A stretch of 64,000 bases of DNA from Candidatus Yonathbacteria bacterium (lineage in GTDB: Bacteria > Patescibacteriota > Minisyncoccia > Phycocordibacterales > JACNGX01): positions 37,167 through 101,166 of the forward strand of contig JAAXWR010000003.1 in assembly GCA_013334825.1 (NCBI GenBank), in the 5' to 3' direction. Positions 1 through 64,000 of this stretch are shown in pieces. The notes below the pieces were generated by a model that was given only the letters and a program-made list of their open reading frames with translations, searched no databases and was not told the origin of the DNA. The translations under genes were made by a program, and so were the position numbers. How positions within the stretch are numbered: position 1 is the stretch's first letter; each line of letters begins with the position of its first letter.

Positions 1-422
1 CACCCGAATCACTTGAAGCAGCATATAGTGCATACCCACAGGCACGCAAAATCTGTGTGCTCGGTTCGACCGGAGGTGGACGCGATACATGGAAACGTCC
101 TCGTATGGGTGAGATTGCTGACAAACACTGTGCACATATTATCCTCACCGATGAAGACCCGTATGACGAAAATCCTGATACGATTGTCGCTGACGTACGC
201 ACTGGTATAACACACGTCCCGTGCGAAATCATCATGAATCGTCGTGCTGCCATCGCCCATGCATGTAAACTCGCGCAACAAGGAGACGTGGTGTATATTA
301 CAGGGAAAGGTACGGACCCGTACATCATGGGGAAAAACGGTACAAAAACTCCATGGGACGATGCGTCTATCGCTCGTGAAGAACTTTCTCATATCCTAAC
401 CAATTCCCAACATACCCTATGA
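1..422 (+). CDS. murE: UDP-N-acetylmuramoyl-L-alanyl-D-glutamate--2,6-diaminopimelate ligase, C-terminal part (5' end outside window)
   Basis: Translation GSTGGGRDTWKRPRMGEIA...ILTDEDPYDENP...VVYITGKGTDPY matches the Mur ligase C-terminal domain, MurE pattern (GGDRD..KR..MG, DNPR-like, AGKGHE-like); the ORF runs off the window start. Confidence 0.75.
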   Translation, partial: PESLEAAYSAYPQARKICVLGSTGGGRDTWKRPRMGEIADKHCAHIILTDEDPYDENPDTIVADVRTGITHVPCEIIMNRRAAIAHACKLAQQGDVVYITGKGTDPYIMGKNGTKTPWDDASIAREELSHILTNSQHTL

Positions 423-466
423 GTATTCCCCATACGCATACATTTCTACGAACAACTGGCGGTGGC

Positions 467-1318
467 ATGCTTTTAGATGTGCTCATTGTTATCGCTGTTG
501 TTATCGCACTCTGGTTCGCATGGGTCGCAGTAGGAGGTCCTGCTCAATTCGCAGCTTCTCCCGAAGGACTGTTTCTCGATGCACCAACATCTGAAACATC
601 GACCAACAACACTGGAGAAGACGCCTTCCAAAATAATTTTTGGCATACAGAAAAACAAACATCGACTCAATCTCCCCTTGCTGCATATGTCACCATGCGT
701 GTAAATGCCCCTGGTGGAATTGCAGATGCTGAATATGTTGAAATTGCTCTTTCCTCTTCGTCTCCCACATCAATGACATTGACTGGGTGGACAATCACTT
801 CGTCATCACTTCACAAAACATTTACTATTGGAAATGGAATTTCTGTCCTTCACCAAGGTATCTCAGGAGCTCCAGAAAACATTGTCCTTGAGCCCGGCAT
901 GCATGCATATATTATCTCAGGACGTTCTCCTGTCGGTGCTTCATTTCGGACAAATATCTGCTCAGGATTTCTTTCTGCATATCAAACATTCACCCCGCCA
1001 CTTGACATGTCATGTCCCCCAGCACAAGCACTCATTGGGAGAAATGCCAGTCCTGATACTGCGTGCATTTCCACAATCGAGTCCCTTCCACGGTGCTCTG
1101 CTACTCCTCGAAACACAACCGTATCCGCATCATGTCTTGCGACAATCAAAGAGCGTGTCTCGTACAACACCTGTGTCTCAATGTTTGAAAAACGCCCAGA
1201 TTTCTCTGGACCACTATGGTATATCTATGCCGGTTCTCTTTCTTCGTTCTGGTGGTCATCTGATATACTCACACTCTCTGACGACACTGGACAAACCGTT
1301 GCATCACTCTCTTTCTAA
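467..1318 (+). CDS. membrane-anchored lamin-tail-domain (LTD) protein, hypothetical
   Basis: N-terminal TM helix (LLDVLIVIAVVIALWFAWVAV); LTD-like motifs AEYVEIALSS...LTGWTITS and C-terminal ILTLSDDTGQTVASLSF; alternative start at 419. Confidence 0.5.
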   Translation: MLLDVLIVIAVVIALWFAWVAVGGPAQFAASPEGLFLDAPTSETSTNNTGEDAFQNNFWHTEKQTSTQSPLAAYVTMRVNAPGGIADAEYVEIALSSSSPTSMTLTGWTITSSSLHKTFTIGNGISVLHQGISGAPENIVLEPGMHAYIISGRSPVGASFRTNICSGFLSAYQTFTPPLDMSCPPAQALIGRNASPDTACISTIESLPRCSATPRNTTVSASCLATIKERVSYNTCVSMFEKRPDFSGPLWYIYAGSLSSFWWSSDILTLSDDTGQTVASLSF

Positions 1319-1830
1319 GAGTGTTCGAATATTTGGTCTGCGACAGCATACAGTGCAATCCCCGCAGCAACAGACACATTGAGTGATTCTTTACTTCCTC
1401 GCATAGGAATTTCAATCAATATATCGCACAGTGACTTTGCCGAAGACGACAATCCTCGTACCTCATTCCCCATAATAAGACATGCTTTGGACGCTTGAGG
1501 TATCGCTCGATACGATACTGCACAAGAATCTTGCTCCACGCCAACAATCGTCCATCCATCTTTTTTGAGACGAGAAACAAGAGTGGTCAAACCAGAAACA
1601 CGTTCCCACTGTACATGATTTTCCGCACCAAGTGCGGTCTTTTGAAAATCCTTACGCAATCGGTCAAAACGATCGTGCGGTCCGGGAGTATATCCAGAAA
1701 GATACACTGTCGAAGCCCCTGCACCATCTGCGGTGCGAAATACCGACCCAACATTGTGTATACTTCGTATATTGTGTAATACAATAGCTAGGTCTTTTCC
1801 TTCTTCTCTCAACATAGTACACTTAATCAT
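1315..1830 (-). CDS. SpoU/TrmH-family RNA 2'-O-methyltransferase
   Basis: SPOUT motifs NVGSVFRTADGAG, GNEVRGLS, SLNVSVAAGIALY. Confidence 0.8.
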   Translation of the reverse strand: MIKCTMLREEGKDLAIVLHNIRSIHNVGSVFRTADGAGASTVYLSGYTPGPHDRFDRLRKDFQKTALGAENHVQWERVSGLTTLVSRLKKDGWTIVGVEQDSCAVSYRAIPQASKACLIMGNEVRGLSSSAKSLCDILIEIPMRGSKESLNVSVAAGIALYAVADQIFEHS

Positions 1831-1865
1831 ACGTTCCTTTATCTAAAAAGCAAGGAATATCTCTT

Positions 1866-2276
1866 ATGACAATACTTTCTTTTTTTCCTTTCCTATTTTC
1901 TTTTTCATTATTTGCACCACTTCTATTACGTGTTGCAACTGGTATTGTGTTTTTTCGTCTTGGGTGCACCGCGGTACGTGCCAAACGTACAGAACTACAC
2001 ACTCTTCTTATCCCTTACACAAAAACATATACGCGAACAAGTATCTTGATTATCGGAACACTTGAATGTATTGGCGGAACACTTCTCTTTTTTGGTCTCT
2101 TTACTCAGTTAGCAGCGCTCATCCTTCTTATTATTACTCTCGGGGGGTTATTCATGAAATACCGTTTTCCTGACTTACTTCCTCACCAATTATCGTTTCT
2201 TTCACTTCTTGTTGTTGTCCTTCTGTCTCTTCTCCTTTCGGGACCTGGGGCATTCGCGATTGACCTACCTCTTTAA
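1866..2276 (+). CDS. DoxX-like small membrane protein
   Basis: About 4 predicted TM helices; LLRVATGIVFFRLG resembles the DoxX N-terminal motif. Confidence 0.4.
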   Translation: MTILSFFPFLFSFSLFAPLLLRVATGIVFFRLGCTAVRAKRTELHTLLIPYTKTYTRTSILIIGTLECIGGTLLFFGLFTQLAALILLIITLGGLFMKYRFPDLLPHQLSFLSLLVVVLLSLLLSGPGAFAIDLPL

Positions 2277-2324
2277 TTTTGGTATCGTATTCGTTGCGGC
2301 GCATGAAGCGTCGCATTTCCCCAT

Positions 2325-2397
2325 CCGCCCGTAGCTCAGTTGGTAGAGCAGTGGCCTTTTAAGCCAACGGTCGAAGGTTCGAGCCCTTCCGGGCGGA
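2325..2397 (+). tRNA. tRNA-Lys (anticodon UUU)
   Basis: Cloverleaf by eye: acceptor CCGCCCG/CGGGCGG (C1-G72); D-arm GCTCAGTTGGTAGAGC; anticodon stem GTGGC/GCCAA with loop CTTTTAA (anticodon TTT); T-arm GAAGG-TTCGAGC-CCTTC; discriminator A; no CCA encoded. Near-colinear with E. coli tRNA-Lys. Confidence 0.8.
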
Positions 2398-2402
2398 CAA
2401 GA

Positions 2403-2425
2403 AAACACCCCCTTGTGGGGTGTTT
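2403..2425 (+). terminator. intrinsic terminator hairpin after tRNA-Lys
   Basis: AAAACACCCCC-ttgt-GGGGTGTTTT hairpin followed by T-run. Confidence 0.6.
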
Positions 2426-2429
2426 TCGC

Positions 2430-2800
2430 GTCCGCCCGGAGCAAGCCAACTGCTTGGCTTGCGTAAGGGCTCGAACGGCGGAGCATGTCTGAGCGACTTG
2501 TCGCGAAGACAGCGAGCCACGTCCCGCGGTACTTATCAGAATGCGAGCATTGGCGAAGCATTATGATTAGTAACCGCGGAACGAGCCCTTCCGGGCGAAC
2601 CCAGCTCCACTTTCATAACAGACGCATGTATATCACATGCGTCTGTTATGTTATTGAGGTATATTTCATACATTCACATTGTATATGAAAGTGGGGCTGG
2701 GTTGCCTGGCGCGAAGCAAGCAGTTGCTTCGCGCCTGTCTGCCGTTAGGCAGATAAGGACTTGAACAACAACAAACAGACGCCACCTCTACAATACTGGA
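2430..2800. repeat. highly structured non-coding region with duplicated tRNA-Lys 3'-end segments and nested palindromes
   Basis: Direct copy of tRNA 3' end GAGCCCTTCCGGGCG (2381-2396) at 2583-2597. Inverted copy CGCCCGGA[26-nt hairpin]AGGGCTC at about 2437-2478. Perfect palindromes GCAAGCCAACTGCTTGGCTTGC, CATAACAGACGCATGT-atatc-ACATGCGTCTGTTATG (about 2620-2657), CCACTTTCATA...TATGAAAGTGG, GCGCGAAGCAAGCAGTTGCTTCGCGC (about 2710-2735). Confidence 0.6.
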
Positions 2801-2818
2801 ATAATGTCCTCTTGTTGT

Positions 2819-5800
2819 TTATATAGACTCTAAAACTGGAACCTCTCCTTGGACAGGTTGCTCAGCGGGTACAGAGATTTCCGGATTCGCCGGTACCTCC
2901 ACCACCACATCAGGGACAATAGAAACTTCCTGCGTTGCATCAAGAATAGGAAGAACATCTTGTGTTGGAGCAACTGTCTCGGTTACAGGAGGAAGTTGCT
3001 CCACCGCCGGAGCATCTGTTGTTCCCCCATTTCCCGTATTCATCCCCCGTTGTTCCAACAAAGTGCGTAGTTGTTCTTTTGTGACACAGACATCCTCAAG
3101 ACACAATTCTTTTGTCTCAACACGTTCAGATTTAAACACCTTCGCTGTTATTGAGGCAATACCATTTCCTGCGTCAGATAGCCACGTGTTTATACGTTCC
3201 AAAAGACGTCCAATAAGTGTTTTTCCTTCCTCTTTTACAACTGGTTCGTCAACAAAATTATTAAAACGCTCATTTATTGCCTGAAAGCCAAGCACCATAT
3301 AGCCAAGTGTATTCGTTGGATTTGTCATCGACCCGTTATATTGTGTCGCCCAAGGAGACTCATCTCCCATCACACCCATATATTCTGTGATAGTATCACC
3401 TGTGCCCATCCCCTCTTTATAATGAAAACGATAAATGTTTGTGGACAAGAGTGTTTCTAACGCTTCTTGCGGATCCTCTATGAGTTCTTCAATATGTTTA
3501 ATATCACGTCCTGCATCGGCTGTATTTCCTCCCCACCAAACAGATTGGACCATAACCATAATTTTTCCTACTTCTCCAGATTCTCCATCATAGGCATCAA
3601 GTGCACGTCCAATAACCTGTCCAGGTCCAATTGCTTTCATCGCAACGCCCGCTTGAGAGGATGACGTTATATAATCACCTCTTCGAATTGGACCGTTTTC
3701 CAAGGAAACTTTTGTGGGAACATGCCCAAGAAGCCCAACATTAACATATTGTTCTGGTGAGTCATATTTTGTTCCTTCTTCATTATCGTTCCAACGAGAC
3801 CCTGTTTCTGAAACAACACCTATAACAAAAGCATCACTTGAGGCATCACAACGCTTTACCGCATCATCACGCTCAGAACTTAAACAAACAACCTCACCAA
3901 AATCAAAGGGTTCACCTTCTTCATTATCAAAAAACTCTGAAAGATCACCTGCCCCATCATTCCATATAAAATATCGATTTCCATTCGATTGATAGTAAAT
4001 ACGATTTGAAGCTGAAACACGCGCAATCCCAAACTCTCCATCATTGGAAAAAGCCGGTGCAGAAGTCCCATAGGACGTTCGCATAACATAATTTCCCCCC
4101 GTGGAAATTGTTCCATTAACAGTAACCGCATCAGAAAAAGTGAACCCGGACGACGTGCCAGTCGCATCCAGCGTCACCATTCCTCCTGAAGAAACAACCA
4201 TTGAAAGATAATTTGAGGCATCATAGCCAAGACGAAACTGCTCAGTCGTTCCAAGCACATGAAGAAATGCTGAGGGACTCGTCGTCCCGATCCCCACATT
4301 CCCCGACGAATCAATCACAAGGCGGTCGTTCGTGCCGAGAGCAGAGCCACCGGAAATCTTGAACTTGTCGGAATCAGAATCATCGACACCCATCGTGAAG
4401 ATATTGGTCGTTCCGTCGACGAGCTGGAATCCGATCTGAGGATCATAATTTCCGGCATTGGTGTTCCCGATGGAGAGTTGGGTGTTGGAAGCGGTGGCAG
4501 AGAGGATATCGAGAACGGAATCGGGTGTCATATCGCCAAGGCCGAGATAATTATTGGTCGCATCCCAGAAGAACCCGTCGGCATCGTAGGTGAGAGCCGA
4601 GGAGGAAGACCAGTACGGGATATGTCCTGCAGCGCCAGTGCCGGTCGGATAGGAAGCGGTATCCCACGAAAGGGTGCCCCCACTATTGCGAAGGACACCA
4701 TTTGCACTTGTGGTCGGGAGGGTGTAGGTGATATTTGCAGACTGGGCACCGGCCTGGAAGATGGTGGCATAGGAGCCGCTTTGGATGCCGAAGGTGCCGG
4801 CGATGCGGGCATCGCCTCCCGATGGAGTGATGACCAAGTCACCTCCCGAGTTCGTCTGGAAGTCGGTATAGACCGAGCCGCCGGTGTAGGTGAGACGGAG
4901 TTGAGGGTTCGTGGCATCGAGGACGTCGAGACGACGGTCGGGGGCGATGGTGCCGATACCGACATTGCCTTTGAGTACCGTCGTAACGATAGAGTCATTC
5001 CCCAAGACCACCGTATTGCTCCCCAAGCCGATAGCCGAAGCCCCAATAACAATCTCATTGCTTCCCCCTGCCACCGAAGCACGAGTGTCATAGCCGAGGA
5101 AGAGGGAGTTGTTGGAGGTTTGGTTAGCAGTGGAGCCATTGGCGAGGTAGCGACCTGCGTTCGCCCCTATCGCGGAGTTCTGATACCCTGTCGTGTTGGA
5201 GCGGAGGGCTTCCCTCCCTATCGCGGAGTTGTTATACCCTGTGGTATTGTTTTGGAGAGCGTACGACCCTATCGCGGAGTTCTGAAACCCCGTCGTGTTG
5301 GAAGTCAAAGCACTCTGTCCGATACCTGTATTGTACGAAGCGTGAGCCGTCAGTGTCGCCGTAGACCCCATACTGAAGTTCCCTGCATTGATACCGATGA
5401 AGGTATTTCCCCCTTCCGTCGTAATCCCACCGCCATTCAAGCCATAATTGAAGTTATGGATGAAGCGGTCAGAGCCTTTGTAGATAATGCCGTATTCAGA
5501 TGCATGAGTGGTGTTGTCAATCCGAACATTGCCCGAAGCGATGTCTAGTTTCTGTGCAGGCGAAGTGGTGCCGATACCGACATTGCCACCACCTTTCATC
5601 AACAATAGATTGCTATATCCACTAGCAACATTTGCAACTTCAAAGGAACTTAACCAACCAGTGCCGGTGCTAAAATAATATCCACCTAATTTATTAGTTC
5701 CGGGAGAGGCTGCTCCGGAAATAAGAGAATATCCACCATTACTTGAACCTCCATAAACTCCAGCTGGAATATCTCCACTTCCAGCATAATCACCTGTGAA

Positions 5801-8800
5801 TTGAAGTTTGTTTGAGCTTCCAACTGTCACTTGCGCACCGCTTGCTGAAGCAAGAATACTTCCGCTTACCTCCAATTTTGCATTTGGACCTGTCGTCCCG
5901 ATCCCCACCTTTCCATCGGCAAGCACCGTAACTCTATCCGCTCCCGCCGTCTGCAAGCGCAACACATCATCTGAAGCCTCATAGAAGCCCGTGTCCCCGT
6001 CGCCGAAAGCAAGCCCCGTGGAAAGAGCCCCCGTCCCGCCGTTTAGGTGGAGTTTCGCAAGGGGAGAGTCTACCCCCACCCCCACATTCCCCCGCAAAGC
6101 CGTCGTCGTGATACTGCTATTCCCCAAGACCACGCTATTGCTCCCCAAGCCGATAGCCGAAGCCCCGATAACAATCTCATTACTCCCCCCTGCCGCCAAA
6201 GCACGGGTTTCGTTTCCGAAGAAGAGAGAGTTGTTGGAGGTTTCGTTGCTAGAGACATCGGCGAGATAGCGACCTGCATATCGTCCAACCGCCACGTTAT
6301 TACTACCAGTCGTATTATTATAGAGTGAGCCATGACCGATAGCGACGTTTGCAGAACCAGTAGTGTTGCTATTTAAAGACCTAGACCCAAATGCTAAGTT
6401 TAAGTTTCCAGTCGTATTACTTGGAAGCGCAGAGTTCCCAACTGCAGTATTGTATGAAGCTTGAGAAGCCGATGTCGCCGTACTTCCCATTGTAAAGTTC
6501 CCCGCATTGATACCGATAAAGGTGTTATACCCTTCCGTCGTCACCCCACCACCATTCAACCCATAATTGAAGTTATGGATGAAGCGGTCAGAGCCTTTGT
6601 AGATAATGCCGTATTCAGATGCATGAGTGGTGTTGTCAATCCGAACATTGCCCGAAGCGATGTCGAGTTTTTGTGCAGGCGAAGTGGTGCCGATGCCGAC
6701 ATTGCCTTTGAGTACCGTCGTAACGATAGAGTCATTCCCCAAGACCACGCTATTGCTCCCCAAGCCGATAGCATTTGCCCCAATCACAATCTCATTACTC
6801 CCCCCTGCCACCAAAGCGCGGGTGTCATTGCCGAGGAAGACGGAGTTATTGGAGGCTTGGTTAGCAGTGGAGCCATCGGCGAGGTAGCGACCCGCTTGAT
6901 ACCCTAATCCAAAGTTATTCGACCCTGACGTGTTAGCGAAGAGTGCGTACGCACCTATCGCGGAGTTTCGATACCCAGTCCCATTGGAATAGAGGGCGTA
7001 CGCACCTATCGCGGAGTTGTAAAATCCTGTCGCGTTAGCAGCCAAAGCACTCTGTCCGATACCTGTATTGTATGAGGCGTGAGACGTCAGTGTCGCCGTA
7101 GACCCCATACTGAAGTTCCCCGCATTGATACCGATAAAGGTGTTATACCCTTCCGTCGTCACCCCACCACCATTCAACCCATAATTGAAGTTATGGATGA
7201 AGCGGTCAGAGCCTTTGTAGATGATGCCGTATTCAGATGCATGAGTGGTGTTGTCAATCCGAACATTGCCCGAAGCGATGTCGAGTTTTTGCAGTGGGTT
7301 GGTGGTGCCGATGCCGACGTTGCCTGAAGTATCCAACGCTAACAAAGTCGAAGCGCTATTCCAGTCATTGCCCACACGAAAATGTATCGGCGTAGGAGTT
7401 CCTGTTCCAGTCCTATCAGATGCAATAACATGAGATCCATCTGCCGTCCCAACCGCAATGAGTCTGTTCGCATTAGATGCTTTCGCAAGAAACTCAAATG
7501 AATATCCTATACCAGTCGTTCTATTGGAAGTTAGCTTAAATGTCGGATATGTTGCAGCTTGTGGCTGAATACTAAAATTATTACCATTAGGTCTCACGGT
7601 CAAATCTCCACCAGAACCAACGGTAAATTTAACATTATTTGTGGCATCATATCCCAATCTTAATTGCTCACTAGAAGATATTGCCTCCAACATTGCTCCA
7701 GGACTCGTCGTCCCAATCCCCACCTTGCCGTCAGTAAGCACCGTCACCCTATCTGCCCCCGCGGTTTGAAGTCGTAACACGTCATCGCTAGACTCATAAA
7801 ACCCAGTGTCCCCGTCGCCGAAAGCAAGTCCTCCTCCTGTAAGTGCGTACGAATTACCCGCGATAGTAAGAGCTCCCCGCAACCATGCGTCACCCGTTTC
7901 TTTTATTGAAAAACGTGGAGTGCCCGCGACACCAATACCTAAAAGATACGAATTCGCCAGAGGGGCTGTTGGGTTGACCAATAACGAAGCTTTCCCGTAT
8001 GTCGTATCTATTGGTTCAAAATTAAATATCGCTTGTCCCGCGGTAGAAATAGTATCCACAACCATATTTGTCGCATAAACATTGTTGAAACGTTTTGACA
8101 GGGAACCAATATCTGAAGCCACATCAGTTTCTGGATACAAATTTCTTCCCACGACAATATTACCAAGAGCTTCGATGCCATTCTCTACAAAAAGAGAGTG
8201 CTCTTGTGCTAATGGAGTAAGGAGTGTAAGAGGTGTAGCGGATGATGATCCTACCGTCGTAAGCCCTATCGTATCAAACCCAATACGCGCAAATCCACTT
8301 ACTGTCGCCGTATCGACACCTGTCTCACCAGCAGTAACGGAGAAGTTTCCAGTGGATGTAATATCAGAAAATTCGGCGTTGGGAATAATAATTAAAGACG
8401 GCGTTACTGTCATGGACGTCGTATCATCATATACTGTCATTGAATTCCTCACATGTATACCTGATACCACATCAAGTGCCCCCGAGATATAAACATCGCC
8501 TGTTCCATCAATGCCTCGCGTCGAAACACCAGGGCCAACAGAAAGCAACCCTGTCGTAGTATCAATCGTAAGCACATCCGCAAGAGATACGTCTCCCGTA
8601 ACAGATAAGTCTCCTGTAAAAGAAGCTGCCCCTTCCACGGAAACATCTCCCGAAAATGAACCCACCGTACCAGTGATTGACCCTTCAAACGTAGACGCTA
8701 TGATATTCGCACGCGAAATATCTACTCCAGAAAGTTTATCCACGCGCTGAGTAAGTGCAATGGTGCGGAAATTGTCTCCTGTCACCGTGGAAACCTTCGC

Positions 8801-10285
8801 AATCTCCTTACGAAGTTCATTCTCACTTTGCGAAACAAATGTTTCCATTTCCTCGTGCGTTATACCCGTGTGAGAAACAACAATAGGTGACGGCGTCGAA
8901 ACAACTCGTTCAATAACTCTCTCAAGAATGACCGGCGATTCTTTTTGTGGTGTATCTTTCTTGTCTGAAAGATGTGGAGTGGATGAAGTAGATGCATCCG
9001 CAGCAGACAACTCATCTGGAAGATGTTCAGATGCGTAAGAAGAAGTGTCCGTAGCAGATGTTGCCAACCCCTGAGACTTTGGAGATGTTTTTATCCCCGC
9101 GATAAAGCGATACAAACGAAGAGCAACAGTATCTATGTATGTTGTTACTTTTTCTCCTATACCAAAAACATTCGCGACCGTGCCTACTCGCAAGGATGCG
9201 AACATGTCATGGTGATAAAAATTTCTCTCCTGTATAGCGGTCGTTACACTCTCTCCCGCCTGATACATAACAGACGCAAGTGTATCGCCAACAAATGTTT
9301 CGCCTGCGACAAGTGTGTCACGCACTGATGTGAAGAAGGTGAAATATCCAGACGAAAAGGAAGATACTGTATCTGCGATAGTTCTTGTGTATGCAACTGC
9401 TTCTTTGCCTACGTGTTCTGTGAGGAAGGTATGAGAAAATGTGCGGGCAAGTGATGCGCGCATGTTTGCAAACGTCGTCATAAGCAATTCACCCGCGAAC
9501 GTACTGAGAGACGCGAGTGTTGCTGTCATCGCGTGTGTTGTTGTGGTGATGTTCGTCGCGACTGCATTCGTCGTGGTTGTCGTGGTACGCGCGATAGCAT
9601 CTGTGATGGTGTGCGTACCACGTGCGAGAGATGAGGTAAAAGTTTCCACCACATCAATAAACATGTCGTGTGTACCATGGGCAAATGTAGACACAAACGT
9701 AACTGTGGAGAGAGAGGTATCTTCTGTTGTTGTATCATAGTCACTGACTTCATAGTCACTGACTTCTTGTGATGATGTGGGTGAAAGAGACGCGACAACA
9801 TGTTGCAGAGGTGCTGAGACTTCAGAGACGACACGAGAAAGACCGCCCTCATGCGCGGAGAGTATTGCATCCCCCGCAAAAATAGTTGCGAGTACCAGGA
9901 CAGCCGTAAGTAAAAACTTTGCAGTCGCTCCCGTTGAGACAGTCGCTTCCGCAACCTCTTTTATGTGAGAAAATAACACCTTGTTATAGAGGGGTACACC
10001 CATCCCCCCATGCTTCAAGAATACCCCATATGCCTTCTTGGAACGAAGAGAGGATTCGGCAATACGTTTGAAAAATCGTTCGCGCTTTTTCCCTCCATAC
10101 GCGTCCATATACACACAGAGTGAATCAAGGTCAATGAAGCGTGTTCTGTTTTTTATTTCCCCTTTGAGACGACCGTTTCGTGCGAGCATGCTCAAATAAT
10201 CGGATGTGAATCCTGTCAATTCGGCGGCTTTTTTTGATGAAACATACTGCGTTCCTTTTGCAGTAGTAAACGAATCTCGTGACAT
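2819..10285 (-). CDS. giant (2488 aa) membrane-anchored surface protein with tail-fibre-like GIGTTSP repeats
   Basis: Single uninterrupted ORF. N-terminal excisionase-like HTH-like segment (KKAAELTGFTSDYLSMLARNGRLKGEI), one TM helix (FLLTAVLVLATIFAG), then about 2300 aa of Thr/Ser/Gly/Asn-rich beta-repeat sequence. Threefold repeats of about 350 aa (GNVGIGTTSPAQKLDIASGNVRIDNTTHASEYGIIYKGSDRFIHNFNYGLNGGG...) and twofold LAFGDGDTGFYE.SDDVLRLQTAGADRVTVL modules. Confidence 0.8.
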   Translation of the reverse strand: MSRDSFTTAKGTQYVSSKKAAELTGFTSDYLSMLARNGRLKGEIKNRTRFIDLDSLCVYMDAYGGKKRERFFKRIAESSLRSKKAYGVFLKHGGMGVPLYNKVLFSHIKEVAEATVSTGATAKFLLTAVLVLATIFAGDAILSAHEGGLSRVVSEVSAPLQHVVASLSPTSSQEVSDYEVSDYDTTTEDTSLSTVTFVSTFAHGTHDMFIDVVETFTSSLARGTHTITDAIARTTTTTTNAVATNITTTTHAMTATLASLSTFAGELLMTTFANMRASLARTFSHTFLTEHVGKEAVAYTRTIADTVSSFSSGYFTFFTSVRDTLVAGETFVGDTLASVMYQAGESVTTAIQERNFYHHDMFASLRVGTVANVFGIGEKVTTYIDTVALRLYRFIAGIKTSPKSQGLATSATDTSSYASEHLPDELSAADASTSSTPHLSDKKDTPQKESPVILERVIERVVSTPSPIVVSHTGITHEEMETFVSQSENELRKEIAKVSTVTGDNFRTIALTQRVDKLSGVDISRANIIASTFEGSITGTVGSFSGDVSVEGAASFTGDLSVTGDVSLADVLTIDTTTGLLSVGPGVSTRGIDGTGDVYISGALDVVSGIHVRNSMTVYDDTTSMTVTPSLIIIPNAEFSDITSTGNFSVTAGETGVDTATVSGFARIGFDTIGLTTVGSSSATPLTLLTPLAQEHSLFVENGIEALGNIVVGRNLYPETDVASDIGSLSKRFNNVYATNMVVDTISTAGQAIFNFEPIDTTYGKASLLVNPTAPLANSYLLGIGVAGTPRFSIKETGDAWLRGALTIAGNSYALTGGGLAFGDGDTGFYESSDDVLRLQTAGADRVTVLTDGKVGIGTTSPGAMLEAISSSEQLRLGYDATNNVKFTVGSGGDLTVRPNGNNFSIQPQAATYPTFKLTSNRTTGIGYSFEFLAKASNANRLIAVGTADGSHVIASDRTGTGTPTPIHFRVGNDWNSASTLLALDTSGNVGIGTTNPLQKLDIASGNVRIDNTTHASEYGIIYKGSDRFIHNFNYGLNGGGVTTEGYNTFIGINAGNFSMGSTATLTSHASYNTGIGQSALAANATGFYNSAIGAYALYSNGTGYRNSAIGAYALFANTSGSNNFGLGYQAGRYLADGSTANQASNNSVFLGNDTRALVAGGSNEIVIGANAIGLGSNSVVLGNDSIVTTVLKGNVGIGTTSPAQKLDIASGNVRIDNTTHASEYGIIYKGSDRFIHNFNYGLNGGGVTTEGYNTFIGINAGNFTMGSTATSASQASYNTAVGNSALPSNTTGNLNLAFGSRSLNSNTTGSANVAIGHGSLYNNTTGSNNVAVGRYAGRYLADVSSNETSNNSLFFGNETRALAAGGSNEIVIGASAIGLGSNSVVLGNSSITTTALRGNVGVGVDSPLAKLHLNGGTGALSTGLAFGDGDTGFYEASDDVLRLQTAGADRVTVLADGKVGIGTTGPNAKLEVSGSILASASGAQVTVGSSNKLQFTGDYAGSGDIPAGVYGGSSNGGYSLISGAASPGTNKLGGYYFSTGTGWLSSFEVANVASGYSNLLLMKGGGNVGIGTTSPAQKLDIASGNVRIDNTTHASEYGIIYKGSDRFIHNFNYGLNGGGITTEGGNTFIGINAGNFSMGSTATLTAHASYNTGIGQSALTSNTTGFQNSAIGSYALQNNTTGYNNSAIGREALRSNTTGYQNSAIGANAGRYLANGSTANQTSNNSLFLGYDTRASVAGGSNEIVIGASAIGLGSNTVVLGNDSIVTTVLKGNVGIGTIAPDRRLDVLDATNPQLRLTYTGGSVYTDFQTNSGGDLVITPSGGDARIAGTFGIQSGSYATIFQAGAQSANITYTLPTTSANGVLRNSGGTLSWDTASYPTGTGAAGHIPYWSSSSALTYDADGFFWDATNNYLGLGDMTPDSVLDILSATASNTQLSIGNTNAGNYDPQIGFQLVDGTTNIFTMGVDDSDSDKFKISGGSALGTNDRLVIDSSGNVGIGTTSPSAFLHVLGTTEQFRLGYDASNYLSMVVSSGGMVTLDATGTSSGFTFSDAVTVNGTISTGGNYVMRTSYGTSAPAFSNDGEFGIARVSASNRIYYQSNGNRYFIWNDGAGDLSEFFDNEEGEPFDFGEVVCLSSERDDAVKRCDASSDAFVIGVVSETGSRWNDNEEGTKYDSPEQYVNVGLLGHVPTKVSLENGPIRRGDYITSSSQAGVAMKAIGPGQVIGRALDAYDGESGEVGKIMVMVQSVWWGGNTADAGRDIKHIEELIEDPQEALETLLSTNIYRFHYKEGMGTGDTITEYMGVMGDESPWATQYNGSMTNPTNTLGYMVLGFQAINERFNNFVDEPVVKEEGKTLIGRLLERINTWLSDAGNGIASITAKVFKSERVETKELCLEDVCVTKEQLRTLLEQRGMNTGNGGTTDAPAVEQLPPVTETVAPTQDVLPILDATQEVSIVPDVVVEVPANPEISVPAEQPVQGEVPVLESI
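4950..7330. repeat. near-identical intragenic DNA repeats (200-400 bp units) inside the giant gene
   Basis: Segments about 5370-5592, 6481-6712 and 7100-7320 are near-identical (...gaagcggtcagagcctttgtagataatgccgtattcagatgcatgagtggtgttgtcaatccgaacattgcccgaagcgatgtc...). A second family at about 4960-5160, 6090-6290 and 6700-6900. A third at about 5880-6060 and 7700-7860. Confidence 0.8.
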
Positions 10286-10403
10286 TTAGTATTATTTTAC
10301 AATATTATTTCGTCACCCGCTCTCTTTTTTTCTCAAAACTGTGGATAAATAAAACAAGATAAAATCATGACGAAATATCTTTATAGAACAACACCATTTC
10401 ACC

Positions 10404-11174
10404 TTATAACGCAAACATTATACTTTCTATTGCATCATACAATGGTGTCCCTCCTCTATGCGCATCGTGATATGCGTGCACTAAACATTTTGAGAAGTCC
10501 TGCAGTTCTTGGCTAGAAAAATGTTCTGCCGCGCGTTTGCTTTTATTAAAGACAAATTGTTTGATACCCGCTTCATCAGCCGTCTTACATATCTTGGATA
10601 CATACAGGGATTTCACTTGCCAAAAGAGCATGCCATGGATTTCTTCTGCTTGGATATCGCACATGCGCGCGCGGCAAAGAAGCGCCCACGCGCGCTTTTT
10701 ATCCCGTGCGGCAAACGCATCAGAAATATCAAATGTCGAAAAACCAGCGCACATTGTGCCAAGTGGAGACATCTGCGCGGTATGTTGCGCGGGCGCGGCA
10801 TGTCGATATATGGACTTTTCCGTATCATAGATATAGACGCGTTCGGCGTACTTTTCAAAAATCTTTTTTGTTTTGGCATCGACTTTTGTTTCGTACAAAA
10901 GAAATATGTTCTCAGACGTTGCCATGTCGGGAAGTATTGGGACAAGTGCTTCACGTGCATGCTCATCAATGAAAATACCATCAAGTATCACAAGTGACCT
11001 ACCACCAAAAAGACCCACACTTCGCGCAAGCGTCGCAAGTGTCGCTATGTCAAACGTATCCGCATCAAAGACCGACACAGAGGCATCAGGACGCTTCTGT
11101 ATAAGCGTATCGCGGAGTGCTATAAATTTCGCGCGACTTATTACAGTATTGGTACCAAGAGTGATGTAAAGCAT
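10404..11174 (-). CDS. holA: DNA polymerase III delta subunit
   Basis: Delta-subunit-like clamp-loader fold features (conserved Arg/Leu-rich N-domain; LFWQVKSLY...LYDAIESIM tail). The ORF track extends to 11276, but MLYITLG at 11174 is the likely start because the upstream part translates an intergenic repeat. Confidence 0.55.
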   Translation of the reverse strand: MLYITLGTNTVISRAKFIALRDTLIQKRPDASVSVFDADTFDIATLATLARSVGLFGGRSLVILDGIFIDEHAREALVPILPDMATSENIFLLYETKVDAKTKKIFEKYAERVYIYDTEKSIYRHAAPAQHTAQMSPLGTMCAGFSTFDISDAFAARDKKRAWALLCRARMCDIQAEEIHGMLFWQVKSLYVSKICKTADEAGIKQFVFNKSKRAAEHFSSQELQDFSKCLVHAYHDAHRGGTPLYDAIESIMFAL

Positions 11175-11325
11175 ATGCGAGTTGCGAGCACACTTACGAA
11201 TAACGAATGTGTACGAATATACGAATGATATATAACATGTGTGAAAGAAACTTTTTATTCGTATATTCGTACACATTCGTTATTCGTATGTTCATATTTC
11301 TTCATTCACATCTCGTTTCGTAGGC
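11160..11325. repeat. intergenic repeat cluster: GCGAGTT heptads plus a 66-nt dispersed repeat
   Basis: gcgagttgcgag at 11177-11188 abutting the holA start; cacttacgaataacgaat (11191-11210); 66-nt element 11257-11322 near-identical to 15358-15423. Confidence 0.7.
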
Positions 11326-11365
11326 TCCCTGCACCACGCAAGATACAGAGCAGGCTCGACATGTA

Positions 11366-12283
11366 TTATTCAATGCGTTCATTTGTTATCGCAACAAGTC
11401 GTGTTCGGTATTCTTCTTCATCAATGGCTCCATTGGCATAGAGTTTTTCTACACCGGCGAGGTATTGTTCTTTCACTTCTTGAGCGGTAAGAGAACGGGC
11501 GTAGATACGGACGTCGTCGATAATGCCATCCCAAAATCTATTACTATAATGCCAGCCAATGACTGTCTTGGTTGGTGTAAAAACCCCAGGAACTATATTC
11601 GTCAAATGTGTTTTTTTTATCACACCATTCAAATATATCTTCACTGAAGACCCATCATACGTACCCATGACATGATACCATTCACCTGTATTTAAGATAT
11701 TCTCAGTCGTTACGATATTTTCTGTGGAGGATGTCCCGTTTGCAACTGAAAATACTAAACTATTATTACTGCCCGAAAAAAGCACCAGCCTTAACTGAGC
11801 CCACGCAGGACCTACTTCACTTGAAAAGATCGTCATCTTAGTAGGATTCCAATGGCTAGCTTTTACCCATGCTGAAACAGCGCCTTGGTTGGGGTTTATA
11901 ACTGTGGCATTATTTAGATTAACATAATCATTCACCCCATCAAACGACAACGCATATTTACTCACCCCCGCATTGTAGGTATCGGTGGTAAAGGTTGCAC
12001 CAGATATGGTACCGTGATTACCCCAACCAGACACATCTCTGACAGTAACGCCTGACCCTTCTTCGAAGTTCCACATACCGACTGCGTCGGCACCCATAAT
12101 ACGGTCGTTTTGGGCAGCAAATTGGAGTGCTGTTTTTTGTTTTGCATCATCACGTGCTTTGTTGACGCTGGCAAGGACGATGGAAGAAAGAAGTCCGATG
12201 ATGGAAACGACAACAAGGAGTTCGATGAGCGTGAAGGCGCGGTATGTTGATGCTCTCTGTGATGAGAACGATATGTGCATCAT
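11366..12283 (-). CDS. type IV pilin-like protein with C-terminal LamG/concanavalin-like domain
   Basis: Prepilin N-terminus RAFTLIELLVVVSIIGLLSSIVLASV (class III signal with conserved Glu). C-terminal Laminin_G_3-like segment (DGVNDYVNL...GEWYHVMGTYDG...IYLNGV...DDVRIYARSL). Start chosen at ATGATG 12283, downstream of the TGCTATACT motif; the ORF track extends to 12415. Confidence 0.7.
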   Translation of the reverse strand: MMHISFSSQRASTYRAFTLIELLVVVSIIGLLSSIVLASVNKARDDAKQKTALQFAAQNDRIMGADAVGMWNFEEGSGVTVRDVSGWGNHGTISGATFTTDTYNAGVSKYALSFDGVNDYVNLNNATVINPNQGAVSAWVKASHWNPTKMTIFSSEVGPAWAQLRLVLFSGSNNSLVFSVANGTSSTENIVTTENILNTGEWYHVMGTYDGSSVKIYLNGVIKKTHLTNIVPGVFTPTKTVIGWHYSNRFWDGIIDDVRIYARSLTAQEVKEQYLAGVEKLYANGAIDEEEYRTRLVAITNERIE

Positions 12284-12472
12284 GATAGATATAGTATAGC
12301 ATGTGCGAGTTGCGAGTTGCGAGTTAATAATTATGTGGTGGATATAGCATTTGTCAGTTTTTCTCTGTATTTCATTTTCCAAAGCATCAAACAACACATG
12401 CCAAATCACAAACAAATATCAATCATCAAATGCTAAAACGTTGTTTGAATATTAGGTATTAGAATTTGAATA

Positions 12473-14908
12473 TTATTTGGATTTTGAGGATTGAGATTTA
12501 GAATTTCCATTATTTGCTACCACTTCCATCTTCCCCCATCGTACCCCTTTTGACGCATTGACGACAAGTGGCACGGGAAGTTCTACGGCATATTCCATCG
12601 CCTGTTTGATAAGAGGAATGGCTTCACCCACGTTATCCGTATCTACTTCAAAAAGTAGTTCGTCATGCACCTGGAGAAGGAGCCGTACATGCGTCTCATA
12701 TCCTGCCTCATGTATGGCATCATCGACTTTTTTCATTGCAATTTTAATAATATCCGCAGCGGTCCCTTGAATCGGTGCATTCATCGCTTGTCGCTCCGCC
12801 CCCGCACGAATATAGGGAATGTGCGAGCGTATCTCGGCAAGACGTCGCTTTCGTCCAAACATTGTCGTGGTAAAACCGTCTCGTGCCACGCCCTGCTTCA
12901 CTGTATCAAAATACTCGCCCACACGCGGAAATCGTTCGAAATAATGATCATAAAACATCCGTGCTTCGGCAAGCGTCCCCCCCATTGTGGCGCGGAGCGC
13001 TTGCACTCCCATGCCATACACAATACCAAAGTTTATCACTTTTGCTTTGCGTCGCATGTCCTTTGTCACTTCATGGGGAGCTACGCCAAAAACCTGCTCG
13101 GCAACTGCCGTATGAATGTCATACCCTTCATTGAACGCGGACACGAGTGTTTCGTCTCCCGAAAGCGCGGCAAGTACACGCATCTCAATTTGTGAATAAT
13201 CAAACGCACACAGTAGTGTCCCTTCCGGCGCGACAAACGCATCACGAATAATAATTCCTTCTCCTTGTGTTGGAATATTTTGTAAATTTGGTCCCGACGA
13301 GGAAAAGCGCCCTGTTGTGGTGCCTGTTTGGTCAAGGTGCGTATGCACACGACCATCAGCATCTGCAAGCGCGGGAAGTGTATCAACGTATGTAGAAACA
13401 AGCTTCTGGAGCTCGCGATACGCAAGTATGTTTTCAATAATCGGATGCGCGTCTTTTAATTTTTCAAGTTCTGATTCACGCGTGCTTCGCGCACCACCCG
13501 CTGTCTTTTTCAGTCCTTTTACAGTAAGCCCCAAAACATCAAACAATATCTCGCCAAGTTGTTTTGGTGAATTGATATTAAACTCTTGTCCCGCGAGCGC
13601 ATAGATATCCTTTGCCATATCATCGAGACGCGCGTGATAGGTAACAGATAGTTCCTCAAGAAACGGTTTATCAATGCGAATACCACGAAGTTCCGCTGCG
13701 GTGATAATAGGGGCAATGGGCATTTCAATATCACGCCACACGGACAGCAACCCATCCGCTTCAAGGTCATCCATAATGCGCGCACGTGCACGCGAAAAAT
13801 CGCGCGTCCCCGCATACGCATAGATGTCATCAAGTGACGGATTGGTCGTATCTGACGCGAGAAGCCAAAGTGCGATGGCGGTCTCACGGATTTCCGTAGG
13901 GTCGGGCGGGGCGCCTTCATCGGAAGGCGCCCCGCCCGACATATCATCATCATTCGTCACATCCCCTTCCGTGCCAAGAAGCGCGCGAAAACGCGGGATA
14001 AGAGAGCGAAATTCAAGCGTATGAAAAAGCCCTTCTACACGAGAAGTATCGAGCGCCTCGCGCCACGTATTATCAGGCAACACAAAAGACACAGGGGCAT
14101 CGCGCCGAATCGTCGCGAGTGTTTTTGAAAATAATGCTTCGTCTTCACCGTCAGTAAGCAATTTTACAACACGTGGAGAGAGCCCTGCTTTTCTCAATGT
14201 TTCCTCTCCTTCTTTTTTGAGACATGTATAGATATCTTCAATAGAACCAAACGTAGCTACCAGTGTCGTTGCTGTTTTTTCACCAATACCCGCAATGCCG
14301 ATAATATTATCAGAAGGGTCACCACGAAGTCCTTTATAGTCAGGGAGAAGACGTGGCCCAAAACCAAAACGTTCTCGTACAGCATCTTCGTTATACATGA
14401 TCGTATCATTCAACCCTTTTTTTAATGTATATACGCGGACACTATTATTCTCCACAAGTTGTAGTGTATCCATATCACCAGACGCAATCACCACATCAAT
14501 ATCGGGATATGCCTTTCTTACTTGCGCGGCAATAGTTCCCAACACGTCATCCGCCTCAAAACCAACCGCTTCATACACAGGGATACCAAACACCGCAAAG
14601 ATATCACGCGAACGTATGATTTGCGACACAAGTGCGTCGTCCGTCTTCGCCCGACCAGCTTTATATCCATCATAGGCATCGTGCCGAAACGTAGGCTCAG
14701 GAAGGTCATAACACGCCACAATATAATCAGGGCGAAGTTCCTTAACAATATTCATAAGCATTGCCGACACTCCGTAGAGCCCTCCCGACGGCTCGCCTGC
14801 TGATGTAGAGAAATCGGGCAACGCATGATACGCACGATGAATAATAGCGTGCGCATCGAGAAGGACGAGGGTTTTTCGTTTGTGTATTACATCATGCATA
14901 TCTGTCAT
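12473..14908 (-). CDS. polA: DNA polymerase I (5'-3' exonuclease plus polymerase domains; no obvious 3'-5' exonuclease domain)
   Basis: N-terminal 5' nuclease motifs (LLDAHAIIHRAYHAL, GIAGIGEKTA). Pol A motifs RRKAKVINFGIVYGMG and QVHDELLFE. Confidence 0.9.
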   Translation of the reverse strand: MTDMHDVIHKRKTLVLLDAHAIIHRAYHALPDFSTSAGEPSGGLYGVSAMLMNIVKELRPDYIVACYDLPEPTFRHDAYDGYKAGRAKTDDALVSQIIRSRDIFAVFGIPVYEAVGFEADDVLGTIAAQVRKAYPDIDVVIASGDMDTLQLVENNSVRVYTLKKGLNDTIMYNEDAVRERFGFGPRLLPDYKGLRGDPSDNIIGIAGIGEKTATTLVATFGSIEDIYTCLKKEGEETLRKAGLSPRVVKLLTDGEDEALFSKTLATIRRDAPVSFVLPDNTWREALDTSRVEGLFHTLEFRSLIPRFRALLGTEGDVTNDDDMSGGAPSDEGAPPDPTEIRETAIALWLLASDTTNPSLDDIYAYAGTRDFSRARARIMDDLEADGLLSVWRDIEMPIAPIITAAELRGIRIDKPFLEELSVTYHARLDDMAKDIYALAGQEFNINSPKQLGEILFDVLGLTVKGLKKTAGGARSTRESELEKLKDAHPIIENILAYRELQKLVSTYVDTLPALADADGRVHTHLDQTGTTTGRFSSSGPNLQNIPTQGEGIIIRDAFVAPEGTLLCAFDYSQIEMRVLAALSGDETLVSAFNEGYDIHTAVAEQVFGVAPHEVTKDMRRKAKVINFGIVYGMGVQALRATMGGTLAEARMFYDHYFERFPRVGEYFDTVKQGVARDGFTTTMFGRKRRLAEIRSHIPYIRAGAERQAMNAPIQGTAADIIKIAMKKVDDAIHEAGYETHVRLLLQVHDELLFEVDTDNVGEAIPLIKQAMEYAVELPVPLVVNASKGVRWGKMEVVANNGNSKSQSSKSK

Positions 14909-15521
14909 GAAACATAGAGACAGTATATCAGATAGGCGTCGAGTTGCGAGTACGATTACAGATGAAGAACCCTGATGCAGAGCATCGAAATATTGAGAAT
15001 AGCGAATGTCACGAATCGTAAAACAAGAACTGGCGACTCTTCATCTAGCATCAAGTTCAGGATGACACTCTTTTCCATCTGTCATTCTGTGCTTGCCCCA
15101 GAATCCACGTCGGAGGCGTTATGTATTATTCCATTGACGTGGATCCTGAATCAAGTTCAGGATGACGAACGAGAGGGTTTAGGATGGCGGACAGTGGCGT
15201 TCAGGACGACGGATCTTGTTGAGTTACGAATTATAAGTTTCAAGAACACTTACGAATAACGAATACGATTTCTTTTTCATTTTATAGTTTTCTTCTTCAT
15301 ATTTCTATTTTCTTATTTCATCGTTTATCGTTTTTTATAGTTTATCGTTTCTTAGTCATTCGTATATTCGTACACATTCGTTATTCGTATGTTCATATTT
15401 CTTCATTCACGTCCCGTTTCGTATGTTCGTACAAGTTCGTAATTCGTAACCCTTAATTCTTGATTCGTGCTTCGTGATTCTTGATTCGAGTGTTCGTCCC
15501 TATCACCTCTCACCTATTTCC
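14909..15521. repeat. 613-bp intergenic region with direct and inverted repeats plus dispersed repeat copies
   Basis: TCAAGTTCAGGATGAC at 15051-15066 and 15151-15166 (exactly 100 nt apart; partial third copy about 15197-15212). IR CCACGTC/GACGTGG (15105-15142). cgtttatcg-type AT-rich repeats at 15266-15357. 66-nt element at 15358-15423. Confidence 0.7.
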
Positions 15522-15986
15522 TCATGCCCCACCCCGTTTCATATTCCTCATAGATATCTTTCGCGTTTCCTCATCCACATGCGTAAACACCATTGGTATC
15601 ATGTCTTTCGGTAGTATATGCTCCACCCGCTCTGGCCATTCAATACACACAAGGTTGTGCGGTTCAGCAACAATACCATGCCATCCAAGCGATGACATGG
15701 TATCGCCTTCGTCAAGACGATAGGCATCAATATGCACAAGACGACGAAACAAAGTTCCTGGATGTTCAGGAATTATATATGTTCGCAGGAGTGCAAATGT
15801 AGGACTCGTCACTGTTTCCTTGATACCAAGCTCATGGGCAAGTGCTTTGACAAACGCTGTCTTTCCCGCACCAAGGTCGCCCGAGAGAGCAAGGACAGTC
15901 GCGGCGTTTTCGCTTCGCGAAAACGCCGCGACTACTTCCCGCGCAACAACATTCATCTCTTGTATACCACGCACAATATATTCCAT
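15522..15986 (-). CDS. tsaE: tRNA threonylcarbamoyladenosine biosynthesis protein TsaE
   Basis: LSGDLGAGKTAFVKALAHELGI...VTSPTFALL (P-loop plus SPTF motif). Confidence 0.85.
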   Translation of the reverse strand: MEYIVRGIQEMNVVAREVVAAFSRSENAATVLALSGDLGAGKTAFVKALAHELGIKETVTSPTFALLRTYIIPEHPGTLFRRLVHIDAYRLDEGDTMSSLGWHGIVAEPHNLVCIEWPERVEHILPKDMIPMVFTHVDEETRKISMRNMKRGGA

Positions 15987-16081
15987 ACACCCAGAATATA
16001 CGTCTCTCTACACACACGCAAGCCTAAATCTATGCGGAACCTATGCGGAAAGAACGCAGAACTTCGCGGACGAAACAACCC

Positions 16082-16116
16082 CACACTGAACGTGCGGGGT
16101 TGTTTCGTTTATAGTT
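16082..16116 (-). terminator. stable hairpin downstream of the surface-protein gene (candidate terminator/stabilizer)
   Basis: GAAACAACCCCGCAC-gttcag-GTGTGGGGTTGTTTC on the minus strand (15-bp stem with one G-U); no clear U-tract on the minus strand. Confidence 0.35.
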
Positions 16117-16156
16117 TACGGTTTTTTCTTTTTATAATTTACCGTTTACCGTTCCT

Positions 16157-18676
16157 TTACTGTTGTCCCGCTGGACCCATGGGAAATACCGTTTGGGTTC
16201 CTTGCGGAGTATTCGGCGCAGTTGGGTATGCCACTGGTGCAACAGGAAGTGTTGCTGGAGCAGAAGCATACGGTCCCGGCGCACTCTGATACGCAACTGG
16301 GGCAACAGGGGCTTGTGGAACATAGCGCATCGCCCGTTTTGCTTTATGCTCGTTATAAAAGAGCACGAGCTGACGAATAAGCACAATGATAATCAAGAGT
16401 AAGATCGTAAAGATAAGCCATCCGAGAAGCGTGTCAGGGAAGATTCCATCCCACCCAAAGAATGCTGCGGCGGCACCGGCATTGCGGTTTGCCTTAGCAT
16501 CAGCTTCAACATTGTCCGTCACACGAATGAAAATACTATTGGAAACTTCATTGTGTTTTGTGCTTTCAAGACGAGCAACGTTTTCAATCGTCATACCGGC
16601 ACGTGCATCATCAGTAACAACCATATCGAGCGTTACTTCACGTGATTCTCCCGAACGGAGTTCTCCGATATACCAGACAACCTCACGACGTGTGCCATCA
16701 TATCGGAGACTTTCATCGGCATTTGCAAATTCAAGGTAAAAGGGAATAAGATCATGAATAGTCGTCTCTTCAAGTGTATAGTCACCCGTGTTTTCTACTT
16801 GAATTGTAAAGCGCAATGTCTGTGCCTTTTCCGCAAAGACATCTGTCGGCGAACCATTTTGATAATCAATGTTCTCAACAGTCTTTGTTATACGTGCACC
16901 ATATTCTTTTACAGAAACAGGTTGTACTGGCCGTGTTGGCGTGTCATTCGGTGCACCAAGCGTCGTAAAGGACACGATGGCGCCGCGAGAAATACCGTAG
17001 GTATTTTGGACAACAAGACGATAATAATACGTTGTCGCGTAATCAAGTCCAAACATTGACTGATTCACCGCAACTGAAGAACTCCCCACGGACTGTGTCG
17101 CCGTTGTACGTCCAAGCGATTGAGTTGTTCCCCACTCAAACCACGCTGTCGTATATGCCGATGTTGGAACAGAAGCATTCCCCGTAAACCGTGCACTTGT
17201 GCGCGCCACGTTTACTGCAGACCCAGTTGTAGCAACAGGACCTTTATTGTCAATCCATCCACCATCACCGGTGCGGAAAGAGACAATGCTTCCGTAAACC
17301 GTACCAGCATCGTTACGCGCCGCGGCACGATAGTAATACGTTGTATTATTTTGAAGACCAGATACATATTCATTGAAGTTTCCTGCGGATGAACCTTGTC
17401 GATCACGACTTGTGTTGTACCCAAGAGAAAGTGTCGATCCATATTCAAACCAACGTTCTGTATCGCTATCACCTTGTGGATTTACATATCCATTCAATGT
17501 TGCTGACGAAGCTGTTACATTTGAAGGTTGATTGGTAGAAACAAATGGACGTTCGCTATCATCACCATCTTCATCTGTTGTGAAATACAAGCGATCACCA
17601 TATACCTTTCCTTCATCATTTTCACCAACGCAACGGAAATAATATTTTGTGTCTCCTTCAAGATCATCAATAAGCTGTTCAACCGTTTCTGTGTCGTCAT
17701 AGGAACGTTTATTTGTATCTTCATTCATAGATGTCGTCTCGCCGTATTCAAACCATACATCCGTATCTAAATCATTCGGATTGACATAACAACGTAAACG
17801 CGCGGAATCCTGTTCAATATCTGTTGCTGACTTTGTCTCAACAGCTGGCTCTTCTCCGTTATTCTCTTCTTCTGTGTGAAAGCTCAGGACAGATCCATAG
17901 TCAGAGCCAGCGTCATTACGTCCCACACAACGATAATAGTACGTTGTATCGTCAGAAAGCCCTGAGAGTGCCTGTTCGGCGGTTGTTGAAGAGCTATATG
18001 AACGTTGAGATGTACTCTTTGAAAGAGAAGAACTTGATGTCCCCCACTCAAACCACACATCGGTTGTGTCACCATTCGGGTCCACATCACAACGAAGTGT
18101 CGCGGAGTCTTCATCGATATTTGTTGCTGACTTTGTCGTTACCTCAGGGGCATCATAATCGGGGTCGTTATTGTTGCATCCGCCACAACCACATGTTGAA
18201 TTTCCACAGGAATCATATTGATAATTGTCAGTATAATCGTACGAAGAGCTCGAATAGTAGTATGGCTCGTAATCATACGAACTGTACGATGATTGATATG
18301 AACTATAATAATCTTGATACGGGTCATATGACGTTCCGTAGTCGGAGTTATCATAAACATAAGACGATGAGTAGTCGTTATTATAGTAACTATCATCATA
18401 ATAAGAGCTATAGTTATCATCGTATCCGTACGAATAATCGTCATAATAATACGAACCATATCCGTCGTCCGCGTAATAATCGTATGAATCATACGACGCA
18501 TAGCCATCATCGTAATATCCGTAGTCAGTATAGTACGACCCATAGTCATCCCAATAGTCGGCATGCGCTGTTTGGGGAAATACGGGCGCGACAAGTCCGA
18601 TCATAAGCGAAAACATCGCCATGACTGCACCGCCCATGCGGGCGAAATTGTGTTGTGAAGTGAAGATGGTATTCAT
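16157..18676 (-). CDS. cell-surface protein: signal peptide, Tyr/Asp/Ser-rich low-complexity region, four Fn3-like repeats, DUF11-like domain, C-terminal TM anchor and Pro-rich tail
   Basis: N-terminal signal/TM. Residues about 40-170 are almost only Y, D, S, G (DYWDDYGSYYTDYGYYDDGYASYDSYDYY...). Repeated ...NP.GD.T.VWFEYG......T.......V.GL...T.YYYR..A.ND.G...G....F modules. LTLDMVVTDDARAGMTIENVARL (DUF11-like). TM LLGWLIFTILLLIIIVLI followed by a PAP-rich tail. Confidence 0.75.
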   Translation of the reverse strand: MNTIFTSQHNFARMGGAVMAMFSLMIGLVAPVFPQTAHADYWDDYGSYYTDYGYYDDGYASYDSYDYYADDGYGSYYYDDYSYGYDDNYSSYYDDSYYNNDYSSSYVYDNSDYGTSYDPYQDYYSSYQSSYSSYDYEPYYYSSSSYDYTDNYQYDSCGNSTCGCGGCNNNDPDYDAPEVTTKSATNIDEDSATLRCDVDPNGDTTDVWFEWGTSSSSLSKSTSQRSYSSSTTAEQALSGLSDDTTYYYRCVGRNDAGSDYGSVLSFHTEEENNGEEPAVETKSATDIEQDSARLRCYVNPNDLDTDVWFEYGETTSMNEDTNKRSYDDTETVEQLIDDLEGDTKYYFRCVGENDEGKVYGDRLYFTTDEDGDDSERPFVSTNQPSNVTASSATLNGYVNPQGDSDTERWFEYGSTLSLGYNTSRDRQGSSAGNFNEYVSGLQNNTTYYYRAAARNDAGTVYGSIVSFRTGDGGWIDNKGPVATTGSAVNVARTSARFTGNASVPTSAYTTAWFEWGTTQSLGRTTATQSVGSSSVAVNQSMFGLDYATTYYYRLVVQNTYGISRGAIVSFTTLGAPNDTPTRPVQPVSVKEYGARITKTVENIDYQNGSPTDVFAEKAQTLRFTIQVENTGDYTLEETTIHDLIPFYLEFANADESLRYDGTRREVVWYIGELRSGESREVTLDMVVTDDARAGMTIENVARLESTKHNEVSNSIFIRVTDNVEADAKANRNAGAAAAFFGWDGIFPDTLLGWLIFTILLLIIIVLIRQLVLFYNEHKAKRAMRYVPQAPVAPVAYQSAPGPYASAPATLPVAPVAYPTAPNTPQGTQTVFPMGPAGQQ

Positions 18677-18924
18677 AAATATATGTTCAAATGAATAAAA
18701 GGCGAATAAAAAACGATAATGGCGCCCGCGTCATTACCGCGTGCACTTGACCTTTTCTGCTATTATACACGATAGCATACAGATTGTCAAGACTATCTCA
18801 ATACATCATTCATTATCTATACAGCTACACTATCTAGGTGCATAAGTCAAGAGAGTCTCTCTCATGTCCTTATTTTTCATACATAATCAAACATAAACAC
18901 TTTTCCACAATGCGACTAAAAGTA

Positions 18925-18955
18925 AACAACAAAAAACGCCCCCGAAGGGGCGTCT
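18925..18955 (-). terminator. intrinsic terminator of the 18969..19913 gene
   Basis: Minus strand: ACGCCCCTTCGGGGGCGT followed by TTTTTTGTTGTTT. Confidence 0.7.
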
Positions 18956-18968
18956 AAACAGGCACACA

Positions 18969-19913
18969 TCATCTCCCGCGATACTGATACGGGGTGAAAC
19001 GCATTGTCCTGCGCTGTGAGGACATCTGCCTCTCTCTCCTTTCATTGTTATTTACAGGAACGAGGCGTGTCGCCCCGTTCGAGTAATGAACGGCATCAAA
19101 CCATCTGCCATTACGACAGATACGTTTAACGCCCACCACCCGAACCCCCCTGGGGCCATCAGCGTACCGCAGAGATGCCGACGAGGAAGCGTGTACCTCA
19201 CGGAGAATCATCCCCGCGAGAGGTACTATCACTTCTGCAAGTGATCCACCTCTCTCCTCACGATATTCACGACGAGGTGAACGGCGTTCTTCCTCTCGTC
19301 GTCCCCGCACAACTGCCACGTCCTGACGAGACTGCTCAGGACGTGGGGGGAGAGTTGCAGCATTCCCGCACTCGTCGGCAACGAGGATAATGACAGGGTG
19401 AGCACCCCCGTTATCATCCTCGGCCCCCTCCATGAGGACGAGGAGAACACCCGAAATGTCCTCCCCCGTCTCATTTTTGAGAAGTCCACGACTCCCGTTG
19501 GGGAGTCTTGGCCCCTTCACGAAACCGCCTCCCTTTTGGTTAATGGCGAAAAAAGGATCGCCATTACGGAGAGTTGCCCGCCGGGCCTTTCCGTCGGCAA
19601 TCCGCACAAACTCCTTATGGAGTTCTGCGGTGTTGATGCCGTAAGCGTCCAGAGACGCTTTAAGCATCAACTCGTACTTGCCGAGCTCCCCCTTACGGAG
19701 AGCTTCGGGAATGCCTCCTTTGTAAAAGGGATTCCGTCCAATGTGGGCGTACTCCTTTTTCGCAAAGCGAAGTATGTCCTCACGGACACTCTCCATCCCG
19801 GATTGCTCTTCCTTCATAGGACGGTCAAGCCACTCATCGCCAACTGCGGCGAGAGCGGTGTTCACCACAAAGGAGCCCATAAGTGCGCCAAAAATTACGA
19901 TTTTTTTCATCAT
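18969..19913 (-). CDS. hypothetical secreted protein (signal peptide); C-terminal half of unusual Arg/Glu-rich composition
   Basis: N-terminus MMKKIVIFGALMGSFVVNTALAA is a signal peptide, and a terminator lies immediately 3'. The C-terminal third (RGRREEERRSPRREYREERG...) sits in a higher-GC stretch; the 3' end may be mis-framed. Confidence 0.4.
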   Translation of the reverse strand: MMKKIVIFGALMGSFVVNTALAAVGDEWLDRPMKEEQSGMESVREDILRFAKKEYAHIGRNPFYKGGIPEALRKGELGKYELMLKASLDAYGINTAELHKEFVRIADGKARRATLRNGDPFFAINQKGGGFVKGPRLPNGSRGLLKNETGEDISGVLLVLMEGAEDDNGGAHPVIILVADECGNAATLPPRPEQSRQDVAVVRGRREEERRSPRREYREERGGSLAEVIVPLAGMILREVHASSSASLRYADGPRGVRVVGVKRICRNGRWFDAVHYSNGATRLVPVNNNERRERQMSSQRRTMRFTPYQYRGR

Positions 19914-20063
19914 TTTTCGGGGTATTGAGCCCCGCCTTTAAATTGAAAATAACAAGAATTGCTTATATAATAGCGCAAAACACACAAAATGTCAAGCCAC
20001 TGTGTTTTTCTCTCTATGCCATGTTCTTAACAAAAAAAGCCGCTTTCGCGGCTTTTAAAAACT

Positions 20064-20390
20064 CTAATGGTACCGCCGAGAGAAACAAGAAACTCTCCTC
20101 ATGTGACGGCAGTGTCGGCGTACAAAAACTCTCCGCACACAGGGTTCCTCCCCTCTCTCCCTTTGCATGGCGACATGTGTCCCCGGAACACTTGAGTTCC
20201 AGTACCCTTGGGGATTGTGCCAATATCCCGAACGGCGCGTATTCCGGTAAAAATCACCAGAGAATCCCCGTTGAAAATCAGCATTTCCCTGCACGTAGCC
20301 ACGTGCAAACTCGTTACGCACTGTCCACGCATGCGCAGACGAACTCTGTGCATAAACGAGCATACCAATAATCAGACATATCATTTTCAT
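20064..20390 (-). CDS. small secreted protein, hypothetical
   Basis: Signal peptide MKMICLIIGMLVYAQSSSAHA; mature part rich in R/Y/W/G; overlapped by alternative ORFs, so uncertain. Confidence 0.3.
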   Translation of the reverse strand: MKMICLIIGMLVYAQSSSAHAWTVRNEFARGYVQGNADFQRGFSGDFYRNTRRSGYWHNPQGYWNSSVPGTHVAMQRERGEEPCVRRVFVRRHCRHMRRVSCFSRRYH

Positions 20391-20571
20391 ATCTTTTTTC
20401 TAATTTTCTAGGTTTAAAAAACTCTTCTTCTTTCATATCAAAAACAAGTCCCCTTTGTCAACTTGTTCGCTATAAACTTTTTTCAGTTTTCATATGCATA
20501 CACTACAAAAAACTTTTATATTTTCTTTTCTACATATTATTCATCATTCACGTCTATGCTATACTATACAC

Positions 20572-22278
20572 ATGACAACTTTTCAGGATCCGAAACAAGA
20601 CGAACGTTTTAGAGAACTCCAAAAAAAAGAGCAGGAAGACTTAGTCGTCATGCTCGCGGAACGCCACGGGTTCCCTCATACACGCCTTTCAACAGCCACT
20701 ATCAATACCGATGCACTTCGTCTCATTCCTGAAGCAGAGGCACGTAAGGCAAACGTTGCCCCATTCGCACTCATTGGAAAGCGCGTCAAAGTCGGTGCAA
20801 CTTCCCCCACAAGTCCTGAAACTCTCGCCATCGTCGACGACCTCTCACGTCGTGGATATGAACCAGAGGTCGTCATGATTTCTCAAACAAGTATTGAACA
20901 CGCATGGGTGCTCTATCCGGAAATATCGAAAGCAGAAGAAACAGAAGCGGGTGTTTTTGATGTTTCAGGACGAGAGCTAGTCTCTCTCGCACAAGACATC
21001 AAGGGATTATCTGGTATCACCGATGCTGTCACAGCGATTACCGACACATCCTCTTCGCGCAATAAAATTTCTCGCGTTCTTGAAGCACTTCTGGGTGGAG
21101 CAGTCGCAGTAGGTGCATCAGATATTCACTTTGAACCAGAAGCATCTGGTGCACGTGTACGCATGCGTATCGACGGTGTTCTTATTGATGTATCTCGTTT
21201 AAATGGAGATATGTATCGTTTTCTTTTGTCTCGTATCAAACTTCTTTCAGGACTCAAGTTAAACATTACGGAGAATTCTCAAGATGGACGTTTTAGTATT
21301 CGGTTGCCAGAAAACGCTATTGAAATTCGTACTTCTGTTATCCCAGAAGAACACGGTGAGTCTGTTGTTATGCGTCTTTTAAATCCTGAGTCACTCACCA
21401 TTCCTTTTGAAGAACTTGGTATTGATCCATATCTATTCGCCATTCTCAAAAAAGAAATCAATCGTCCCGATGGATTGGTACTCACCACTGGCCCCACTGG
21501 TTCAGGAAAAACAACAACTCTCTACTCATTTCTCAAATATATTCACACTCCCGAAGTAAAAATCATCACCATAGAAAACCCAATTGAATATCATCTTGAC
21601 GGCATCACTCAAACCCAAACGAATACCAAGGAAGGATATACATTCGTCCAAGGTCTCAAAACAGCACTTCGTCAAGATCCCGATATTATCATGGTTGGTG
21701 AAATCCGTGACTCCGATACGGCGCAAACGGCTTTGAACGCAGCTTTTACCGGACACCTTGTTTTTTCAACACTACATACCAATAACGCAGCGGGGGTCAT
21801 TCCCAGACTGGTAAACCTTGGCGTTAACCCAAAACTTATTACTTCGGGCCTCAATGTTTCACTCGCACAACGTCTCACACGTCGTCTTTGCCCTACATGT
21901 AAGCGTCCGCACGTCTTTGACGCAGAGGAGCAAAATATCGTTGAACGAGCAATTGACCGGTACAACAAAAAACGCGGAACGGACAAATCGTTCGCGCAAG
22001 GAACTTTTTTTGATGCGAATACAGATACAGAAAACACCTGTCCTGTATGCGGCGGGCTTGGCTATAAAGGACGTATCGGCGTATATGAAGGCATCCTCAC
22101 TGATGAACATATCGAAGCGGTCATTTTAAGTGACAACCTCACTGAACGAGAAATAAAAAAAGCGGCCGAAGCCCAAAATATTCCGAGCATGGCCGAAGAT
22201 GGTATCGCAGGAAAAATGTATGCGGGTTTGACCTCATTTCATGAGCTTCGTCGAGTTGTGGATGTCGATGAAACGTGA
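20572..22278 (+). CDS. pilB: type IV pilus assembly ATPase PilB (GspE-family secretion ATPase)
   Basis: T2SSE N-terminal domain; Walker A LTTGPTGSGKTTTL; Asp/His boxes; C-terminal tetracysteine zinc motif CPTC...CPVCG. Start at ATG 20572, immediately after the TGCTATACT motif; the ORF track extends to 20494. Confidence 0.9.
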   Translation: MTTFQDPKQDERFRELQKKEQEDLVVMLAERHGFPHTRLSTATINTDALRLIPEAEARKANVAPFALIGKRVKVGATSPTSPETLAIVDDLSRRGYEPEVVMISQTSIEHAWVLYPEISKAEETEAGVFDVSGRELVSLAQDIKGLSGITDAVTAITDTSSSRNKISRVLEALLGGAVAVGASDIHFEPEASGARVRMRIDGVLIDVSRLNGDMYRFLLSRIKLLSGLKLNITENSQDGRFSIRLPENAIEIRTSVIPEEHGESVVMRLLNPESLTIPFEELGIDPYLFAILKKEINRPDGLVLTTGPTGSGKTTTLYSFLKYIHTPEVKIITIENPIEYHLDGITQTQTNTKEGYTFVQGLKTALRQDPDIIMVGEIRDSDTAQTALNAAFTGHLVFSTLHTNNAAGVIPRLVNLGVNPKLITSGLNVSLAQRLTRRLCPTCKRPHVFDAEEQNIVERAIDRYNKKRGTDKSFAQGTFFDANTDTENTCPVCGGLGYKGRIGVYEGILTDEHIEAVILSDNLTEREIKKAAEAQNIPSMAEDGIAGKMYAGLTSFHELRRVVDVDET

Positions 22279-22517
22279 GAGAATAAGCATGAGGTAAATA
22301 AAAAGCGCATGATCCTCCAAGCAAACTTTTAAGTTAGGCACTGAAAAGAAGGAAGAGTCCTCGGGATAGGTCGAGCCGTTTCGTATAAAAAACGAAACAC
22401 CGGACCGTCCCTGGACAAATCCCGCATTGCTTAGAGGATCATACGCTCGTTTCACGTCTTGATCCGACGATATTACTGTTGTCGTTTCGTTACGTATCCT
22501 ATCATACTTGTAAAAAT

Positions 22518-23552
22518 ATGTCAAGTACTCCCCCGAAGACACAGGAGTCCGGTATTCCAGATGCCCGAGAAGATCGCAATCTCGATCAAACATTGCGTCC
22601 TGCCTCATGGGACGAATATATTGGTCAAGAGGGAATAAAAACAAATCTCCACATCCTTCTCACTGCCGCGAAAAACCGCAATCAAACTCCTGAACATATT
22701 CTCTTTTACGGGCCTCCTGGTCTCGGTAAGACAACGCTCGCTCATTTAATTGCACGCGAAACACGTGCGCAGATGCGCATGACGTCTGGTCCTGCTATTG
22801 AGAAGGTTGGCGATCTTGCGTCTATTCTCACCAATCTTTCTCCTGGAGATATTTTGTTTATCGACGAAATTCATCGTCTCAATAAACTTATTGAAGAAAT
22901 TCTCTACCCCGCGATGGAGTCTGGTGTTCTTGATATCATCATCGGCAAAGGTCCTTCTGCACGTACCATCCAACTTGAACTCCCTCCTTTTACACTGATT
23001 GCCGCAACGACACGCATTTCACTCCTTTCATCACCCCTCAGATCACGATTCTCTGGAGGAACATTCCGCCTCGAATTTTATACAGACGAAGAAATTGCCC
23101 GTATCGTCAGTCGTTCCGCCACCATCCTTGGTGTTCCACTCGCGGATGATGCAGCAATGGAAATCGCATCACGAAGTCGCTTCACCCCACGCACCGCAAA
23201 TTATCTCTTGAAGCGTTGTCGTGATTTCGCAGATGTACGAGAAACAACGCTCGACAAACGTGCTGTTGGGGATGCACTCACACTCCTCTCAGTAGATACA
23301 CTCGGGCTTACCTCTGCTGATCGCGCCATTCTTCGTGCTATTATTGAGAAGTTCCATGGTGGCCCTGTGGGACTCAAAACTGTCGCAGCTGCCATAGCTG
23401 AAGAAGAGAGCGCGATTGAAGAAGTCCACGAACCCTATCTTATGCGTCTTGGACTTCTTGAAAGAACCCCGCGTGGTCGTCAAGTAACTCCCAAAGCATA
23501 TGAACATTTGGGAATCCCCGTTCCAGAACATTTACAAACAACACTTCTGTAA
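22518..23552 (+). CDS. ruvB: Holliday junction branch migration helicase RuvB
   Basis: LRPASWDEYIGQE...FYGPPGLGKTTLAHLIA (AAA+ Walker A), FIDEIHRL, RuvB C-terminal winged helix. Confidence 0.9.
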   Translation: MSSTPPKTQESGIPDAREDRNLDQTLRPASWDEYIGQEGIKTNLHILLTAAKNRNQTPEHILFYGPPGLGKTTLAHLIARETRAQMRMTSGPAIEKVGDLASILTNLSPGDILFIDEIHRLNKLIEEILYPAMESGVLDIIIGKGPSARTIQLELPPFTLIAATTRISLLSSPLRSRFSGGTFRLEFYTDEEIARIVSRSATILGVPLADDAAMEIASRSRFTPRTANYLLKRCRDFADVRETTLDKRAVGDALTLLSVDTLGLTSADRAILRAIIEKFHGGPVGLKTVAAAIAEEESAIEEVHEPYLMRLGLLERTPRGRQVTPKAYEHLGIPVPEHLQTTLL

Positions 23553-23564
23553 TTTCTTTTTACT

Positions 23565-23625
23565 ATCTTCCTAATCTCCCAATTTACTAATCTCCTATCT
23601 CCCTATTCTCCTAACCTCCTATCCT
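23565..23625 (+). repeat. pyrimidine-rich tandem octamers (TAWYCTCC x5) immediately upstream of yebC
   Basis: taatctcc, taatctcc, tatctccc, tattctcc, taacctcc, tatcct-ATG. Confidence 0.6.
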
Positions 23626-24156
23626 ATGTCTGGTCACAATAAATGGTCAAAAATTAAACATAAAAAAGCAGCGAGTGATGCACAAAAGAGCAAACTCTTT
23701 GGGAAACTCGCGAAGCTTATCGCAACTGAGTCAAAGCGTGTAGGTGGTGACATATCAGCACCTGCACTTCGTGCTGTTATCGACAAAGCAAAAGCCGAAA
23801 ATATGCCGTCTGATAATATTGACCGTGCAGTAAAAAAAGGTATGAGTGCGGACGCTGCCACCATGGAATTTGTCCAATATGAAGCATACGGCCCGGGAGG
23901 ATGCGGCATCATCATTGATGGACTCACTGATAACAAAAACCGTACCGCTCAGGAATTAAAACATCTTTTGTCAAAAAACGGTATCGCTCTCGCCGCCCCA
24001 GGGTCGGCACTATGGATGTTTACCAAGGGAAATGAAGGGCTTGAAGCCACAATGACAGTTGATCTTTCGGAGGACGAAGGAGCAAAACTTGAAACACTTC
24101 TTGAGGCACTTGAAGAACATGATGACGTGCAAGAAGTGTATACGAATGCGAACTAA
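23626..24156 (+). CDS. yebC: YebC/PmpR-family transcriptional regulator, compact (176 aa) form
   Basis: MSGHNKWSKIKHKKAASDAQKSKLFGKLAKLI..., YEAYGPGG, C-terminal DDVQEVYTN. The middle subdomain present in about 245-aa YebC proteins appears to be missing. Confidence 0.75.
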   Translation: MSGHNKWSKIKHKKAASDAQKSKLFGKLAKLIATESKRVGGDISAPALRAVIDKAKAENMPSDNIDRAVKKGMSADAATMEFVQYEAYGPGGCGIIIDGLTDNKNRTAQELKHLLSKNGIALAAPGSALWMFTKGNEGLEATMTVDLSEDEGAKLETLLEALEEHDDVQEVYTNAN

Positions 24157-24269
24157 AAGAACGTAGGTAAGAGGAAACAGGTTATAGGGACAAACACTCG
24201 AATCAAGCATGCCCTGCACCCTACGTGGCGTGCTGTGCATCCTACGTGGTGCACAGTGCACAGTGCTGG

Positions 24270-24440
24270 GGAATATACGAATGACTAAAAAACGATAAAC
24301 GATGAAATACGAAAATAGAAATAAGAAATATGAAGACGAAAACTATAAACGGCACACGATGAAATACGGAAATTGAAATATGAAATATGAAGAAGAAAAC
24401 TATAAACGGTAAATGATAAAAAATTTGTTATCTCGTTTTA
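24270..24440. repeat. dispersed AT-rich intergenic repeat (inverted relative to the 15266-15365 copy)
   Basis: gaatatacgaatgactaaaaaacgataaacgatgaaatacg...aactataaacgg is the approximate reverse complement of cgtttatcgttttttatag...gtcattcgtatattc at 15300-15365. Confidence 0.6.
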
Positions 24441-24552
24441 TTTCTACTCATACAGAAAGAGAAGTTGTGTATGTCATTGAAACATTAAGGTGTTGTTTAC
24501 ATATTGAGATTTATTTGAAATTTAGATTTTGTAATTTTGATTTTTTACTCTT

Positions 24553-25044
24553 ATGCGTATTCTTGCTATTGATCCAGGGTTTGACCGTGTAGGTATTGCT
24601 GTCCTTGAGAAACAAAACGGAAAAGAAGTCGTTCTTCATTCATCATGTGTGATTACTGACCGGGCGTTTTCTTTTGCGGAACGTCTTCTTTCCATTGAGC
24701 AAGCTCTTACCTGTGTTATTGAAACACACACACCAAATCTCTGTGCTGTCGAAGATCTCTTCTTTGCCGCAAATAAAACAACGGCCATAAAAGTCGCACA
24801 AGCTCGTGGGGTCATTGTGGTCACCGCTGCACGAGCAGGGATTCCTGTAAAAGACATTTCACCCCTTCAAGTAAAAATGGCGGTGACGGGATATGGACGA
24901 GCAGATAAAGCACAAATAGATATGATGGTACGAAAAACAGTGACACTCCCGAAAGAAACAATGCTCGACGATGAAATGGACGCTATCGCCATCGGTGTGA
25001 CAGCGCTCGCGATGTTTGGAAAAACAACCTATCCACAAACATAA
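24553..25044 (+). CDS. ruvC: crossover junction endodeoxyribonuclease RuvC
   Basis: MRILAIDPGFDRVGIAVLE (RNase H-like fold, catalytic D7) and conserved downstream acidic residues. Confidence 0.85.
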   Translation: MRILAIDPGFDRVGIAVLEKQNGKEVVLHSSCVITDRAFSFAERLLSIEQALTCVIETHTPNLCAVEDLFFAANKTTAIKVAQARGVIVVTAARAGIPVKDISPLQVKMAVTGYGRADKAQIDMMVRKTVTLPKETMLDDEMDAIAIGVTALAMFGKTTYPQT

Positions 25045-25116
25045 GGGCTTGCATTCTTTCTCATTCTTTTGTACAAATACAGGTAGTTATAAGATTAAGC
25101 ATTTGAAATTCTTTTT

Positions 25117-25248
25117 ATGGAGGATTTTATAGATTCTGAACTAGATATCCTTGCCGGTTTTGGTGAGGACGAAAAACGAAATAATACCAGCGAGGAAGAC
25201 GTTGACGCGGTCGCATATGATCGTTACGACGACGAAGATACATTCTAA
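25117..25248 (+). CDS. small acidic peptide (43 aa), hypothetical
   Basis: ATG...TAA ORF MEDFIDSELDILAGFGEDEKRNNTSEEDVDAVAYDRYDDEDTF, below the ORF-track size cutoff; no homology recognised. Confidence 0.2.
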   Translation: MEDFIDSELDILAGFGEDEKRNNTSEEDVDAVAYDRYDDEDTF

Positions 25249-25324
25249 GTAAGAGTAGTATCTTTACTCTATTGTTTCATACAAAAAACACATGAGATAC
25301 ATCCCATGTGTTTTTTGTATGAAA

Positions 25325-26719
25325 TTATTCCCAAACGACCACACGCACGAACGAGTGTTTCCCTACACGAAACGCTATTGTTTGAGAGATGGTGTAGTGA
25401 TAATCAGATACCACACCATGAGTATCAGAAAGAATATGGAGACCCGCTCCGTCGACAAGACGACGATAAGCGCTCTTTGATTCAAGAATATGTTCACGAA
25501 CAAGAATATCAGCAAGCATCTCTCCGCGCTTCGCGCGGACTTCGGGCATTGTCTCGGGAATTTCTTTTTTGCTAAATGTATTTACAAATGATTCTTCGGC
25601 GTGTCGCGCGGCTTCTTCTCCGTGGTAGATAGAGACAATCTGTCGCGCGAGGGCGAGTTTGGCGTCGCGTGGGTTTTCTTTCCCAGATGAGAGACGAGAC
25701 GCGAGCGCGCGGATATCGTCTTCTGGGGTAAATGTCGTTAATTCGTAATATGTAACAATCACCGTGTCGGGGATAGACATCACTTTACCAAACATATCTT
25801 CAGGTGCATCGGTTATGGCAATATAGTTTCCCAAACTCTTACTCATTTTTTCTTTTCCATCTGTACCAGGAAGAATGGGAACAGACATGACCGCTTGTTG
25901 TTCCATACTATTTGCCTTCATCACATCTCGCCCAATATGCATATTGAACATTTGGTCAGTGCCACCAACTTCCAAATCACACGATCCATATACTTTCCCA
26001 ATGACAACAGAATCAATCCCTTGGAGTACAGGATACATCATCTCATGCATATAAAGTTCTGCGCCATTTTTCAGACGTTCTTGAAACATGTCGCGCTCAA
26101 TAAGACGTGCATGCGTCAAGCCACGAAGTGTGGCGAGAAAACCTCGAAGTGTGATATCCACCAATTCCTTACGCTTGAGAAACTTTTTCTGCATACGTGT
26201 GTTTTCATACAACAGTGCTTTCCCCACAAATGATGACGGATTCACAGGCGTCACACCAAAACGCATCATAAGTCCTTTTTTGGGCGCCATATCAGAAACC
26301 GATAAAAACCAATCAGCATTTCGAATCCAAGAGAATGATATCGCATCTGTACGAAGAATGGTGCCAATCTGATCGAGATACGTCTTCATGTTTTGTTCAA
26401 CCTCCATTTGGTCAATCTCTGGACGGACCTTACTTTTCCCCGTGGGGTCACCAATCATAGCGGTGAAATCTCCCACCAAAAATACAATCTTACATCCCAC
26501 ATCCTGGAGGGCACGTAATTTTCGAAGTGCAACCGCATGTCCGAGGTGGATATCGGGACGTGTTGGATCAACACCAAACTTGACAATAATATCATGTGGA
26601 TATTCACCCCGTATCTTTGCTTCAAGTTTTTTGCGGAACAATCCTTCTGGATCAGTTAACTGCGCAATCCCTTGTGTGTATATACGATCACTCTCTATGT
26701 CTTGCTTTCCTTGTTTCAT
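25325..26719 (-). CDS. tyrS: tyrosine--tRNA ligase
   Basis: HIGH-type motif DPTRPDIHLGH, KMSKS motif KMSKSLGN, C-terminal S4-like domain. Start at MKQGKQ (26719); the ORF track extends to 26740. Confidence 0.85.
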   Translation of the reverse strand: MKQGKQDIESDRIYTQGIAQLTDPEGLFRKKLEAKIRGEYPHDIIVKFGVDPTRPDIHLGHAVALRKLRALQDVGCKIVFLVGDFTAMIGDPTGKSKVRPEIDQMEVEQNMKTYLDQIGTILRTDAISFSWIRNADWFLSVSDMAPKKGLMMRFGVTPVNPSSFVGKALLYENTRMQKKFLKRKELVDITLRGFLATLRGLTHARLIERDMFQERLKNGAELYMHEMMYPVLQGIDSVVIGKVYGSCDLEVGGTDQMFNMHIGRDVMKANSMEQQAVMSVPILPGTDGKEKMSKSLGNYIAITDAPEDMFGKVMSIPDTVIVTYYELTTFTPEDDIRALASRLSSGKENPRDAKLALARQIVSIYHGEEAARHAEESFVNTFSKKEIPETMPEVRAKRGEMLADILVREHILESKSAYRRLVDGAGLHILSDTHGVVSDYHYTISQTIAFRVGKHSFVRVVVWE

Positions 26720-26749
26720 ACATACTACTATACATGACAAAGAGGTATT

Positions 26750-29365
26750 TTGAAAGAATGTATTTATACACCCTCCATGCGAAAAAATAGTCTTTTTATG
26801 GTATTATCAAACAGTATGCGTACACACCCATTCAACACACATCTCAAAAAAAGTGATATTAAAAAGCGTTGGAAAAATCTCCTCCCTGTTCTCAGTATAT
26901 TAGGAGGTCTTGCTTTTTTTTCAATAAGCGCACTTATCATTTGGGCAAGTCTTATGCCTATGCCTGATTTTGATTCATTTATTGAACGAAAAATCGCCCA
27001 ATCAACAAAAATATATGACCGCACAGGTGAAATTCTTCTTTATGATATTCATGAGGACATTCGTCGTACTGTGGTGCCCGGAGATTCAATTTCCCCTTTT
27101 ATTAAACAAGCAACTATCTCCATAGAAGATAGTGAATTTTATAATCATCACGGCGTTCGTCCGCTCGCATTTTTACGTGCGCTTATTGTAAATATCCTTT
27201 CTATGGATTTTTCTCAAGGTGGATCAACAATAACCCAACAAGCAGTAAAAAACACAATGCTTACACAAGAAAAGACAATCTCTCGTAAAGTCAAAGAATG
27301 GGTTCTGGCAGTTCGTCTTGAACAAATCATGACAAAAGAAGAAATATTGACACTCTACCTCAATGAATCACCGTACGGAGGAAATATTTACGGTGTACAA
27401 GAAGCAACACGAGAGTTTTTTGGAAAAGATGCATCTAACGTAACACTTGCGGAGGCTGCATATATTGCCGCTATTCCTCAAGCACCTACGCGCTATTCTC
27501 CCTATGGAAATAATGTGGATAAACTTAAAACTCGCCAACGACTTGTTCTTTCACGCATGAAAGAACTTGGTGTTATCGATGATTCTACCTACACACAAGC
27601 ACTTGCTGAAGAAGTTGTTTTTCAACCACAAAGCCAGTTCGGTATGCGCGCACCACATTTCGTTTTTTATATCAGATCGTACATAGAAGAAACATATGGT
27701 TCAGCAGCCCTCGAAGAAGATGGACTGAAGATAATTACAACTCTCGATTGGAAACTTCAAGAGAAAGCACAAGAAATTGTTAAACGACACGCACTCGCGA
27801 ATGAGACAAATTTCAACGCGGAAAATGCAGGACTGGTCGCAATTGATCCAAATACAGGACAAATCATTACAATGGTTGGCTCACGTGATTACTTCGATAA
27901 AACAATTGATGGAAACTTCAACGTAACTCTTGATACAAACCGCCAACCAGGATCAGCATTCAAACCTTTTGTGTATGCGGCTGCATTTATGAAAGGATAC
28001 ACTCCTGATACTGTTGTGTTTGACCTTCCTACAATATTTGACACACGTTGTTCTCCTAATGGGACACCTATTTCTGAAGGTGCGACAACTGATGATTGTT
28101 ATAGTCCTGTTAATTATGATGGAACATATCGTGGACCTGTCACACTCCGCGAAGCGCTTGCACAGTCACTCAATATTCCTGCTGTAAAAGTACTCTACCT
28201 CACTGGTATTAATAATGCCCTTGATGTAGCAAAAAAAATGGGTATTAACGGTCTAAAAGACAAAAATAGATATGGACTCACACTCGTTCTTGGTGGTGGA
28301 GAAGTATCTCTCCTTGATATGACGAGTGCATACGGTGTATTTGCACATGAAGGTGTTCGCCTTCCTCCTACTGGCATACTTCGTGTTGAAGAACAAGATG
28401 GAACAATACTCGAAGAATATAAACCAATAGAATCCTCAGTTCTTGATAGCGGTGTTGCACGTATGATTTCTGATGTGTTATCAGATAATATTGCTCGTGC
28501 TCCAGCGTTTGGTGACAATTCATATCTCAATTTTCCTGATCGAGATGTTGCGGTTAAAACAGGTACTACAAACGATTATCGCGATGCGTGGATTATGGGG
28601 TATATTCCACAACTTGCAGTTGGTGCATGGGCCGGAAATAATGACAACTCACCAATGGAAAAGAAAGTTGCTGGATATATCATCGCACCACTTTGGAATG
28701 AGTTTATGCAAACGGTCCTTGCGACATATCCAGCAGAAAACTTTAATCCGGCACCAGAAACATCTCCCGATCTACCACCAATTATTCGTGGTATTTGGAA
28801 AGGTGGTGTGACATATGTTGTTGATACAATAAGCGGTGGGCTTGCAACAGAATTTACTCCTAAAGAAACAGTCGAAGAACGTGCAATTACAAATGTTCAT
28901 TCATTATTATATTGGGTTGATAAAGATAATCCAACACATATGCGAACAGATAATCCAGCAAACGACCCACAGTTTACATTATGGGAATATCCTGTCCGTA
29001 TTTGGGCAGCGCAACAAGGATATCGTGATGGTGATAATTCAGGAAAACCATCTTACTATGACACTATTCATACAACAGCAAGTAAACCCTCAATCACCAT
29101 AACAGAACCGAGACGAAATGAAATATTTGGAAAAAGTGAACGAATAACAATCTCTCTTTCAAGTGCTACCTCACTTTCACGTGCTGATTTCTTCCTTGAT
29201 GATACACTTATTGGTTCGGTACATACACAACCCTTCCTATTCTCTTTTATTCCTGAACTTGTGGAACAGGGAAAACAAACAGGAGATCACACACTATCTG
29301 TTGTCGCATATGATATGTTATACAATAAAAATGAGGCAACACTACCAATCCATATTACTGAATAA
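26750..29365 (+). CDS. class A penicillin-binding protein (bifunctional transglycosylase/transpeptidase, PBP1A-like) with C-terminal extension
   Basis: N-terminal TM; GT51 motifs EDSEFYNHHGV and RQP-GSAFKP (SxxK transpeptidase); SD AAGAGG 12 nt upstream. Confidence 0.9.
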   Translation: MKECIYTPSMRKNSLFMVLSNSMRTHPFNTHLKKSDIKKRWKNLLPVLSILGGLAFFSISALIIWASLMPMPDFDSFIERKIAQSTKIYDRTGEILLYDIHEDIRRTVVPGDSISPFIKQATISIEDSEFYNHHGVRPLAFLRALIVNILSMDFSQGGSTITQQAVKNTMLTQEKTISRKVKEWVLAVRLEQIMTKEEILTLYLNESPYGGNIYGVQEATREFFGKDASNVTLAEAAYIAAIPQAPTRYSPYGNNVDKLKTRQRLVLSRMKELGVIDDSTYTQALAEEVVFQPQSQFGMRAPHFVFYIRSYIEETYGSAALEEDGLKIITTLDWKLQEKAQEIVKRHALANETNFNAENAGLVAIDPNTGQIITMVGSRDYFDKTIDGNFNVTLDTNRQPGSAFKPFVYAAAFMKGYTPDTVVFDLPTIFDTRCSPNGTPISEGATTDDCYSPVNYDGTYRGPVTLREALAQSLNIPAVKVLYLTGINNALDVAKKMGINGLKDKNRYGLTLVLGGGEVSLLDMTSAYGVFAHEGVRLPPTGILRVEEQDGTILEEYKPIESSVLDSGVARMISDVLSDNIARAPAFGDNSYLNFPDRDVAVKTGTTNDYRDAWIMGYIPQLAVGAWAGNNDNSPMEKKVAGYIIAPLWNEFMQTVLATYPAENFNPAPETSPDLPPIIRGIWKGGVTYVVDTISGGLATEFTPKETVEERAITNVHSLLYWVDKDNPTHMRTDNPANDPQFTLWEYPVRIWAAQQGYRDGDNSGKPSYYDTIHTTASKPSITITEPRRNEIFGKSERITISLSSATSLSRADFFLDDTLIGSVHTQPFLFSFIPELVEQGKQTGDHTLSVVAYDMLYNKNEATLPIHITE

Positions 29366-29372
29366 TATATAT

Positions 29373-29411
29373 AAAAAACACACATCTTTATAATTATGAT
29401 GTGTGTTTTTT
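29373..29411. terminator. bidirectional terminator hairpin between PBP1A and the dnaN operon
   Basis: AAAAAACACACATC-tttataattat-GATGTGTGTTTTTT. Confidence 0.65.
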
Positions 29412-29667
29412 ATATAATACGTTCAATATGTATATGGGGTATATTTTTTTGTATATCTTCTAATACTTCCTTTTTATGAAGAAGTATCTCATTTTTTATT
29501 GTCGAACGACAAGAGAGAAAAATAGTTCCTTGTTTATATGAAATAACATCTTCTGAAATTGATATATGGCATATTGATGATATAGATACACTACATGTTT
29601 TTTTGACACTGTGTGTGTCAGGAACAAACTGAGTAAATCGTTCAAGAAAAGAATTAATGGAAAACAT
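29410..29667 (-). CDS. small hypothetical protein downstream of dnaN
   Basis: 85-aa ORF starting 14 nt after the dnaN stop and ending at the terminator; AT-rich; no recognised motif. Confidence 0.3.
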   Translation of the reverse strand: MFSINSFLERFTQFVPDTHSVKKTCSVSISSICHISISEDVISYKQGTIFLSCRSTIKNEILLHKKEVLEDIQKNIPHIHIERII

Positions 29668-29680
29668 AATTGATATGTTT

Positions 29681-30814
29681 TTAACGATTCATTGGCATCA
29701 CTAAATACATAAATGAAACATCTCCAATTGGTGTGATAATGATAGGTCGTCCTTTTCCAAAAAACGACATTTGTAAACTATCTGTTGAAATTGCTTGAAA
29801 TGCATCTGTAATATATTTATAATTAACACTAATATCAATTTCTTCTCCAGACAATGATGCTTGTATTGGAACAATACTAGTACCAATGTCTGAATTTTTT
29901 GTTTCAATAATAAATCTTTTTTCTTTTGGATTTATTGAAAAGATTGTTTGACGAAATGTGTTCGCAACAATAGTACTCACTTTAAGGGCATTTATAAGAT
30001 CTTCTTTTAGCACAATAACTTGTGTGGTGTGTTCTTTAGGAATAATTTGTTTATAATCAGGAAATGTCCCATTAATAATGCGTGATGTTACATATACACC
30101 TTCTTTTTCAATAACAATTTGATGATCATTAAAACGAATATCAAGTGTGTCATCTATTCCATCAAACACTTTTATCAGCTCTTGAGCATTTTTAAAAGGA
30201 ATAAGGATTCCTCCCCAATCACGAATATTTTTTTCTTTTACTTTTTTCTCAGCAAGGCGAAATGAATCTGTGGCTACAAATACAATGGTGTCATTTTCTG
30301 GATATATATATACACTTGCGAGTTCTGGTTTTATATCTGATACAGAAGAAGCATATACGACAGATTTTAAACCAATTACTAATTTTTTTGACTCAAGAGA
30401 GAATGTATACCCATCAGACACTACAGGAAGGGTCGGAAACTCCTCTGTAGGAGCTCCTTTGATAGTTGTAGTGACTTCCCCACCAGAAATAATTATATGC
30501 CCATTCTGTGAGGTAATTTCGACTGTTTTAACAGTATTTCCAAATGTACTTAAAAGACCATTGATGATATGTGCAGGAATAGCAACAATACCTTCACCTT
30601 CTGTTTTTGCAGGAATAGCTACTTCTATACCAATATCAAGATTTGTGGCTCGTAATACGAGCATTTTATTCTTTACCTCAACTAACATATTTGAAAGGAT
30701 GGGAAGGGAGAGACTTTTTCCTGTCATTTTTTCTGCTTTTGTTACCATTGATGCAAACATTTCACGAGAACATGATGCTGAAAATTCACTTACTGTTTTT
30801 TGTACAGTTGTCAT
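29681..30814 (-). CDS. dnaN: DNA polymerase III beta subunit (sliding clamp)
   Basis: Three-domain beta-clamp pattern (N-terminus ...LSLPILSNMLVEVKNKMLVLRATNLDIGIEV); position immediately downstream of dnaA. Confidence 0.85.
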   Translation of the reverse strand: MTTVQKTVSEFSASCSREMFASMVTKAEKMTGKSLSLPILSNMLVEVKNKMLVLRATNLDIGIEVAIPAKTEGEGIVAIPAHIINGLLSTFGNTVKTVEITSQNGHIIISGGEVTTTIKGAPTEEFPTLPVVSDGYTFSLESKKLVIGLKSVVYASSVSDIKPELASVYIYPENDTIVFVATDSFRLAEKKVKEKNIRDWGGILIPFKNAQELIKVFDGIDDTLDIRFNDHQIVIEKEGVYVTSRIINGTFPDYKQIIPKEHTTQVIVLKEDLINALKVSTIVANTFRQTIFSINPKEKRFIIETKNSDIGTSIVPIQASLSGEEIDISVNYKYITDAFQAISTDSLQMSFFGKGRPIIITPIGDVSFMYLVMPMNR

Positions 30815-31059
30815 AATGTGGAAAAGTTATGTTTATAATATATAGATATATATTATTACTATTATATACGTGTATAAGTGGATAACACAAATATGTTACG
30901 TAATACCAATACTATTTCATCAACAGGAGTGTAAATGAGTCTACACAAATTATACATACATTACTACGTGTATAAAGAAAATAATTGGTATACACATATT
31001 CTTAACATCTTTTATATACCATTATCCTTTATTATTTCACATAATATCCACAGAGTTTT
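30815..31059. promoter_or_regulatory. AT-rich dnaA-dnaN intergenic region with DnaA-box-like sites (candidate oriC part / DUE)
   Basis: agtggataa 30867-30875 (reverse-complement TTATCCACT, 8/9); atatccaca 31044-31052 (8/9); long AT tracts (tatagatatatattattactattatatacg). Confidence 0.55.
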
Positions 31060-32403
31060 CTACAGAAGAGCGCGTATTTGATCAACTTCATTTCGTAATA
31101 TATCATCATTTGATAAATCATTTCTCATTTTTTCATACGAATGCATAACTGTTGTGTGGTCACGTCCCCCTAATTTTTTTCCAATAAGTGGATATGATGC
31201 ATTATAATCTTCACGTAATAAATACATGACGACTTGTCTTGGTTTTACCACCTCTTTTCTTCGTGTTTTTTCATAAATATCTTTTTCTTCAATACTATAG
31301 AAACCAGCAACTATTTTTGTGACATCCTTAAAGGAAATAATACTTTTTGGTTTATTTGTTCCGCGAACAATAGCTTTAATATCGTCAAGTGTGATGATAT
31401 TGTTTTTTATTTGTGCGTGACAAGATACAGTATTTAATACTCCTTCTAATTCTCTAATATTTCCTTCAACTGTCATGGCAAGATATTCAATTGCTTGAGG
31501 ATCAAGAAGAAGTCCTTTTTCTTGTGCTTTCATAGAAAAAATAGACGTACGTGCTTCAAATTCAGGTTGACTGATATCCACAATCATTCCTGCATTAAAA
31601 CGTGATTTGAGACGTGCCTCAAGTCCAGGAATGAAATTTGGATGCATATCAGATGAAAAAACAATTTGTTTATTCGCATCATATAAGGTGTTAAATACAT
31701 GGAATAATTCTTCTTGGGTTTTTTCTTTATTAGAAAGAAATTGAATATCATCCATAATCAGAACATCATATGTGCGATATTTTTCTTTAAACACATTCAC
31801 TGTGTCATTTTGAAGGGAAGAAATATACTCAACAAGGAATTTTTCTGATGTGAGATACATAACATTTTTCCCCATATCTTTTTTGAGATAATTACCAATT
31901 GCTTGTATGAGGTGTGTCTTCCCTACTCCTGTTCCTCCATACACAAAGAATGGGTTATATACAATACCAGGTTTTTTGATAATTGCTTGAGATGCTGCAT
32001 ATGCGAGTGTGTTGAACGATCCAACAATAAATGAATCAAATGTATATTTTGGATTGAGATTACTTTGTTTATCAATGTATAAATCTGACAAAGGAAGTTC
32101 CTCAGAAGAACACATTGTTTTTGTATGAGGAATATCAGGGGATGATTTTTTCTCACCTTTATGAATGATGTATTCTACGCCACGTACTCCATCAGATAAT
32201 TCACGTAATGATTTGAGTATCATTTTATGGAATTTTGTGGAAAGCCATTCCTTCACAAATTCATTAGGAACAGCGACTGTGATCACACCTTCTTCTTGTC
32301 TCGCAATATAAGTGTTTCGAAACCACGTACTAAAATTTGCACGCGAGAGGTTTGCTTCCATATCGGAGAGTACACTATTCCAAAGTTGAGTTTGATCCGA
32401 CAT
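31060..32403 (-). CDS. dnaA: chromosomal replication initiator protein DnaA
   Basis: AAA+ Walker A NPFFVYGGTGVGKTHL, Walker B LIMDDIQFL, C-terminal DnaA box-binding HTH (TTVMHS...). Confidence 0.95.
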   Translation of the reverse strand: MSDQTQLWNSVLSDMEANLSRANFSTWFRNTYIARQEEGVITVAVPNEFVKEWLSTKFHKMILKSLRELSDGVRGVEYIIHKGEKKSSPDIPHTKTMCSSEELPLSDLYIDKQSNLNPKYTFDSFIVGSFNTLAYAASQAIIKKPGIVYNPFFVYGGTGVGKTHLIQAIGNYLKKDMGKNVMYLTSEKFLVEYISSLQNDTVNVFKEKYRTYDVLIMDDIQFLSNKEKTQEELFHVFNTLYDANKQIVFSSDMHPNFIPGLEARLKSRFNAGMIVDISQPEFEARTSIFSMKAQEKGLLLDPQAIEYLAMTVEGNIRELEGVLNTVSCHAQIKNNIITLDDIKAIVRGTNKPKSIISFKDVTKIVAGFYSIEEKDIYEKTRRKEVVKPRQVVMYLLREDYNASYPLIGKKLGGRDHTTVMHSYEKMRNDLSNDDILRNEVDQIRALL

Positions 32404-32648
32404 AATGAAGATGAGGATTGATTTGATTGATAATCGTTACGAACGTGCATGTAATTATATACGGGTGGATAGGAAGTGGAAACTTGCGAACATGGGAAAA
32501 GTCTGTTGATAAGGTGTGGATAAATAATTATATGAATAAAAACTCGAGAAACATATACATATAAACATATAAATGATAAATAACACATAAATCCTTTCGT
32601 ATTGGAATATGTTGCTTTTTTCATACTATGGTGTATAGTAATGCAACT
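32404..32648. promoter_or_regulatory. dnaA upstream region with DnaA boxes (candidate oriC part)
   Basis: Perfect TGTGGATAA (reverse-complement TTATCCACA) at 32515-32523; ggtggatag at 32464-32472 (reverse-complement CTATCCACC, 7/9); tgttgataa at 32504-32512 (reverse-complement TTATCAACA, 8/9). Confidence 0.6.
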
Positions 32649-32783
32649 ATGTCGCAAACATATAAACCAAGCAAAAGAAAGCGTGCGACCACACATGGTT
32701 TTCTTGTTCGTTCTGAAACACCTTCAGGACGCGCAATCCTTAAAAACCGCCGCCGTAAAGGGCGCGCAAAGCTTTCCGTGTAA
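32649..32783 (+). CDS. rpmH: 50S ribosomal protein L34
   Basis: 44-aa [47 protein letters not shown] found by manual translation (below ORF-track cutoff); canonical position divergent from dnaA. Confidence 0.9.
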
Positions 32784-32848
32784 TATATAAATAAAAAAAC
32801 AAATAACACAACCTTTTCAAGGTTGTGTTATTTGTTTATGATGGAGGA

Positions 32849-33196
32849 ATGCTTTCCAAACATCTCAGACTTACCAGTCATGATATTCCCCTACCACAAA
32901 AAGGATTACAGGTATTTCATACTGAACGACTTACACTTGCAATATCTCCTTGTCATGATAAAAAACCATCGAAATTTGCTGTTCTTGTCTCAAAAAAAGG
33001 GAAAAATGCTCCTACACGCAATAAGATGCGACGTCGTATATATGAAGCAATTGGAATGTTTAGGGGTCGTATAAAACAAGGATATAGATGTATATTCTCT
33101 CTCAAAAAAGGTATTTCTTCTGATATTCCCTATCACATTATCTTCGCGGACGTTACTATTCTTCTCAAACAAGCGGGATTACTATGTCTTTCTTAA
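32849..33196 (+). CDS. rnpA: ribonuclease P protein component
   Basis: FAVLVSKKGKNAPTRNKMRRRIYEA (RNR motif); synteny rpmH-rnpA-yidD-yidC; start uncertain (32825 or 32849). Confidence 0.8.
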   Translation: MLSKHLRLTSHDIPLPQKGLQVFHTERLTLAISPCHDKKPSKFAVLVSKKGKNAPTRNKMRRRIYEAIGMFRGRIKQGYRCIFSLKKGISSDIPYHIIFADVTILLKQAGLLCLS

Positions 33197-33444
33197 AAAA
33201 CATACATAAAAATATAATCGTGTGGCTTGTCAGGGTATATCAATTCTTTCTTTCACCGGACAAAAATATTCTTGTAAAAATAGGTGCTATTCAACCACGG
33301 ATAACCTGCGTGTTTTACCCAACGTGTTCGGAATATATGATCCTTGCTATTGAGAAATATGGTGTACGAAAAGGGATTGTCAAAGGAATACAGCGTATTG
33401 GCAAGTGTCGTAAAGGTACTCCCCTGTCGGTCGATATGCCGTAA
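33184..33444 (+). CDS. yidD: membrane protein insertion efficiency factor YidD
   Basis: YQFFLSP....CVFYPTCSEYMILAIEKYG..KG...RI.KC; conserved synteny. Confidence 0.85.
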   Translation: MSFLKNIHKNIIVWLVRVYQFFLSPDKNILVKIGAIQPRITCVFYPTCSEYMILAIEKYGVRKGIVKGIQRIGKCRKGTPLSVDMP

Positions 33445-33492
33445 CGCCTTTTTCCTTGCTCAAACAAGGAAAAAGGCGTACAATACGGAAAT

Positions 33493-34263
33493 ATGGTAGG
33501 TTTTTTCGAGTCCGTTATCTATATTCCTCTTTTCAACGCTCTCGTTTTCCTCACTTCTCTTTCCCCGTGGGCGGATATTGGTATTGCTATCATTCTCCTT
33601 ACGATTATTGTTCGTCTGGTCCTTTTTCCTCTGACACATGCGTCGTCAAAAACACAAGCTAAAATGCGAGAACTTGAGCCGGTACTCAATAAAATAAAAG
33701 AAGATCATAAAGATGATCAGGAAGCGCAAGCGCGAAAAATGATGGCGTTATATAAAGAACATGGTCTCAACCCCGCGACAGGATGTCTGACCCTTTTTAT
33801 TCAGTTGCCAGTTATCCTCGGTCTTTTTTGGGTGTTTAAGGACATTCATGCTGACACGTCTGTGTTGCATGGGGCATATGTGGCACTTTCTTCTATTGCC
33901 GATACTGGACTGTTATATCCATTTACTCCCTTCCCCGCACTCGTGCAAACACATTTCCTTGGTGTACTTGATATGACAGGGAAAAGTATCATACTCGCAC
34001 TTCTTGCGGGAGTCACTCAATATATTCAGTCCGCGATTGCCATGCCTGGAGTAAAAATGACACTAAAAAGCACGGGGTCATTTAAGGATGATTTGGCGCA
34101 AAATATGAAGTTCCAAATGCGGTATTTCTTCCCTATTATGATTACTGTATTTGCATACTCCGTTTCAGCGGCAGTAGCACTGTATTGGGTTACGGGGAAC
34201 GTGTTTACTATTATTCATGAGCTTTTTGTGAATCGAAAAATTTCAAAAAGTGTCACCGTATAA
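33493..34263 (+). CDS. yidC: membrane protein insertase YidC (short form)
   Basis: LFPLTHASSKTQAKMRELEPVLNKIKEDHKDDQEAQARKMMALYKEHGLNPATGCLTLFIQLPVILGLFWVF (60-kDa inner membrane insertase core). Confidence 0.9.
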   Translation: MVGFFESVIYIPLFNALVFLTSLSPWADIGIAIILLTIIVRLVLFPLTHASSKTQAKMRELEPVLNKIKEDHKDDQEAQARKMMALYKEHGLNPATGCLTLFIQLPVILGLFWVFKDIHADTSVLHGAYVALSSIADTGLLYPFTPFPALVQTHFLGVLDMTGKSIILALLAGVTQYIQSAIAMPGVKMTLKSTGSFKDDLAQNMKFQMRYFFPIMITVFAYSVSAAVALYWVTGNVFTIIHELFVNRKISKSVTV

Positions 34264-34267
34264 CTCT

Positions 34268-34738
34268 ATGGAACGTCCTGTCACCACAATCATTGAAGAA
34301 CTTCTTTCAGTTATGGGATATACCGAAGCGTCTGTTTCTATGATGTCTGACGAAACGGGGGTTGTGTATGCAATACATACAAACGATGGGAGACAACTTA
34401 TTGGTCGTGACGGTGCAAATCTTGCGGCACTCAATCATATTGTGAAGCGTATTGTTGAACAAGAGACGGGCACGTATGGCAGGTTTGGTATCGATGTGAA
34501 TGGGTATCAAGAGGAGAGAAATGAGTCGTTGCGTCGTCAGGCACGTATGATAGTAGATCGTGTTCGTTCACTTGCGGCGGATTCTGAACTTGAACCGATG
34601 GATGGATATGCGCGTATGATTATTCACGCGGCAATTGCAGATATGGCAGATGTAACAACCGAATCAGTGGGAAGAGGTCATGAGCGACACATTGTGGTAA
34701 AGTACTCTCCTGAGAAACGAAGCGATATGAGTTTTTGA
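34268..34738 (+). CDS. jag: Jag/SpoIIIJ-associated KH plus R3H RNA-binding protein
   Basis: KH-like IGRDGANLAALNHIVKRIV; R3H-like RMIIHAAIA...GRGHERHIVV; conserved position after yidC. Confidence 0.8.
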   Translation: MERPVTTIIEELLSVMGYTEASVSMMSDETGVVYAIHTNDGRQLIGRDGANLAALNHIVKRIVEQETGTYGRFGIDVNGYQEERNESLRRQARMIVDRVRSLAADSELEPMDGYARMIIHAAIADMADVTTESVGRGHERHIVVKYSPEKRSDMSF

Positions 34739-34763
34739 TATATATCTGGAATATGTTGGATTA

Positions 34764-34787
34764 AAAAACACCCAGAAGGGTGTTTTT
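34764..34787. terminator. bidirectional terminator between jag and the minus-strand cluster
   Basis: AAAAACACCC-agaa-GGGTGTTTTT flanked by A- and T-runs. Confidence 0.7.
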
Positions 34788-34807
34788 TAATGTGTTTTGT
34801 CTCAGTA

Positions 34808-36091
34808 TCAAAAATCAAGTTCAAGAATCCAAGGGGTCATATCGTTTTTATTCATGAAAATCAAACGATGTTCCTCGGTGTCGATTTCTGGGTTTATAAT
34901 ATCTAATGAAGGAAGTCCATAGTCGGACGGAGAAGCCAGAAAAAGTAATTCTCCTGTATTCTCATTCATATACCAAATATTATCTTCAAACGACACTGTC
35001 CCCTTGTACCATGCGTCAGGATATGAAGCAGAAGGGATATAGGAAGGAACTCCGCAATATATTCCAGTATCTGTATCATTCCACGAACATTTTTCGGGGA
35101 GTGTACTGAGAGGAAGTGATGTAATGCCGTCGTCTTTTAGGAGACTGAGTGTCAGTGATGACCTTGACCCTGATCCGATAAGTCCAAGGTTCTTTTTCGA
35201 TGACATATGAAGCGTCATACCAGGAATACCGCCAGCTAGTTTTGTAAGTGAGCTACCTGTGTTTGCATCAAGCGTATAGGCGTATCCAGGAACTCCCGCC
35301 GAAGGTTTTGTGGTGAGATAGACTGTGTCGCTTTTTGTCCATTCTGAAATCCATTCAGATAACGGTGACGAGAGAAGTTGTTTTGCTGATTCATCTGTAA
35401 ATGAGAAACGATCGTGGGAACTACCAGCGCTCTTGTCTGAAACAGTAAATATACGTGTTCCTTCGGGTGAAACAGAAAGAGAAGTTACATTTGTCTTGCT
35501 GAAGCGTTCTTTTAAGGAGCCGATACTTTCATCAATGTCTGTCCCTGTGACATCTTCCCCGCCGAGGATGATATCGAATGCTGTAGTAGTTACTGTTGAT
35601 CCGTTTTCAGCAATTGATCGAGAAATGACATGGGTGCCATCTTGTGAGAAGAATGATTCTTGGGTTTCCGCATATGTTGTGTTGGTGATTCGTGTTGCTT
35701 TATTGGATGCGACGGAAATATCGTATATGTTACCTGTGGAACGTTCCATGATGCGAACAAATAACTCACGTGTCTTATTTCCACTTTCATCCGTTGTTTC
35801 TTTTGAAAGAAGTTTCATACCAGAAATCGGGTATGGATACAATTGTCGAAGTGCAGGAAGAGTTCCAGGAGGGATAGTAGAGTTTTCTTCATTCGAAGTT
35901 GTTTCTTGTGTATCATCTAATCCAAAGAGATCACCCAGTATCCCCCCATCATCGCCAAAAAGAGATGAAAATGAAGATGGAAAGACACTTCCTGTAGTTG
36001 TACTTTTTGATACAACAAAAAATACAATGCCCAATATGAGTATAATAACGAGTACAAGAGCGGTGATGATAATGAGTGTTTGTTTTTTCAT
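34808..36091 (-). CDS. membrane-anchored hypothetical protein (last gene of the T4SS-like cluster), possible beta-propeller
   Basis: N-terminal TM LIIITALVLVIILILGIVFFVV; beta-rich Ser/Thr/Gly composition; no catalytic motif seen. Confidence 0.5.
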   Translation of the reverse strand: MKKQTLIIITALVLVIILILGIVFFVVSKSTTTGSVFPSSFSSLFGDDGGILGDLFGLDDTQETTSNEENSTIPPGTLPALRQLYPYPISGMKLLSKETTDESGNKTRELFVRIMERSTGNIYDISVASNKATRITNTTYAETQESFFSQDGTHVISRSIAENGSTVTTTAFDIILGGEDVTGTDIDESIGSLKERFSKTNVTSLSVSPEGTRIFTVSDKSAGSSHDRFSFTDESAKQLLSSPLSEWISEWTKSDTVYLTTKPSAGVPGYAYTLDANTGSSLTKLAGGIPGMTLHMSSKKNLGLIGSGSRSSLTLSLLKDDGITSLPLSTLPEKCSWNDTDTGIYCGVPSYIPSASYPDAWYKGTVSFEDNIWYMNENTGELLFLASPSDYGLPSLDIINPEIDTEEHRLIFMNKNDMTPWILELDF

Positions 36092-36129
36092 GAAAGAAAA
36101 AAGTATACCAATAATTTAATGTGTGTACA

Positions 36130-37182
36130 TTATTTGAACCATGAAGAAGACTCTGTATTTCCAAATATCACGGAAAGTGATGTTTTGGCGTCTTGAAGAA
36201 GTTTTGATGGGTTTGTGGTCGCAAGTGACACTGTTGCTTTTCCTGATGTCCCTTCGGGAACACCAAATATAATCATATGGGGATTATTCCAATCAGAAGA
36301 TATGGATGACCCATTCATAGACCATGCAAACCCAAGATTGTGCGGGGTACCTGTTTTTGTCGAGAAATAATATGGTTCAGCAATCAAAGAGAGCTCGTTT
36401 GATAGTAGCGTGACTGTGTCGATAAGTGCTCTCCCATACCATGGACCTTGGAGGGGTCGTTGTTCATAGAAAAGTATCTCAGGGTCTGTTTGGGGGATAG
36501 AAACTGTTGCGCCGGCTCCGAGAGACCCGTCGCGTGAGGATATTTCTACACCAACACTTTCCGTAGATAGGAGAACATTTTTCATAAGAGAAAGAGTTTG
36601 CTTTCCGTATCCTGATTGTGAAGTAACGTCACGCTTAAACCCATTAAGTGTCCATGTATAGACAAGATTTTCTGGAGCAACAGTTTTTCCTGATGAACCA
36701 ACAATGTTGGGGATTGCAACAACATGCACCAAAGCGCTCGATGCAGGGAGTGCTTTACCTTTGTAGAGTGGTGGTGTATAAGAATCAGTTGCTTCCCAAA
36801 TCAAATCGACACCTCCGGGGACGAAACTTATCGTCTTTTGAATCGTCTCTCCGTTTGCAGAAATAACCGCACGGATAGAGGTCGTCTTCCCTGCTTGTCC
36901 CGCAGGTAGGGAGAGGCTGGTCATGCCAATACCCGACGCTCGTTGCGATCCGTTAACATACCAAAGAATAGATGCCCCAGGAAGGTCGACACTATAACTA
37001 CTTAAAGTGATGGACACTTGTTCACCAACTGATGGGTATGCGGGAGATACACGAATTGACACAAATGATTCGAGTGCATGTGTTGTGTGAGGAAAAAATG
37101 ATACACACAAAAAGACAATGGTCAAAAGTGTGTGTATGACGGTGTCACGCACCAATATAGTATGTGTGCGGAATGATAGCAT
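36130..37182 (-). CDS. membrane-anchored hypothetical protein (T4SS-like cluster)
   Basis: N-terminal TM (HTLLTIVFLCVSFF), beta-rich extracytoplasmic part; a role as a VirB8-like scaffold is only a guess. Confidence 0.45.
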   Translation of the reverse strand: MLSFRTHTILVRDTVIHTLLTIVFLCVSFFPHTTHALESFVSIRVSPAYPSVGEQVSITLSSYSVDLPGASILWYVNGSQRASGIGMTSLSLPAGQAGKTTSIRAVISANGETIQKTISFVPGGVDLIWEATDSYTPPLYKGKALPASSALVHVVAIPNIVGSSGKTVAPENLVYTWTLNGFKRDVTSQSGYGKQTLSLMKNVLLSTESVGVEISSRDGSLGAGATVSIPQTDPEILFYEQRPLQGPWYGRALIDTVTLLSNELSLIAEPYYFSTKTGTPHNLGFAWSMNGSSISSDWNNPHMIIFGVPEGTSGKATVSLATTNPSKLLQDAKTSLSVIFGNTESSSWFK

Positions 37183-37202
37183 GTAATCTAGTATATCACG
37201 TA

Positions 37203-39065
37203 TTATGTGATATTTGCGATACCTGCGATGTTTATACCTCCATGATTCTTCTCTTCTTCTGCCAATTCTTTCTTCGCCTCACGTATTTGAAGCACTTGAG
37301 AGGGGTCTGAAGTGATAATTTGTTCTTCGGTGTATGAGGCAAGGATTTTGATTGCGACGTGTTTTAAACCTGCAAAAAAGATGCCCTCCCCTACGTCTGA
37401 TTCAAGAAGGAGATACTTCTCCTCATCGGTGAGATTAAATGTCTTTTGAACCATATCGATAGACGTGGGAGACTGCTTCAAAAGCATTTGAATGGCAGAG
37501 TTGGTGATAATAGGAAGCCCGTACGGGGAACGAAGGAAATCTGAGACGTCTTGTGTGATGGTGGATACACCAAGAAAATACTTACGACCACGTTTTGTCA
37601 TGCCAAAAAGGAATGATGCGGTGTCTTCCGACTTCATCATCCACCAGGCCTCATCAATAACAAGGAGACGTTTTTTTAAATCTTTACGCACTGCATTCCA
37701 AATATAATGGGTAACGATATGCATTGCTACCGTTTTTAGTTCGTCTTCCATGTCACGAACAGAAAAAACGATAAACTTTTTGTTGATGTTTACATTCGTA
37801 GGACGGTTGATGAATTCAGACCATGTGCCACGTGTGAATTTTGAAAGACGGTTTACCAGTGATTCACTCCCCTCCATTCCCGAAAGGACCATTTCAAAGT
37901 CAGATAAAAGTGGTGGAACTGCTCGAGATAAGTCCGACTCAGCCGTAATATCCTTGAGAGCGTATGTTTCAGTGATAGCGCGATCAATAAGCGAGTCTTC
38001 TTCGGGAGAGAGTCCGCTTAACATAATGCGAAAAAGTCCAACCAATGCAATGGTGTTTGTACGAAGAACATCCGCAGTTGTCTCCCCTTCCGCGGGAAGA
38101 GGAAGGTCAAAAGGGTTGATATGATGAGGAGATGTGAGAGAAATGTTGAAATAACGTCCTCCTGCTGCCTCGGCCATAAATTCGTATTCGCGTTCTGGGT
38201 CGATGACGATAACGTCTGTATCAAACATGAGTGTGCGAAGAATTTCAAGTTTTGTTGCAAATGATTTTCCTGCTCCTGACGTCGCAAACGTGACCGAATT
38301 ATAATTTTCCATTGAGAAACGGTCGAACAATACTAAACTGTAATTATGTCGATTGATACCATATAAAATACCGCGATCAGAAGTGAGATTGAACGAAATA
38401 AAGGGAAATACACTCGACAGAGGTGATGAGTTGAGTTTTGAATGAACACCAAGAAGGTCTGTGGAAGCAGGGATGACACTTTTGAAGCCTTCTTCTTGGC
38501 GGAAGAGGGCAGGTTTGAGATAGATGAGTTTTGACTCGAGCATTGATTTTATCTCCGACTCAACTCGATCAAGTTCTTCCATTGTATTCCCGTAAATAGT
38601 GATATAAAGCCCCACATCAAAAAGGCGCTCCTGTGCTTGTTGAAGCTGGTCACGGAGCACTTCTAGGTTTGAATATGCCGCAGCAAGTTTAGGGTCTCGA
38701 ACCATTCCTTTCTCTTCACGCATAGAAATTTGACTTTCTACTTCGGCGACCTTTTTTTGGAACTTCCTTAAAATATCGGCAGTATCAACGGGGTGAATGT
38801 AAATCGATACATCAAATACAGCATCAAGGTTGATGATGGGAGAAAACCAACTATCTGCTAAGTAGCGTGGATAAGAAATAACAAAAAACGTGCGCGCAAT
38901 GCGATCACCCAAGTTGAGTTCGCGAGGAGTGATTTTGAGTGCAGAGGGCGCAATAACATCTTTAAGTTCAAGGACGGCGGATGCATAAATTTCCTCCGGG
39001 AGAATAGGAGTAATTTCTGGAAGGGGGTCTTGTTTTTTGAGGCCAAGTGTTTCAAGAATCGACAT
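37203..39065 (-). CDS. VirB4/TrbE-family type IV secretion ATPase, C-terminal 620-aa part (ATPase domain)
   Basis: Walker A ATSGAGKSF; Walker B LLVIDEAWWMM; RKYFLGVSTITQDVSDFL motif. Middle-region pattern ...APSALKITPREL...RTFFVISYPRY... typical of Gram-positive VirB4. Confidence 0.8.
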   Translation of the reverse strand: MSILETLGLKKQDPLPEITPILPEEIYASAVLELKDVIAPSALKITPRELNLGDRIARTFFVISYPRYLADSWFSPIINLDAVFDVSIYIHPVDTADILRKFQKKVAEVESQISMREEKGMVRDPKLAAAYSNLEVLRDQLQQAQERLFDVGLYITIYGNTMEELDRVESEIKSMLESKLIYLKPALFRQEEGFKSVIPASTDLLGVHSKLNSSPLSSVFPFISFNLTSDRGILYGINRHNYSLVLFDRFSMENYNSVTFATSGAGKSFATKLEILRTLMFDTDVIVIDPEREYEFMAEAAGGRYFNISLTSPHHINPFDLPLPAEGETTADVLRTNTIALVGLFRIMLSGLSPEEDSLIDRAITETYALKDITAESDLSRAVPPLLSDFEMVLSGMEGSESLVNRLSKFTRGTWSEFINRPTNVNINKKFIVFSVRDMEDELKTVAMHIVTHYIWNAVRKDLKKRLLVIDEAWWMMKSEDTASFLFGMTKRGRKYFLGVSTITQDVSDFLRSPYGLPIITNSAIQMLLKQSPTSIDMVQKTFNLTDEEKYLLLESDVGEGIFFAGLKHVAIKILASYTEEQIITSDPSQVLQIREAKKELAEEEKNHGGINIAGIANIT

Positions 39066-39092
39066 AGTATGTATAGTGTATCACAAAGAGGA

Positions 39093-39722
39093 TTAAACCT
39101 TGATAGGTTTATCTTGTTCACCGGGGTTAAACATGCGGTAAAAGAGTTCCACAAGCTCTTCGGTGCCGAGAGGTGTTGTGCGAACGCCTGCACGCACAAG
39201 CCCTTGTTGTACGATGTACATACGCTGCTCGAGCTGAGAACGATTTACAGAAAAAGCATCCCCATCCTTTGTTGTTGTCGCTGAAGATGTTTTCCCAAAT
39301 AAAGAAGAAAAAGGGCCTGTTTTTGTCTCAATAATAGAAGGTGTATAAGGGACAACAATAAAGAAATTTTTTGTCATGATATTTGTTTGTTCAGTAAATG
39401 TTTTGATGAATTGTATATATTCGCGAATTTGTATTTTTGCGAGATCGTTTGTCTGCTCACGCTCTCGACTTTCAAGAAGCGCAATGTAGGGGCGAACATC
39501 ATAGCGACGGGATTGAGTGTATATTTGAAGAGAAAAATCTAATGAATTGAGAAAGTTTTGGAATTGGACCAAGACAGACTGTTGTTCATCGGGTGATTTG
39601 AGCGACATATTGATAGATGACGCCATAAGAACCATTTTGAGAGAACCGTCTTCCATCACGGCAATGCCGTCACGGATTTCTTTGATAGGAACGAATTGTT
39701 GTGAGGGTTGGGGTTTAGGCAT
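39093..39722 (-). CDS. VirB4 N-terminal domain encoded as a separate 209-aa ORF
   Basis: FVPIKEIRDGIAVMEDGSLKMVLMASSINMSLKSPDEQQSVLVQFQNFLNSLDFSLQIYTQSRR matches the CagE/TrbE/VirB4 N-terminal domain pattern. It lies 27 nt upstream of the ATPase ORF, in a different frame; 209 + 620 aa is close to a full-length VirB4. Confidence 0.65.
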   Translation of the reverse strand: MPKPQPSQQFVPIKEIRDGIAVMEDGSLKMVLMASSINMSLKSPDEQQSVLVQFQNFLNSLDFSLQIYTQSRRYDVRPYIALLESREREQTNDLAKIQIREYIQFIKTFTEQTNIMTKNFFIVVPYTPSIIETKTGPFSSLFGKTSSATTTKDGDAFSVNRSQLEQRMYIVQQGLVRAGVRTTPLGTEELVELFYRMFNPGEQDKPIKV

Positions 39723-39740
39723 AAGGGTTGTTAGGTAGGA

Positions 39741-40157
39741 TCAACGAATGTTTTTTTGTATATCGAGACTCCATGCCATGTCTTTGAGTTTACTTTGAGA
39801 CAGTGTGGGAACATGAACAGTGGGGAGTGAAGCACTGGATGTGGGGACGATTTCCTTTTTTGGTGTTGTTGGTTTCTTCCACTCTTGCTTCCAAATGTAG
39901 AGCTTGCTACCGAGCGCGTAGTTGAATGCGGCTTCTAACACTTCAATAAAAGGACGGTCATTGATACGGAGAAAGGCAAGAGCAACAGAGAGTCCTCCAA
40001 GAGGAAGAATGAGAAGTGCGGCAAAGAAAAACGGTAATGAACGATAGAGAACAAAAGAAATTCCTGCTCCCCCAGCGAGATAGAGGAATTGTTTAAACGT
40101 GAGAGGTCCAAAGATTTTGTCTTCGACCTCAATAAATTGGGGAGTTTGAAATTGCAT
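39741..40157 (-). CDS. PrgI-family (VirB3-like) small membrane protein
   Basis: MQFQTPQFIEVEDKIFGPLTFKQFLYLAGGAGISFVLY plus two TM helices, as in PrgI/TcpE-like VirB3 analogues of Gram-positive T4SS. Confidence 0.6.
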   Translation of the reverse strand: MQFQTPQFIEVEDKIFGPLTFKQFLYLAGGAGISFVLYRSLPFFFAALLILPLGGLSVALAFLRINDRPFIEVLEAAFNYALGSKLYIWKQEWKKPTTPKKEIVPTSSASLPTVHVPTLSQSKLKDMAWSLDIQKNIR

Positions 40158-40175
40158 GAGAGTCTTATGCGTTTA

Positions 40176-40937
40176 CTACGAGGTGAACGATTCACGATAC
40201 GGGTCATTTGTTGGCTTAGGAGGAAAGACAGGGCGCTCTTTTTCTGTTTGTTGTGTGGGAGGAATACTTACCGTGTGAGAAAGTTTTTGTTCCAAGATAG
40301 ACGGAAGTGTGGTGGGAGTAATGGCGACGTCTGTTTCTGGAGGGATCATAGGGAGATCAGAAGTGGTATCTTCCCCGGGTTTCAAAACAGAAGGAGGAAG
40401 GGAAACCCCTTCTTCTGATGTGGCAGAAGGTGTCTCGTGTATAACATGAACGGGTACGGGATCTTCATTTTTTATGGGAGACGCCGACGTGGACATGATT
40501 TGTTGTGTTTTACTCGGTTGTTCAATCTCTTTCAAAAGTTCTTCTCGTGAAGGCATGTTTATTTCTTCATCATCTGCTTGTTCTTTAGTGTAACGAGACT
40601 CAGACTCAGTATGGTGTATTTGTTCGAGTGACGTACGAACAGGGTTAAATATCTCACGATTGATATCCTCAATAATAAGACGTGCGTGTTCCTCTGTAAT
40701 ACCAAGTGTATCCATGAGTGTTTGCGCGTAGCCCGCACGTGGTTCAAGCCCGAGCATCACAAGTGTTGTGCGGATGCTGAGTTCCCCTATTTGATCGAGA
40801 TGAAGACTATTACGCTGTCCGATACGTTCAAGAGCATGCCCAATATCGGCAGATGCAAGGACTGCCTTAATGTCGTTGGGCATCGCTTCGAAGCGTGCCG
40901 AGAGTTCTTCTTCAGTGTATGTACGTTTTGGTATCAT
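40176..40937 (-). CDS. hypothetical protein (T4SS-like cluster), disordered Pro/Thr/Ser-rich C-terminal half
   Basis: ORF continuity and operon context only. Confidence 0.45.
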   Translation of the reverse strand: MIPKRTYTEEELSARFEAMPNDIKAVLASADIGHALERIGQRNSLHLDQIGELSIRTTLVMLGLEPRAGYAQTLMDTLGITEEHARLIIEDINREIFNPVRTSLEQIHHTESESRYTKEQADDEEINMPSREELLKEIEQPSKTQQIMSTSASPIKNEDPVPVHVIHETPSATSEEGVSLPPSVLKPGEDTTSDLPMIPPETDVAITPTTLPSILEQKLSHTVSIPPTQQTEKERPVFPPKPTNDPYRESFTS

Positions 40938-40975
40938 GATAGTGTTAAAGTGTGAATGTGAGGGTGTCTATGTAA

Positions 40976-43315
40976 TTATTTTTTTGTTCCTCCATCTCCA
41001 CTAGAGGGTTGAGGTGTGTTATCTGAACGATTTTTTTGCCCGTGAAGCCTATCTCCTAAAGAGCGTAGTTCTTTAGAAATTTGTTTTTGGGAAAGATATT
41101 CTTGAAGTTCTTTGTTTGTTGTGTTGAATTGAATTTGACGAAGATTATTGTTCGGCTCTTTTTTCAATTGTTCTCCTACTATCTTAATTTGGGCATTCAA
41201 TTCGTTAATATGTTCGTCGAGATGTTTTTCATACCCTGCCAAAGCCTCAATACGCTTTTCTGTTTCTTTTTGTGTTTCCAGTTTTCCAGTTACGAGAGGG
41301 TCTTCAACAGAGATGCCCGTATGTTCTTTCATTTTTGTGTAGAATTCTCCACTCTTGTTTTTGTAGGTAACTTCATTTTCTCTTTGACGAATATCTTTTT
41401 TAGTGTCTTCGATTATTTTCTTTTCGGATTTTTCAATTTGTTCCATTGCTTTTTGAGCGGCTCTTGCTCTTCCAGTATTAGTGGCAGATCCTCCGAATCC
41501 TTTTGCTATAGTATCACGAGTTTCGGATGCAATTTGTTTTTCATAAGAAGCAAGATTCTTCGCAGCATCTTCTTTTGAGAGGGTTACTCCTGCTGGTGCA
41601 GGATTGCCAGAAGCGATGCGTTTCAATGTATCATGATACATTGAGCCGGCTTGAATTGCGTTATTGACATACCAAGAGCCAGTTTTTTTGTCTTGTTGTT
41701 CAACAAAACGTTCGAGTGCAGCTTTTGCCGCAGCAGCTTTTGCGGGGTCCTTGTCATCGACCTTACCTAGTTTAGTAGTAAGAGAATTGAAATATTTTTC
41801 TTTTCGGTCTACCTTTCCTCCAAATCCACCTTCACCTTGTTTGACGCCCCATGCTGCCAAGCCTTTATTCATGCCTGCTTTTCCACCTGCTTTTGTGCGA
41901 CGGATATCGAAACTTGATCCCTGTGCTCCTTCCAGTCCACGGAGAGCCATACGCTGTACTACGTTACCAGATGCAAGCCGTTGGCTTCTTGTCATACCAT
42001 CAGTCCCTACAGTATTGAGTGAGCGCATGGCGCCTCCGCCAACAATGTTTCTCAATGCTGCGCCACCAATTCCTCCCAGAGCGAGTCCACCTGCTATACC
42101 AGCCGCACCTGCGAGTTTCTTGCCAATATCAAGTGAGATACCACCAATGGAGTCGCATTGTTTCTTGGTGAGGTTTTTACCATATTGAAGAATGGTGAGA
42201 ATGACGCCAAATTTGAGCGCGAGGACGACGATGAATTCCATGAAGTTGAGTCCTTCTCCCCCAGCGCTAAGGAAAAGATCTCCAGAGTTCGCAGGATTGG
42301 CAAACAGTATAGCAAGCCAGACAAAGAACATAAAAATCGTAATACAAAATGATTTTCCGATCAATTCCTTCCAAAGAGTTTTTGCATGTGTCTGGAGTGG
42401 GCCAGGGAGAAATGATCCCGCGACCATAATAGGAGACATTGCCATGATAATCCAAAGAATTGCAATACGAGAGAGAAAGAGAAATGCAGTTGTGAAAAAT
42501 ATCCATGCGGCAAAAAGAAGCATAGCAGTGGAGGCGACATAAAGAAAGATGAGTTTCCATGCATTGGTATCTGTATCTGCGTCCAGTCTAGTATCTTTAA
42601 GTATTTTTTGTGGCTCCATGACGCTGACTATCGCAGATGAGACTCCTTTTATCTCCGTGCTTGTATTTGCAAGCTTTGTTGCTGTGCGAACATCTTCAGA
42701 AAGGTTCTCTTGATCGTTGACCTTTATTGCGTCATAGAAAAAGAGTGCGGTGATATTCCCCGCATCAATAATGGCGCGTGAAATAAATAAACTGAAGTTG
42801 ATAAGAAGCGCCGCGATGATGATTTTGTGAAGGGTGCTTTTTGCAGTATGTTTGCCAATGTCAAGAATGGTCGCAATTGCCACATATATCAAAATAAAGA
42901 TAAAAAGGATATTCGTAAGGTCGCGTATACCAACCCATGCAAGACGTACAAAATCGGCGTCCATAATGTTCTTATCAAGTCCAAACGCCATTAAAATATC
43001 AAAAATCATTCCCGTAGCGGTGAGCACATATCCAGAGACTGTCATAATTGCAAATGCTCCTGCTCCTATACAACCAGGAACGAGGTGCCACATATCGCAT
43101 GTAAATGGGGTGGCATTATTTTGTTGTGCTTGTATTGATTCTTCAGCAGCACTCTCTTCTGTACCACTTGGCGTAACTGCGTGTGGATTTACTGTTCCTG
43201 CTGCATATACATCAGTAGGATATAGGTTGAATAAAGATATTACAGTAAACAAAAAAGCCACAACGAAAACAGGTAACCTCTTGGAGAAAGAAGATGCTGT
43301 AAAACAATAAGACAC
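40976..43315 (-). CDS. VirB6/TrbL-like polytopic membrane protein with C-terminal Gly-rich/coiled-coil hydrophilic domain (779 aa)
   Basis: Signal/TM, then at least 6 TM helices (aa about 80-420); GGISLDIGKKLAGAAGIAGGLALGGIGGAAL; long charged coiled-coil tail. Size and topology resemble Tn916 Orf15/TcpH-type VirB6 analogues. Apparent GTG start preceded by TGTTATACT. Confidence 0.55.
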   Translation of the reverse strand: MSYCFTASSFSKRLPVFVVAFLFTVISLFNLYPTDVYAAGTVNPHAVTPSGTEESAAEESIQAQQNNATPFTCDMWHLVPGCIGAGAFAIMTVSGYVLTATGMIFDILMAFGLDKNIMDADFVRLAWVGIRDLTNILFIFILIYVAIATILDIGKHTAKSTLHKIIIAALLINFSLFISRAIIDAGNITALFFYDAIKVNDQENLSEDVRTATKLANTSTEIKGVSSAIVSVMEPQKILKDTRLDADTDTNAWKLIFLYVASTAMLLFAAWIFFTTAFLFLSRIAILWIIMAMSPIMVAGSFLPGPLQTHAKTLWKELIGKSFCITIFMFFVWLAILFANPANSGDLFLSAGGEGLNFMEFIVVLALKFGVILTILQYGKNLTKKQCDSIGGISLDIGKKLAGAAGIAGGLALGGIGGAALRNIVGGGAMRSLNTVGTDGMTRSQRLASGNVVQRMALRGLEGAQGSSFDIRRTKAGGKAGMNKGLAAWGVKQGEGGFGGKVDRKEKYFNSLTTKLGKVDDKDPAKAAAAKAALERFVEQQDKKTGSWYVNNAIQAGSMYHDTLKRIASGNPAPAGVTLSKEDAAKNLASYEKQIASETRDTIAKGFGGSATNTGRARAAQKAMEQIEKSEKKIIEDTKKDIRQRENEVTYKNKSGEFYTKMKEHTGISVEDPLVTGKLETQKETEKRIEALAGYEKHLDEHINELNAQIKIVGEQLKKEPNNNLRQIQFNTTNKELQEYLSQKQISKELRSLGDRLHGQKNRSDNTPQPSSGDGGTKK

Positions 43316-43399
43316 GAATATAGTATAACAAATTATATACCAAAAAAAAACAAGAATAATGTGTAGAGCTTGGTAGAAAAATCGCGAGTATTTTTAGAG

Positions 43400-43440
43400 C
43401 GCATATCAAAAAGCAAAAACCGCGGGTTTCCCCGCGGTTG
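43400..43440 (-). terminator. intrinsic terminator of the lipoprotein gene
   Basis: Minus strand: AACCGCGGGGAAACCCGCGGTT followed by TTTTGCTTTTT. Confidence 0.7.
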
Positions 43441-43890
43441 TTAGTAATATTTTTCCCGCAACTCCCCTCTCATAAAGTATCCGTGGACTACCACGGCATA
43501 CCTTACGTTTGCATAGGAAAAATGTTCGTCCGCCGCCACTGCGCGGACAATCTTTTCTGCAGACTCTTCTTCCTCAGGGGTACTTACGTACCCAATTTTT
43601 TTGAGGTGATCCATCGCGTAGGCGACATCTTCCTCGTAGAGGAAGATGTCCCTACTTGCGTAGGAGAAAATAGAACGTATGCGCTCTATTTCTTTTGAAA
43701 GTATCTCCTGCTCCTCAAAAGGGAGCTGGAGAAGCCTCTTTTTTGCAGCGGAAAATTCTTCCGGGGTTGTTTCCCCCGAAATCTTTACTGCTCTCTCAAT
43801 ATAGTCCGGGGCACTCGCCTCCGGAACTAATACACTTTTCCCGCATCCTACAAGAAGAGCGAGGAAGAAAAAATAAATGAGTTTTTTCAT
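43441..43890 (-). CDS. lipoprotein, hypothetical
   Basis: Signal peptide with lipobox LLVGC (MKKLIYFFFLALLVGCGKS). Confidence 0.6.
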   Translation of the reverse strand: MKKLIYFFFLALLVGCGKSVLVPEASAPDYIERAVKISGETTPEEFSAAKKRLLQLPFEEQEILSKEIERIRSIFSYASRDIFLYEEDVAYAMDHLKKIGYVSTPEEEESAEKIVRAVAADEHFSYANVRYAVVVHGYFMRGELREKYY

Positions 43891-44147
43891 CTTTATTCCT
43901 TTCCGTCTTAGAGACGGACATTTATTAAAAAGTTTATTTAATTGTAGGGGTAACTGCTACCCTATATGATAACCGATATATATTTTTTTGTCAATACCCT
44001 CTCCTGTGTAGAACTGTATATCTGATAAAAGAACCTAATCCTTGCACTCTATGCACGGACTAGGTTCTTTTTGACGTTTTTAGGAATTATCGGGAGACAC
44101 CTCCCCAAAATGAAGAGGAGGGATAAGTTTGAAGAATCCCCTTGTGA

Positions 44148-45692
44148 TTAAAGTGTGCCTCCTTGCAAACGTGCCATAAGGGCATCTACTGCAGCAGCAA
44201 TCTCTGTAACACGGTTGGAGTCCTTTGTTATTGCTGTTTCGGTGTCAAACACTTTTGTGCGTGTGTATACGTCAATTGGTTCAACTGTGGTGTTATAGCT
44301 CTTATAAATGGCAATAACCTCTTTGAGTGTATTTGCTTGTTCCGCACGTTCAAGCATTGTTTCCAAAGAAGAGACATAATTGTTGGGTGCATTTACTGCC
44401 TGTATGAGTGTAGTATATCCCGACATCCTATTCCCTAGGGTGACGAGCTCAGAACGATACGAGAGAAGGAGTTCACGATTGGCAAGTATTTCGTCTTGGA
44501 GTATACCAAAGTTTCCTTGGGACAAAAGCGTATCGATATCTGTAATCGTTTCTGTTATGCGTGAAGATGATACGGTAACATTGTTTTCAATTGTATCGAG
44601 ATGTGTCGCGTCCGTGATTTCCTCTTCGAGAATATCAATAAGTCGATCGTCGGTTGAAATCGTTTCCGAAACACTTCCTGATGACGAATCAGTGGTACCA
44701 TCGGAGCTTCCTGTAATTGCAGTAATTCCCTGTGTGAGAAGGCTACTCACGAGATTATTGATGAGAGTAGCAAGCATTTCTTCGATTTCATCAGCATTTT
44801 CAAGACTACGAAGCGGGCTCCCCAATGCTTCTGAGAGAGTGTTCGCAATAAATTGTCCGGGTGTAACACGTTCCCACTTAATACAAGTTGCTCCTGTTCC
44901 CGCTGCTGCATTGCCACTATAGTCAAATGAATCGATACTGACAGAGTCTTGTGTCTTGGTGGCAATATCGTAGGTGCCTGCGTATTCAAGACATTTTCCC
45001 GGAAGTGAGAGAAGCCCACCACTTTGATCAAGTTCATCTTTGACGTTCGATACTGCAGTATTTACACGAGTGGAATGCTCTTCGGCAGCCATGTATGATT
45101 GTCCGTAGATATTGTTCTGAGGTTCAAGGAGCGCCATAAATCCAGTCCATCCTCCCTGTTTAAAATCTTCCATGAATGCTTCTGGATTGACAAGAACGTC
45201 TCCAATCGTGCTTCGCGCACGTTCAGAGTAGGGGGTGTATGACTGTGCAAGTTGCTTAAGAAGTTGGCGTTTGATAGGTTCATAAATGTCGGCCTCAGAG
45301 ACTTCACCCATAAAAGCGGTCGTTGCATCACGAGAAAGTTTTGCAAAAAATGCATCAGGGTCGGTCACAATGAGAGGGTCTCCAAAGAATCCTTGATTAA
45401 CAAAGTTTTGCAGATCCATGATAATGTCACCAACGAGCATCTTGGCAATTGTCCAAGCGATAGAGTCGAGTCCCATTTCTTTGGGAAGAATAGTGAGATC
45501 GCGAGTGATATCTCGTGTGACAATGACAGGGTCTCCTACACCGCCTCCGAGAAGCCCTGCGATATTTCCTAATCCAAAGAGAGCGTGTGCTTTTCGTGGT
45601 GCACCGAGTATACCAATAGAAATGGTGGCGAGAAGAAGAAATGCAAGGATTGTTTTTTGTCCTGTTGATGTGTGCGAATGGTGTGAAGTCAT
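44148..45692 (-). CDS. secreted/membrane-anchored hypothetical protein with coiled-coil C-terminal region
   Basis: N-terminal TM/signal ILAFLLLATISIGILGA; no recognised catalytic motif. Confidence 0.5.
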   Translation of the reverse strand: MTSHHSHTSTGQKTILAFLLLATISIGILGAPRKAHALFGLGNIAGLLGGGVGDPVIVTRDITRDLTILPKEMGLDSIAWTIAKMLVGDIIMDLQNFVNQGFFGDPLIVTDPDAFFAKLSRDATTAFMGEVSEADIYEPIKRQLLKQLAQSYTPYSERARSTIGDVLVNPEAFMEDFKQGGWTGFMALLEPQNNIYGQSYMAAEEHSTRVNTAVSNVKDELDQSGGLLSLPGKCLEYAGTYDIATKTQDSVSIDSFDYSGNAAAGTGATCIKWERVTPGQFIANTLSEALGSPLRSLENADEIEEMLATLINNLVSSLLTQGITAITGSSDGTTDSSSGSVSETISTDDRLIDILEEEITDATHLDTIENNVTVSSSRITETITDIDTLLSQGNFGILQDEILANRELLLSYRSELVTLGNRMSGYTTLIQAVNAPNNYVSSLETMLERAEQANTLKEVIAIYKSYNTTVEPIDVYTRTKVFDTETAITKDSNRVTEIAAAVDALMARLQGGTL

Positions 45693-45711
45693 AGAAATAT
45701 GTATACGCGGG

Positions 45712-46710
45712 TTAACGGCTCATAAAGATATACCCTCCTTCTCCAGGAGAAAATGATACATCAGATGTCGCGCAAGCATCAGCGAATGTTGCTGTTGATC
45801 GAGTAATACGTTCGAGCGCAGTACGATATTCAGAGATGCCAATGACGCCAGTTAATGTGTCGTGTTCAGTATCGCGAATCATAACAAGTGCACGCTTCAT
45901 ATTGTTTACACCATTGACGAGTTCGAGATGGGCATCTTTCAGGTTTTCAGGGACACGCGTTGACAAGAGTGTGTTACGCATACCTTCAAAAAATACAATA
46001 AATCTATCGAGACGTGCTAATCCAGCAATGTTTGTACCATTGCCATCAATGATTGATTCTTTAATGATGGTCATTTCGTAAGGTTCTCCCAATGCTTCAT
46101 ATGCCGACAGTTGTGTGCCAAAGATATTGCCATATGCACGAAGAGTTTCAACATCTGCTGGTCCGACAGCAATATCGACACGTGTATAGGCATCTACGAG
46201 TTTATTGTTTCCTGCTTCGTTGGCAATAATGTCATTGAGGACATCTGCTTTTCCAGAAATATCGTCTCCAGACATACCGTACGCGTACAAGTGACTCATG
46301 AATGCCTGAGCAACTGACTCGGTACGATTTCCATATCCAGTCTCTGTGCTTTCAAGTGATGGGATTGCTGGATATATAGAAAGCGAATCATCTACTGCAT
46401 TAATGAGAGGGTTGCGCTGCGTGAGGAGCTCAATAGAATCGGGAGTACCGTCTCCGTCACTGTCGACTTGTTCAGGGTTTGTACCCCACAGGGCCTCTTC
46501 CCAGTTTGAGAGTCCGTCATCATCATAGTCGGCATTTGGATCGTAATCTGTTGGGACATATGCCGAAGCAAGAGGGAGTGTTTTTTCAGGCACATTCCCA
46601 AGGCGAGTGATGCCGTACGCAATTCCTATAAAGATAATAATAACACCGACAATCGCGATAAAGCGTTTACTCGGGAGGTATGAAGAGATGGGCTGATGCA
46701 TATGCATCAA
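45712..46710 (-). CDS. membrane-anchored hypothetical protein with thrombospondin-type-3-like Ca-binding motif
   Basis: TM FIAIVGVIIIFIGIAYGI; DYDDDGLSNWEEALWGTNPEQVDSDGDGTPDSIE. Confidence 0.5.
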   Translation of the reverse strand: MMHMHQPISSYLPSKRFIAIVGVIIIFIGIAYGITRLGNVPEKTLPLASAYVPTDYDPNADYDDDGLSNWEEALWGTNPEQVDSDGDGTPDSIELLTQRNPLINAVDDSLSIYPAIPSLESTETGYGNRTESVAQAFMSHLYAYGMSGDDISGKADVLNDIIANEAGNNKLVDAYTRVDIAVGPADVETLRAYGNIFGTQLSAYEALGEPYEMTIIKESIIDGNGTNIAGLARLDRFIVFFEGMRNTLLSTRVPENLKDAHLELVNGVNNMKRALVMIRDTEHDTLTGVIGISEYRTALERITRSTATFADACATSDVSFSPGEGGYIFMSR

Positions 46711-46761
46711 TTATACAGAAAGAAGTGTTGTCAAGAAAGTGGCGGTGTGTATTACTCGCCC

Positions 46762-48351
46762 TTATGTGGTGTTTCGATAGATGGTATAGGCATTTCCAAT
46801 CAGGAGAATTGTTGCACATAGTAATATCCAGTTTTGCGCATAGTCGGCGACAGTACGTTCTTTTTTCAAAGAAATATTTCCTGAAATGAAACCTGTTTCA
46901 CCGCGAAGAGAAGATGTAACAATGTGTCCATTTCCATCAATAATAAAAGAAGGTGTCATGTTCCCCGCCTGTATGAACGGACGTGCATGTGTTACCGCAT
47001 GAATGATTGCTTTTCGTAGAACATATTTCCCCAGAAGAGGATGTCCAGTAAATGCCCCATGTGACGCCGCGTTTGCAAAGACGGTGGTGCCGTTATCGGA
47101 TGCTTCTGTATAAAGTGACATAGGTGTCGTTTCGGAGCAGAACAGTACAGTTAATGAAAATAATCCTTTCGATGAGATACTTTCAATCGCTGTTCCATGG
47201 GTATATCCACGCCGTGTTGTAAACGTATCAGCCCAGTGCCCTTGCCCGAAGATTTTTGAAAAAGTTGTAACAATATAAGGAAGATATTCGCCAAACGGTG
47301 CAAGAAAACGTTTTTGACCTTGCCCCACAAGTGTTCCTGTTGCGTCTATGTATTGCGCGGTGAGTATGAGAGAGCCATCTTCTGTACGATTTGTCTCTGA
47401 ATCGGTGGCAAGAAATGATGAAGATTGTGCGAGAGGATCAAGAATTTGACGGCGTGCGTCAAGTGAAAGCGAGCCGAGAAGGCCAGTGTCTTCAGGAAGA
47501 ATAAGTATATTAGTTCGTATACCAGAAGTTATTGCAGTATCGATATATTGTTTCGCGCGTGTTTGTTTGCGAGCATGGTCTATCTTTGTCGCACCAAATA
47601 CGGAAGGTTCGTTCAGAGAGATTGCGGTTGCAGAGATGGATTCCGCTGTGTCATGTGGGTGGAGGATGTGCCCGATGCTTGGGGTGATAAAAAGAAAAAG
47701 AATGAGTATTCCTACAGATTGTGCCATTGTGCCAAGATGTCTCTTGGGATATGCCGAGATAAGATGTGTTATTGCTACAGCACTTCCTGCGATGATAAAT
47801 TCAAAAAGATATGGTCCCCCAAGTGAAGTAATAGAGACGAGAAAGCTACTGTCAGCAAAAGATGTACCTAGATTTCCGAAATCCCAGTAAGGTCCGATTG
47901 ACGCTCCCTTTCCCCACCAAAGGACAGCATATGCAAATGAACGTACAAAAGAAAGTAGTGTCCATGCGGATGCCCCATACAAGACGTCTTTAATGAGTGT
48001 GTGGTGGGGTGAGCGCATGAACAGCGTCCAGATGCCCGTAAAGATACCAATGGTTAGAGAAGAAAATATCCATGCTGTTCCAACGACGATTCCAGCAAGG
48101 AGAGGAGATGTAAACCCTGCCCAACTAAGTGGGTACGCACCCCAAAACCAGAATGTCGAAATACCTCCCGCCATAACACCAGACAAAAACCCTCCTTGGT
48201 ATGCCATGCGACGTGTGCGATGTATGTTTCGTGCATATAAAACAAGTGGTACGAGTACACACGGTGCCATGACATATCCGTAGGGAGCGGCAATCGCGAT
48301 AATAGCAAATATCCCTGAATATAAAGGGAGAAGTGAAAAAGAAAAACGCAT
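46762..48351 (-). CDS. apolipoprotein N-acyltransferase-like protein (polytopic N-domain plus CN-hydrolase-like domain)
   Basis: 6-7 N-terminal TM helices, then a nitrilase-fold-like domain (ILILPEDTG, LFCSETT with candidate catalytic Cys); an Lnt assignment is tentative. Confidence 0.45.
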   Translation of the reverse strand: MRFSFSLLPLYSGIFAIIAIAAPYGYVMAPCVLVPLVLYARNIHRTRRMAYQGGFLSGVMAGGISTFWFWGAYPLSWAGFTSPLLAGIVVGTAWIFSSLTIGIFTGIWTLFMRSPHHTLIKDVLYGASAWTLLSFVRSFAYAVLWWGKGASIGPYWDFGNLGTSFADSSFLVSITSLGGPYLFEFIIAGSAVAITHLISAYPKRHLGTMAQSVGILILFLFITPSIGHILHPHDTAESISATAISLNEPSVFGATKIDHARKQTRAKQYIDTAITSGIRTNILILPEDTGLLGSLSLDARRQILDPLAQSSSFLATDSETNRTEDGSLILTAQYIDATGTLVGQGQKRFLAPFGEYLPYIVTTFSKIFGQGHWADTFTTRRGYTHGTAIESISSKGLFSLTVLFCSETTPMSLYTEASDNGTTVFANAASHGAFTGHPLLGKYVLRKAIIHAVTHARPFIQAGNMTPSFIIDGNGHIVTSSLRGETGFISGNISLKKERTVADYAQNWILLCATILLIGNAYTIYRNTT

Positions 48352-48371
48352 GAGAATAGTGTGAAAGACAA

Positions 48372-48854
48372 TCACCAACTCGCGATGTCTCCTATAGAGA
48401 GATTGTGTGAAGAAGAGAAACCGGCGGGAACTTCAAGAGCATAGCGCGCATTTGTTTGTGGGCTAAAACTCTCAGGGTATGTTTCTGGAGAAACAGTGTA
48501 TGCAATATCTACAATTTGTTTTTTTGCTGAAAACCAAATAATATCAATAGGATATGTCATGTCTTTCATCCAAAATGAATGATGATCATCTTTTGGGAAA
48601 ACGAATAGCATGCCTTCTTGTGGAGAAAGAGTGTTTGTCCCCGATAGTCCCTGACGGCGTTTTTCTTCAGTATCAGCAACATGAGCGGTGACGATAGTTC
48701 CGTTAATGGCAACGAGTGTGCGTTCGTATCCAGAAAGTGATACAGACGCGGAAAATTCGGCCGGGTAGGCATCTGCTTGGGACGATATAACTATGGTTGA
48801 TGCTGCAATTGAGGCAACAATAATCAAAATGAATGTGCCGATGGATGTGCGCAT
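48372..48854 (-). CDS. DUF192-family secreted protein
   Basis: Signal/TM, then GLSGTNTLSPQEGMLFVFPKDDHHSFWMKDMTYPIDIIWFSAKKQIVDI...ARYALEVPAGF, the DUF192 consensus. Confidence 0.6.
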   Translation of the reverse strand: MRTSIGTFILIIVASIAASTIVISSQADAYPAEFSASVSLSGYERTLVAINGTIVTAHVADTEEKRRQGLSGTNTLSPQEGMLFVFPKDDHHSFWMKDMTYPIDIIWFSAKKQIVDIAYTVSPETYPESFSPQTNARYALEVPAGFSSSHNLSIGDIASW

Positions 48855-49609
48855 AGTGCATGCCAGTCGGCGACGGAAAGATTTTCCGCACGCGCCGTCT
48901 TCTCTATGGTACACGCTTGAAGGGTGTCTTGTCCACATCCGAGATTTGATGCAAGAAGTTTACGCTTATGTGCGAATCCTTTTCTCACTGTCTCAAAGTA
49001 CACGCGTTCGTTCTCGTTAGATGTAAACGGATCAGACATATGTTCGACGACAAGGACAGCAGAATCAACAGTGGGTGATGGAGTGAACATGCCACGAGGA
49101 ATGGTACGCGCGATATGTGGTGTTCCATATGTTTGAATGGCAATAGAAAGAATACTTGCATCCCCTTTTCCCGCGACTGCTCGGCGAGCAACTTCTTTTT
49201 GTACAAGGAGTACTACATGTTTAGGAAGATGTGCGCGCGAGAAAAATCGACGAATGATGAGGCCTGTGATGTAATACGGAATATTTGCGGCGAGGATGTA
49301 GGTGCCGGGGTTAAGATTGTAGGTAGCAAGGTCAAGAGTGAGCGCGTCACCATGAACGAGCGTAAGACGTCCTGATGCAATATCGTCCACAAAGAGCGTC
49401 TGGAGCTCTGGAATAAGACGGTCGTCTTTTTCAACAGCGACAACGTGCGCGCCGGTATCAAGGAGGGCGCGCGTGAGCGCGCCCATACCAGGCCCGATTT
49501 CAAGGATGGTGTCCCCTATTCCCGCGCATGTTGCGGCAGCAATATCAGCAATCGCTTTCTCCGAAGTGAGAAAGTTTTGCCCAAGAGATTTTTTTGCTTT
49601 GATAGTCAT
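48824..49609 (-). CDS. rsmA: 16S rRNA (adenine1518/1519-N6)-dimethyltransferase
   Basis: KSLGQNFL motif, SAM-binding ILEIGPGMGALT. Start at MTIKAKK (49609); the ORF track extends to 49825. Confidence 0.85.
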   Translation of the reverse strand: MTIKAKKSLGQNFLTSEKAIADIAAATCAGIGDTILEIGPGMGALTRALLDTGAHVVAVEKDDRLIPELQTLFVDDIASGRLTLVHGDALTLDLATYNLNPGTYILAANIPYYITGLIIRRFFSRAHLPKHVVLLVQKEVARRAVAGKGDASILSIAIQTYGTPHIARTIPRGMFTPSPTVDSAVLVVEHMSDPFTSNENERVYFETVRKGFAHKRKLLASNLGCGQDTLQACTIEKTARAENLSVADWHALCAHPSAHSF

Positions 49610-49685
49610 GATAATGATGAGGAAGAAATAAATATATTGCAACACATTTTTTCTCAAAAAAAGAGGACTGTCCTTTCGGAAAAAG

Positions 49686-50630
49686 TTATCGACGTATCTG
49701 TGTGGCGCGTGCGCGATGAGTGAATACACGAAACGGAATAAAGAGAAGTGCCCAGGGAATGACAGAAAGGACGACAGGAAGAACAATATCAGGACGCGTA
49801 CCAAAGAATTTGTCCGCGAGATCAACGGCGAGTGTAAAGTTTACATACGCCATGCAAACAGTAAGGGCAATGCGATCAGGAAGTGCCTTTTTGAAAAAGA
49901 CGATATACGCAACAATATGAACACTGATAAAGAGCGCGCATATCGCGAGAAGCTCAGGTAAGGACTCCCCGCGTGTTACTAGTGATACGATTTCATCAGG
50001 GCGTTTGGCGACAATAAATGCGATAAGTCCACCAAGAAGTATGGTAGAAAAGGGTGTGAAAAAACGGGATACGCTCGATATACCACGCAAAGCATATATA
50101 CGAATACCTTGTGCTACGAAGAAAGGAAGAATAATCGCTTGGACGAGACGAAGAAACATTGCCATCCCATCCACATGCACAACATGTCCTGCCATAACAG
50201 ACACCATAAAGGGAACAGTGAATGGTGCCAGTAGTGAACTGGTGATGGTGATAACAAGAGCGGTATGCTTTTCTCCTCCGGCGAGCTCTGACAGAAGCGG
50301 CGCGGTCATACCCGCGGGCATTGCAGTAAGAAGAAGAAATGATATTGCAAGCGCGGGGGCAAAGGGCGCGGTTACAACATACGCGAGGAATGGGAGAAGT
50401 ATGAGCGTGAAGACAACGGCAGGAATAACAGTACGTGCATCGCGTAGGGCATGGATAACAGCGCGCATATCAATGGTGAGCGAACTGAGGAAAAATATCC
50501 CAATGAGAAGATAGAGGGATATGTTTGGATAGGCGGTAACAAATGTAGGAAATTGCGTGCCAATCCACACACCGCCAATAAGCGCGGTAAGGATGACAAT
50601 GATGAGTGGTTGTTCTGGATGCGCAGACAT
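49686..50630 (-). CDS. BASS/SBF-like (bile acid:sodium symporter family) putative transporter
   Basis: About 10 TM helices; pattern resembling SBF/ACR3-like CPA-fold transporters; the assignment is by general similarity only. Confidence 0.45.
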   Translation of the reverse strand: MSAHPEQPLIIVILTALIGGVWIGTQFPTFVTAYPNISLYLLIGIFFLSSLTIDMRAVIHALRDARTVIPAVVFTLILLPFLAYVVTAPFAPALAISFLLLTAMPAGMTAPLLSELAGGEKHTALVITITSSLLAPFTVPFMVSVMAGHVVHVDGMAMFLRLVQAIILPFFVAQGIRIYALRGISSVSRFFTPFSTILLGGLIAFIVAKRPDEIVSLVTRGESLPELLAICALFISVHIVAYIVFFKKALPDRIALTVCMAYVNFTLAVDLADKFFGTRPDIVLPVVLSVIPWALLFIPFRVFTHRARATQIRR

Positions 50631-50760
50631 GTGTAGGGACGGATGAGATGTTCTCAATACCAAAACTATACGGCGTTTTGTCGTTTTAGACAATCTTTTT
50701 TGAAATGCGTGTTGTAGTTCGTGCGTTGCATGTGTCTTTTTGTTTCGTTACAATGCACGC

Positions 50761-51021
50761 ATGAGTCAACGTATTGTAGTTGTTGAATGGTTTGATGCTG
50801 GGTATACCGACAAAGAATCTTCCGTTGATGTTTTTCCTCCTGCTCAACATACAGTTGGGGTTCTTGTGGAAGAGACGGACGAGTATGTGCATGTTGCAGT
50901 TAATATGTACTGCGAGAACGGAATTGTTGAACCAATTGATGGTTTTTTTATTCCCAAAGCAACAATTGCACACATGAGAGACGTTGGTCCTTACGTATGC
51001 GGATTAGAGAAAACACTATGA
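50761..51021 (+). CDS. small hypothetical protein, paralog A
   Basis: MSQRIVVVEWFDAGY...TVGVLVEETDEYVHV; paralogous to the next gene; its stop overlaps the next start (ATGA). Confidence 0.5.
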   Translation: MSQRIVVVEWFDAGYTDKESSVDVFPPAQHTVGVLVEETDEYVHVAVNMYCENGIVEPIDGFFIPKATIAHMRDVGPYVCGLEKTL

Positions 51022-51272
51022 AATATATTACTGTCACATGGAAAGATGCTACTTTTTATCATTTGGGACATATTCCATCAGGGTGTAGTTGTATGGAGAC
51101 ATCAGGTGTTTTACTCAAAGAAACAGATAAATACATACTTATCGGTAAGCCGAAATCAATAAGACGTCCAGACGGTAAACCCTATCCAGAAACAAGTGAA
51201 CCAAAGTATTTTCTCATTCCTAAGGGAATGGTAGAACATATAAAAGAAATAGATGAGAAACTCCAGAGATAA
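51018..51272 (+). CDS. small hypothetical protein, paralog B
   Basis: MKYITVTWKDATFYH...TSGVLLKETDKYILI shares the .V.W.DA...T.GVL..ETD.Y motif and IPK...HI.E with paralog A. Confidence 0.5.
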   Translation: MKYITVTWKDATFYHLGHIPSGCSCMETSGVLLKETDKYILIGKPKSIRRPDGKPYPETSEPKYFLIPKGMVEHIKEIDEKLQR

Positions 51273-51282
51273 AAACACGACC

Positions 51283-51807
51283 TCAAGGCCGTGTAGTTTG
51301 TAGAGAGATGATCCTGTATGCATCGGTGTATGCATACGATTTGTCGTTGTACTCTTCGGTATCGTAGACTGTTATCCCCTCTTTATGCCAGAGGACAAAA
51401 TACTTGATGCCGATATCAAGTGCCATTTTACTGCATATCGTGCAGTAAGGCGCGCCTGAATAGTGCAACTTACCGTCTTCGTCCAGTCGTACAAAGTACA
51501 ACGTTGAGCCAGCGAGACTTTCGGGATGTGTTCTGAGCACCTGTATCATCGCGCGCTGTTCCGCATGGACACAACATGTTTTATCCGTCACTTTTATGTG
51601 GTAGCCGTTCTTTTCACATCTACAGCGTCGCTGACTCTTTAGACCGCCGGGAGGACTGTTGAACCCTTCGCCGATGATACAACCTCTTTCGGAAACGATA
51701 ACTGCTCCGCATCGCGACCGCGCACACGTTGCCTGTTTTGCAGTTTCAGCTGCGATGGCCAGGTATTTTTTCGCCAGCTCTGCTTCTTCTTCTTTTATTA
51801 TCCGCAT
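51283..51807 (-). CDS. dCMP deaminase (cytidine/deoxycytidylate deaminase family)
   Basis: Zinc motifs CVHAEQRAM and PCTICSKMA; ComEB-like length with a Cys-rich insertion CRCEKNGYHIKVTDKTCC. Confidence 0.75.
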   Translation of the reverse strand: MRIIKEEEAELAKKYLAIAAETAKQATCARSRCGAVIVSERGCIIGEGFNSPPGGLKSQRRCRCEKNGYHIKVTDKTCCVHAEQRAMIQVLRTHPESLAGSTLYFVRLDEDGKLHYSGAPYCTICSKMALDIGIKYFVLWHKEGITVYDTEEYNDKSYAYTDAYRIISLQTTRP

Positions 51808-52014
51808 GATCGCTACTTTTTTAAGTTATTCAATACACCCTATATTGAAATGTACACATATTTATCTACTATTGCAAGGATAGTATAACTACCGAAGCTT
51901 TTGCTGGATGGGGACGAAAGACATAATATTACACACTTTTTCTCAAAAAAAGAGGACCGTCCTTTTTCTTTCTTTTAGTTTCTTGAAACTTTCAACTTGA
52001 AACTGAAAACTCGT

Positions 52015-53991
52015 TTACAAATACTCAATCATTCTCTCTCCCTCGTGTTGCTCTGTATCTTCTTCGTCTCCTCCTATTTCTTCTGCTGTTTCAATATATG
52101 CTTCATCCAAGTCCATGAGAAACTCTGATGGTGTATTGACGTTTTTTGATCCAAACACTGTACGCATGTGGGCATAACTGAGCCACACTTTTTTCTCTGC
52201 CCGCGTAACCGCGACATAAAAAAGCCGACGCTCCTCCTCTTCGCGCTCAGGGTTCCTGACTGGACCGTCAAATCCTCGATGCGGGAAGAGGTCCTGCTCC
52301 ATACCGGTGATGAATACATACGGGAATTCAAGTCCTTTGGATGCATGAACCGTCATGAGACGTACCGCGTCAACTTGTTTTTTTGTATGCGTGCCGAGCG
52401 AGTCTTGATCGGATGCGAGCGCAGCATCGGAAAGAAGCGTGGCGATACCTTCACCGAGGGGAAGTGTATCGTATTTGCTGCCGAGTGCGACAAGTTCGTA
52501 TGCGTTTTCAAGTCGTTCCTCCCCTTCTTCACGGTCTTTGAGAAACATTTCTTCAAGTCCACTTTGTTTAATGGTGTAGCGAATGAGAAGTGATGGCGTG
52601 TAGGTTTCTGCCGCACGGGCAATATCGGCAAGTATTGTGCGGAAAGAAGCGACTTTCTCTTTTGTCGCGGGTGGCAACGATGCTTCGTCTCCCGCAAGCA
52701 CTTTGGCAAGTGTTGTCTTGCCAAGCCCGCGCGTGGGGACGTTCAAGATGCGCGCGATGTCGGCAGTCGCATCAGGATTCAGTGCTGCACGGATATACGC
52801 AAGCACATGTTTGACTTCCATGCGGTTGAAAAATTTTACGCCGAGCACTTGATACGGAATGTCACGCGCGAGAAGCCCTTCTTCGAGCGCGCGTGATTGA
52901 AAGTTGGCACGATAGAGAATTGCAATGTCTTTTGGTGATACACCCTGTGTGATGAGGTCGCGACATGTCTTTGCGATGAAGCGTGCCTCTTCTCTTTCAT
53001 CGAGAGTTGAGACAATAGAAATTTTCTCTCCCCCCTTTTTATTGGTGAAAAGAGTTTTGTCTTTGCGTACTTTATTCTTTTTGATAATGTCATTGGCAGC
53101 GGCGAGAATATGCTCAGTAGAACGATAGTTTTCTTCAAGAAGCACGACGGTTGCGTCTGGATAATCTTCTTCAAATATCATCATATTGCGAAAATCCGCG
53201 CCACGCCAACCATAAATACTTTGGTCAGTGTCCCCCACAACGCAGATGTTGTGCTGGTCGCCTCCGAGAATTTTGGAAAGTTTGTATTGCGCCACATTCG
53301 TATCCTGATATTCATCGATGTGAATGTGTGTCCACCGCGCTTGATATTTGGCCCGGATATCAGGACGTTCAGACAAAAGGAGTGTTGTATGGAGAATAAG
53401 GTCGTCAAAGTCAAACGCTTTTTCTTGTACGAGAAGTCGCTCGTATTCTTTCCATACACCTGCGACGATGCGAGGAAAATATTCATTACCGACGCGTGCG
53501 GCATACGTTTCCGCGGTGAGGAGTTCGCCTTTTTCACGTGAGATGGCATTTTTGAGTCGACGTGGTTCAAATTGTTTTGGGTCAAGTTGTTGTGCGATGA
53601 TTGCCTGTTTCAAAAGACGGTTTGTATCATCATCATCCAGTATGGAAAAGTGTGTACCTCTGCCTGTGGCTTCATGCTCGGCGCGGAGGATATATGCGCC
53701 AAGAGAGTGAAATGTTGCGACAAACGGCTCTCCTGCTTTCGCGCCATGACGAACAGATGCTTCTGTCGCAAGGAGCGCACGTACACGGTCAGCCATTTCA
53801 CGCGCGGCTTTGTTGGTAAAGGTGATTGCAAGAATATGTTCAGGCGCGATACCTGATTTGATGAGGTTCAAAATGCGATGTGTGAGAGTTTTTGTTTTTC
53901 CCGCGCCAGCACCTGCAATAATAAGTAGTGGTCCAGTTGTGTGCTCTGCTGCGGAACGTTGCGCGGGATTGAGTGAATCAAGATGAGACAT
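52015..53991 (-). CDS. ATP-dependent DNA helicase UvrD/PcrA family
   Basis: LNPAQRSAAEHTTGPLLIIAGAGAGKTKTLTHRI (motif I), DEYQDTN (motif II), later SF1 motifs VTRA..., QDxxx. Confidence 0.9.
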   Translation of the reverse strand: MSHLDSLNPAQRSAAEHTTGPLLIIAGAGAGKTKTLTHRILNLIKSGIAPEHILAITFTNKAAREMADRVRALLATEASVRHGAKAGEPFVATFHSLGAYILRAEHEATGRGTHFSILDDDDTNRLLKQAIIAQQLDPKQFEPRRLKNAISREKGELLTAETYAARVGNEYFPRIVAGVWKEYERLLVQEKAFDFDDLILHTTLLLSERPDIRAKYQARWTHIHIDEYQDTNVAQYKLSKILGGDQHNICVVGDTDQSIYGWRGADFRNMMIFEEDYPDATVVLLEENYRSTEHILAAANDIIKKNKVRKDKTLFTNKKGGEKISIVSTLDEREEARFIAKTCRDLITQGVSPKDIAILYRANFQSRALEEGLLARDIPYQVLGVKFFNRMEVKHVLAYIRAALNPDATADIARILNVPTRGLGKTTLAKVLAGDEASLPPATKEKVASFRTILADIARAAETYTPSLLIRYTIKQSGLEEMFLKDREEGEERLENAYELVALGSKYDTLPLGEGIATLLSDAALASDQDSLGTHTKKQVDAVRLMTVHASKGLEFPYVFITGMEQDLFPHRGFDGPVRNPEREEEERRLFYVAVTRAEKKVWLSYAHMRTVFGSKNVNTPSEFLMDLDEAYIETAEEIGGDEEDTEQHEGERMIEYL

Positions 53992-55462
53992 GAGAGTAGT
54001 ATAGCATGAGAGACGAAAAGCCAGTTCTTAGTTCGTAGTTCTTAGTTCTTAGAACAACTACGAGATGGGATTTTAGGTTTCTCGTGACGTCTCTGCCATA
54101 CAGAGCGCGTGGGTCCACACCGCCCTTTCTTAAGAAAGGGCGGGGAGGACGAGTTTTAAGAGATGAAATGTTCCCCCATGTGTTACGATATGTAATAAGA
54201 AAAGAGGGTATTCAAATGATGATTCATGAGTGAAGTGACGTAGTGCAAAAGAATACATACATACATGTGTAACAATAGATAAAGAGAACCCCGCACGAAG
54301 CGGGGTTTTCAGGCAGAAGGTCAGTCAGGCGTCCAGCATATAGCCGGACGGGACCTTGGCGGCCGAGGCGGACGAGGTGGTGGCAAGATTTTTATATGCG
54401 GTCGGGCGTGAAGCCCCACCGCTGCGGCATCGTGCGTGCATATGCACCTCCTTGTTTTTGACCCTAGCTCTCTATAAATGTAGAGAGATGGGTCGGTTGA
54501 TGTTGTACATACCTTGCGGAAGGCAATCCGAAAGGTCTGGGTAGAGTATAGCATACCCAGATTTTTTGTCAAGCGTTTGTAAGAGGTGTCATGTTGGGCT
54601 GTTTTTTACCGTCATGCCTATGAATAACGGATACGTACGTCTGCTTGTATCCGTGTAACTCGCTATGTGTCCTCTGTGGTACGGGGTACTTCAGCATATG
54701 CGCCTAGTATAAAGTAATGTATATAAAGAAAAGTTTTTATTTGTTTATTGTATGTATCTGTCATGTGTGTCTTGTATGTTTTCATAAAAAAACAAAGGCC
54801 CACGGAGGGGCCTTGTAAAAAAGAGGACGGATAATGAATATCAAATGACTGAATGCTCAACGGAACATACACGATGAAGGTAAAAAAGTTTTTGTAGCTC
54901 GGCCGAGCTGACATCGGTGTGTGGGTTGAGAATCAATTCCTTGATATCTACTATATGTCCTTATATAAAGAACAAAAAGAACACAAAGAACAAAATGAAA
55001 GAACCTTGATACTATTGTCGCATACCTATGTATCATGTCAATGAACCGTGGTGTGGATAAAAAATTACTCCCGCCGAAGCGGGAGTAAATCGTCGGATTA
55101 AACGAGGTGTGATGTTTATCCGACGAAACTTACGCGGGACTCAACGCCGGGGTGGCGTCTTGCCCCAAGGAAAAGTTTCTTCATAAGAAACCTCCTTTTA
55201 AAGGTTGATGAAACTGTACGCCGTCAGTAAGTCTGACAGCGTGAAGGAACAGGAGAATGTTATCATAGCACATACCATGGAGACGTCAACTATTTTTGTT
55301 TTCTTTCCATGTTGATGGATATACGTTTATTGATAAGAAATACGCATACGGTTCAGTATTGACCTTGTGTGTGGGCATGCTATCCTCTCTAAGGTTTTCT
55401 TTGATTATAAAAGACGTGAGAAGACTATTACACATGGATAAAAACTAAACAGGGGTATTGTC
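53992..55462. other. 1.47-kb gene-free region with multiple stable hairpins, a dispersed repeat, and a GC-rich structured segment (54316-54560)
   Basis: No ORF >83 aa, and none convincing. Hairpins AACCCCGC-acgaa-GCGGGGTT (54290-54310), TCTGGGTA...TACCCAGA+TTTTTT (54536-54568), AGGCCC-acgga-GGGGCCT (about 54800), TTACTCCCGC-cgaa-GCGGGAGTAA (about 55065). Repeat agttcttagttcgtagttcttag (54030-54060), inverted at 63947-63975. Confidence 0.7.
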
Positions 55463-56599
55463 ATGCAAACATTAACGTTGCCTTTCTTGGGAGAACAGTT
55501 GAGAGTCGTTGACAGGACAATCGCACGTCTCCTGAGGAGGCGTATGGATATTACTGCACAGGTTGCCGACGTCAAAATGCGGGATGGAATTCCTTTTATA
55601 CGGCGTGAGGTCGAAGAAGATCGTCTCAACGATGTCAGGAAACTTGCGACACAGGAGGGCTTGGACCCGAACTTCCTCAGTACATTGCTGTATATGATTA
55701 TCGGTGAATCGTGCAAGGGACAGCTCGAACGTAGAGATGGTCCACCTACTGCAGTATTGTCTGACGAGGATGACACAGCAAGATACGAAGAACTCAAGAG
55801 ACATTTGCTCGAGCTTACGAATGCATGGGCACCATCGTATGATGGACATTACACGGATGGGTATTTCGCAACACGTGTGTATACCGCTTGGGAGCATGAA
55901 GCAATACAGGCGCATGCCGGAGATATGTTTCTCCCCCAAGGAGCACTCGTGGATCTTGGTTGTGCGACAGGGAGAATGTCTTTTTTACTCGCTGACACGA
56001 TATCCTTCACCTCAGTGGAGGGGTTTGATATCAGCCGAAACATGATTGCAAGCGCGCGGTCTTTGGCGAGAAGTTGTTCTTATGAGGCGAATTTTTGCAC
56101 TCATGATTTTGAGTTAGAAGGTATTCCTTGTCGTGATGAATCGGTTTCTTTTGTTGTCATGAATCTAGGCACAGGAAGTGACGTGAAGGATTTCTCTGGT
56201 GTGCTTATGGAAATTCGTCGCGTACTTATTCCTGGAGGGAGATTTGCTATCTCGTTTTATAATCGAGACGCACTTCTGTATCGGTGTGGATTCATGCCTT
56301 GGCCTACGGGCCTCACAGCTGAATTCAATACCATTACCAATACGCTTGATGTACGGTCGTGTGGTAAAGCATATACGATTTATGCACGACCGTACGGTGT
56401 TGCCGAAGTCCGAGGACTCTTTGATGATGAGTTACGGGTGATGCGTGCCGATACGTTCCCGTCGGTAAGTGCAATATTACCGACCGATGTTATTGAAGGG
56501 AAACCTGAGGCGGAGACAGCAATGACAGAGGTTGATAAGTTACTTACCTCTTCTGGTATGGGTGCGTACATTCTCGTCCTTGGAGAGAAAAAGAAATAA
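55463..56599 (+). CDS. chorismate mutase (AroQ/CM_2) :: class I SAM-dependent methyltransferase fusion protein
   Basis: N-terminal about 95 aa: LRVVDRTIARLLRRRMDITAQVADVKMRDGIPFIRREVEEDRLNDVRKLATQEGLDPNFLSTLLYMIIGES (CM_2 pattern). C-terminal MTase motif I VDLGCATGR, post-I FDISRNM, motif II/III FVVMNLGTG...LIPGGRF. Confidence 0.75.
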   Translation: MQTLTLPFLGEQLRVVDRTIARLLRRRMDITAQVADVKMRDGIPFIRREVEEDRLNDVRKLATQEGLDPNFLSTLLYMIIGESCKGQLERRDGPPTAVLSDEDDTARYEELKRHLLELTNAWAPSYDGHYTDGYFATRVYTAWEHEAIQAHAGDMFLPQGALVDLGCATGRMSFLLADTISFTSVEGFDISRNMIASARSLARSCSYEANFCTHDFELEGIPCRDESVSFVVMNLGTGSDVKDFSGVLMEIRRVLIPGGRFAISFYNRDALLYRCGFMPWPTGLTAEFNTITNTLDVRSCGKAYTIYARPYGVAEVRGLFDDELRVMRADTFPSVSAILPTDVIEGKPEAETAMTEVDKLLTSSGMGAYILVLGEKKK

Positions 56600-56644
56600 A
56601 CAGACATATGCTCGCACATGACGTGCGAGCTTTTGATTTTTGTA

Positions 56645-57457
56645 TTAGATTGCTTGTATAAGACGCTCAACTTTTTCTCTTTGTATGCGTGCATGATAAG
56701 GTTTTACATTTATGGAATGTTTTCCAATATTTTCTTTGAGAGAAGTGCTTATAATGGCGCCATTCGCATATTTGAATAGATTATGGACGTTTTCTTCAGA
56801 AACGCCACTTCCGAGAAGAATTTGGGCATTTGGGAATTTCTCTCTGAGCAGCATAACTTCTTTCATATCAGGAGCGTCACCGGTCCATTTTCCAGTAATA
56901 ATGAGAGCATCTGAACCTTCACAAATAGCATTTTTTGCCGAAGTATATATATCATCGGTGGAAAGAATACGAGCATGTTTTACATGAATATCTGTAAAGA
57001 GTGCAATATCCTCTGCTCCCATTTCTTTTCTCAATGAAATTACTTCCTGAGAAACTCCATTGATGGTACCGTAATCTGTGTGTACCGTATCAACAAATAC
57101 AGGTATACGTATAAAATCAAGTTGAAGATGTTTCGCGATAGTAAGTGCTGTACGATAATCATTCCAAAGGACACTTATTCCAAGAGGAAGGTGTGTCGCA
57201 TTGCGTATAGAGGCCCCAATTGTTGTCATTACATCTGCTGTATGAGAAGAAACATAGGGAACATGGGGGATGTCGTAATTATTTTCAAAAATAATCCCTG
57301 TTACCCCACCTTCTTCTAATGCGGTGAGGTCAAGCAACGCATTTTTTATAGCAATATCGAAACCAGGAAACTCACGATGATCAGGAAGTGGTGGTAAATG
57401 AATTGCGCCTATAATAATATGTTGATTGGTTGAAAAAATCGAAGAAAGTGGAATCAT
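56645..57457 (-). CDS. BtpA/SgcQ-family TIM-barrel protein
   Basis: IGAIHLPPLP, LPLGISVLWND, FTDIHVKHA and LLGSGVSEEN align with the BtpA family (IGVIHLKPLPGSP, LPLGINVLRND, FADVHVKHG, LLIGSGITPEN). Confidence 0.8.
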   Translation of the reverse strand: MIPLSSIFSTNQHIIIGAIHLPPLPDHREFPGFDIAIKNALLDLTALEEGGVTGIIFENNYDIPHVPYVSSHTADVMTTIGASIRNATHLPLGISVLWNDYRTALTIAKHLQLDFIRIPVFVDTVHTDYGTINGVSQEVISLRKEMGAEDIALFTDIHVKHARILSTDDIYTSAKNAICEGSDALIITGKWTGDAPDMKEVMLLREKFPNAQILLGSGVSEENVHNLFKYANGAIISTSLKENIGKHSINVKPYHARIQREKVERLIQAI

Positions 57458-57500
57458 TCATTGAGTGTATCATTATTTTGAACATACAAAAAGGCGGTTA

Positions 57501-58655
57501 TTACCGCCTTTGTAACAATGTTTTCACTCGCGCAACTTTTCCACGCAATTCTCCTGATGCATGAATACGACGTGCGTCATCAAAACATTGAGGGAGTGAA
57601 ACATGGCTATTTTGTGCTAAATGCATAAGAAGCGCAGCGTTTGCGAGAACCATTTCAAGAGCTGGACCCGTAATTTCTCCGTAGAGAATTTTTTTAGAGA
57701 ATTCACCTTTTGACATTCCTTTTGGAGGGGAAATGTCTGCTGATGACACGGATTGAATACCAAAATCGTTCGCAGTGATCTCCTCAACAGTTATGTTGTC
57801 TCTCTCAAGTATCGCAACCTGAGAACCTTGCGGACAAATTGAAAGTTCATCCATACCACCTTGAGAAGAATATCCACGTATGAAAAAAGATTTTTCCACA
57901 ACAGTGATATTTTTTTTGTTGAGAATAGCGTATGCTTCCGCAACAATTTTTGGAGAGATGAGATGATTTACGCCGAGAATTCTTCTCGTGAGAACGACAG
58001 GGTTTGTAATCGGACCAATAATATCATTCATATGGGGCACATTTGCAAAGGAATGTGTTTGTTTATGAATAATCTTGTATCGTGTATCAAGGGCTTCTGT
58101 ATATCCGAAACACTCTTTTTCTAAACAATACAAAAGAGCATCGCGATTTGGAAACGTCTCAATACCAAGCATCTGCATGAAGTCAGAACTCCCGTGTTTT
58201 CCAGTATCGGCATTTGCAGGAGATCCGTGTTTGCACATGTGAATACCTGCGACAGAGGCGATAAGAGCTGCAATCGTGCTCACGTTTGCAGTAGGAGTTA
58301 TATCTCCACCCATACCACAATTATCCATGATCAGAGGAATGTGTGTGTTGATAGTTCCGTATTCTGATGTTGCGATATCAGATTTAAAAATGGCAGCACA
58401 GATACCAGCGATTTGCTCAGCGGCATTCATGGGAAGTCGATGATCATGAAAAAATAACCTTTCAGGATTTTTTTCCCATACATATGTTGCTTTTGTGTGT
58501 AATGCCGAAAGTGCGATGACACTCTGGATTTGAGCTTGTGTGTCTCCATTACATCCTTTTATTGCGTATTCACCAAGCGCGTATGCTTCTTCAAATGTGA
58601 GGGGGATATTTTGATACGCATGTCCTTTAAGGATATGTTTAATATCAATAGCCAT
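57501..58655 (-). CDS. anthranilate phosphoribosyltransferase-family (TrpD/TrpD2-like, glycosyl transferase family 3) protein
   Basis: N-terminal helical domain LKG..L...EA; DNCGMGGDITPTANVSTIAALIASVAGIHMCKHGSP...SSDFMQMLGIE matches the TrpD GTGGDG...KHGNR...SADVLEALG core; IGPITNP matches LGPLTNP. Confidence 0.7.
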   Translation of the reverse strand: MAIDIKHILKGHAYQNIPLTFEEAYALGEYAIKGCNGDTQAQIQSVIALSALHTKATYVWEKNPERLFFHDHRLPMNAAEQIAGICAAIFKSDIATSEYGTINTHIPLIMDNCGMGGDITPTANVSTIAALIASVAGIHMCKHGSPANADTGKHGSSDFMQMLGIETFPNRDALLYCLEKECFGYTEALDTRYKIIHKQTHSFANVPHMNDIIGPITNPVVLTRRILGVNHLISPKIVAEAYAILNKKNITVVEKSFFIRGYSSQGGMDELSICPQGSQVAILERDNITVEEITANDFGIQSVSSADISPPKGMSKGEFSKKILYGEITGPALEMVLANAALLMHLAQNSHVSLPQCFDDARRIHASGELRGKVARVKTLLQRR

Positions 58656-58747
58656 AGTAAGATAATATTTTGTTTTTATGGAAGAACTTTTCTCATAGGA
58701 ACATATCAGAGGATGAGTATTGTGTCAATAAATACATTATGAACAAA

Positions 58748-58775
58748 AAAACGCCCAGCGGGCGTTTTTTTGTTT
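58748..58775. terminator. bidirectional terminator (terminates the ClpB-like operon on the minus strand)
   Basis: AAAAAAACGCCC-agc-GGGCGTTTTTTTGTTT. Confidence 0.7.
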
Positions 58776-58790
58776 GTACGATGCTTGTTC

Positions 58791-61214
58791 TTATGCAATG
58801 TGTGTGGATGAGGTTGTCTTTTGCGCGAGGATTGCGGGTGAAAGTGTCAGTGTTGCACCCGGGGTGATAGTTCCCGCGATGATGCCATCAGCAATGTATT
58901 GTTCAATTGTTTGTTCAATGTAGCGTTTCATAGGACGTGCACCAAAACCAGGGTCATACCCTTCTTTGGCAACATGGACAATCATATCATCGGTATATGA
59001 TACAGTGAGACTCTTTTCCGTACGGAGACGTTCGGAAAGTCCACCAAGCATGATGCGCGCGATAGCGCGAAGTTCATCTTCGGAAAGTGGATGAAAGAGA
59101 ATAAGATCTGTAAAGCGGTTGAGGAATTCGGGGCGAAAGATGCCTGATGCAATGACGCTTTGGATGAACGTATCGCGTTCGCTCTCGAGGTCTTTCCCCT
59201 CTTTTGTCATATTCCAAATCATGTCAGAGCCAGCGTTGGACGTTGCAATGAAAAGAATATTTCTTGCATTGACGCGTTCGCCACGGACATCAGTGAAAAA
59301 TCCTTCATCAAGAATCTGTAAGAATAAATCATGTACGTCTTTGTTTGTCTTTTCAAATTCATCAAGGAGAAGAACGCCATAAGGGGTGTCGCGAAGCATG
59401 TCCGCGAGAATGCCAGATTGTCCGTTGGGAAAACCGATGAGACGAGAGAGTGCATCACCCGTGCGGTACTCGGACATATCAAGACGCATGAGCGCGTGTT
59501 CATCATGAAACATCGTACGTGCGAGTGCTTTTGCTGTTTCTGTTTTTCCAACACCTGTGGGGCCAAAGAAAAGAAATGAGCCGATTGGCTTACTAGCACT
59601 GCCGACACCGGCACGTGAGCGCCTAAGTGCGCGAGCAATTGCGTCGAGTGCTTGAGACTGCCCCACGACATGTTTTTTGAGTTCTGTTTCAAGATTGAGA
59701 AGTGTGTCTTTTTCTGCCTCTCCTATCGCTCCTGTGGGGATATCTGTTTTTTCAGAAACGAGTGTAAGAATAAGTGCGGGAGTGATGACGTGGTCACGTG
59801 ACGATTCCGCGCGTGCAGCAGCTTCGGCGAGGAGGTCGGTTGCAGTGTCTGTGGTGTTGTTGCCTGAAAAATATCGTTCTGCCGCACGTGCAGCTTCGTC
59901 TACCGCCGGGTAAGTAAAGAAAACTCCGTGTACGTGCTCAAGGGCTGATGCGTCACGTGTGAGAAGTGCAGTGAGTGTTGATGAGCCAGTATCTTTTACC
60001 GTAAGTACATCAAATCTGCGCGCGAACGCTTCTTCTCGTGTGATATCTTCACGATACCCTTTGGTGCTCGCGGTAGCAATGATGGGGAGTGATGTGTCAG
60101 CAAGAAATGGGTCAAGGATTGAAGTAATGTCAGTTCCTATGGTACGGGCGGAGGCAATAAAAGATGGCATGTGTTCAATTGCGAGAATAATATTTCCCGC
60201 GGTGCGTGCTTCTTGTAACAGTGAACGAAGTGTTTGTTCGAGAGTAGTTTTGTCTCCAGTCTTAGCAATGAGGAGATTGGCATCGAGTGCCATGAGTGTT
60301 CGTCCGCGGAGCCCTTCAGGCGCGCGTGTAGAAGAAAGAAGTCCTTGGAATTCTTGCAAGATGCTTTGTGTATCGTAGACACCGACAAGGAGTATGTTTG
60401 ATTCTTTTGCTTTTGAGAGAGTTGCTGTCATGCGGGCAAGAAGTGCAACAGACGCATCGTCTGTTGTTTCACGTCCAGCAAGTGGCGAGGCATAGGTATT
60501 GAGGAGGAATGTTTTTCCATAATGCCAATCCGTTCCCAGTCCTTGTATTGTGCTGAGATGTTCTTTTGTCCACCAACGGAGAGACTCAAGGCTACGTACG
60601 CGTTCGTCTGCATACCAACGCGCGGCACCGCGCAACAGTTCTTTTGTGATAGCATGATGCGCGAGGAATGCACTAAAGTCTTTGTCAGAAAGAAAGAGGT
60701 CTTCAGCAAATGCGTCAAGCATGTACCACGTCCCTGTATGACTCGGGTCGTTGAATATGACAGGTTGTGACCCTCGTGTAGCGAGAAAGTCCGCGATGTC
60801 TTGGGCGGGAATACCAAGTCGTGAACATATAACTTCTCCCGCGTGCGATGTTAAAAATGCACGAACCGTATCGTTTTTGTGAGAACGCTCTACAATGGTA
60901 AGTACTTCAAGACTCCAGATAGGGGTTGTGTTTTCGGAAAAAGATATATCACGCGTTCGAAAGTAAAGTGAACGAAAAAATAGCTCAAGACAGTATGCGA
61001 TGACTGATATCGAAAGAAAAAGAAGTGCCAAACCAAAAAACGTTTGTCCAAGGGAGATACTACGTAATCCGAGAGATGCGAGGAAAAGGAGAAGTGCACC
61101 ACCACCCGCTTCTTTATACAAAGCACGTCTTTGTGTGCCTGAAATCGCACGCTCGAGAATAACGAGTGGATACAGGTCACTTGAACGAATGTCTCTGGGA
61201 GAAAGTGTTGACAT
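58791..61214 (-). CDS. membrane-anchored Clp/Hsp100-family AAA+ protein with degenerate first ATPase domain
   Basis: Two N-terminal TM helices replace the usual Clp_N domain. D1 region lacks Walker A Lys (NILLVGVYDTQS vs GEPGVGKT) and Walker B Asp-Glu (ILAIEHMP vs IDELH). D2 is intact (FLFFGPTGVGKTETAKALA, LLLDEFEK, sensor ATSNAGS); ClpB/C-like C-terminal domain. Confidence 0.75.
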   Translation of the reverse strand: MSTLSPRDIRSSDLYPLVILERAISGTQRRALYKEAGGGALLLFLASLGLRSISLGQTFFGLALLFLSISVIAYCLELFFRSLYFRTRDISFSENTTPIWSLEVLTIVERSHKNDTVRAFLTSHAGEVICSRLGIPAQDIADFLATRGSQPVIFNDPSHTGTWYMLDAFAEDLFLSDKDFSAFLAHHAITKELLRGAARWYADERVRSLESLRWWTKEHLSTIQGLGTDWHYGKTFLLNTYASPLAGRETTDDASVALLARMTATLSKAKESNILLVGVYDTQSILQEFQGLLSSTRAPEGLRGRTLMALDANLLIAKTGDKTTLEQTLRSLLQEARTAGNIILAIEHMPSFIASARTIGTDITSILDPFLADTSLPIIATASTKGYREDITREEAFARRFDVLTVKDTGSSTLTALLTRDASALEHVHGVFFTYPAVDEAARAAERYFSGNNTTDTATDLLAEAAARAESSRDHVITPALILTLVSEKTDIPTGAIGEAEKDTLLNLETELKKHVVGQSQALDAIARALRRSRAGVGSASKPIGSFLFFGPTGVGKTETAKALARTMFHDEHALMRLDMSEYRTGDALSRLIGFPNGQSGILADMLRDTPYGVLLLDEFEKTNKDVHDLFLQILDEGFFTDVRGERVNARNILFIATSNAGSDMIWNMTKEGKDLESERDTFIQSVIASGIFRPEFLNRFTDLILFHPLSEDELRAIARIMLGGLSERLRTEKSLTVSYTDDMIVHVAKEGYDPGFGARPMKRYIEQTIEQYIADGIIAGTITPGATLTLSPAILAQKTTSSTHIA

Positions 61215-61217
61215 ACA

Positions 61218-61610
61218 TTAAGAAAAAAGAAGATATACACCTGATCCTATTATCCACGCAAGAAGGAGCGGAGCGAATATCCATACAATAAATGCGCATA
61301 CGTACAGAAGAGAGGAAATGAAAAGAGCAATAAGTCCGATGAAAATAAGTACTGTACGTGTGATCATGCCGATCGCGCGCATGAGCGTGTTGACGATGAA
61401 TGTTTCAATGAAATGGCCGATATCGACAATGGAAGGGTACGATTCTGCCATACGTTTCCAAGGAGAAAAGAATGTACGGATGAGTGTGCCGATTGAGAAG
61501 AAACGTCCAACAAACCAGACGAGTGTTGCGCCTGTTGTAGTAAGTTCAGTGAGTGCACGTGTATAGTGCCAGATAACGTATCTACCAAAGAAAGAGACAT
61601 GAGAAATCAT
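61218..61610 (-). CDS. small 4-TM membrane protein, hypothetical (4-nt gap to the downstream ClpB-like gene)
   Basis: 130-aa ORF with about 4 hydrophobic helices; ATG preceded by TGCTATACTATACAC. Confidence 0.5.
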   Translation of the reverse strand: MISHVSFFGRYVIWHYTRALTELTTTGATLVWFVGRFFSIGTLIRTFFSPWKRMAESYPSIVDIGHFIETFIVNTLMRAIGMITRTVLIFIGLIALFISSLLYVCAFIVWIFAPLLLAWIIGSGVYLLFS

Positions 61611-61624
61611 GTGTATAGTATAGC

Positions 61625-61690
61625 AGATGAGATATGCGAGTTGCGAGTTGCGAGTTGCGAGTTGCGAGTTGCGAGTTGCGAGTTGCGTTA
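61625..61690 (+). repeat. tandem heptad array (GCGAGTT) x about 8
   Basis: gcgagttgcgagttgcgagttgcgagttgcgagttgcgagttgcg followed by ttaataattatgg; the same unit occurs at 12302-12326, 11177-11188 and 14939-14952. Confidence 0.9.
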
Positions 61691-61744
61691 ATAATTATGG
61701 GGGAGTTTTAAAAGTCAAGTTTTGGTATAGAGAAGAAAAGGCGG

Positions 61745-61775
61745 GGGCGGGCTTCGCCCGCCCCCGCCGTCGCCC
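61745..61775. other. GC-rich perfect hairpin in an AT-rich spacer
   Basis: GGCGGGGGCGGGC-ttc-GCCCGCCCCCGCC (13-bp stem). Confidence 0.6.
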
Positions 61776-62031
61776 ATCGTCGTCATACCCGCCTACATCT
61801 TATCCCTCCCCTTTTTCTCTTGACTACCTTTCTCTGTCCCCCATCTCCTTCTTCTCCAACAGCATACCGTGTCATATATATATGTACATGTTACACACAT
61901 CTAGTGCGATTTTTCCCCACCACTAAGAATGTACCTATCAAACATTGAAATACTTGACTTTTTTGCATTTTTGGTGTATAAATAACAACAATCTATAGTT
62001 CTACTAAAACATAATAAAAGGAAAAATAACC

Positions 62032-63345
62032 ATGGACATGAAGATTATCGAATTGTTGATGTGGCCAGCAGTCATTCTTGGGTTGGGCATCATTCTCGTC
62101 TTTTCAAAGGAGATGAGAGACCTCCTTTTTAAAGGATTTTCAGCTTTCTGGAGGTATTACACCACCAGAACAAAAATGCTGGACCGTCTTGAAAGAGGGG
62201 TCTCTGAATTATGGAGGCGTTACCAAGAGAAAAAGAGGATACAAACTGAGGATGATGGTGACTCGGGACTTTCTATTAATGAACCGAGCCAAAGACAGCA
62301 GCAATTTCGTAGAGGTATTGCATGGGGAGCATTCTTTGGTGTCATCATTCTACTTCTTATTCTCGTTGGGGTCTTCTGGAAGGACACAAAAGTATTTGGA
62401 ATGCCGTTTAAGCCGGGGTTTCTCTTTCTGATACCTTTGTATTATTTTGTGAAGGTAACTTTAAAGCGTCCCGCTGTAGACGCGTTTCGCGTGTTGGTAA
62501 GAGTTCTTAACAAACCTTCATATGAGGTGTTTGGTCCGTACCCAGAATTTCCGGGCATCACCTCCGCGACACTTGTCTCCAGAAGACCCAAAGAGGCACA
62601 ACAGCCTGCAGATGAAGACAAGATTTATAGAGGAAATGGACCAAAACCTTCTGATCTGGACATGGTTGACCCTTACCGAATTATATTCCTTGGCAAGGAT
62701 GGATCGGAGGATATCTTAGAACAGCCAGGCACGTATGAGTTTACTGGTTTTTATATTTATCAGATAATAAATGCGTGGCGTTTTATCTATATGGTTGGCT
62801 CTGAAGAGGAATTGCAAACTCGTCTGAAGGATGTTCTCCCGACAGTTTTACAAGGGGCAGCATCTGAGAAAAAGACGATGAAAGAACTTATTAACAGTTG
62901 GAACATTGTTAATGATGACTTTCTCGATACCTTGAATCTTAGGGTAGAAGATTGGGGTATTGGCATTGGATTTGCAAAAATTCTTCCGCCTGATTATGGC
63001 TACCATATTAATCTTGCTTTGAAGCAGTTTTCCGCTGCAATCAAAGCATCTGAACAAAAAATTATGGAGAGAAGCGCAGAAGCAGAGGGTAATCGCCGGA
63101 TTGGCTTTGCTGGTGCAGACATTCAGGCAGCAGAAGTTGGAAGGGTCGCGAAGGCGTTTGAGGAATTCAAAAAGATTGGCATTGATCTAGAGGTGGCGAT
63201 GAAGATGATTACCATTCAGAAAGGTTTGGAGGGTTCAGATTATTCAATCCTTTCAGGTAGTGATCCAATTCTTAATGTTCTTGGTGCGGCGAGTGTGACA
63301 CCAGGTCTCAGAGAACTCATAATGAATAAGGAGAAAAAGTCATGA
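62032..63345 (+). CDS. membrane protein, possibly SPFH/band-7-like (tentative)
   Basis: Two N-terminal TM segments; C-terminal region with an SPFH-like helical/Ala-Glu-rich segment (AAIKASEQKIMERSAEAEGNRRIGFAGADIQAAE); the assignment is weak. Confidence 0.35.
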   Translation: MDMKIIELLMWPAVILGLGIILVFSKEMRDLLFKGFSAFWRYYTTRTKMLDRLERGVSELWRRYQEKKRIQTEDDGDSGLSINEPSQRQQQFRRGIAWGAFFGVIILLLILVGVFWKDTKVFGMPFKPGFLFLIPLYYFVKVTLKRPAVDAFRVLVRVLNKPSYEVFGPYPEFPGITSATLVSRRPKEAQQPADEDKIYRGNGPKPSDLDMVDPYRIIFLGKDGSEDILEQPGTYEFTGFYIYQIINAWRFIYMVGSEEELQTRLKDVLPTVLQGAASEKKTMKELINSWNIVNDDFLDTLNLRVEDWGIGIGFAKILPPDYGYHINLALKQFSAAIKASEQKIMERSAEAEGNRRIGFAGADIQAAEVGRVAKAFEEFKKIGIDLEVAMKMITIQKGLEGSDYSILSGSDPILNVLGAASVTPGLRELIMNKEKKS

Positions 63346-63830
63346 GATTCGAGTACGTTATTACTGGTCTCCTGGGTGTATCTTGGATTTTTATTTTTGT
63401 AAAAAAATATTTTTCCCAAAGGAAACTATCTTCTGCTCCTGCTTCCGCTCCTGCACAACAGCCCCAGAGCACAAATCCTCCCCGCTGGCAGTTTTGGCGG
63501 GGATGGCGTTTGACGAATGGGCACATGAGAGGCGCGTGGGTAAGGAGTAGAGTGCGAATACGCGAAAGCGCACTCAACCTCTTTACCATCAGTATCATAG
63601 TGTGGTGTGTTTGGGAACTTTTTCCTGGCACACGTCATTTATATGCTGGGCGTCAAGGGTTTATCCTGGGGACACTCCTCGTTCTCATCGGACTTCTCGG
63701 AGTCGGATGGTTTCGGGGCGCATACGGGCAAGTGATGTGCCCGAAGAATTATTTGTTCCCAGTACTTTTTGTGCTGGCGATAATTCTTCTTGTTCTTTAT
63801 ATCCTTCCAAGGATTCAAGGTGGGACGTGA
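63342..63830 (+). CDS. small membrane protein, hypothetical
   Basis: 162-aa ORF overlapping the previous stop (ATGA); 3-4 TM helices. Confidence 0.45.
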   Translation: MRFEYVITGLLGVSWIFIFVKKYFSQRKLSSAPASAPAQQPQSTNPPRWQFWRGWRLTNGHMRGAWVRSRVRIRESALNLFTISIIVWCVWELFPGTRHLYAGRQGFILGTLLVLIGLLGVGWFRGAYGQVMCPKNYLFPVLFVLAIILLVLYILPRIQGGT

Positions 63831-64000
63831 GTCCCGCCTTTTTGTTATGTCGAGACGGACAAACTCTATGTATTCACCAACAAAGATACAACAGAGAACC
63901 GCCCTTCTCTTTTCTGAAACTCAAAAGCTGTTTCATTAGTTGTTCTACGAACCAAGAACTACGAACTAAGAACTGCCTTTCGTTTCTCGTTCTTCGAACT

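Follow-up and report, generated by a model that had tools for sequence, protein, structure and literature searches.

The giant gene occupies positions 2819-10285 on the minus strand of the window, the stretch of 64,000 nucleotides of Candidatus Yonathbacteria DNA analysed here, and encodes a protein of 2488 amino acids in a single open reading frame (stop codon 2819-2821) which begins at the first possible start codon past the upstream stop. The protein is identical to the NCBI entry 'MAG: hypothetical protein HGB03_03710 [Candidatus Yonathbacteria bacterium]'. The features of the gene and its promoter described below all lie on the same minus strand. A further open reading frame of 356 amino acids (4478-5548, plus strand) runs antisense inside the giant gene and is interpreted as arising incidentally from the repetitive coding sequence. 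The neighbours of the gene are SpoU, tRNA-Lys, a holA-like gene, PolA, a pilin-like gene, a T4P ATPase and RuvB, and dnaA is located 21 kb away, while the corresponding genes of relatives are found next to SecA and GatB.

The N-terminus consists of a winged helix of the HTH_17/excisionase/MerR type (residues 5-63, 10097-10273) which is predicted to be cytoplasmic and was identified by family alignment, a structural model and structural matches. The model (pLDDT 84) has the layout beta-beta-alpha-turn-alpha-beta-beta-alpha, with strands at residues 6-9 and 12-16, helices at 17-24 and 28-37, strands at 42-45 and 48-52 and a final helix at 53-63, and thus contains the predicted strand, helix-turn-helix and two-strand wing of a winged-helix fold. 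The top structural matches are Pukovnik Xis (4j2n, rmsd 1.6 Å), TraN and BldC (6amk, rmsd 1.4 Å, TM-target 0.80), and further Foldseek matches include the RdfS excisionase (8dgl) and regulators of the MerR family, all of them DNA binders; for this small domain the Foldseek E-values are weak (0.07-0.6) and the probabilities near 1. At the sequence level residues 1-84 can be aligned gap-free with 39 family segments, residues ~4-65 are matched by 470 representative clusters, and Pfam HTH_17 is matched by 33 of the 40 aligned segments, with family members scoring 35-45 bits (cutoff 27) and reaching TIGR01764 at 42 bits. The giant protein's own HTH meets no Pfam or NCBIfam threshold and matches neither HTH_17 (PF12728) nor TIGR01764 even at E<=1, and its membership of HTH_17 is therefore one of transitive homology only, through relatives that do match. 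The invariant residues of the family (Y, D-Y, R, G) fall in the recognition helix, and the wing of the giant protein has another residue in place of the conserved Trp (TRF vs xW[FY]). A word-indexed homologue search with the N-terminal 172 amino acids gave zero matches, and PDB sequence searches returned nothing useful with the HTH profile or with the N-terminus, one repeat module or the C-terminus as single sequences. Fold and family agree on the excisionase/MerR-type HTH that the sequence-only reading had placed at the N-terminus, and judged by the alignments this HTH is a member of a large Patescibacteria family.

The winged helix is followed by a basic linker (residues 64-118, 9932-10096), predicted to be cytoplasmic and helical at least over residues 67-83, and by a predicted single transmembrane helix of the signal-anchor, N-in type (residues 119-144, 9854-9931), assigned from hydropathy and flanking charge. 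Residues 119-144 are the sole TM-like segment and contain the top Kyte-Doolittle windows of the whole protein. Residues 1-118 carry a net charge of +11 and residues 146-220 one of -11, in agreement with the positive-inside rule. One hydrophobic segment combined with this charge switch would therefore place about 2340 residues outside the cell, which is the single TM helix and huge ectodomain that had been anticipated from the sequence. The predicted ectodomain begins with a Thr/Ser/Ala/Val-rich stalk (residues 145-444, 8954-9853), for which no homologues were found.

The stalk leads into a conserved 'neck' module (VIERVV...ENELRKEIA...ALTQRVDKLSGVDI; residues 445-560, 8606-8953), which an iterated profile detects in ~70 related ORFs, mostly large and typically at residues ~250-500, and also in P0007 and P0009. 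A patescibacterial HTH-TM-neck-fibre family is defined here by an N-terminal family HTH, a TM helix within ~120-310 residues, the neck module and a variable distal fibre. The giant protein belongs to it with its HTH at 5-63, TM helix at 119-144 and neck at 445-560, and the same architecture is common to P0005, P0006 and P0007. Among the 71 related loci with enough downstream sequence, a large ORF directly follows a small 2xHTH-TM gene in 63, and all 63 of these large ORFs start with the family HTH. In most of these loci the HTH is succeeded by a TM segment and the neck; of 47 HTH-bearing large ORFs put through a hydropathy scan, 27 have a TM-like segment, which lies at residues ~118-306. The layout of a phage-type fibre, a TM helix and a cytoplasmic HTH occurs in dozens of related genomes, and no description of it was found in the searchable literature.

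The promoter layout common to the giant genes of relatives extends to the window gene. In relatives a 15-nt palindrome, CTAGTAAAATACTAG, lies over the -10 and is nearly confined to the fronts of giant genes in 1.17 Mb of related loci; its diverged counterpart in the window is the -10-like element ATTGTAAAATAATAC (10289-10303). The TAAAAT of this element ends 9 nt before the ATG, so that the mRNA possibly has no leader or only a very short one. An exact match to the TTATCCACA box (DnaA-box consensus; 10340-10348) is located 55 nt upstream of the ATG, and the spacing between box and -10 palindrome is 45 nt here and 46-47 nt at the giant-gene promoters of relatives. The TTATCCACA box was dropped as a site specific to the giant gene and is regarded as a general promoter-upstream element because it also precedes SecA promoters in related loci and dnaA in the window. 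A promoter/terminator consensus scan gave nothing informative for the giant gene. A true start downstream of the HTH, which the sequence-only reading had allowed for, is contradicted by the family HTH that opens every one of the 63 large ORFs and by the position of TAAAAT in front of the ATG. The perfect CTAGTAAAATACTAG palindrome is absent from the window, which contains a diverged half-match only, and tblastn shows no second HTH in the 64 kb, the gene upstream being the holA-like one. Without the 2xHTH-TM partner and the perfect palindrome, the lineage of the window may therefore work differently from Kaiserbacteria-type loci, with which the window shares no synteny.

Beyond the neck the protein is built of units reminiscent of phage tail proteins. 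The fibre shaft (residues 561-987, 7325-8605) contains the X1 unit (LAFGDGDTGFYESSDDVLRLQTAGADRVTV...GKVGIGTT), as identified by repeat and motif analysis, and is followed by repeat module A (residues 988-1193, 6707-7324), which starts with GNVGIGTT and has 17-residue NTxIGxxAL turns, and by repeat module B (residues 1194-1398, 6092-6706). The X2 unit (residues 1399-1566, 5588-6091) is a partial copy of X1 (5866-6016 vs 7681-7831, 78%) and separates module B from repeat module C (residues 1567-1772, 4970-5587). The distal fibre (residues 1773-2113, 3947-4969) contains a 'YTLPTTSANGVLRNSGGTLSWDTA' unit which in homologues lies immediately before the S74 cleavage site. The motif G[NKT]VG[IV]G occurs eight times in the giant protein. 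The modules match the PHROG tail spike phrog_4636 at 2.6e-29 as well as 78 phage records whose annotation is tail spike or fibre (30-43% identity, best 8e-15), and the tail-fibre character first suggested by the repeats is thereby borne out. Since the modules are homologous to trimeric phage proteins, it is proposed by analogy that the fibre is probably a homotrimer.

The three repeat modules are ~206 amino acids long and start 206 and 373 residues apart. The sequence-only reading had described three modules of about 350 residues with near-identical DNA, of which the DNA repeats are present and the size and the extent of identity are not: copies of 261 nt at 5328-5588, 6447-6707 and 7065-7325 are 90-92% identical, with longest exact runs of 110, 104 and 59 nt, whereas the nucleotide identity of whole modules is just 76-85%. 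Modules A and C share 85% of their nucleotides. Module B is a mosaic in which the 5' 261 nt are homogenised with A and C and the centre is divergent, at ~50% identity to both. When the comparison is limited to positions with an unchanged amino acid, the codon of module B coincides with that of A or C in 84-89% of cases over the first 87 codons and in 36-41% in the centre (Fisher p ~3e-7 and 8e-7). This synonymous-site mosaicism points to gene conversion between modules, in line with the recombination between repeats that had been suspected. The three 206-aa modules are taken to have originated by duplication, with partial homogenisation through gene conversion. A misassembly is conceivable too: with identical stretches of up to 110 nt between modules, repeats could have been collapsed or expanded, making the length and module count artefacts, and contig ends truncate some 47 of the 63 related large ORFs, which implies that such genes often break assemblies. 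This is improbable for the window gene, however, since its ORF is unbroken over 7.5 kb, 15-24% of bases differ between the three modules in a structured mosaic, and the gene is located on a contig of 388,826 bp. Exact look-up of the protein's contigs revealed no second assembly or close orthologue, and a metagenome scan with the N-terminal 560 amino acids found no close orthologues.

The distal fibre is followed by two chaperone modules in tandem. The first is an autochaperone barrel of the phi29 gp12 D4 type (Peptidase_G2-like; residues 2114-2250, 3536-3946), recognised by Pfam, a PDB profile and its fold. The match to PF11962 (8.5e-5) reaches 22.5 bits against a cutoff of 25 and covers profile positions 49-94 of 228 only. 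In the profile comparison with the PDB, 6qz9_A, 3gqh_A and 28nb_A align with the barrel at DxAEYF, and Foldseek matches the modelled beta-barrel (local pLDDT 80-91) to 3gqh_A (E 2.6e-6) and 3suc (6.7e-6) with a probability of 1.0. The stretch G2113-D2114-LSEFF aligns to residue 1 of 3gqh_A, to residue 692 of 6qz9_A and to 28nb_A, and D2114-L-S-E-F-F, with its Asp-x-x-Glu-aromatic pattern, is the counterpart of the gp12 cleavage-site motif (gp12 D692-FAEYFE; Dpo31 D664). In Dpo31 the D4 domain has been traced from Asp664 (PMC13317679). The second module is a degenerate S74-like intramolecular chaperone (residues 2251-2345, 3251-3535), assigned by alignment and by a match to PF13884 below cutoff (12.7-14.5 bits vs 22) which begins at profile position 9. 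All four members of the S74-like subfamily match PF13884 (best 7.8e-5), and the subfamily profile matched no S74 structure among solved structures; this part of the protein is modelled at low confidence (pLDDT 35-50). The catalytic dyad of S74 has the spacing Ser(i)/Lys(i+5) (PMC8326128, PMC4690869). In the giant protein the position of the nucleophile Ser is occupied by A2256 and K2261 is kept (AGRDIK), leaving no Ser-Lys dyad, and the same region reads SSRQLK, STRETK and SLREYK in the closest homologues and SDERLK in canonical members. As the S74-like unit has no nucleophile Ser, any maturation cleavage would be expected between G2113 and D2114 and not at the S74 site. The protein ends with a helical segment and a conserved two-cysteine cap, ELCLEDVCVTKEQLRTLLE (residues 2393-2412), which together span residues 2346-2415 (3041-3250), and with a Pro/Val/Glu-rich low-complexity tail (residues 2416-2488, 2822-3040). 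The cap motif is also present in P0165, P0169, P0167, P0164, P0003 and P0006 and is modelled as a hairpin plus helix (pLDDT 72-83). The sequence-only reading had mentioned neither the tandem chaperones nor the conserved neck, nor that a small 2xHTH-TM gene accompanies the large ORF across the family.

In its repeat modules, its gp12 D4 fold with the DxxE[YF][YF] start motif and its S74-like unit the giant protein resembles phi29 gp12, Dpo31 of phage Carin-1, the endosialidase endoNF and T5 pb1. With modules and both C-terminal chaperones of phage type, the gene could be taken for the tail-fibre gene of a prophage, a tailocin or another mobile element, but this is very improbable. There are no phage genes within 10 kb on either side, where the neighbours are housekeeping genes, and the C-terminal 320 amino acids have no phage match. 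Instead of a virion-attachment domain the protein has an HTH and a TM anchor at its N-terminus, and relatives carry the gene at a constant place in the chromosome, after SecA-GatB. A prophage origin was rejected because of the genomic context. The gene was also considered as a DGR target and rejected, as the window contains no TR/VR repeat, RT or CLec domain; DGR features (CLec/FGE-sulfatase fold, TR/VR, RT/Avd) were seen only in relatives (P0005; 23S_rRNA_IVP genes). Unlike phage tail spikes and fibres the giant protein is encoded by a chromosomal, cellular gene in which the HTH and TM anchor replace the virion adaptor, and it has two chaperone types in tandem. Its A2256 resembles the engineered non-cleaving variants endoNF S911A, pb1 S1264A and MyRF S587A (PMC8326128, PMC4690869).

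MYRF likewise unites in one polypeptide a DNA-binding domain, a TM helix and an intramolecular chaperone derived from a tailspike (PMC3742443, PMC8326128). MYRF cleaves itself and frees its DNA-binding domain, however, whereas in the giant protein the chaperones sit at the distal extracellular tip, from where the HTH cannot be set free, and the DNA-binding folds of the two proteins differ. The proteins which structurally match residues 5-63 best, Pukovnik Xis, BldC, RdfS, pIP501 TraN and RacA, are soluble, in contrast to the TM anchor and giant ectodomain found here. TraN carries two tandem excisionase-like folds and would in this respect resemble the small 2xHTH-TM partner family; Foldseek aligns about half of its 112-117 residues to the single HTH of the giant protein. 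Very large proteins of Patescibacteria with TM helices or signal peptides are viewed as candidates for host interaction (PMC13059738), and epibiotic growth requires adhesins (PMC10633639). The giant surface proteins of episymbionts and Patescibacteria resemble the window protein in being very large, in bearing TM helices or signal peptides and adhesion domains, and in being thought to mediate host contact (PMC13059738, PMC10633639). The accessible published accounts make no mention of a conserved cytoplasmic HTH, a neck, a 2xHTH-TM partner or tandem phage chaperones in such proteins.

Taken together, it is considered probable that the giant protein is a membrane-anchored host-contact fibre, likely trimeric and cellular rather than viral, whose cytoplasmic HTH most likely binds DNA. 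It would be a type-II membrane protein of a tiny, symbiotic-type Candidatus Yonathbacteria (Patescibacteria) cell, in which the signal-anchor helix 119-144 would hold the basic excisionase/MerR-type winged helix in the cytoplasm and the ~2340 exported residues would form a long surface fibre. This fibre would be built of phage tail-fibre and tail-spike modules on a family-specific base of stalk and conserved neck, and its folding most likely begins C-terminally with the phi29 gp12-type barrel, followed by the S74-like chaperone. The fibre most likely serves to touch the surface of a partner or host cell or to adhere to it. The HTH would most likely bind DNA while tethered to the membrane, and in doing so could act in regulation, possibly at its own promoter, or serve as a nucleoid anchor.

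Two narrower accounts of the HTH, tethered DNA binding with a sensory function and docking, may be weighed against each other, both being possible and neither being favoured over doubt. The former would make the giant protein a contact-sensing transmembrane regulator akin to ToxR, CadC and TcpP, in which binding or clustering of the fibre on the host changes the oligomeric state of the HTH and switches promoters including its own. In ToxR, TcpP, CadC and VtrA, as predicted for the giant protein, a DNA-binding-type domain at the cytoplasmic N-terminus is joined by a single TM helix to an extracytoplasmic C-terminus, the fold of the HTH is of a DNA-binding type, and in relatives the near-exclusive placement of CTAGTAAAATACTAG over the -10 of giant genes would provide a candidate operator. 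The adjacent paralogous single-pass partner of relatives in turn recalls the co-component pairs ToxR-ToxS, TcpP-TcpH and VtrA-VtrC (PMC11323476, PMC10140157). However, ToxR, TcpP, CadC and VtrA use an OmpR/PhoB-type domain and a small sensor, whereas the giant protein has an excisionase/MerR (HTH_17) type domain and a fibre of 2340 residues, which would be an unusual sensor input, and the window has the half-palindrome and no partner gene. No OmpR/PhoB-type domain (Trans_reg_C) was found by Pfam in the giant protein and membership of the ToxR/CadC family was rejected; the label 'ToxR/CadC-like' of the sequence-only reading is apt for the topology of HTH, single TM helix and ectodomain and fails for the DNA-binding domain.

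The alternative is equally tentative. In it the HTH-like domain would have given up DNA binding and become a cytoplasmic docking module, which pairs with the 2xHTH-TM paralogue or with other machinery so that the fibre is positioned, exported or anchored. It draws on the strict adjacency of small and giant genes in the 63 of 71 loci, both with the same domain, on the proximity of SecA in relatives and on the divergence of the giant protein's own domain, which has no Pfam match and has lost the Trp of the wing. The same domain and its linker are nevertheless strongly basic (+11), the invariant residues are those of the recognition helix, the close structural matches are without exception DNA binders and the window gene has no adjacent partner with which to pair. 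A more far-reaching proposal, and a rather unlikely one, is that the family represents a one-polypeptide 'touch sensor' of episymbionts, in which the phage-derived fibre would report host contact to the tethered excisionase-type domain, and this domain, together with the 2xHTH-TM partner, would control its putative palindromic operator and perhaps a host-attachment programme.

The preferred reading of a membrane-anchored host-contact fibre bears on how Patescibacteria interact with other cells. Giant surface proteins are the main candidates for host recognition and holding in these bacteria and are mostly unannotated. A full domain map is now available for one of them, together with a widespread and recognisable family that is often accompanied by the 2xHTH-TM partner and a conserved promoter. 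The protein also shows a cell reusing parts of phage tail fibres. Among these parts are two autochaperones of different types, and one is a natural counterpart of laboratory non-cleaving mutants. The analysis further suggests that a fibre outside the cell is physically linked to a DNA-binding-type domain in the cytoplasm, and this link could bring contact-dependent gene control in ultra-small cells to light.

The minus-strand giant gene at 2819-10285 is a single uninterrupted ORF of 2488 codons which starts at the first start codon past the upstream stop, and its product is identical to the NCBI entry 'MAG: hypothetical protein HGB03_03710 [Candidatus Yonathbacteria bacterium]' encoded on a 388,826-bp contig. 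Residues 1-172 alone have no match in a word-indexed homologue search, the PDB or Pfam. An exhaustive search with residues 1-480 at E<=1e-3 yields 470 representative clusters, and in nearly all of them the match is confined to residues ~4-65. They make up a uniform family of ~300-330 aa proteins, in which the HTH domain of the giant protein occurs twice in tandem; after a linker come a single TM helix near residue 240-260 and a short tail. Members of this small family exceed the cutoff of Pfam HTH_17 (35-45 bits vs 27) and that of TIGR01764, the NCBIfam excisionase-domain model (42 bits). Residues 1-84 of the giant protein align without gaps to 39 family segments, and HTH_17 is matched by 33 of the 40 aligned segments. 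The AlphaFold model derived from the family alignment (mean pLDDT 84) shows a strand-strand-helix-turn-helix-wing-helix fold. Its best Foldseek matches are all DNA binders, including mycobacteriophage Pukovnik Xis (rmsd 1.6 Å), pIP501 TraN, BldC (rmsd 1.4 Å, TM-target 0.80), the RdfS excisionase and MerR-family regulators, with probabilities near 1 but, owing to the small size of the domain, weak E-values.

The combination of HTH and giant ectodomain is conserved. A search with the whole protein retrieves three other giant proteins, P0005 (3068 aa), P0006 (1992 aa) and P0007 (3447 aa), in which the same HTH opens the protein and a TM helix comes next. A scan with the small-family alignment, covering a single genome of each species, yielded 253 loci of which 80 were retained, all from Patescibacteria and mostly from Kaiserbacteria and other Paceibacteria. 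In 63 of the 71 loci with at least 1.5 kb downstream of the small 2xHTH-TM gene, this gene is followed on the same strand and within 2 kb by the start of a large ORF (at least 600 aa or reaching the end of the available sequence), and a profile of the HTH alignment finds the family HTH at the opening of all 63 (E 1e-11 to 1e-23). The sequence-only reading had assigned a HTH-like N-terminus to the protein, and this conserved opening upholds the assignment and refutes a start downstream of the HTH. A simple hydropathy scan places a TM-like segment at residues ~118-306 in 27 of 47 HTH-bearing large ORFs tested. Also conserved is a 'neck' of ~120-140 residues (445-560 in the giant protein, VIERVV...ENELRKEIA...ALTQRVDKLSGVDI), which an iterated profile detects in ~70 related, mostly large ORFs, typically at residues ~250-500; distal to the neck the giant proteins diverge.

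Kaiserbacteria-type Patescibacteria encode a conserved gene pair (related loci L002-L081 of Patescibacteria genomes, for example L024:10001-18073 and L084:4417-16344). The first gene specifies a ~320-aa protein in which two HTH_17 domains stand in tandem ahead of a C-terminal TM helix, and the gene directly after it encodes the giant HTH-TM-neck-fibre protein. The pair usually lies after SecA and GatB, and where the context is complete the gene order is SecA, GatB, 2xHTH-TM, giant gene and a 23S-rRNA-IVP-like gene. The giant gene studied here does not share this SecA-GatB-type synteny, and the small partner is absent within the 64 kb. No description of the HTH-TM-neck-fibre family or its partner gene was found in the literature searched. 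23S_rRNA_IVP genes follow the giant genes of relatives at L024:18077-18568, L084:16562-16933 and L085:12026-12382, and P0005 ends in a FGE-sulfatase domain, the usual fold of diversity-generating-retroelement (DGR) targets; the four-helix-bundle family of 23S_rRNA_IVP includes the DGR accessory protein Avd. The window holds neither a 23S_rRNA_IVP gene nor a FGE-sulfatase domain.

Giant genes in ~50 loci share an upstream layout of TTATCCACA, a spacing of 46-47 nt, the 15-nt palindrome CTAGTAAAATACTAG with a -10-like TAAAAT at its centre, and a conserved 5' leader, TAAATCGnnCnnCCGAAC. The palindrome, ~30-60 nt ahead of the giant genes (for example L007:11426-11440), is almost exclusive to their promoters across 1.17 Mb of loci and is a candidate operator. 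In the window an exact TTATCCACA (10340-10348) is followed 45 nt later by a diverged copy of the palindrome, ATTGTAAAATAATAC (10289-10303), and by the ATG four bases after that. With this spacing the mRNA may be leaderless or nearly so, which would agree with the lack of a Shine-Dalgarno sequence before the gene. TTATCCACA is the DnaA-box consensus and is not specific to the giant gene; in the loci it also precedes the -10 of SecA promoters by ~45 nt, and in the window it lies upstream of dnaA as well. Copies are found at 10340-10348, 32515-32523 (beside TTATCAACA at 32504-32512), 55052-55060 and 27514-27522 as well as in many loci. Its position on the gene strand, ~45 nt ahead of the -10-like elements of the giant gene, SecA and dnaA, suggests that it is not solely an origin signal but a general promoter-upstream element of these genomes.

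The sole hydrophobic segment of the giant protein spans residues 119-144. The net charge is +11 before this segment and -11 over the 75 residues after it, and the positive-inside rule predicts a cytoplasmic HTH with ~2340 residues outside the cell. The whole protein contains no Pfam domain above threshold; it matches PHROG tail-spike and virion-structural families (phrog_4636 at 2.6e-29) and carries eight G[NKT]VG[IV]G motifs. Residues 986-1400 match 78 phage records whose annotation is tail spike, tail fibre or tail structural protein (30-43% identity, best E 8e-15). Near-identical internal DNA repeats, already noticed in the sequence, are borne out as three 261-nt copies (5328-5588, 6447-6707 and 7065-7325) which are 90-92% identical, with longest common exact runs of 110, 104 and 59 nt. 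They encode the starts of modules A (residues 988-1193), B (1194-1398) and C (1567-1772), which measure ~206 aa and not the ~350 aa first proposed, and a partly duplicated unit before A and before C gives the order X1-A-B-X2-C. Modules A and C are alike throughout, with 80-86% identical codon use among codons keeping the same amino acid, whereas for B compared with A or C this value is 84-89% in the first 87 codons and 36-41% in the centre (Fisher p 3e-7 and 8e-7). Such a synonymous-site mosaic is not explicable by protein-level constraint and indicates gene conversion or recombination between modules, as had been suspected. No close orthologue or second assembly of the gene was found. By our own count a contig end cuts ~47 of the 63 related large ORFs; giant genes of this family break assemblies. 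An antisense ORF of 356 aa inside the gene (4478-5548, plus strand) probably does not represent a gene but arises from the repetitive, Gly/Ser/Thr/Asn-rich composition of the coding strand.

Beyond the last fibre unit come three modules. Pfam, profile and fold evidence identify residues 2114-2250 as a gp12-type autochaperone barrel. The match to Pfam Peptidase_G2 is partial (22.5 bits, cutoff 25), and the profile matches the phi29 pre-neck appendage protein gp12 and chaperone domain D4 of the tail spike Dpo31. The alignment coincides with DxAEYF, the motif opening the released gp12 fragment (3gqh_A residue 1 = D692), with G2113|D2114-LSEFF as its counterpart. The barrel is modelled at pLDDT 80-91 with 3gqh_A (E 2.6e-6) and 3suc (6.7e-6) as best structural matches. 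Residues 2251-2345 resemble a degenerate S74 chaperone in alignment and by Pfam PF13884, which scores 14.5 bits against the giant protein and matches all four subfamily members (best 7.8e-5). This assignment is tentative because the structure model is poor over these residues and the subfamily profile matched no solved S74 structure. The S74 catalytic dyad is Ser(i)/Lys(i+5), and Ser-to-Ala mutation stops cleavage in endoNF, T5 pb1 and MyRF (PMC8326128, PMC4690869). Here Lys2261 is kept and Ala2256 replaces the nucleophile Ser, which is present in all three closest homologues, so that the S74-like domain probably does not self-cleave. The third module is a two-cysteine cap (residues 2393-2412, window 3050-3109; ELCLEDVCVTKEQLRTLLE), modelled as a hairpin and helix, common to several relatives of unrelated length and followed by a Pro/Val/Glu-rich tail. 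This conserved C-terminal motif, LC[LV]xxxC[VI]TxxxL..LL, occurs in tail-fibre-like proteins of varied length and lineage, one annotated as from Candidatus Fimivivens.

Despite its phage-like parts the giant gene is rejected as a phage gene, since its surroundings are ordinary cellular genes and nothing viral-looking lies within 10 kb on either side. It is flanked on one side by SpoU methylase, DoxX and tRNA-Lys, and on the other by a holA-like gene, a pilin-like protein with N_methyl and Laminin_G_3 (11366-12415), PolA, an 839-aa DUF11/FN3 surface protein (16157-18676; internal repeat 17748-17837/18048-18137, 300 nt apart), a type IV pilus ATPase (20494-22278) and RuvB. The pilin-like, DUF11/FN3 and pilus ATPase genes, together with a TraG/VirD4-like P-loop protein (37203-39065), are of envelope or contact type. 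Genes for dnaN (29681-30814) and dnaA (31060-32403) lie ~20 kb away in what is probably the replication origin region (28000-34000), with GC down to 0.32-0.36, DnaA boxes upstream of dnaA and a GC-skew sign change near 33 kb. A 71-nt repeat (ATTCGTATATTCGTACACATTCGTTATTCGTATG...) has two copies 94% identical, one covering the holA-like gene start (11276) and intergenic DNA just upstream (11257-11327), the other intergenic (15358-15428), ~450 nt upstream of the PolA start (14908). Heptamer arrays (GCGAGTT)n at 12265-12325 and 61589-61684 are each preceded by a common TATAGTATAGCA box.

Fold, charge and a conserved recognition helix favour the HTH binding DNA while tethered to the membrane. It may then act in regulation or anchor the nucleoid, or it may only dock with its 2xHTH-TM paralogue. 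The protein resembles ToxR and CadC in topology only, and membership of that family is ruled out by a different class of DNA-binding domain. MYRF likewise joins a TM helix and a tailspike chaperone to a DNA-binding domain, but in a different order, and cleavage in the giant protein therefore cannot free the HTH.

The best-supported reading is that the giant protein would be a membrane-anchored fibre built from phage parts, probably homotrimeric by homology to trimeric phage proteins, which would fold from its C-terminal chaperones and be displayed to contact the surface of another cell. Such a contact fibre fits statements on very large TM-bearing Patescibacteria proteins (PMC13059738) and the dependence of epibiotic growth on adhesins (PMC10633639). 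The unusual part of this giant fibre is its conserved cytoplasmic HTH.

Follow-up and report, generated by a model that had tools for sequence, protein, structure and literature searches.

The window, by which we mean the whole 64-kb stretch of Candidatus Yonathbacteria DNA that was analysed, harbours among others pilB, a pilin-like gene, polA, uvrD and a type IV secretion-like cluster. Directly before the start codons of these genes the same nine-nucleotide element, TGNTATACT, recurs. On the plus strand pilB is preceded by TGCTATACT at 20557-20565, followed by six nucleotides (ATACAC) and the ATG at 20572-20574, so that the promoter and start of a predicted leaderless gene take up only 20557-20574. 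The pilB product is a T2SSE/MshEN protein of 568 aa according to public gene calls, and alignments with its relatives begin at residue 1. All other exact copies before genes lie on the minus strand. A gene for a 130-aa membrane protein, upstream of a ClpB-like gene, has TGCTATACT at 61617-61625 (not 61618-61626, as first annotated) and, after 6 nt, its ATG at 61610-61608; the 18 nt of this site (61608-61625) are identical to those at pilB. Before uvrD, TGCTATACT (53998-54006) is separated by ACTCTC (6 nt) from the ATG at 53991-53989 (whole site 53989-54006), and the UvrD-helicase domain begins at residue 7 of the product.

Three copies belong to the secretion-like cluster. A 779-aa membrane protein has TGTTATACT at 43322-43330 and, 6 nt further on, a GTG at 43315-43313 (site 43313-43330), which is the first start codon of this ORF. 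The gene of a 350-aa protein has TGATATACT at 37190-37198, 7 nt before its ATG at 37182-37180 (site 37180-37198), the promoter being placed within the 20-nt gap after a VirB4/TraG-like gene. For a 427-aa protein, TGGTATACT (36102-36110) stands 10 nt before the ATG at 36091-36089 (site 36089-36110), which predicts a leader of about 4 nt. The two remaining sites also have wider spacings. At polA, TGATATACT (14922-14930) lies 13 nt before the ATG at 14908-14906 (site 14906-14930), and an out-of-frame ATG exactly 6 nt past the hexamer opens a 7-codon ORF overlapping the polA start. At the pilin-like gene, TGCTATACT (12293-12301) lies 9 nt before the ATG at 12283-12281 (site 12281-12301), with a predicted leader of about 3 nt; the protein has a prepilin N-methylation motif at residues 15-37 plus a LamG domain.

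The first-pass annotation had reported the motif before seven genes. Its positions for pilB, the pilin-like gene, uvrD, polA, the 779-aa gene (there VirB6-like) and a copy apart from these genes at 54545-54553 are exact, and the sites are real, but two start-proximal copies on the minus strand (37190-37198 and 36102-36110) had been missed. A further claim, that the CM-MTase gene (ATG 55463) has a weaker copy before it, is unconvincing: the nearest look-alike, CTATTACACATG, ends in the ATG of a 4-codon ORF, 24 nt upstream of the gene's own ATG.

In total we found 13 exact TGNTATACT matches on both strands of the 64-kb window, compared with 1.60 +/- 1.24 expected from 100 dinucleotide-preserving shuffles (shuffle maximum 5). 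Eight of these copies have a qualifying start 5-13 nt downstream on the coding strand, where a start qualifies if it opens an ORF of at least 80 codons and lies within 50 codons of the preceding in-frame stop. Since only 3.2% of all window positions have such a start at this distance, the binomial probability is 1.3e-9, and the recurrence of the motif directly before start codons, as first described, is confirmed: the copies are not spread at random but concentrated 6-13 nt before starts. The spacings between hexamer and start are 6, 6, 6, 6, 7, 9, 10 and 13 nt. In six of the eight ORFs no possible start precedes the motif-linked one. The ORFs of pilB and of the pilin-like gene extend farther upstream; in these two cases the motif-linked ATG is favoured because homology supports it.

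All 13 copies carry the hexamer TATACT and so the T-12, A-11 and T-7 of a sigma-70-type -10 box. The TGn extension accompanies TATACT at each of the eight start-proximal sites, compared with 13 of all 29 TATACT in the window, and C stands at -1 in all eight. The best match to TTGACA at the -35 position reaches 0-4 of 6 positions at these sites. Because similarity among the window sites stops at the motif and the start codon, a longer dispersed repeat that contains the element was rejected. Four intragenic copies, at 1261-1269 on the plus strand and at 42306-42314, 44500-44508 and 45607-45615 on the minus strand, are exact matches with no start codon behind them; with about 1.6 copies expected by chance, they are probably fortuitous or coding-constrained.

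Other genes of the window have related boxes. The near-consensus form TGATACACT is found before a BtpA-family gene (6 nt, ATG 57457-57455; 57455-57472, minus) and before the VirB4/TraG-like ATPase gene (9 nt, ATG 39065-39063; 39063-39083, minus). A glycosyl transferase family 3 gene has TATTAT at 6 nt (ATG 58655-58653; 58653-58667, minus). Looser boxes that lack TGn precede four housekeeping genes: tyrS, encoding tyrosyl-tRNA synthetase (TATAGT, 7 nt, ATG 26719-26717; 26717-26732, minus), yidC (TACAAT, 8 nt, ATG 33493-33495; 33479-33495, plus), rpmH, encoding ribosomal protein L34 and located at 32649-32783 (TATAGT, 9 nt, ATG 32649-32651; 32634-32651, plus), and tsaE (TATATT at 8 nt or TATTCT at 6 nt, ATG 15986-15984; 15984-16000, minus). 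The boxes at 39075, 37190 and 36102 occupy gaps of 4-38 nt inside the same-strand secretion-like cluster.

The minus-strand copy at 54545-54553 (TGCTATACT) has a different organization. This orphan pairs the TATACT hexamer with TTGACA (54567-54572), a -35 that matches the consensus in 6 of 6 positions at a spacing of 16 nt, the whole promoter covering 54545-54572. It is predicted to drive a structured, terminated RNA of about 258-260 nt (54281-54538, minus) with a structured leader; the folding z-score is -5.4 and an intrinsic terminator lies at 54281-54305. The first-pass annotation had seen no ORF behind this copy, but the predicted transcript contains AAGGAGGTG (54445-54453) and a 38-codon ORF (54325-54441, ATG 54441) that is preceded by a Shine-Dalgarno sequence. 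Rfam has no family for this transcript, and a search of 53900-55500 at a permissive threshold gave nothing credible. A second candidate structured RNA is placed at 55059-55255.

Short tandem repeats abound between the genes of this genome, and some of the promoters are flanked by tandem heptamers. At the 61617 promoter AACTCGC is repeated 7.6 times immediately upstream (61635-61687, minus); the same heptamer occurs 3.1 times at the pilin-like promoter (12304-12325) and partly at polA (14931-14950). A different heptamer, AAGAACT, is repeated 4.3 times upstream of the uvrD promoter (54023-54052, minus). The AACTCGC array puts TCGCAA at the -35 position, where it is found in four of the eight sites, in three of them as the array itself. 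We considered TCGCAA as a candidate lineage-specific -35; close relatives lack it. For a possible AACTCGC-linked promoter near 11188 (TGCTTTACA) no in-frame start could be assigned. Period-7 repeats as a general property of leaderless promoters were rejected: averaged autocorrelation over the leaderless promoters has no period-7 peak, and strong three-copy arrays occur at only 12 of 383 promoters, yet specifically so in comparison with controls. Because of this rarity the arrays are to be seen as a minority feature and not as part of the core mechanism.

The lineage is that of Parcubacteria/Paceibacteria MAGs, and the comparison was extended to 96 related loci (1.29 Mb) and to the 16 closest polA loci. 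In the 96 loci the general form TGnTAnnnT (TGNTANNNT) occurs 158 times at a spacing of 6 nt from the start, with 7.9 expected per offset, and a shoulder of 43 sites (again 7.9 expected) is seen at 7 nt; in the 16 polA loci there are 37 sites at 6 nt with 2.0 expected. This sharp mode makes the A of the ATG the seventh base after the hexamer, which is the usual start point of bacterial RNA polymerase, the distribution of start sites having its centre 7 bp past the -10 (PMC12641261).

The arrangement is also kept gene by gene. TAnnnT lies exactly 6 nt before the ATG in 52 of 78 distinct orthologous upstream regions of pilB; 25 of these 52 have TGn and 47 a pyrimidine at -1. A box at 6-7 nt is present in 36 of 41 orthologues of tsaE, 10 of 15 of tyrS and 7 of 10 of yidC, so that across the relatives TATAAT, TACAAT or TATACT precedes housekeeping genes in identical architecture. 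Among the 16 polA relatives, judged by eye, about nine have a -10-like hexamer exactly at 6 nt and three more at 7-9 nt; one of them (L020) reads TGGTATACT, 6 nt and ATG. Over dozens of diverged genomes the arrangement persists at orthologous genes, with the promoter sequences diverged and the flanks unrelated.

Taken over 882 upstream regions of first ATGs, an unbiased profile holds information only at T-15, G-14, n, T-12, A-11, n, A-9, A-8 and T-7, plus position -1; G is underrepresented between -13 and -6. In a profile of 287 sites from relatives, T and G reach 58% and 60% at the TG positions, and no information is found at the -35 position. A pyrimidine stands at -1 in 83% of the starts with a box, compared with 61% of first ATGs lacking one and 56% of internal ATGs; Y(-1)R(+1) is the known preference at transcription start sites. 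When genes are sorted by their upstream neighbour, which relies on crude gene calls, a strict box at 6-7 nt is found in 38% of genes with a divergent neighbour and in 36% of those with a same-strand gap of 30-99 nt, but in 15% for gaps below 30 nt and 19% for same-strand gaps of at least 100 nt. The box is thus 2.5-fold commoner before genes that need their own promoter than before tightly packed ones.

At the motif-linked starts the stretch between box and start codon is too short to hold a Shine-Dalgarno sequence. Perfect Shine-Dalgarno sequences at correct spacing occur at three places in the window, and for this reason Shine-Dalgarno-dependent initiation has probably not been lost from the genome. 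In the 96 loci AGGAG forms a weak peak (28 compared with 6.7 expected), in the 16 closest polA loci there is essentially no Shine-Dalgarno signal, and in the 882-region profile there is none. The 3' end of the 16S rRNA is absent from the window and from all 96 loci (Rfam finds only one tRNA in the window). A survey of CPR ribosomes gives the anti-SD motif for only 48% of Parcubacteria and describes bS21 as often absent; its accessible part is silent on how translation then starts (PMC9297842).

The best explanation, to which we give a probability of roughly 0.8, is that these elements are extended -10 promoters of the sigma-70 type from which leaderless or near-leaderless mRNAs arise, and that this is a general mode of gene expression in the Parcubacteria clade and not peculiar to the genes of the window. 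TGnTATACT would be this organism's strongest form of the housekeeping extended -10 element (TGnTAnnnT), presumably bound by the primary sigma factor, and the promoters would work with no recognisable -35. If RNA polymerase starts about 7 nt past the hexamer, a spacing of 6-7 nt would let the start codon's own A or G be the first base of the transcript; judged from this geometry, such 5' ends are predicted for pilB, uvrD and the genes of the 130-aa membrane, 779-aa and 350-aa proteins. The spacing of 9-13 nt at three of the eight sites (pilin-like, 427-aa, polA) would place the start 3-7 nt upstream of the start codon, and these three mRNAs would therefore have leaders of 3-7 nt and not be strictly leaderless. 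The mRNAs would have no Shine-Dalgarno sequence and would presumably use leaderless translation, a ribosome with bound initiator tRNA attaching directly to the 5'-terminal AUG or GUG. Such a box stands 6-7 nt before about a third of the genes that head transcription units, and Shine-Dalgarno sequences would play a marginal role. All computational tests capable of refuting the predicted leaderless or near-leaderless mRNAs, as first proposed, came out in their favour: the concentration of the motif 6-13 nt before starts, the 6-nt mode, the conservation at orthologues, the pyrimidine at -1, and the missing room for a Shine-Dalgarno sequence together with the near absence of this signal in the lineage.

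A specialised promoter class, served by an alternative sigma factor or regulated as a one-factor regulon for DNA uptake, secretion and repair, would leave the mRNAs leaderless and add co-regulation; one may think of competence regulons. In the window the exact 9-mer stands only before pilB and the pilin-like gene, before three genes of the secretion cluster, and before polA, uvrD and the membrane protein beside the ClpB-like gene. This restriction to genes of pilus, secretion, DNA repair and membrane gives room for such a dedicated regulon; tyrS, yidC, rpmH and tsaE have looser boxes that lack TGn. Conservation also runs past the hexamer (TGCTATACTATAyyC), in close relatives too, and the TCGCAA of four sites, with the AACTCGC arrays shared by three of them, could be a common binding site. 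However, primary sigma factors have as their canonical extended -10 a TAnnnT with TG one base before it, the same architecture stands before the housekeeping genes tsaE (36 of 41), tyrS and yidC in relatives, and the orphan joins the 9-mer to a perfect TTGACA at 16 nt, as in a textbook sigma-70 promoter. Eight genes are, moreover, too few to demonstrate a functional bias. We consider a specialised class unlikely.

Much less probable still is that the element acts in translation, as a non-SD, A/U-rich ribosome-binding or enhancer sequence in leadered or polycistronic mRNAs, comparable to the non-SD motif of the Bacteroidota (group B genomes). With Shine-Dalgarno sequences almost absent, operon-internal genes would need another initiation signal; the anti-SD is given for only 48% of Parcubacteria in the ribosome survey (PMC9297842). 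Three window copies in gaps of 4-38 nt within a same-strand cluster, together with a strict box in 15% of the relatives' genes with gaps below 30 nt, are also what a translation signal in a polycistronic mRNA would resemble. Against this, conservation follows the pattern of a -10 box (T-12, A-11, T-7, TG at -15/-14) and shows no contiguous pairing motif, and the mode at 6 nt is one nucleotide wide, far sharper than for usual ribosome-binding sites. The pyrimidine at -1 fits a transcription start, and genes that must have their own promoter have the box 2.5 times more often. That the motif is a functionless by-product of composition or of a copied intergenic cassette is effectively refuted, in spite of the 18 bases shared by the pilB and 61617 sites, the tandem-repeat-rich intergenic regions and the four intragenic copies, by shuffles that yield 1.6 copies (maximum 5), by the concentration of the copies before starts, by the end of similarity at motif and start codon, and by an architecture kept at orthologues in dozens of diverged genomes with unrelated flanks.

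The preferred reading, extended -10 promoters abutting start codons, has parallels elsewhere, as leaderless gene expression is known from other bacteria. In the reduced genomes of Mycoplasma pneumoniae and other Mollicutes, promoters with a strong -10 and a weak or absent -35, often no Shine-Dalgarno sequence and many short or absent leaders are found; Mollicutes belong to a phylum unrelated to this lineage, and the resemblance is only a lead. The present architecture matches the GeneMarkS-2 group C, where a Pribnow box lies 6-8 nt from the starts of operon-first genes, as checked against dRNA-seq for Mycobacterium tuberculosis and Deinococcus deserti (PMC6028130). A quarter to half of transcription units are affected in that group (PMC6028130 and, for D. 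deserti, PMC4007540). Like these Actinobacteria and Deinococcus-Thermus genomes, the present lineage has a -10 box at fixed distance and no Shine-Dalgarno sequence on the genes concerned, with a mode of 6 nt and a strict box in 36-38% of the relatives' genes likely to head transcription units. The preference for operon-first genes is also seen (38% and 36% compared with 15%). Unlike group C, the organism is an ultra-small member of the Parcubacteria (CPR) with a reduced genome of about 44% G+C, its 5' ends are predicted from sequence, the box is mostly TGn-extended with no -35 information, and TATACT replaces TANNNT/TATAAT as local consensus. In group C the remaining genes have clear Shine-Dalgarno sites; here this signal appears to lie near background.

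With the extended -10 promoters of E. coli and Gram-positive bacteria (TGnTATAAT) the elements share the TG one base upstream of TAnnnT, the weak or absent -35 and a start about 7 nt on (PMC12641261), but those promoters normally precede 5' UTRs with a Shine-Dalgarno sequence, whereas the present boxes abut the start codon. The Bacteroidota with non-SD initiation (GeneMarkS-2 group B) are similar in their genome-wide weak or absent Shine-Dalgarno signal; their motif, however, is no promoter and accompanies every gene, inside operons as well, while the box described here has the anatomy of a -10 and favours the heads of transcription units. On the best reading the genome would be of the group C type, in a new lineage. 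We found no literature linking leaderless mRNAs with CPR, Patescibacteria, Parcubacteria or Saccharibacteria, in a search of incomplete coverage, so that an earlier description may exist.

Much of bacterial diversity falls within the CPR/Patescibacteria, whose gene expression is almost unstudied. For genes that head transcription units our results suggest a testable answer, namely that the mRNA would begin at the start codon. They may also provide a start-codon rule for CPR genomes (TAnnnT, often TGn-extended, 6-7 nt upstream) and a compact native module of 18 nt, combining promoter and start, for genetic tools in CPR organisms, and they warn that start prediction based on Shine-Dalgarno sequences would be unsuited here. 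A more far-reaching version, which we regard as rather doubtful, holds that leaderless initiation is the main route of translation start in the Parcubacteria clade with Shine-Dalgarno pairing almost unused, that genes including cluster-internal neighbours, as in the type IV secretion-like locus, each have their own extended -10 promoter lacking a -35 and adjoining the start codon, and that the period-7 arrays are an undescribed promoter-associated element. If this were true, in CPR the start of the transcript would be the start of translation, a logic like that of many archaea, and it would be, on the side of function, what corresponds to the anti-SD and bS21 losses described as frequent for Parcubacteria in the ribosome survey (PMC9297842).

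The extended -10 motif TGNTATACT is found 13 times on both strands of the 64-kb window, while dinucleotide-preserving shuffles contain 1.60 +/- 1.24 copies (maximum 5). All 13 copies were inspected individually in their sequence context, and eight of them lie on the coding strand closely 5' of the start codon of a long ORF. One is on the plus strand, at pilB (motif 20557, spacer 6 nt, ATG 20572). The other seven, on the minus strand, belong to a 130-aa membrane protein adjoining the ClpB-like gene (61617-61625, spacer 6 nt), uvrD (53998, 6 nt), a 779-aa membrane protein of a type IV secretion-like cluster (43322, 6 nt, GTG start), a 350-aa protein (37190, 7 nt), a pilin-like protein (12293, 9 nt), a 427-aa protein (36102, 10 nt) and polA (14922, 13 nt). 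Four copies are intragenic and one, at 54545, has no long ORF downstream. The sites listed in the first-pass annotation were correct in sequence and coordinates apart from three points: the one placed at 61618 lies at 61617, those at 37190 and 36102 were overlooked, and a 'weaker copy' 5' of the CM-MTase gene fails on inspection.

A qualifying start (ORF of at least 80 codons, start at most 50 codons from the upstream in-frame stop) follows 5-13 nt 3' of 3.2% of window positions, and at this background rate 8 of 13 gives P = 1.3e-9. A chance origin is excluded, and the existence of the start-proximal pattern is confirmed. Each of the eight TATACT hexamers near a start is TGn-extended, and in six cases the motif-linked codon is the first possible start of its ORF. 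The pilB start is backed by relatives aligned from residue 1 and by public gene calls, which give 568 aa; at the pilin-like gene an N-methylation motif in residues 15-37 supports the start. An entry for the exact PilB protein also exists in NCBI assembly GCA_013335985.1 (contig JAAXUO010000001.1).

Pfam annotation identifies the origin-region genes dnaA, dnaN, rpmH, rnpA and yidC, and the cumulative GC skew has its minimum near 32 kb. This chromosomal replication-origin region (29681-34738) carries dnaN and dnaA on the minus strand and rpmH, rnpA, a yidD-like ORF, yidC and jag on the plus strand. Further annotated genes are pilB, the pilin-like gene, ruvB, ruvC, yebC, tyrS, polA, uvrD, the ClpB-like gene, a class A penicillin-binding protein gene and a secretion cluster of Gram-positive type (PrgI, VirB4/TraG-like). 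The gene of a 2,488-aa protein (2819-10285, minus strand) has no Pfam match. A 51-nt tandem repeat is found inside this gene (5165-5302), whose ATG has a TAAAAT box 8 nt upstream. PolA has its relatives in Parcubacteria/Paceibacteria MAGs, of which some bear the label Zambryskibacteria or Nomurabacteria.

The arrangement was studied in these relatives independently of annotation, by tallying for each motif occurrence the offset of the following qualifying start codon. With the degenerate form TGNTANNNT, the 16 polA loci (~250 kb) give 37 starts for an offset of precisely 6 nt and 16 for 7 nt (2.0 expected per offset), and all 96 loci (1.29 Mb) give 158 and 43 (7.9 expected). TATAAT, TATACT and TACAAT each produce the identical single-nucleotide peak in the 96 loci. 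In an unbiased profile of 882 first-ATG upstream regions, information is confined to -15/-14 (T, G), -12, -11, -9, -8, -7 and -1, which corresponds to TGnTAnAAT aligned so that the A of the ATG is +1. G is depleted from -13 to -6, so a Shine-Dalgarno signal is absent from this profile. A profile of 287 sites holds no -35 information.

Transcription start sites are known to favour a pyrimidine at -1 followed by a purine at +1. C stands at -1 in all eight window sites. In the relatives, 83% of starts with a box have a pyrimidine there, compared with 61% for the other first ATGs and 56% for internal ATGs. Where the upstream neighbour is divergent, 38% of genes carry a strict box at 6-7 nt; the figure is 36% for same-strand gaps of 30-99 nt and only 15% for gaps below 30 nt. 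The conserved positions match a -10 box, unlike a contiguous pairing motif, and the mode of the spacing is confined to a single nucleotide. These four results favour a promoter. Transcription starts 7 bp downstream of a -10 element (PMC12641261), and a 6-nt spacer would therefore set +1 at the A of the ATG. With a probability of about 0.8 we regard the boxes as extended -10 promoters of the primary sigma factor, set against the start codons; spacings of 6-7 nt would yield leaderless and spacings of 9-13 nt near-leaderless mRNAs, whose translation would proceed without Shine-Dalgarno pairing. As far as sequence analysis reaches, this supports the leaderless or near-leaderless transcription proposed in the first-pass annotation. 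That the exact 9-mer in addition marks a competence-like regulon, as a layer on top of the promoter, is a doubtful extension. It is very improbable that the box is a translation signal.

Orthologous genes keep the box to different degrees. At pilB, TAnnnT stands exactly 6 nt 5' of the ATG in 52 of 78 distinct upstream regions and at 7 nt in eight more (background 2-3 per offset), although the flanking sequences are otherwise unrelated; of the 6-nt boxes 25/52 have TGn and 47/52 a pyrimidine before the ATG. Close relatives keep the window's own form (TGCTATACTATTTAC-ATG, TGCTATACTATACCC-ATG, TGCTATACTATACTC-ATG). A box at 6-7 nt is found in 36/41 tsaE, 10/15 tyrS and 7/10 yidC orthologues, and the arrangement is likewise kept at polA in most of the 16 relatives. 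At ruvB the box is kept at 12 nt instead, which implies a short leader, and dnaA orthologues mostly have none. It follows that the arrangement is gene-specific and under selective maintenance.

In most relatives the polA ATG itself stands at 6 nt. In the window (14906-14921, minus strand) the ATG exactly 6 nt past the hexamer is out of frame and opens a 7-codon ORF (MFHDRYA) overlapping the polA ATG 7 nt further on; possible readings are a leaderless mini-ORF upstream of polA, a leader of 7 nt or a small insertion.

Period-7 tandem repeats, intergenic without exception, occur at 61635-61687, 12304-12325, 14931-14950, 54023-54052, 63945-63974, 15452-15487 and 51982-52008, several directly 5' of -10 boxes: (AACTCGC)n at three promoters, (AAGAACT)n at uvrD. 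Heptamer arrays also lie 5' of pilB in some relative loci (CAACTGA in L020; CTAGAAG in L024, L057 and L083; ATAATTC in L038 and L048). Three-copy heptamer arrays (at least 85% identity) accompany 12 of 383 strict leaderless promoters of relatives (controls: 0-1), and the period is 7 in 12 of the 14 strong arrays. Two intergenic regions, 14931-15521 (~600 nt) and 24157-24552 (~400 nt), are longer than is usual in a reduced genome and packed with several different tandem repeat families, whose periods range from 7 to 57. Octamer arrays of TACGAATA and TATTCGTA form a long inverted repeat (11190-11300, minus strand) between the pilin-like gene and the ORF that follows, and another array, of ATTCGTAT, lies at 15358-15398. 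The annotated start of the 290-aa ORF 10404-11276 is doubtful because its 5' part crosses this inverted repeat.

Looser boxes precede the BtpA-family gene (TGATACACT, spacer 6), the VirB4/TraG-like gene (TGATACACT, 9), a glycosyl transferase gene (TATTAT, 6), tyrS (TATAGT, 7), yidC (TACAAT, 8) and rpmH (TATAGT, 9), and tsaE has one near its start. Leadered canonical promoters (TTGACA-17-TATAAT) are present too, for example 5' of the genes for secreted proteins of 839 and 314 aa. Within the type IV secretion-like cluster (34808-43315, minus strand), a separate TGnTA(T/C)ACT box stands a few nt before the start of at least four consecutive same-strand genes (779-aa, VirB4/TraG-like, 350-aa, 427-aa), and two of the boxes lie in gaps of just 20-38 nt. 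This suggests that each gene is transcribed from its own promoter instead of in one polycistronic mRNA.

Shine-Dalgarno-like hexamers of the window lie nearly all inside genes; only three stand at the right distance from a start codon, one of them at the 162-aa gene (63342) and the others at two small ORFs. AGGAG reaches a peak of only 28 in the 96 loci (6.7 expected), with no clear peak in the 16 polA loci. Tsurumaki et al. (PMC9297842) give the anti-SD motif for only 48% of Parcubacteria, with bS21 often absent. All three correctly spaced sites are perfect, which suggests that the anti-SD is retained at the 16S rRNA 3' end of this genome.

The copy without a long ORF (54545-54553, minus strand) has a perfect TTGACA 16 nt upstream. 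After it come a ~95-nt leader, AAGGAGGTG, a 38-codon ORF with its ATG and, finally, a strong intrinsic terminator. The RNA predicted here, 258 nt in length, folds far better than shuffles (z = -5.4). A second, comparable small unit (55059-55289, minus strand) has the promoter TTGACG-17-TGCTATGAT, a strong terminator and a 22-codon ORF (55116-55184, MKKLFLGARRHPGVESRVSFVG), whose Shine-Dalgarno AAAGGAGG and ATG lie inside a hairpin (197-nt RNA, z = -8.0). An Rfam search gave no credible family match for either unit, and both may be small-protein mRNAs or non-coding RNAs. The earlier idea that the copy at 54545 may drive a small RNA is therefore reasonable.

The arrangement is that of the 'group C' genomes, in which a Pribnow box lies 6-8 nt from the starts of operon-first genes, 25-50% of operons are affected, and dRNA-seq validation exists for Mycobacterium tuberculosis and Deinococcus deserti (PMC6028130); here the start sites are predicted from sequence. 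The kind is known; the lineage appears new for it, since no paper tying leaderless mRNAs to CPR groups was found in the literature searched. Leaderless transcription would offer a testable answer to how Shine-Dalgarno-poor Parcubacteria begin translation and, for CPR bacteria, a rule of practical use in annotating start codons and designing promoters.

Follow-up and report, generated by a model that had tools for sequence, protein, structure and literature searches.

Gene content and boundaries of the cluster

The 64-kb stretch of DNA analyzed here (the window) belongs to a contig, 389 kb or longer, from Candidatus Yonathbacteria, a member of the Patescibacteria (Paceibacteria). ORF calls on the window identified 10 minus-strand genes, all co-oriented, at positions 34808 to 46710, and the identical ten-gene set was called in independent assemblies of the same locus. 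A first-pass annotation had counted eleven co-oriented genes, a number that we revise, since ten ORFs fill this interval. All ten are intact and tightly packed, with spacers of 18 to 38 nt between the seven core genes (43315 to 34808). The terminators proposed earlier correspond to hairpin-plus-T-run sites: a 14-bp hairpin at 34760 to 34791 (unstranded), between the convergent jag and p427 genes, is likely a bidirectional terminator ending the operon, and an intrinsic-terminator-like hairpin (9 bp, of which 7 are G-C, with a T run) lies on the minus strand at 43439 to 43418, after a lipoprotein gene and before the core operon of seven genes. The reported distance of 2.4 kb from dnaA was reproduced (34808 versus 32403), and the operon is oriented head-on to replication. 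Membrane or extracytoplasmic proteins account for five of the nine conserved products, and four of these five carry a single N-terminal anchor; the conserved set includes the membrane-anchored or secreted p332, p514, p350, and p427 and the cytoplasmic p253. Five proteins of the cluster lack a family match, in addition to one non-conserved lipoprotein.

VirB4 ATPase, PrgI, and the VirB6-like protein

The gene at 37203 to 39065 (minus strand) encodes the C-terminal part of a VirB4-family ATPase (620 aa), the translation of which contains intact Walker A (ATSGAGKS) and Walker B (LLVIDE) motifs. It matched the NCBIfam CD1110-family VirB4 profile (1.3e-108; positions 184 to 732 of 752) with 364 bits, exceeding the cutoff of 325 bits, as well as Pfam P-loop_TraG (3.7e-25) and, in the PDB, VirB4 (4ag5; 8.6e-39) and TrwK (2.4e-06). 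At least 8,000 homologs were found; the 120 matches listed had 75 to 100% identity, and all the named ones belong to Patescibacteria. The adjacent gene (39093 to 39722, minus strand) encodes a 209-aa TrsD-like protein, representing a separately encoded VirB4 N-terminal domain. It matched the NCBIfam profiles of mycoplasma VirB4 (positions 104 to 236; 2.2e-10), TrsD/TraD (8.3e-07), and CD1110 VirB4 (positions 2 to 119; 2.2e-05), and a precomputed match to Pfam PF26593 (TraC-like) exists for an identical protein. These family matches bear out the earlier proposal of a VirB4 split into N and C parts, and the split is genuine because the TrsD-like gene is out of frame with virB4 in relatives.

The predicted PrgI/VirB3-like protein (39741 to 40157, minus strand; 138 aa) was likewise verified, with a match to Pfam PF12666 at 6.8e-08 (33.4 bits, over the 27-bit cutoff). 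It has two membrane helices, with hydrophobic segments in residues 33 to 63. The 779-aa polytopic membrane protein encoded at 40976 to 43315 (minus strand), described earlier as VirB6/TrbL-like, is a remote VirB6-like ("extended VirB6") protein as judged from profiles of its homologs and from a structural model. It comprises a signal/anchor, approximately six or seven membrane helices in residues 80 to 390, and a long hydrophilic tail rich in Gly and coiled coil. The protein itself had no match in Pfam, NCBIfam, or PDB sequences, so that part of the description stands through its family: Pfam TrbL/VirB6 was matched by 10 of 51 homologs (best, 4e-07), and hhalign against pCF10 PrgH gave a probability of 55% (E value, 1.2e-4). 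Foldseek searches of the PDB with an AF2 model (pLDDT, 80.6; pTM, 0.76) placed chain L of the R388 type IV secretion system (T4SS) stalk-arches-IMC structure (8rtd; probability, 1.00; E value, 0.013) first and chain J of the TrwJ/VirB5-TrwI/VirB6 stalk (7o3v) third.

Accessory proteins

The conserved cluster begins with the gene (45712 to 46710, minus strand) for p332, a membrane-anchored or secreted protein of 332 aa with one N-terminal hydrophobic segment (residues 17 to 35), followed by thrombospondin-type-3 (DxDxDG) repeats and a helical C-terminal region. These repeats substantiate the calcium-binding motif noted previously; they matched Pfam TSP3_bac (0.003) and the NCBIfam MtsD/CglD repeats, and the family profile matched a biofilm surface protein (7c7u; 5e-06) in its calcium-binding repeats. 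The p514 protein (44148 to 45692, minus strand) has an N-terminal signal/anchor, an extracytoplasmic domain, and a coiled-coil tail. The domain (approximately residues 60 to 340) is conserved and includes conserved Cys residues and WINxGFxGxP, QGGW, and PQNNPYG motifs; no recognizable fold was found for p514.

Between p514 and the VirB6-like gene lies the gene of a 149-aa lipoprotein (43441 to 43890, minus strand), preceded by a promoter-like site at 43994 to 43966 (11 of 12 positions matching). Its designation as a lipoprotein is borne out by a lipobox (LVGC) readable in the translation, but the gene is a non-conserved insert: no homolog was detected at an E value of ≤1e-5 in 82 loci from other genomes, and the ORF at this position in the closest relative is unrelated. 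We regard it as a lineage-specific insert of doubtful membership in the T4SS.

The p253 protein (40176 to 40937, minus strand) is predicted to be cytoplasmic; neither a family match nor a hydrophobic segment was found. A conserved N-terminal helical domain of approximately 110 aa is followed by a Pro/Thr/Ser-rich tail, and conservation is confined to the N-terminal ~40%. The p350 protein (36130 to 37182, minus strand) has an N-terminal signal/anchor and appears, tentatively, to contain three weakly related, beta-rich Ig-like tandem repeats. Its only Pfam match (Ig_3) was subthreshold, its profile matched no PDB sequence, and in roughly half of the family, profiles built on each repeat segment marginally picked up the others. 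The last operon gene (34808 to 36091, minus strand) encodes p427, a membrane-anchored protein (one strong N-terminal hydrophobic segment, residues 6 to 24) with conserved Cys residues, identical to Candidatus Yonathbacteria HGB03_03815 in NCBI. It probably carries a TolB-like (PD40) beta-propeller, as suggested by matches of the family profile to the TolB propeller in the PDB (E value, 0.002 to 0.06) and by PD40 repeats in 4 of 44 homologs.

Conserved synteny beside the replication origin

We compared the locus with 84 related Paceibacteria loci, 80 of which come from distinct species. The gene order ksgA-p332-p514-VirB6L-p253-PrgI-TrsD-VirB4-p350-p427 and the dnaA-side position are kept across these loci, in which the cluster is convergent with jag-yidC-rnpA and adjoins dnaA-dnaN. 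In the window, an Lnt-like gene and a DUF192 gene are inserted between ksgA and the cluster. The TrsD-like protein is encoded by its own gene in all 84 loci, PrgI was found in 80, p427 in 67, p350 immediately 3' of virB4 in 79, p253 between VirB6L and PrgI in 58, and a p332 homolog in the equivalent position in 49. Median identities to relatives were 76% for VirB4, 57% for TrsD, and 53% for PrgI, versus 55% for DnaA, 45% for DnaN, and 44% for KsgA, which indicates, at the level of sequence comparison, that the cluster is under strong purifying selection. The motor is nearly frozen, whereas the surface parts evolve fast (24 to 32% identity). The G+C content of the cluster is 0.427 (flanks, 0.443 to 0.447), neither a compositional anomaly nor att repeats were detected in the 64-kb window, and the locus has no flanking repeats and no adjacent tRNA.

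As claimed at first pass, no ORF of the window encodes a VirD4, relaxase, integrase, or wall hydrolase. Searches for a coupling protein (T4CP), a relaxase, a PrgK-like hydrolase, and PrgL/VirB8 found none in the window or within ±10 kb in the 84 loci, and no VirB8-, VirB1-, or VirB2-like component was detected at this locus. The search for VirD4 and relaxase covered the 64-kb window, and the gene for either protein may lie in another part of the genome, which is roughly 0.4 Mb or more; in the 2025 survey, many Patescibacteria genomes have VirD4-like genes distal to virB4 (PMC12102498). Core-genome context, the lack of mobility genes in the window, and conserved synteny uphold the view that this is a resident chromosomal Gram-positive-type T4SS-like apparatus of a bacterium with a reduced genome and not a conjugative element. 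By the sequence evidence, the cluster is a vertically inherited core locus and not an ICE.

Relationship to known T4SSs

This view is not new; it matches the published Patescibacteria T4SS (PMC10633639; PMC12102498; reviewed in PMC12857230), of which the locus is an ordinary member, as described in 2023 and 2025; these ultra-small bacteria depend on a host, and the system serves that way of life. Quinonero-Coronel et al. (2025, Microb Genom) reported an MPF-FATA origin, TrsD/PrgI/VirB6 content, the lack of a relaxase, and a position adjoining dnaA, dnaN, rnpA, and ksgA (PMC12102498). The Paceibacteria systems of that survey share with the present one VirB4 with an adjacent TrsD homolog, PrgI/VirB3, a VirB6 homolog, the absence of relaxase and T4CP at the locus, and a chromosomal position beside dnaA, dnaN, rnpA, rpmH, and ksgA, and there is no essential difference between them. 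A VirB2-like pilin or VirB1 homolog lies near virB4 in many surveyed assemblies (PMC12102498), whereas none is detectable here; the lineage-specific lipoprotein gene and the Lnt-like and DUF192 genes are extra. The present analysis makes minor additions: the synteny of five unannotated accessory genes across Paceibacteria, the conservation of VirB4 beyond that of DnaA, and the head-on orientation of the operon.

The T4SS of Southlakia epibionticum ML1 (SEML1_0006 to SEML1_0019; PMC10633639) is also chromosomal and of Gram-positive-type composition, and is origin-proximal as judged from its low locus-tag numbers; as here, no coupling protein or relaxase is recognizable in the cluster. Southlakia is the sole member with experimental (Tn-seq) essentiality for epibiotic growth, as reported by Wang et al. 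(2023, Cell; PMC10633639), and its comEC is dispensable (PMC10633639; summarized in PMC12857230). The essentiality evidence comes from Saccharimonadia only, a different class, in which the cluster differs: an essential VirB2-like pilin array and genes for peptidase/lysozyme follow virB4. Here p350, with its tentative Ig-like repeats, and p427, with its probable TolB-like propeller, occupy these pilin/hydrolase positions.

In the MPF-FATA prototype, Prg/Pcf of Enterococcus faecalis pCF10, the order PrgH(VirB6)-PrgI(VirB3)-PrgJ(VirB4) parallels VirB6L-(p253)-PrgI-TrsD-VirB4. PrgJ matched the window VirB4 (5.7e-41) and PrgH weakly matched the VirB6L family. Unlike the two-gene arrangement here, the pCF10 VirB4 is one piece; its VirB6 is 266 aa (versus 779 aa), and its PrgK hydrolase, VirB8-like PrgL/PrgD, PcfC (VirD4), PcfG relaxase, and LPXTG adhesins have no detectable counterpart. 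The staphylococcal pGO1/pSK41 Trs system (TrsD plus TrsE) is the sole MPF-FATA subclass with a separate VirB4 N-terminal protein (PMC12102498), which the 209-aa protein resembles through its TrsD/TraD match. In contrast to our locus, Trs resides on plasmids and serves conjugation, together with a relaxase and coupling protein, and the pGO1 subclass has no recognizable VirB6 according to the survey (PMC12102498). Helicobacter pylori ComB (DNA uptake), Bordetella Ptl (toxin export), and Bartonella Trw (adhesive pili) are VirD4-less, VirB4-powered systems repurposed from conjugation and offer functional precedents for import, export, and adhesion. They differ in being MPF-T systems of diderms, equipped with VirB2 pilins and a VirB7/9/10 core in the outer membrane, and they are non-essential to their bacteria.

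Proposed function

Taken as a whole, the cluster very probably encodes a Patescibacteria T4SS of MPF-FATA descent that would serve as a VirB4-powered, contact-dependent conduit between epibiont and host. Host attachment, effector delivery, and DNA uptake, the roles suggested at first pass, are candidate functions. A conduit is most likely, rather than a conjugation machine, because the locus has no coupling protein or relaxase and its Southlakia homolog is essential. The apparatus descends from monoderm MPF-FATA conjugation machinery. Its cytoplasmic ATPase consists of two polypeptides, the TrsD-like protein and VirB4, and would dock on a membrane translocon of PrgI/VirB3 and the VirB6-like protein. 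Judging from synteny and predicted topology, p332, p514, p350, and p427 may form the envelope-spanning and host-contact part, taking the place of VirB8, VirB1, and the adhesins in the plasmid systems of Gram-positive bacteria, and material would pass between the epibiont and host cells.

The strongest rival, which we consider possible but rather unlikely, is a system dedicated to exporting proteins or assembling surface structures (pilus/adhesin), like Bordetella Ptl or Bartonella Trw, without nucleic-acid transport. Sec-exported proteins would be placed or secreted for host-cell attachment and manipulation. The lack of VirD4 is shared with Ptl, Brucella VirB, and Trw; the anchored and extracytoplasmic products fit such a role, fast-evolving surface parts beside a nearly frozen motor are expected for host-facing surfaces, and tubular structures have been reported at the host interface of a relative. 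Wang et al. suggested protein export as one option (PMC10633639). However, Pfam revealed no VirB2-like pilin in the window, no candidate effector genes are evident adjoining the cluster, and export and import are indistinguishable at the sequence level.

It is considerably less probable that the locus encodes a working apparatus for conjugation or transfer of chromosomal DNA, with a coupling protein and relaxase acting in trans from elsewhere in the genome. The machinery does derive from conjugative MPF-FATA systems, the inspected 64 kb is part of a larger contig, and the survey found 5,713 VirD4-like proteins in 2,918 Patescibacteria genomes, nearly all of them distant from virB4, as well as 109 relaxases (PMC12102498). 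Relaxases are nevertheless rare (103 genomes versus 2,474 virB4 genes in the survey dataset), and the distal VirD4 homolog of Southlakia is non-essential whereas the T4SS is essential (PMC12102498); moreover, neither protein was found within ±10 kb in the 84 loci, and the locus is fixed beside oriC in the core genome and not on a mobile element. A decaying ICE remnant near the origin, stripped of integrase, relaxase, and coupling protein, might account for a VirB4 in two pieces and undetectable VirB8, VirB1, and VirD4, but is effectively refuted by the ten intact, tightly packed ORFs, a two-gene VirB4 that is universal in the lineage and fits the TrsD arrangement of pGO1-type plasmids, a VirB4 more conserved than DnaA, the order and position retained in the related loci, and the lack of a compositional anomaly or repeat boundary.

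As to what the conduit carries, an adhesive or pilus-assembly role alone is improbable, and protein export, whether into the host or onto it, is a possibility that we rate as rather low. Import of DNA or other macromolecules was proposed in the 2025 survey (PMC12102498), and a 2026 preprint on a cultivated relative describes feeding on host RNA and putative T4SS pili. Our tentative preference is that the apparatus may take up host macromolecules, above all nucleic acids, which an epibiont lacking nucleotide synthesis needs.

Gene content and limits of the T4SS operon

The T4SS cluster (34808-46710) comprises 10 co-oriented minus-strand open reading frames (ORFs) when ORFs of ≥120 aa are counted. 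The first-pass annotation had proposed 11 co-oriented genes, but the identical locus in two independent assemblies also yielded the same 10 gene calls. Seven of the genes form a block running from 43315 to 34808 with spacers of 18 to 38 nt. This core had been described as terminator bounded, and hairpins were detected at both ends: a strong hairpin with a T run (43439-43418, minus strand) marks its upper limit, and a 14-bp hairpin (34760-34791), common to the convergent jag gene, marks its lower limit. Upstream of the block lie the genes for p332 and p514 (cluster proteins named by their length in amino acids) and for a 149-aa lipoprotein. The flanks consist of housekeeping genes, namely, dnaN (29681-30814), dnaA (31060-32403), an unannotated 44-aa rpmH (32649-32783), rnpA (32825-33196), yidD, yidC, and jag on one side and an Lnt-like gene, a DUF192 gene, ksgA (48824-49825), and genes for a transporter, a deaminase, and UvrD on the other. 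The locus represents a clean and complete 10-gene example with defined operon boundaries.

VirB4 is encoded as two polypeptides

The 620-aa protein (37203-39065) matched the NCBIfam model for CD1110-family VirB4 proteins above the cutoff (E = 1.3e-108; model positions 184 to 732 of 752), as well as Pfam P-loop_TraG (3.7e-25) and PDB entry 4ag5 (8.6e-39). PrgJ of pCF10, the Enterococcus faecalis plasmid that carries the prototype MPF-FATA system, also matched this protein (5.7e-41), in which the Walker A (ATSGAGKS) and Walker B (LLVIDE) motifs are both intact. Directly upstream of virB4 is a TrsD-like ORF of 209 aa (39093-39722), which matches N-terminal VirB4 positions and the NCBIfam TrsD/TraD family (8.3e-07); judged by these alignments, its product corresponds to the N-terminal part absent from the 620-aa protein. 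The earlier description of a VirB4 ATPase in N- and C-terminal parts is thus upheld. The two ORFs are in the same frame here, with a TAA codon and 27 nt between them. In relatives, the two genes are in different frames, and TrsD is encoded by a gene of its own in all 84 related Paceibacteria loci that we compared. The split is therefore ancestral and represents neither a pseudogene nor a readthrough product; the differing frames in relatives rule out readthrough across the in-frame junction. Mycoplasma-type recoding of UGA was also ruled out, because the stop is TAA, and TGA is a stop codon in this patescibacterium. A PHROG comprising large subunits of phage terminases gave a weak match (4.6e-05) to the TrsD-like protein. 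We disregarded a phage origin for it, as the match is probably due to the N-terminal region that ASCE ATPases have in common.

There are at least 8,000 VirB4 homologs, and the 120 listed are 75 to 100% identical; all named homologs among the matches listed are from Patescibacteria, Parcubacteria, or Paceibacterota. By sequence affinity, the window VirB4 is assigned to the Patescibacteria lineage.

Membrane partners of VirB4

The gene located two genes upstream of virB4 encodes a 138-aa protein that matched PF12666 (PrgI) above the cutoff (6.8e-08), in agreement with its previous labeling as PrgI/VirB3-like. The assignment of the 779-aa protein (VirB6L) as VirB6/TrbL-like is remote and was only partly sustained. 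The protein itself has no match in Pfam, NCBIfam, or PDB sequences, and its family profile returned only coiled-coil noise against PDB sequences. The link to VirB6 comes solely from homolog matches, profile alignment, and fold searches: Pfam TrbL/VirB6 models were matched by 10 of 51 VirB6L homologs, the family aligned with PrgH of pCF10 in hhalign (E = 1.2e-4; probability, 55%), and an AlphaFold model of residues 1 to 430 (pLDDT, 80.6; pTM, 0.76) returned chain L of 8rtd, an entry for the T4SS of plasmid R388, as its best Foldseek match in the whole PDB (prob, 1.00; E = 0.013), with the VirB5-VirB6 stalk entry 7o3v at rank 3. The long hydrophilic tail of VirB6L resembles those of the "extended VirB6" proteins described in a recent review (PMC12857230). 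VirB6L is probably a VirB6-like protein. Among the families sought by profile, VirB4 and PrgI were thus matched directly and TrbL via homologs only, and VirB8 was not matched.

Absence of conjugation and mobility genes

All ORFs of ≥40 aa in the 64-kb window were compared with the pCF10 proteins PcfC, PcfG, PrgK, and PrgL/PrgD, and Pfam scans of the flanks covered 30 ORFs picked by length. No coupling protein (VirD4/TcpA) was found in the 64-kb window, and PcfC matched nothing there or within ±10 kb of the 84 loci. The window likewise contained no relaxase domain, with no match to PcfG, and no integrase or recombinase. No lysozyme, SLT, CHAP, or M23 domain of a VirB1-like hydrolase was present in the ORFs scanned in the window, where PrgK also matched nothing. 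The first-pass annotation had reported the core to be free of VirD4, relaxase, integrase, and wall hydrolase genes nearby, and this holds for the entire 64 kb. No VirB8-like protein was detected among the cluster proteins with Pfam or NCBIfam, and PrgL and PrgD matched nothing in the window or the 84 loci, in sequence-based searches that a structural homolog could escape; the family profiles of p350 and p427 suggest Ig-like repeats and a beta-propeller rather than the NTF2 fold of VirB8. The cluster proteins and 10 additional ORFs from the flanks, seven of which are shorter than 131 aa, gave no TrbC/VirB2 or T4SS_pilin match in a Pfam-only search that a divergent pilin could escape.

An integrative and conjugative element (ICE) or an ICE remnant was ruled out on the basis of the missing integrase, att repeats, and nearby tRNA gene and of the conserved synteny described below. 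No att-like direct repeats flank the cluster, around which only short imperfect chance repeats occur, and the sole tRNA gene in the window (2325-2398) is 32 kb away. The G+C content of the cluster is 0.427, and that of the flanks is 0.443 to 0.447. The cluster is a resident Patescibacteria T4SS, neither an ICE nor its remnant. The first-pass annotation had already favored a resident apparatus over a conjugative element, a reading that the lack of mobility genes and the conserved synteny support and that has been published previously.

Relationship to known Patescibacteria systems

The T4SS of Southlakia epibionticum is origin proximal and Gram-positive-like, lacks a recognizable coupling protein or relaxase, and is essential for epibiotic growth according to Tn-seq (Wang et al., 2023; PMC10633639). 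A phylum-wide survey (Quinonero-Coronel et al., 2025; PMC12102498) describes (i) a monophyletic VirB4 clade related to MPF-FATA; (ii) widespread TrsD, PrgI/VirB3, VirB6, and VirB2-like proteins, with relaxases nearly absent; (iii) a location of Paceibacteria T4SSs near dnaA, dnaN, rnpA, rpmH, and ksgA; and (iv) a proposed role in the import of DNA or other macromolecules. The window has several features of the clade, including TrsD adjoining virB4, the dnaA/dnaN/rnpA/rpmH/ksgA neighborhood, and the lack of a relaxase in the window. It differs in that VirB2-like pilin genes, which are frequent but not universal near virB4 in the clade, were not found here with Pfam. Patescibacteria T4SSs are listed as a special class in a 2025 review (PMC12857230), and a 2026 preprint connects host-RNA feeding and putative T4SS pili with a cultivated relative. 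The system in the window is thus of a known kind, a further Paceibacteria instance of a locus cataloged across thousands of genomes.

Synteny and conservation across Paceibacteria

The related loci included 80 from distinct GTDB species, all of them Patescibacteria MAGs, and four from assemblies, on which the cluster proteins were mapped with phmmer. The dominant gene order was ksgA-p332-p514-VirB6L-p253-PrgI-TrsD-VirB4-p350-p427, convergent with jag-yidC-rnpA and followed by dnaA-dnaN, and the flanking core genes were the same across all 84 loci. The synteny comparison suggested in the first pass therefore revealed a retained order and core-gene neighborhood, and this dominant order identifies nine of the 10 genes as a conserved unit fixed beside the origin across Paceibacteria.

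The exception is the 149-aa lipoprotein. Its lipobox is present, as previously noted, and its gene has its own promoter-like site and terminator; no homolog was found in any related locus, including the same position in the closest relative. The slot between the p514 and VirB6L genes (43441-44147) is variable, being empty in most species and occupied by an unrelated 174-aa ORF in the closest relative (L001, 4866-5390). A role as a VirB7 analog was ruled out, given that the lipoprotein is not conserved even in that relative. Between the cluster and ksgA lie the genes for an Lnt-like protein (apolipoprotein N-acyltransferase N-domain) and a DUF192 protein (46762-48938), an arrangement that this genome shares with its closest relative alone. 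In 46 other species loci, ksgA was also detected; no homologs of the pair were found there, and ksgA is the detected neighbor of the cluster. Both the lipoprotein gene and the Lnt/DUF192 pair represent local insertions.

Median identities to relatives were highest for VirB4 (76%), followed by TrsD (57%), DnaA (55%), PrgI (53%), DnaN (45%), KsgA (44%), and YidC (39%), with p350 (32%), p427 (30%), VirB6L (27%), p514 (26.5%), and p332 (24%) at the lower end. Across loci L003 to L084, VirB4 outranked DnaA, DnaN, YidC, and KsgA, a contrast that is somewhat inflated because the loci were picked by VirB4 similarity; the extracytoplasmic cluster proteins were at 24 to 32%. Even allowing for this choice of loci, the identities indicate that the motor is under exceptionally strong constraint and that the surface parts diverge fast.

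Conserved accessory proteins

Five further proteins accompany the core. An N-terminal anchor is present in p332, as are thrombospondin-type-3 Ca-binding repeats, which account for the Ca-binding motif reported earlier. In p350, an N-terminal anchor precedes three weakly related beta-rich (Ig-like) repeats, and p427 combines a strong N-terminal anchor with a weak but consistent similarity to TolB/PD40 beta-propellers. The latter is identical to HGB03_03815 of a Candidatus Yonathbacteria MAG at NCBI, and this identical protein was the sole return of a word-indexed protein search with concatenated p350 and p427. The p514 protein contains a conserved extracytoplasmic domain common to 3,802 representative clusters, and its model (pLDDT, 70.7) had no match in the PDB. 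A relationship of p514 to DUF4141 was set aside, since only 1 of 36 homologs matched (1.3e-05). For p253, a cytoplasmic location is predicted, and no family match was obtained. Searches of the accessory proteins against NCBIfam and PHROGs and by plasmid tblastn yielded nothing useful. These five conserved, unannotated genes constitute a target list for structural and genetic work.

The operon faces the replication fork

The cumulative G-C minimum is inside dnaA, with the skew switching near 31944, and to the right of approximately 33 kb, all genes have a positive plus-strand GC3 skew, irrespective of the strand on which they lie (29681-61214). The dnaA-rpmH spacer (32404-32648) contains a perfect DnaA box, TTATCCACA (32515-32523), and another with one mismatch (32504-32512); the dnaA-dnaN spacer (30815-31059) has DnaA-box matches at 30817, 30877, and 31044. 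A 19-bp hairpin (32797-32837) follows rpmH. The G-C minimum, GC3 skew, and DnaA boxes place the T4SS operon, along with most genes as far as 61 kb, on the lagging strand, where transcription runs toward the origin and head-on to the fork. All 84 related loci have the cluster oriented in the same way with respect to jag-yidC-rnpA and dnaA-dnaN. In the portions of the 2025 survey used here (PMC12102498), gene dosage is the only aspect of origin proximity discussed. What the window usefully adds is an ATPase that evolves more slowly than DnaA and an operon that faces the replication fork.

Other loci in the window

A giant ORF of 2,488 aa (2819-10285, minus strand) has no Pfam match at E ≤ 0.001. 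It is upstream of an unmatched 290-aa ORF and a type IV pilin-like protein with N_methyl and Laminin_G_3 domains (11366-12415), and this region may be a surface or adhesion locus. The latter lectin-domain protein (minus strand) and a PilB/GspE-family ATPase (20494-22278, plus strand) are type IV pilus (T4P) components located 12 to 23 kb from the T4SS, across the origin. In Saccharibacteria, epibiotic growth needs both T4P and T4SS. Between uvrD and a chorismate-mutase/methyltransferase gene, a region of 1.47 kb (53992-55462) has no ORF of ≥90 aa, no tRNA, and no Rfam match at the gathering score; it contains a perfect DnaA-box match (55052-55060).

Proposed function

The locus encodes an intact VirB4 ATPase as two polypeptides, with a VirB3-like and probably also a VirB6-like membrane partner, together with four conserved proteins predicted to be anchored outside the membrane, and it carries no conjugative DNA-processing genes. 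The VirB4 ATPase would energize a membrane translocon, the accessory proteins would form its envelope and host-contact part, and the whole machine may connect with the host cell as a contact-dependent conduit. For its cargo, we tentatively favor macromolecules taken up from the host, nucleic acids in particular, at slightly less than an even chance. A machine for protein export is possible but rather unlikely, and a purely adhesive or pilus-assembly machine is improbable.

Uptake of host macromolecules could take a more specific form, which we put forward as a doubtful proposal. The TrsD-VirB4/PrgI/VirB6-like core would be coupled to a lineage-specific envelope and host-contact module (p332, p514, p253, p350, and p427), none of whose five members is like any described T4SS part, and this module would take the place of VirB8, VirB1, the pilus, and adhesins for the extraction of host macromolecules. 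If so, the hyperconservation of VirB4 and the conserved head-on, origin-adjacent placement would reflect an essential and tightly regulated feeding organelle. To our knowledge, no T4SS other than that of Patescibacteria is known to be essential to the cell that carries it, and the epibiotic, host-dependent lifestyle of a very large bacterial radiation probably rests on this system.
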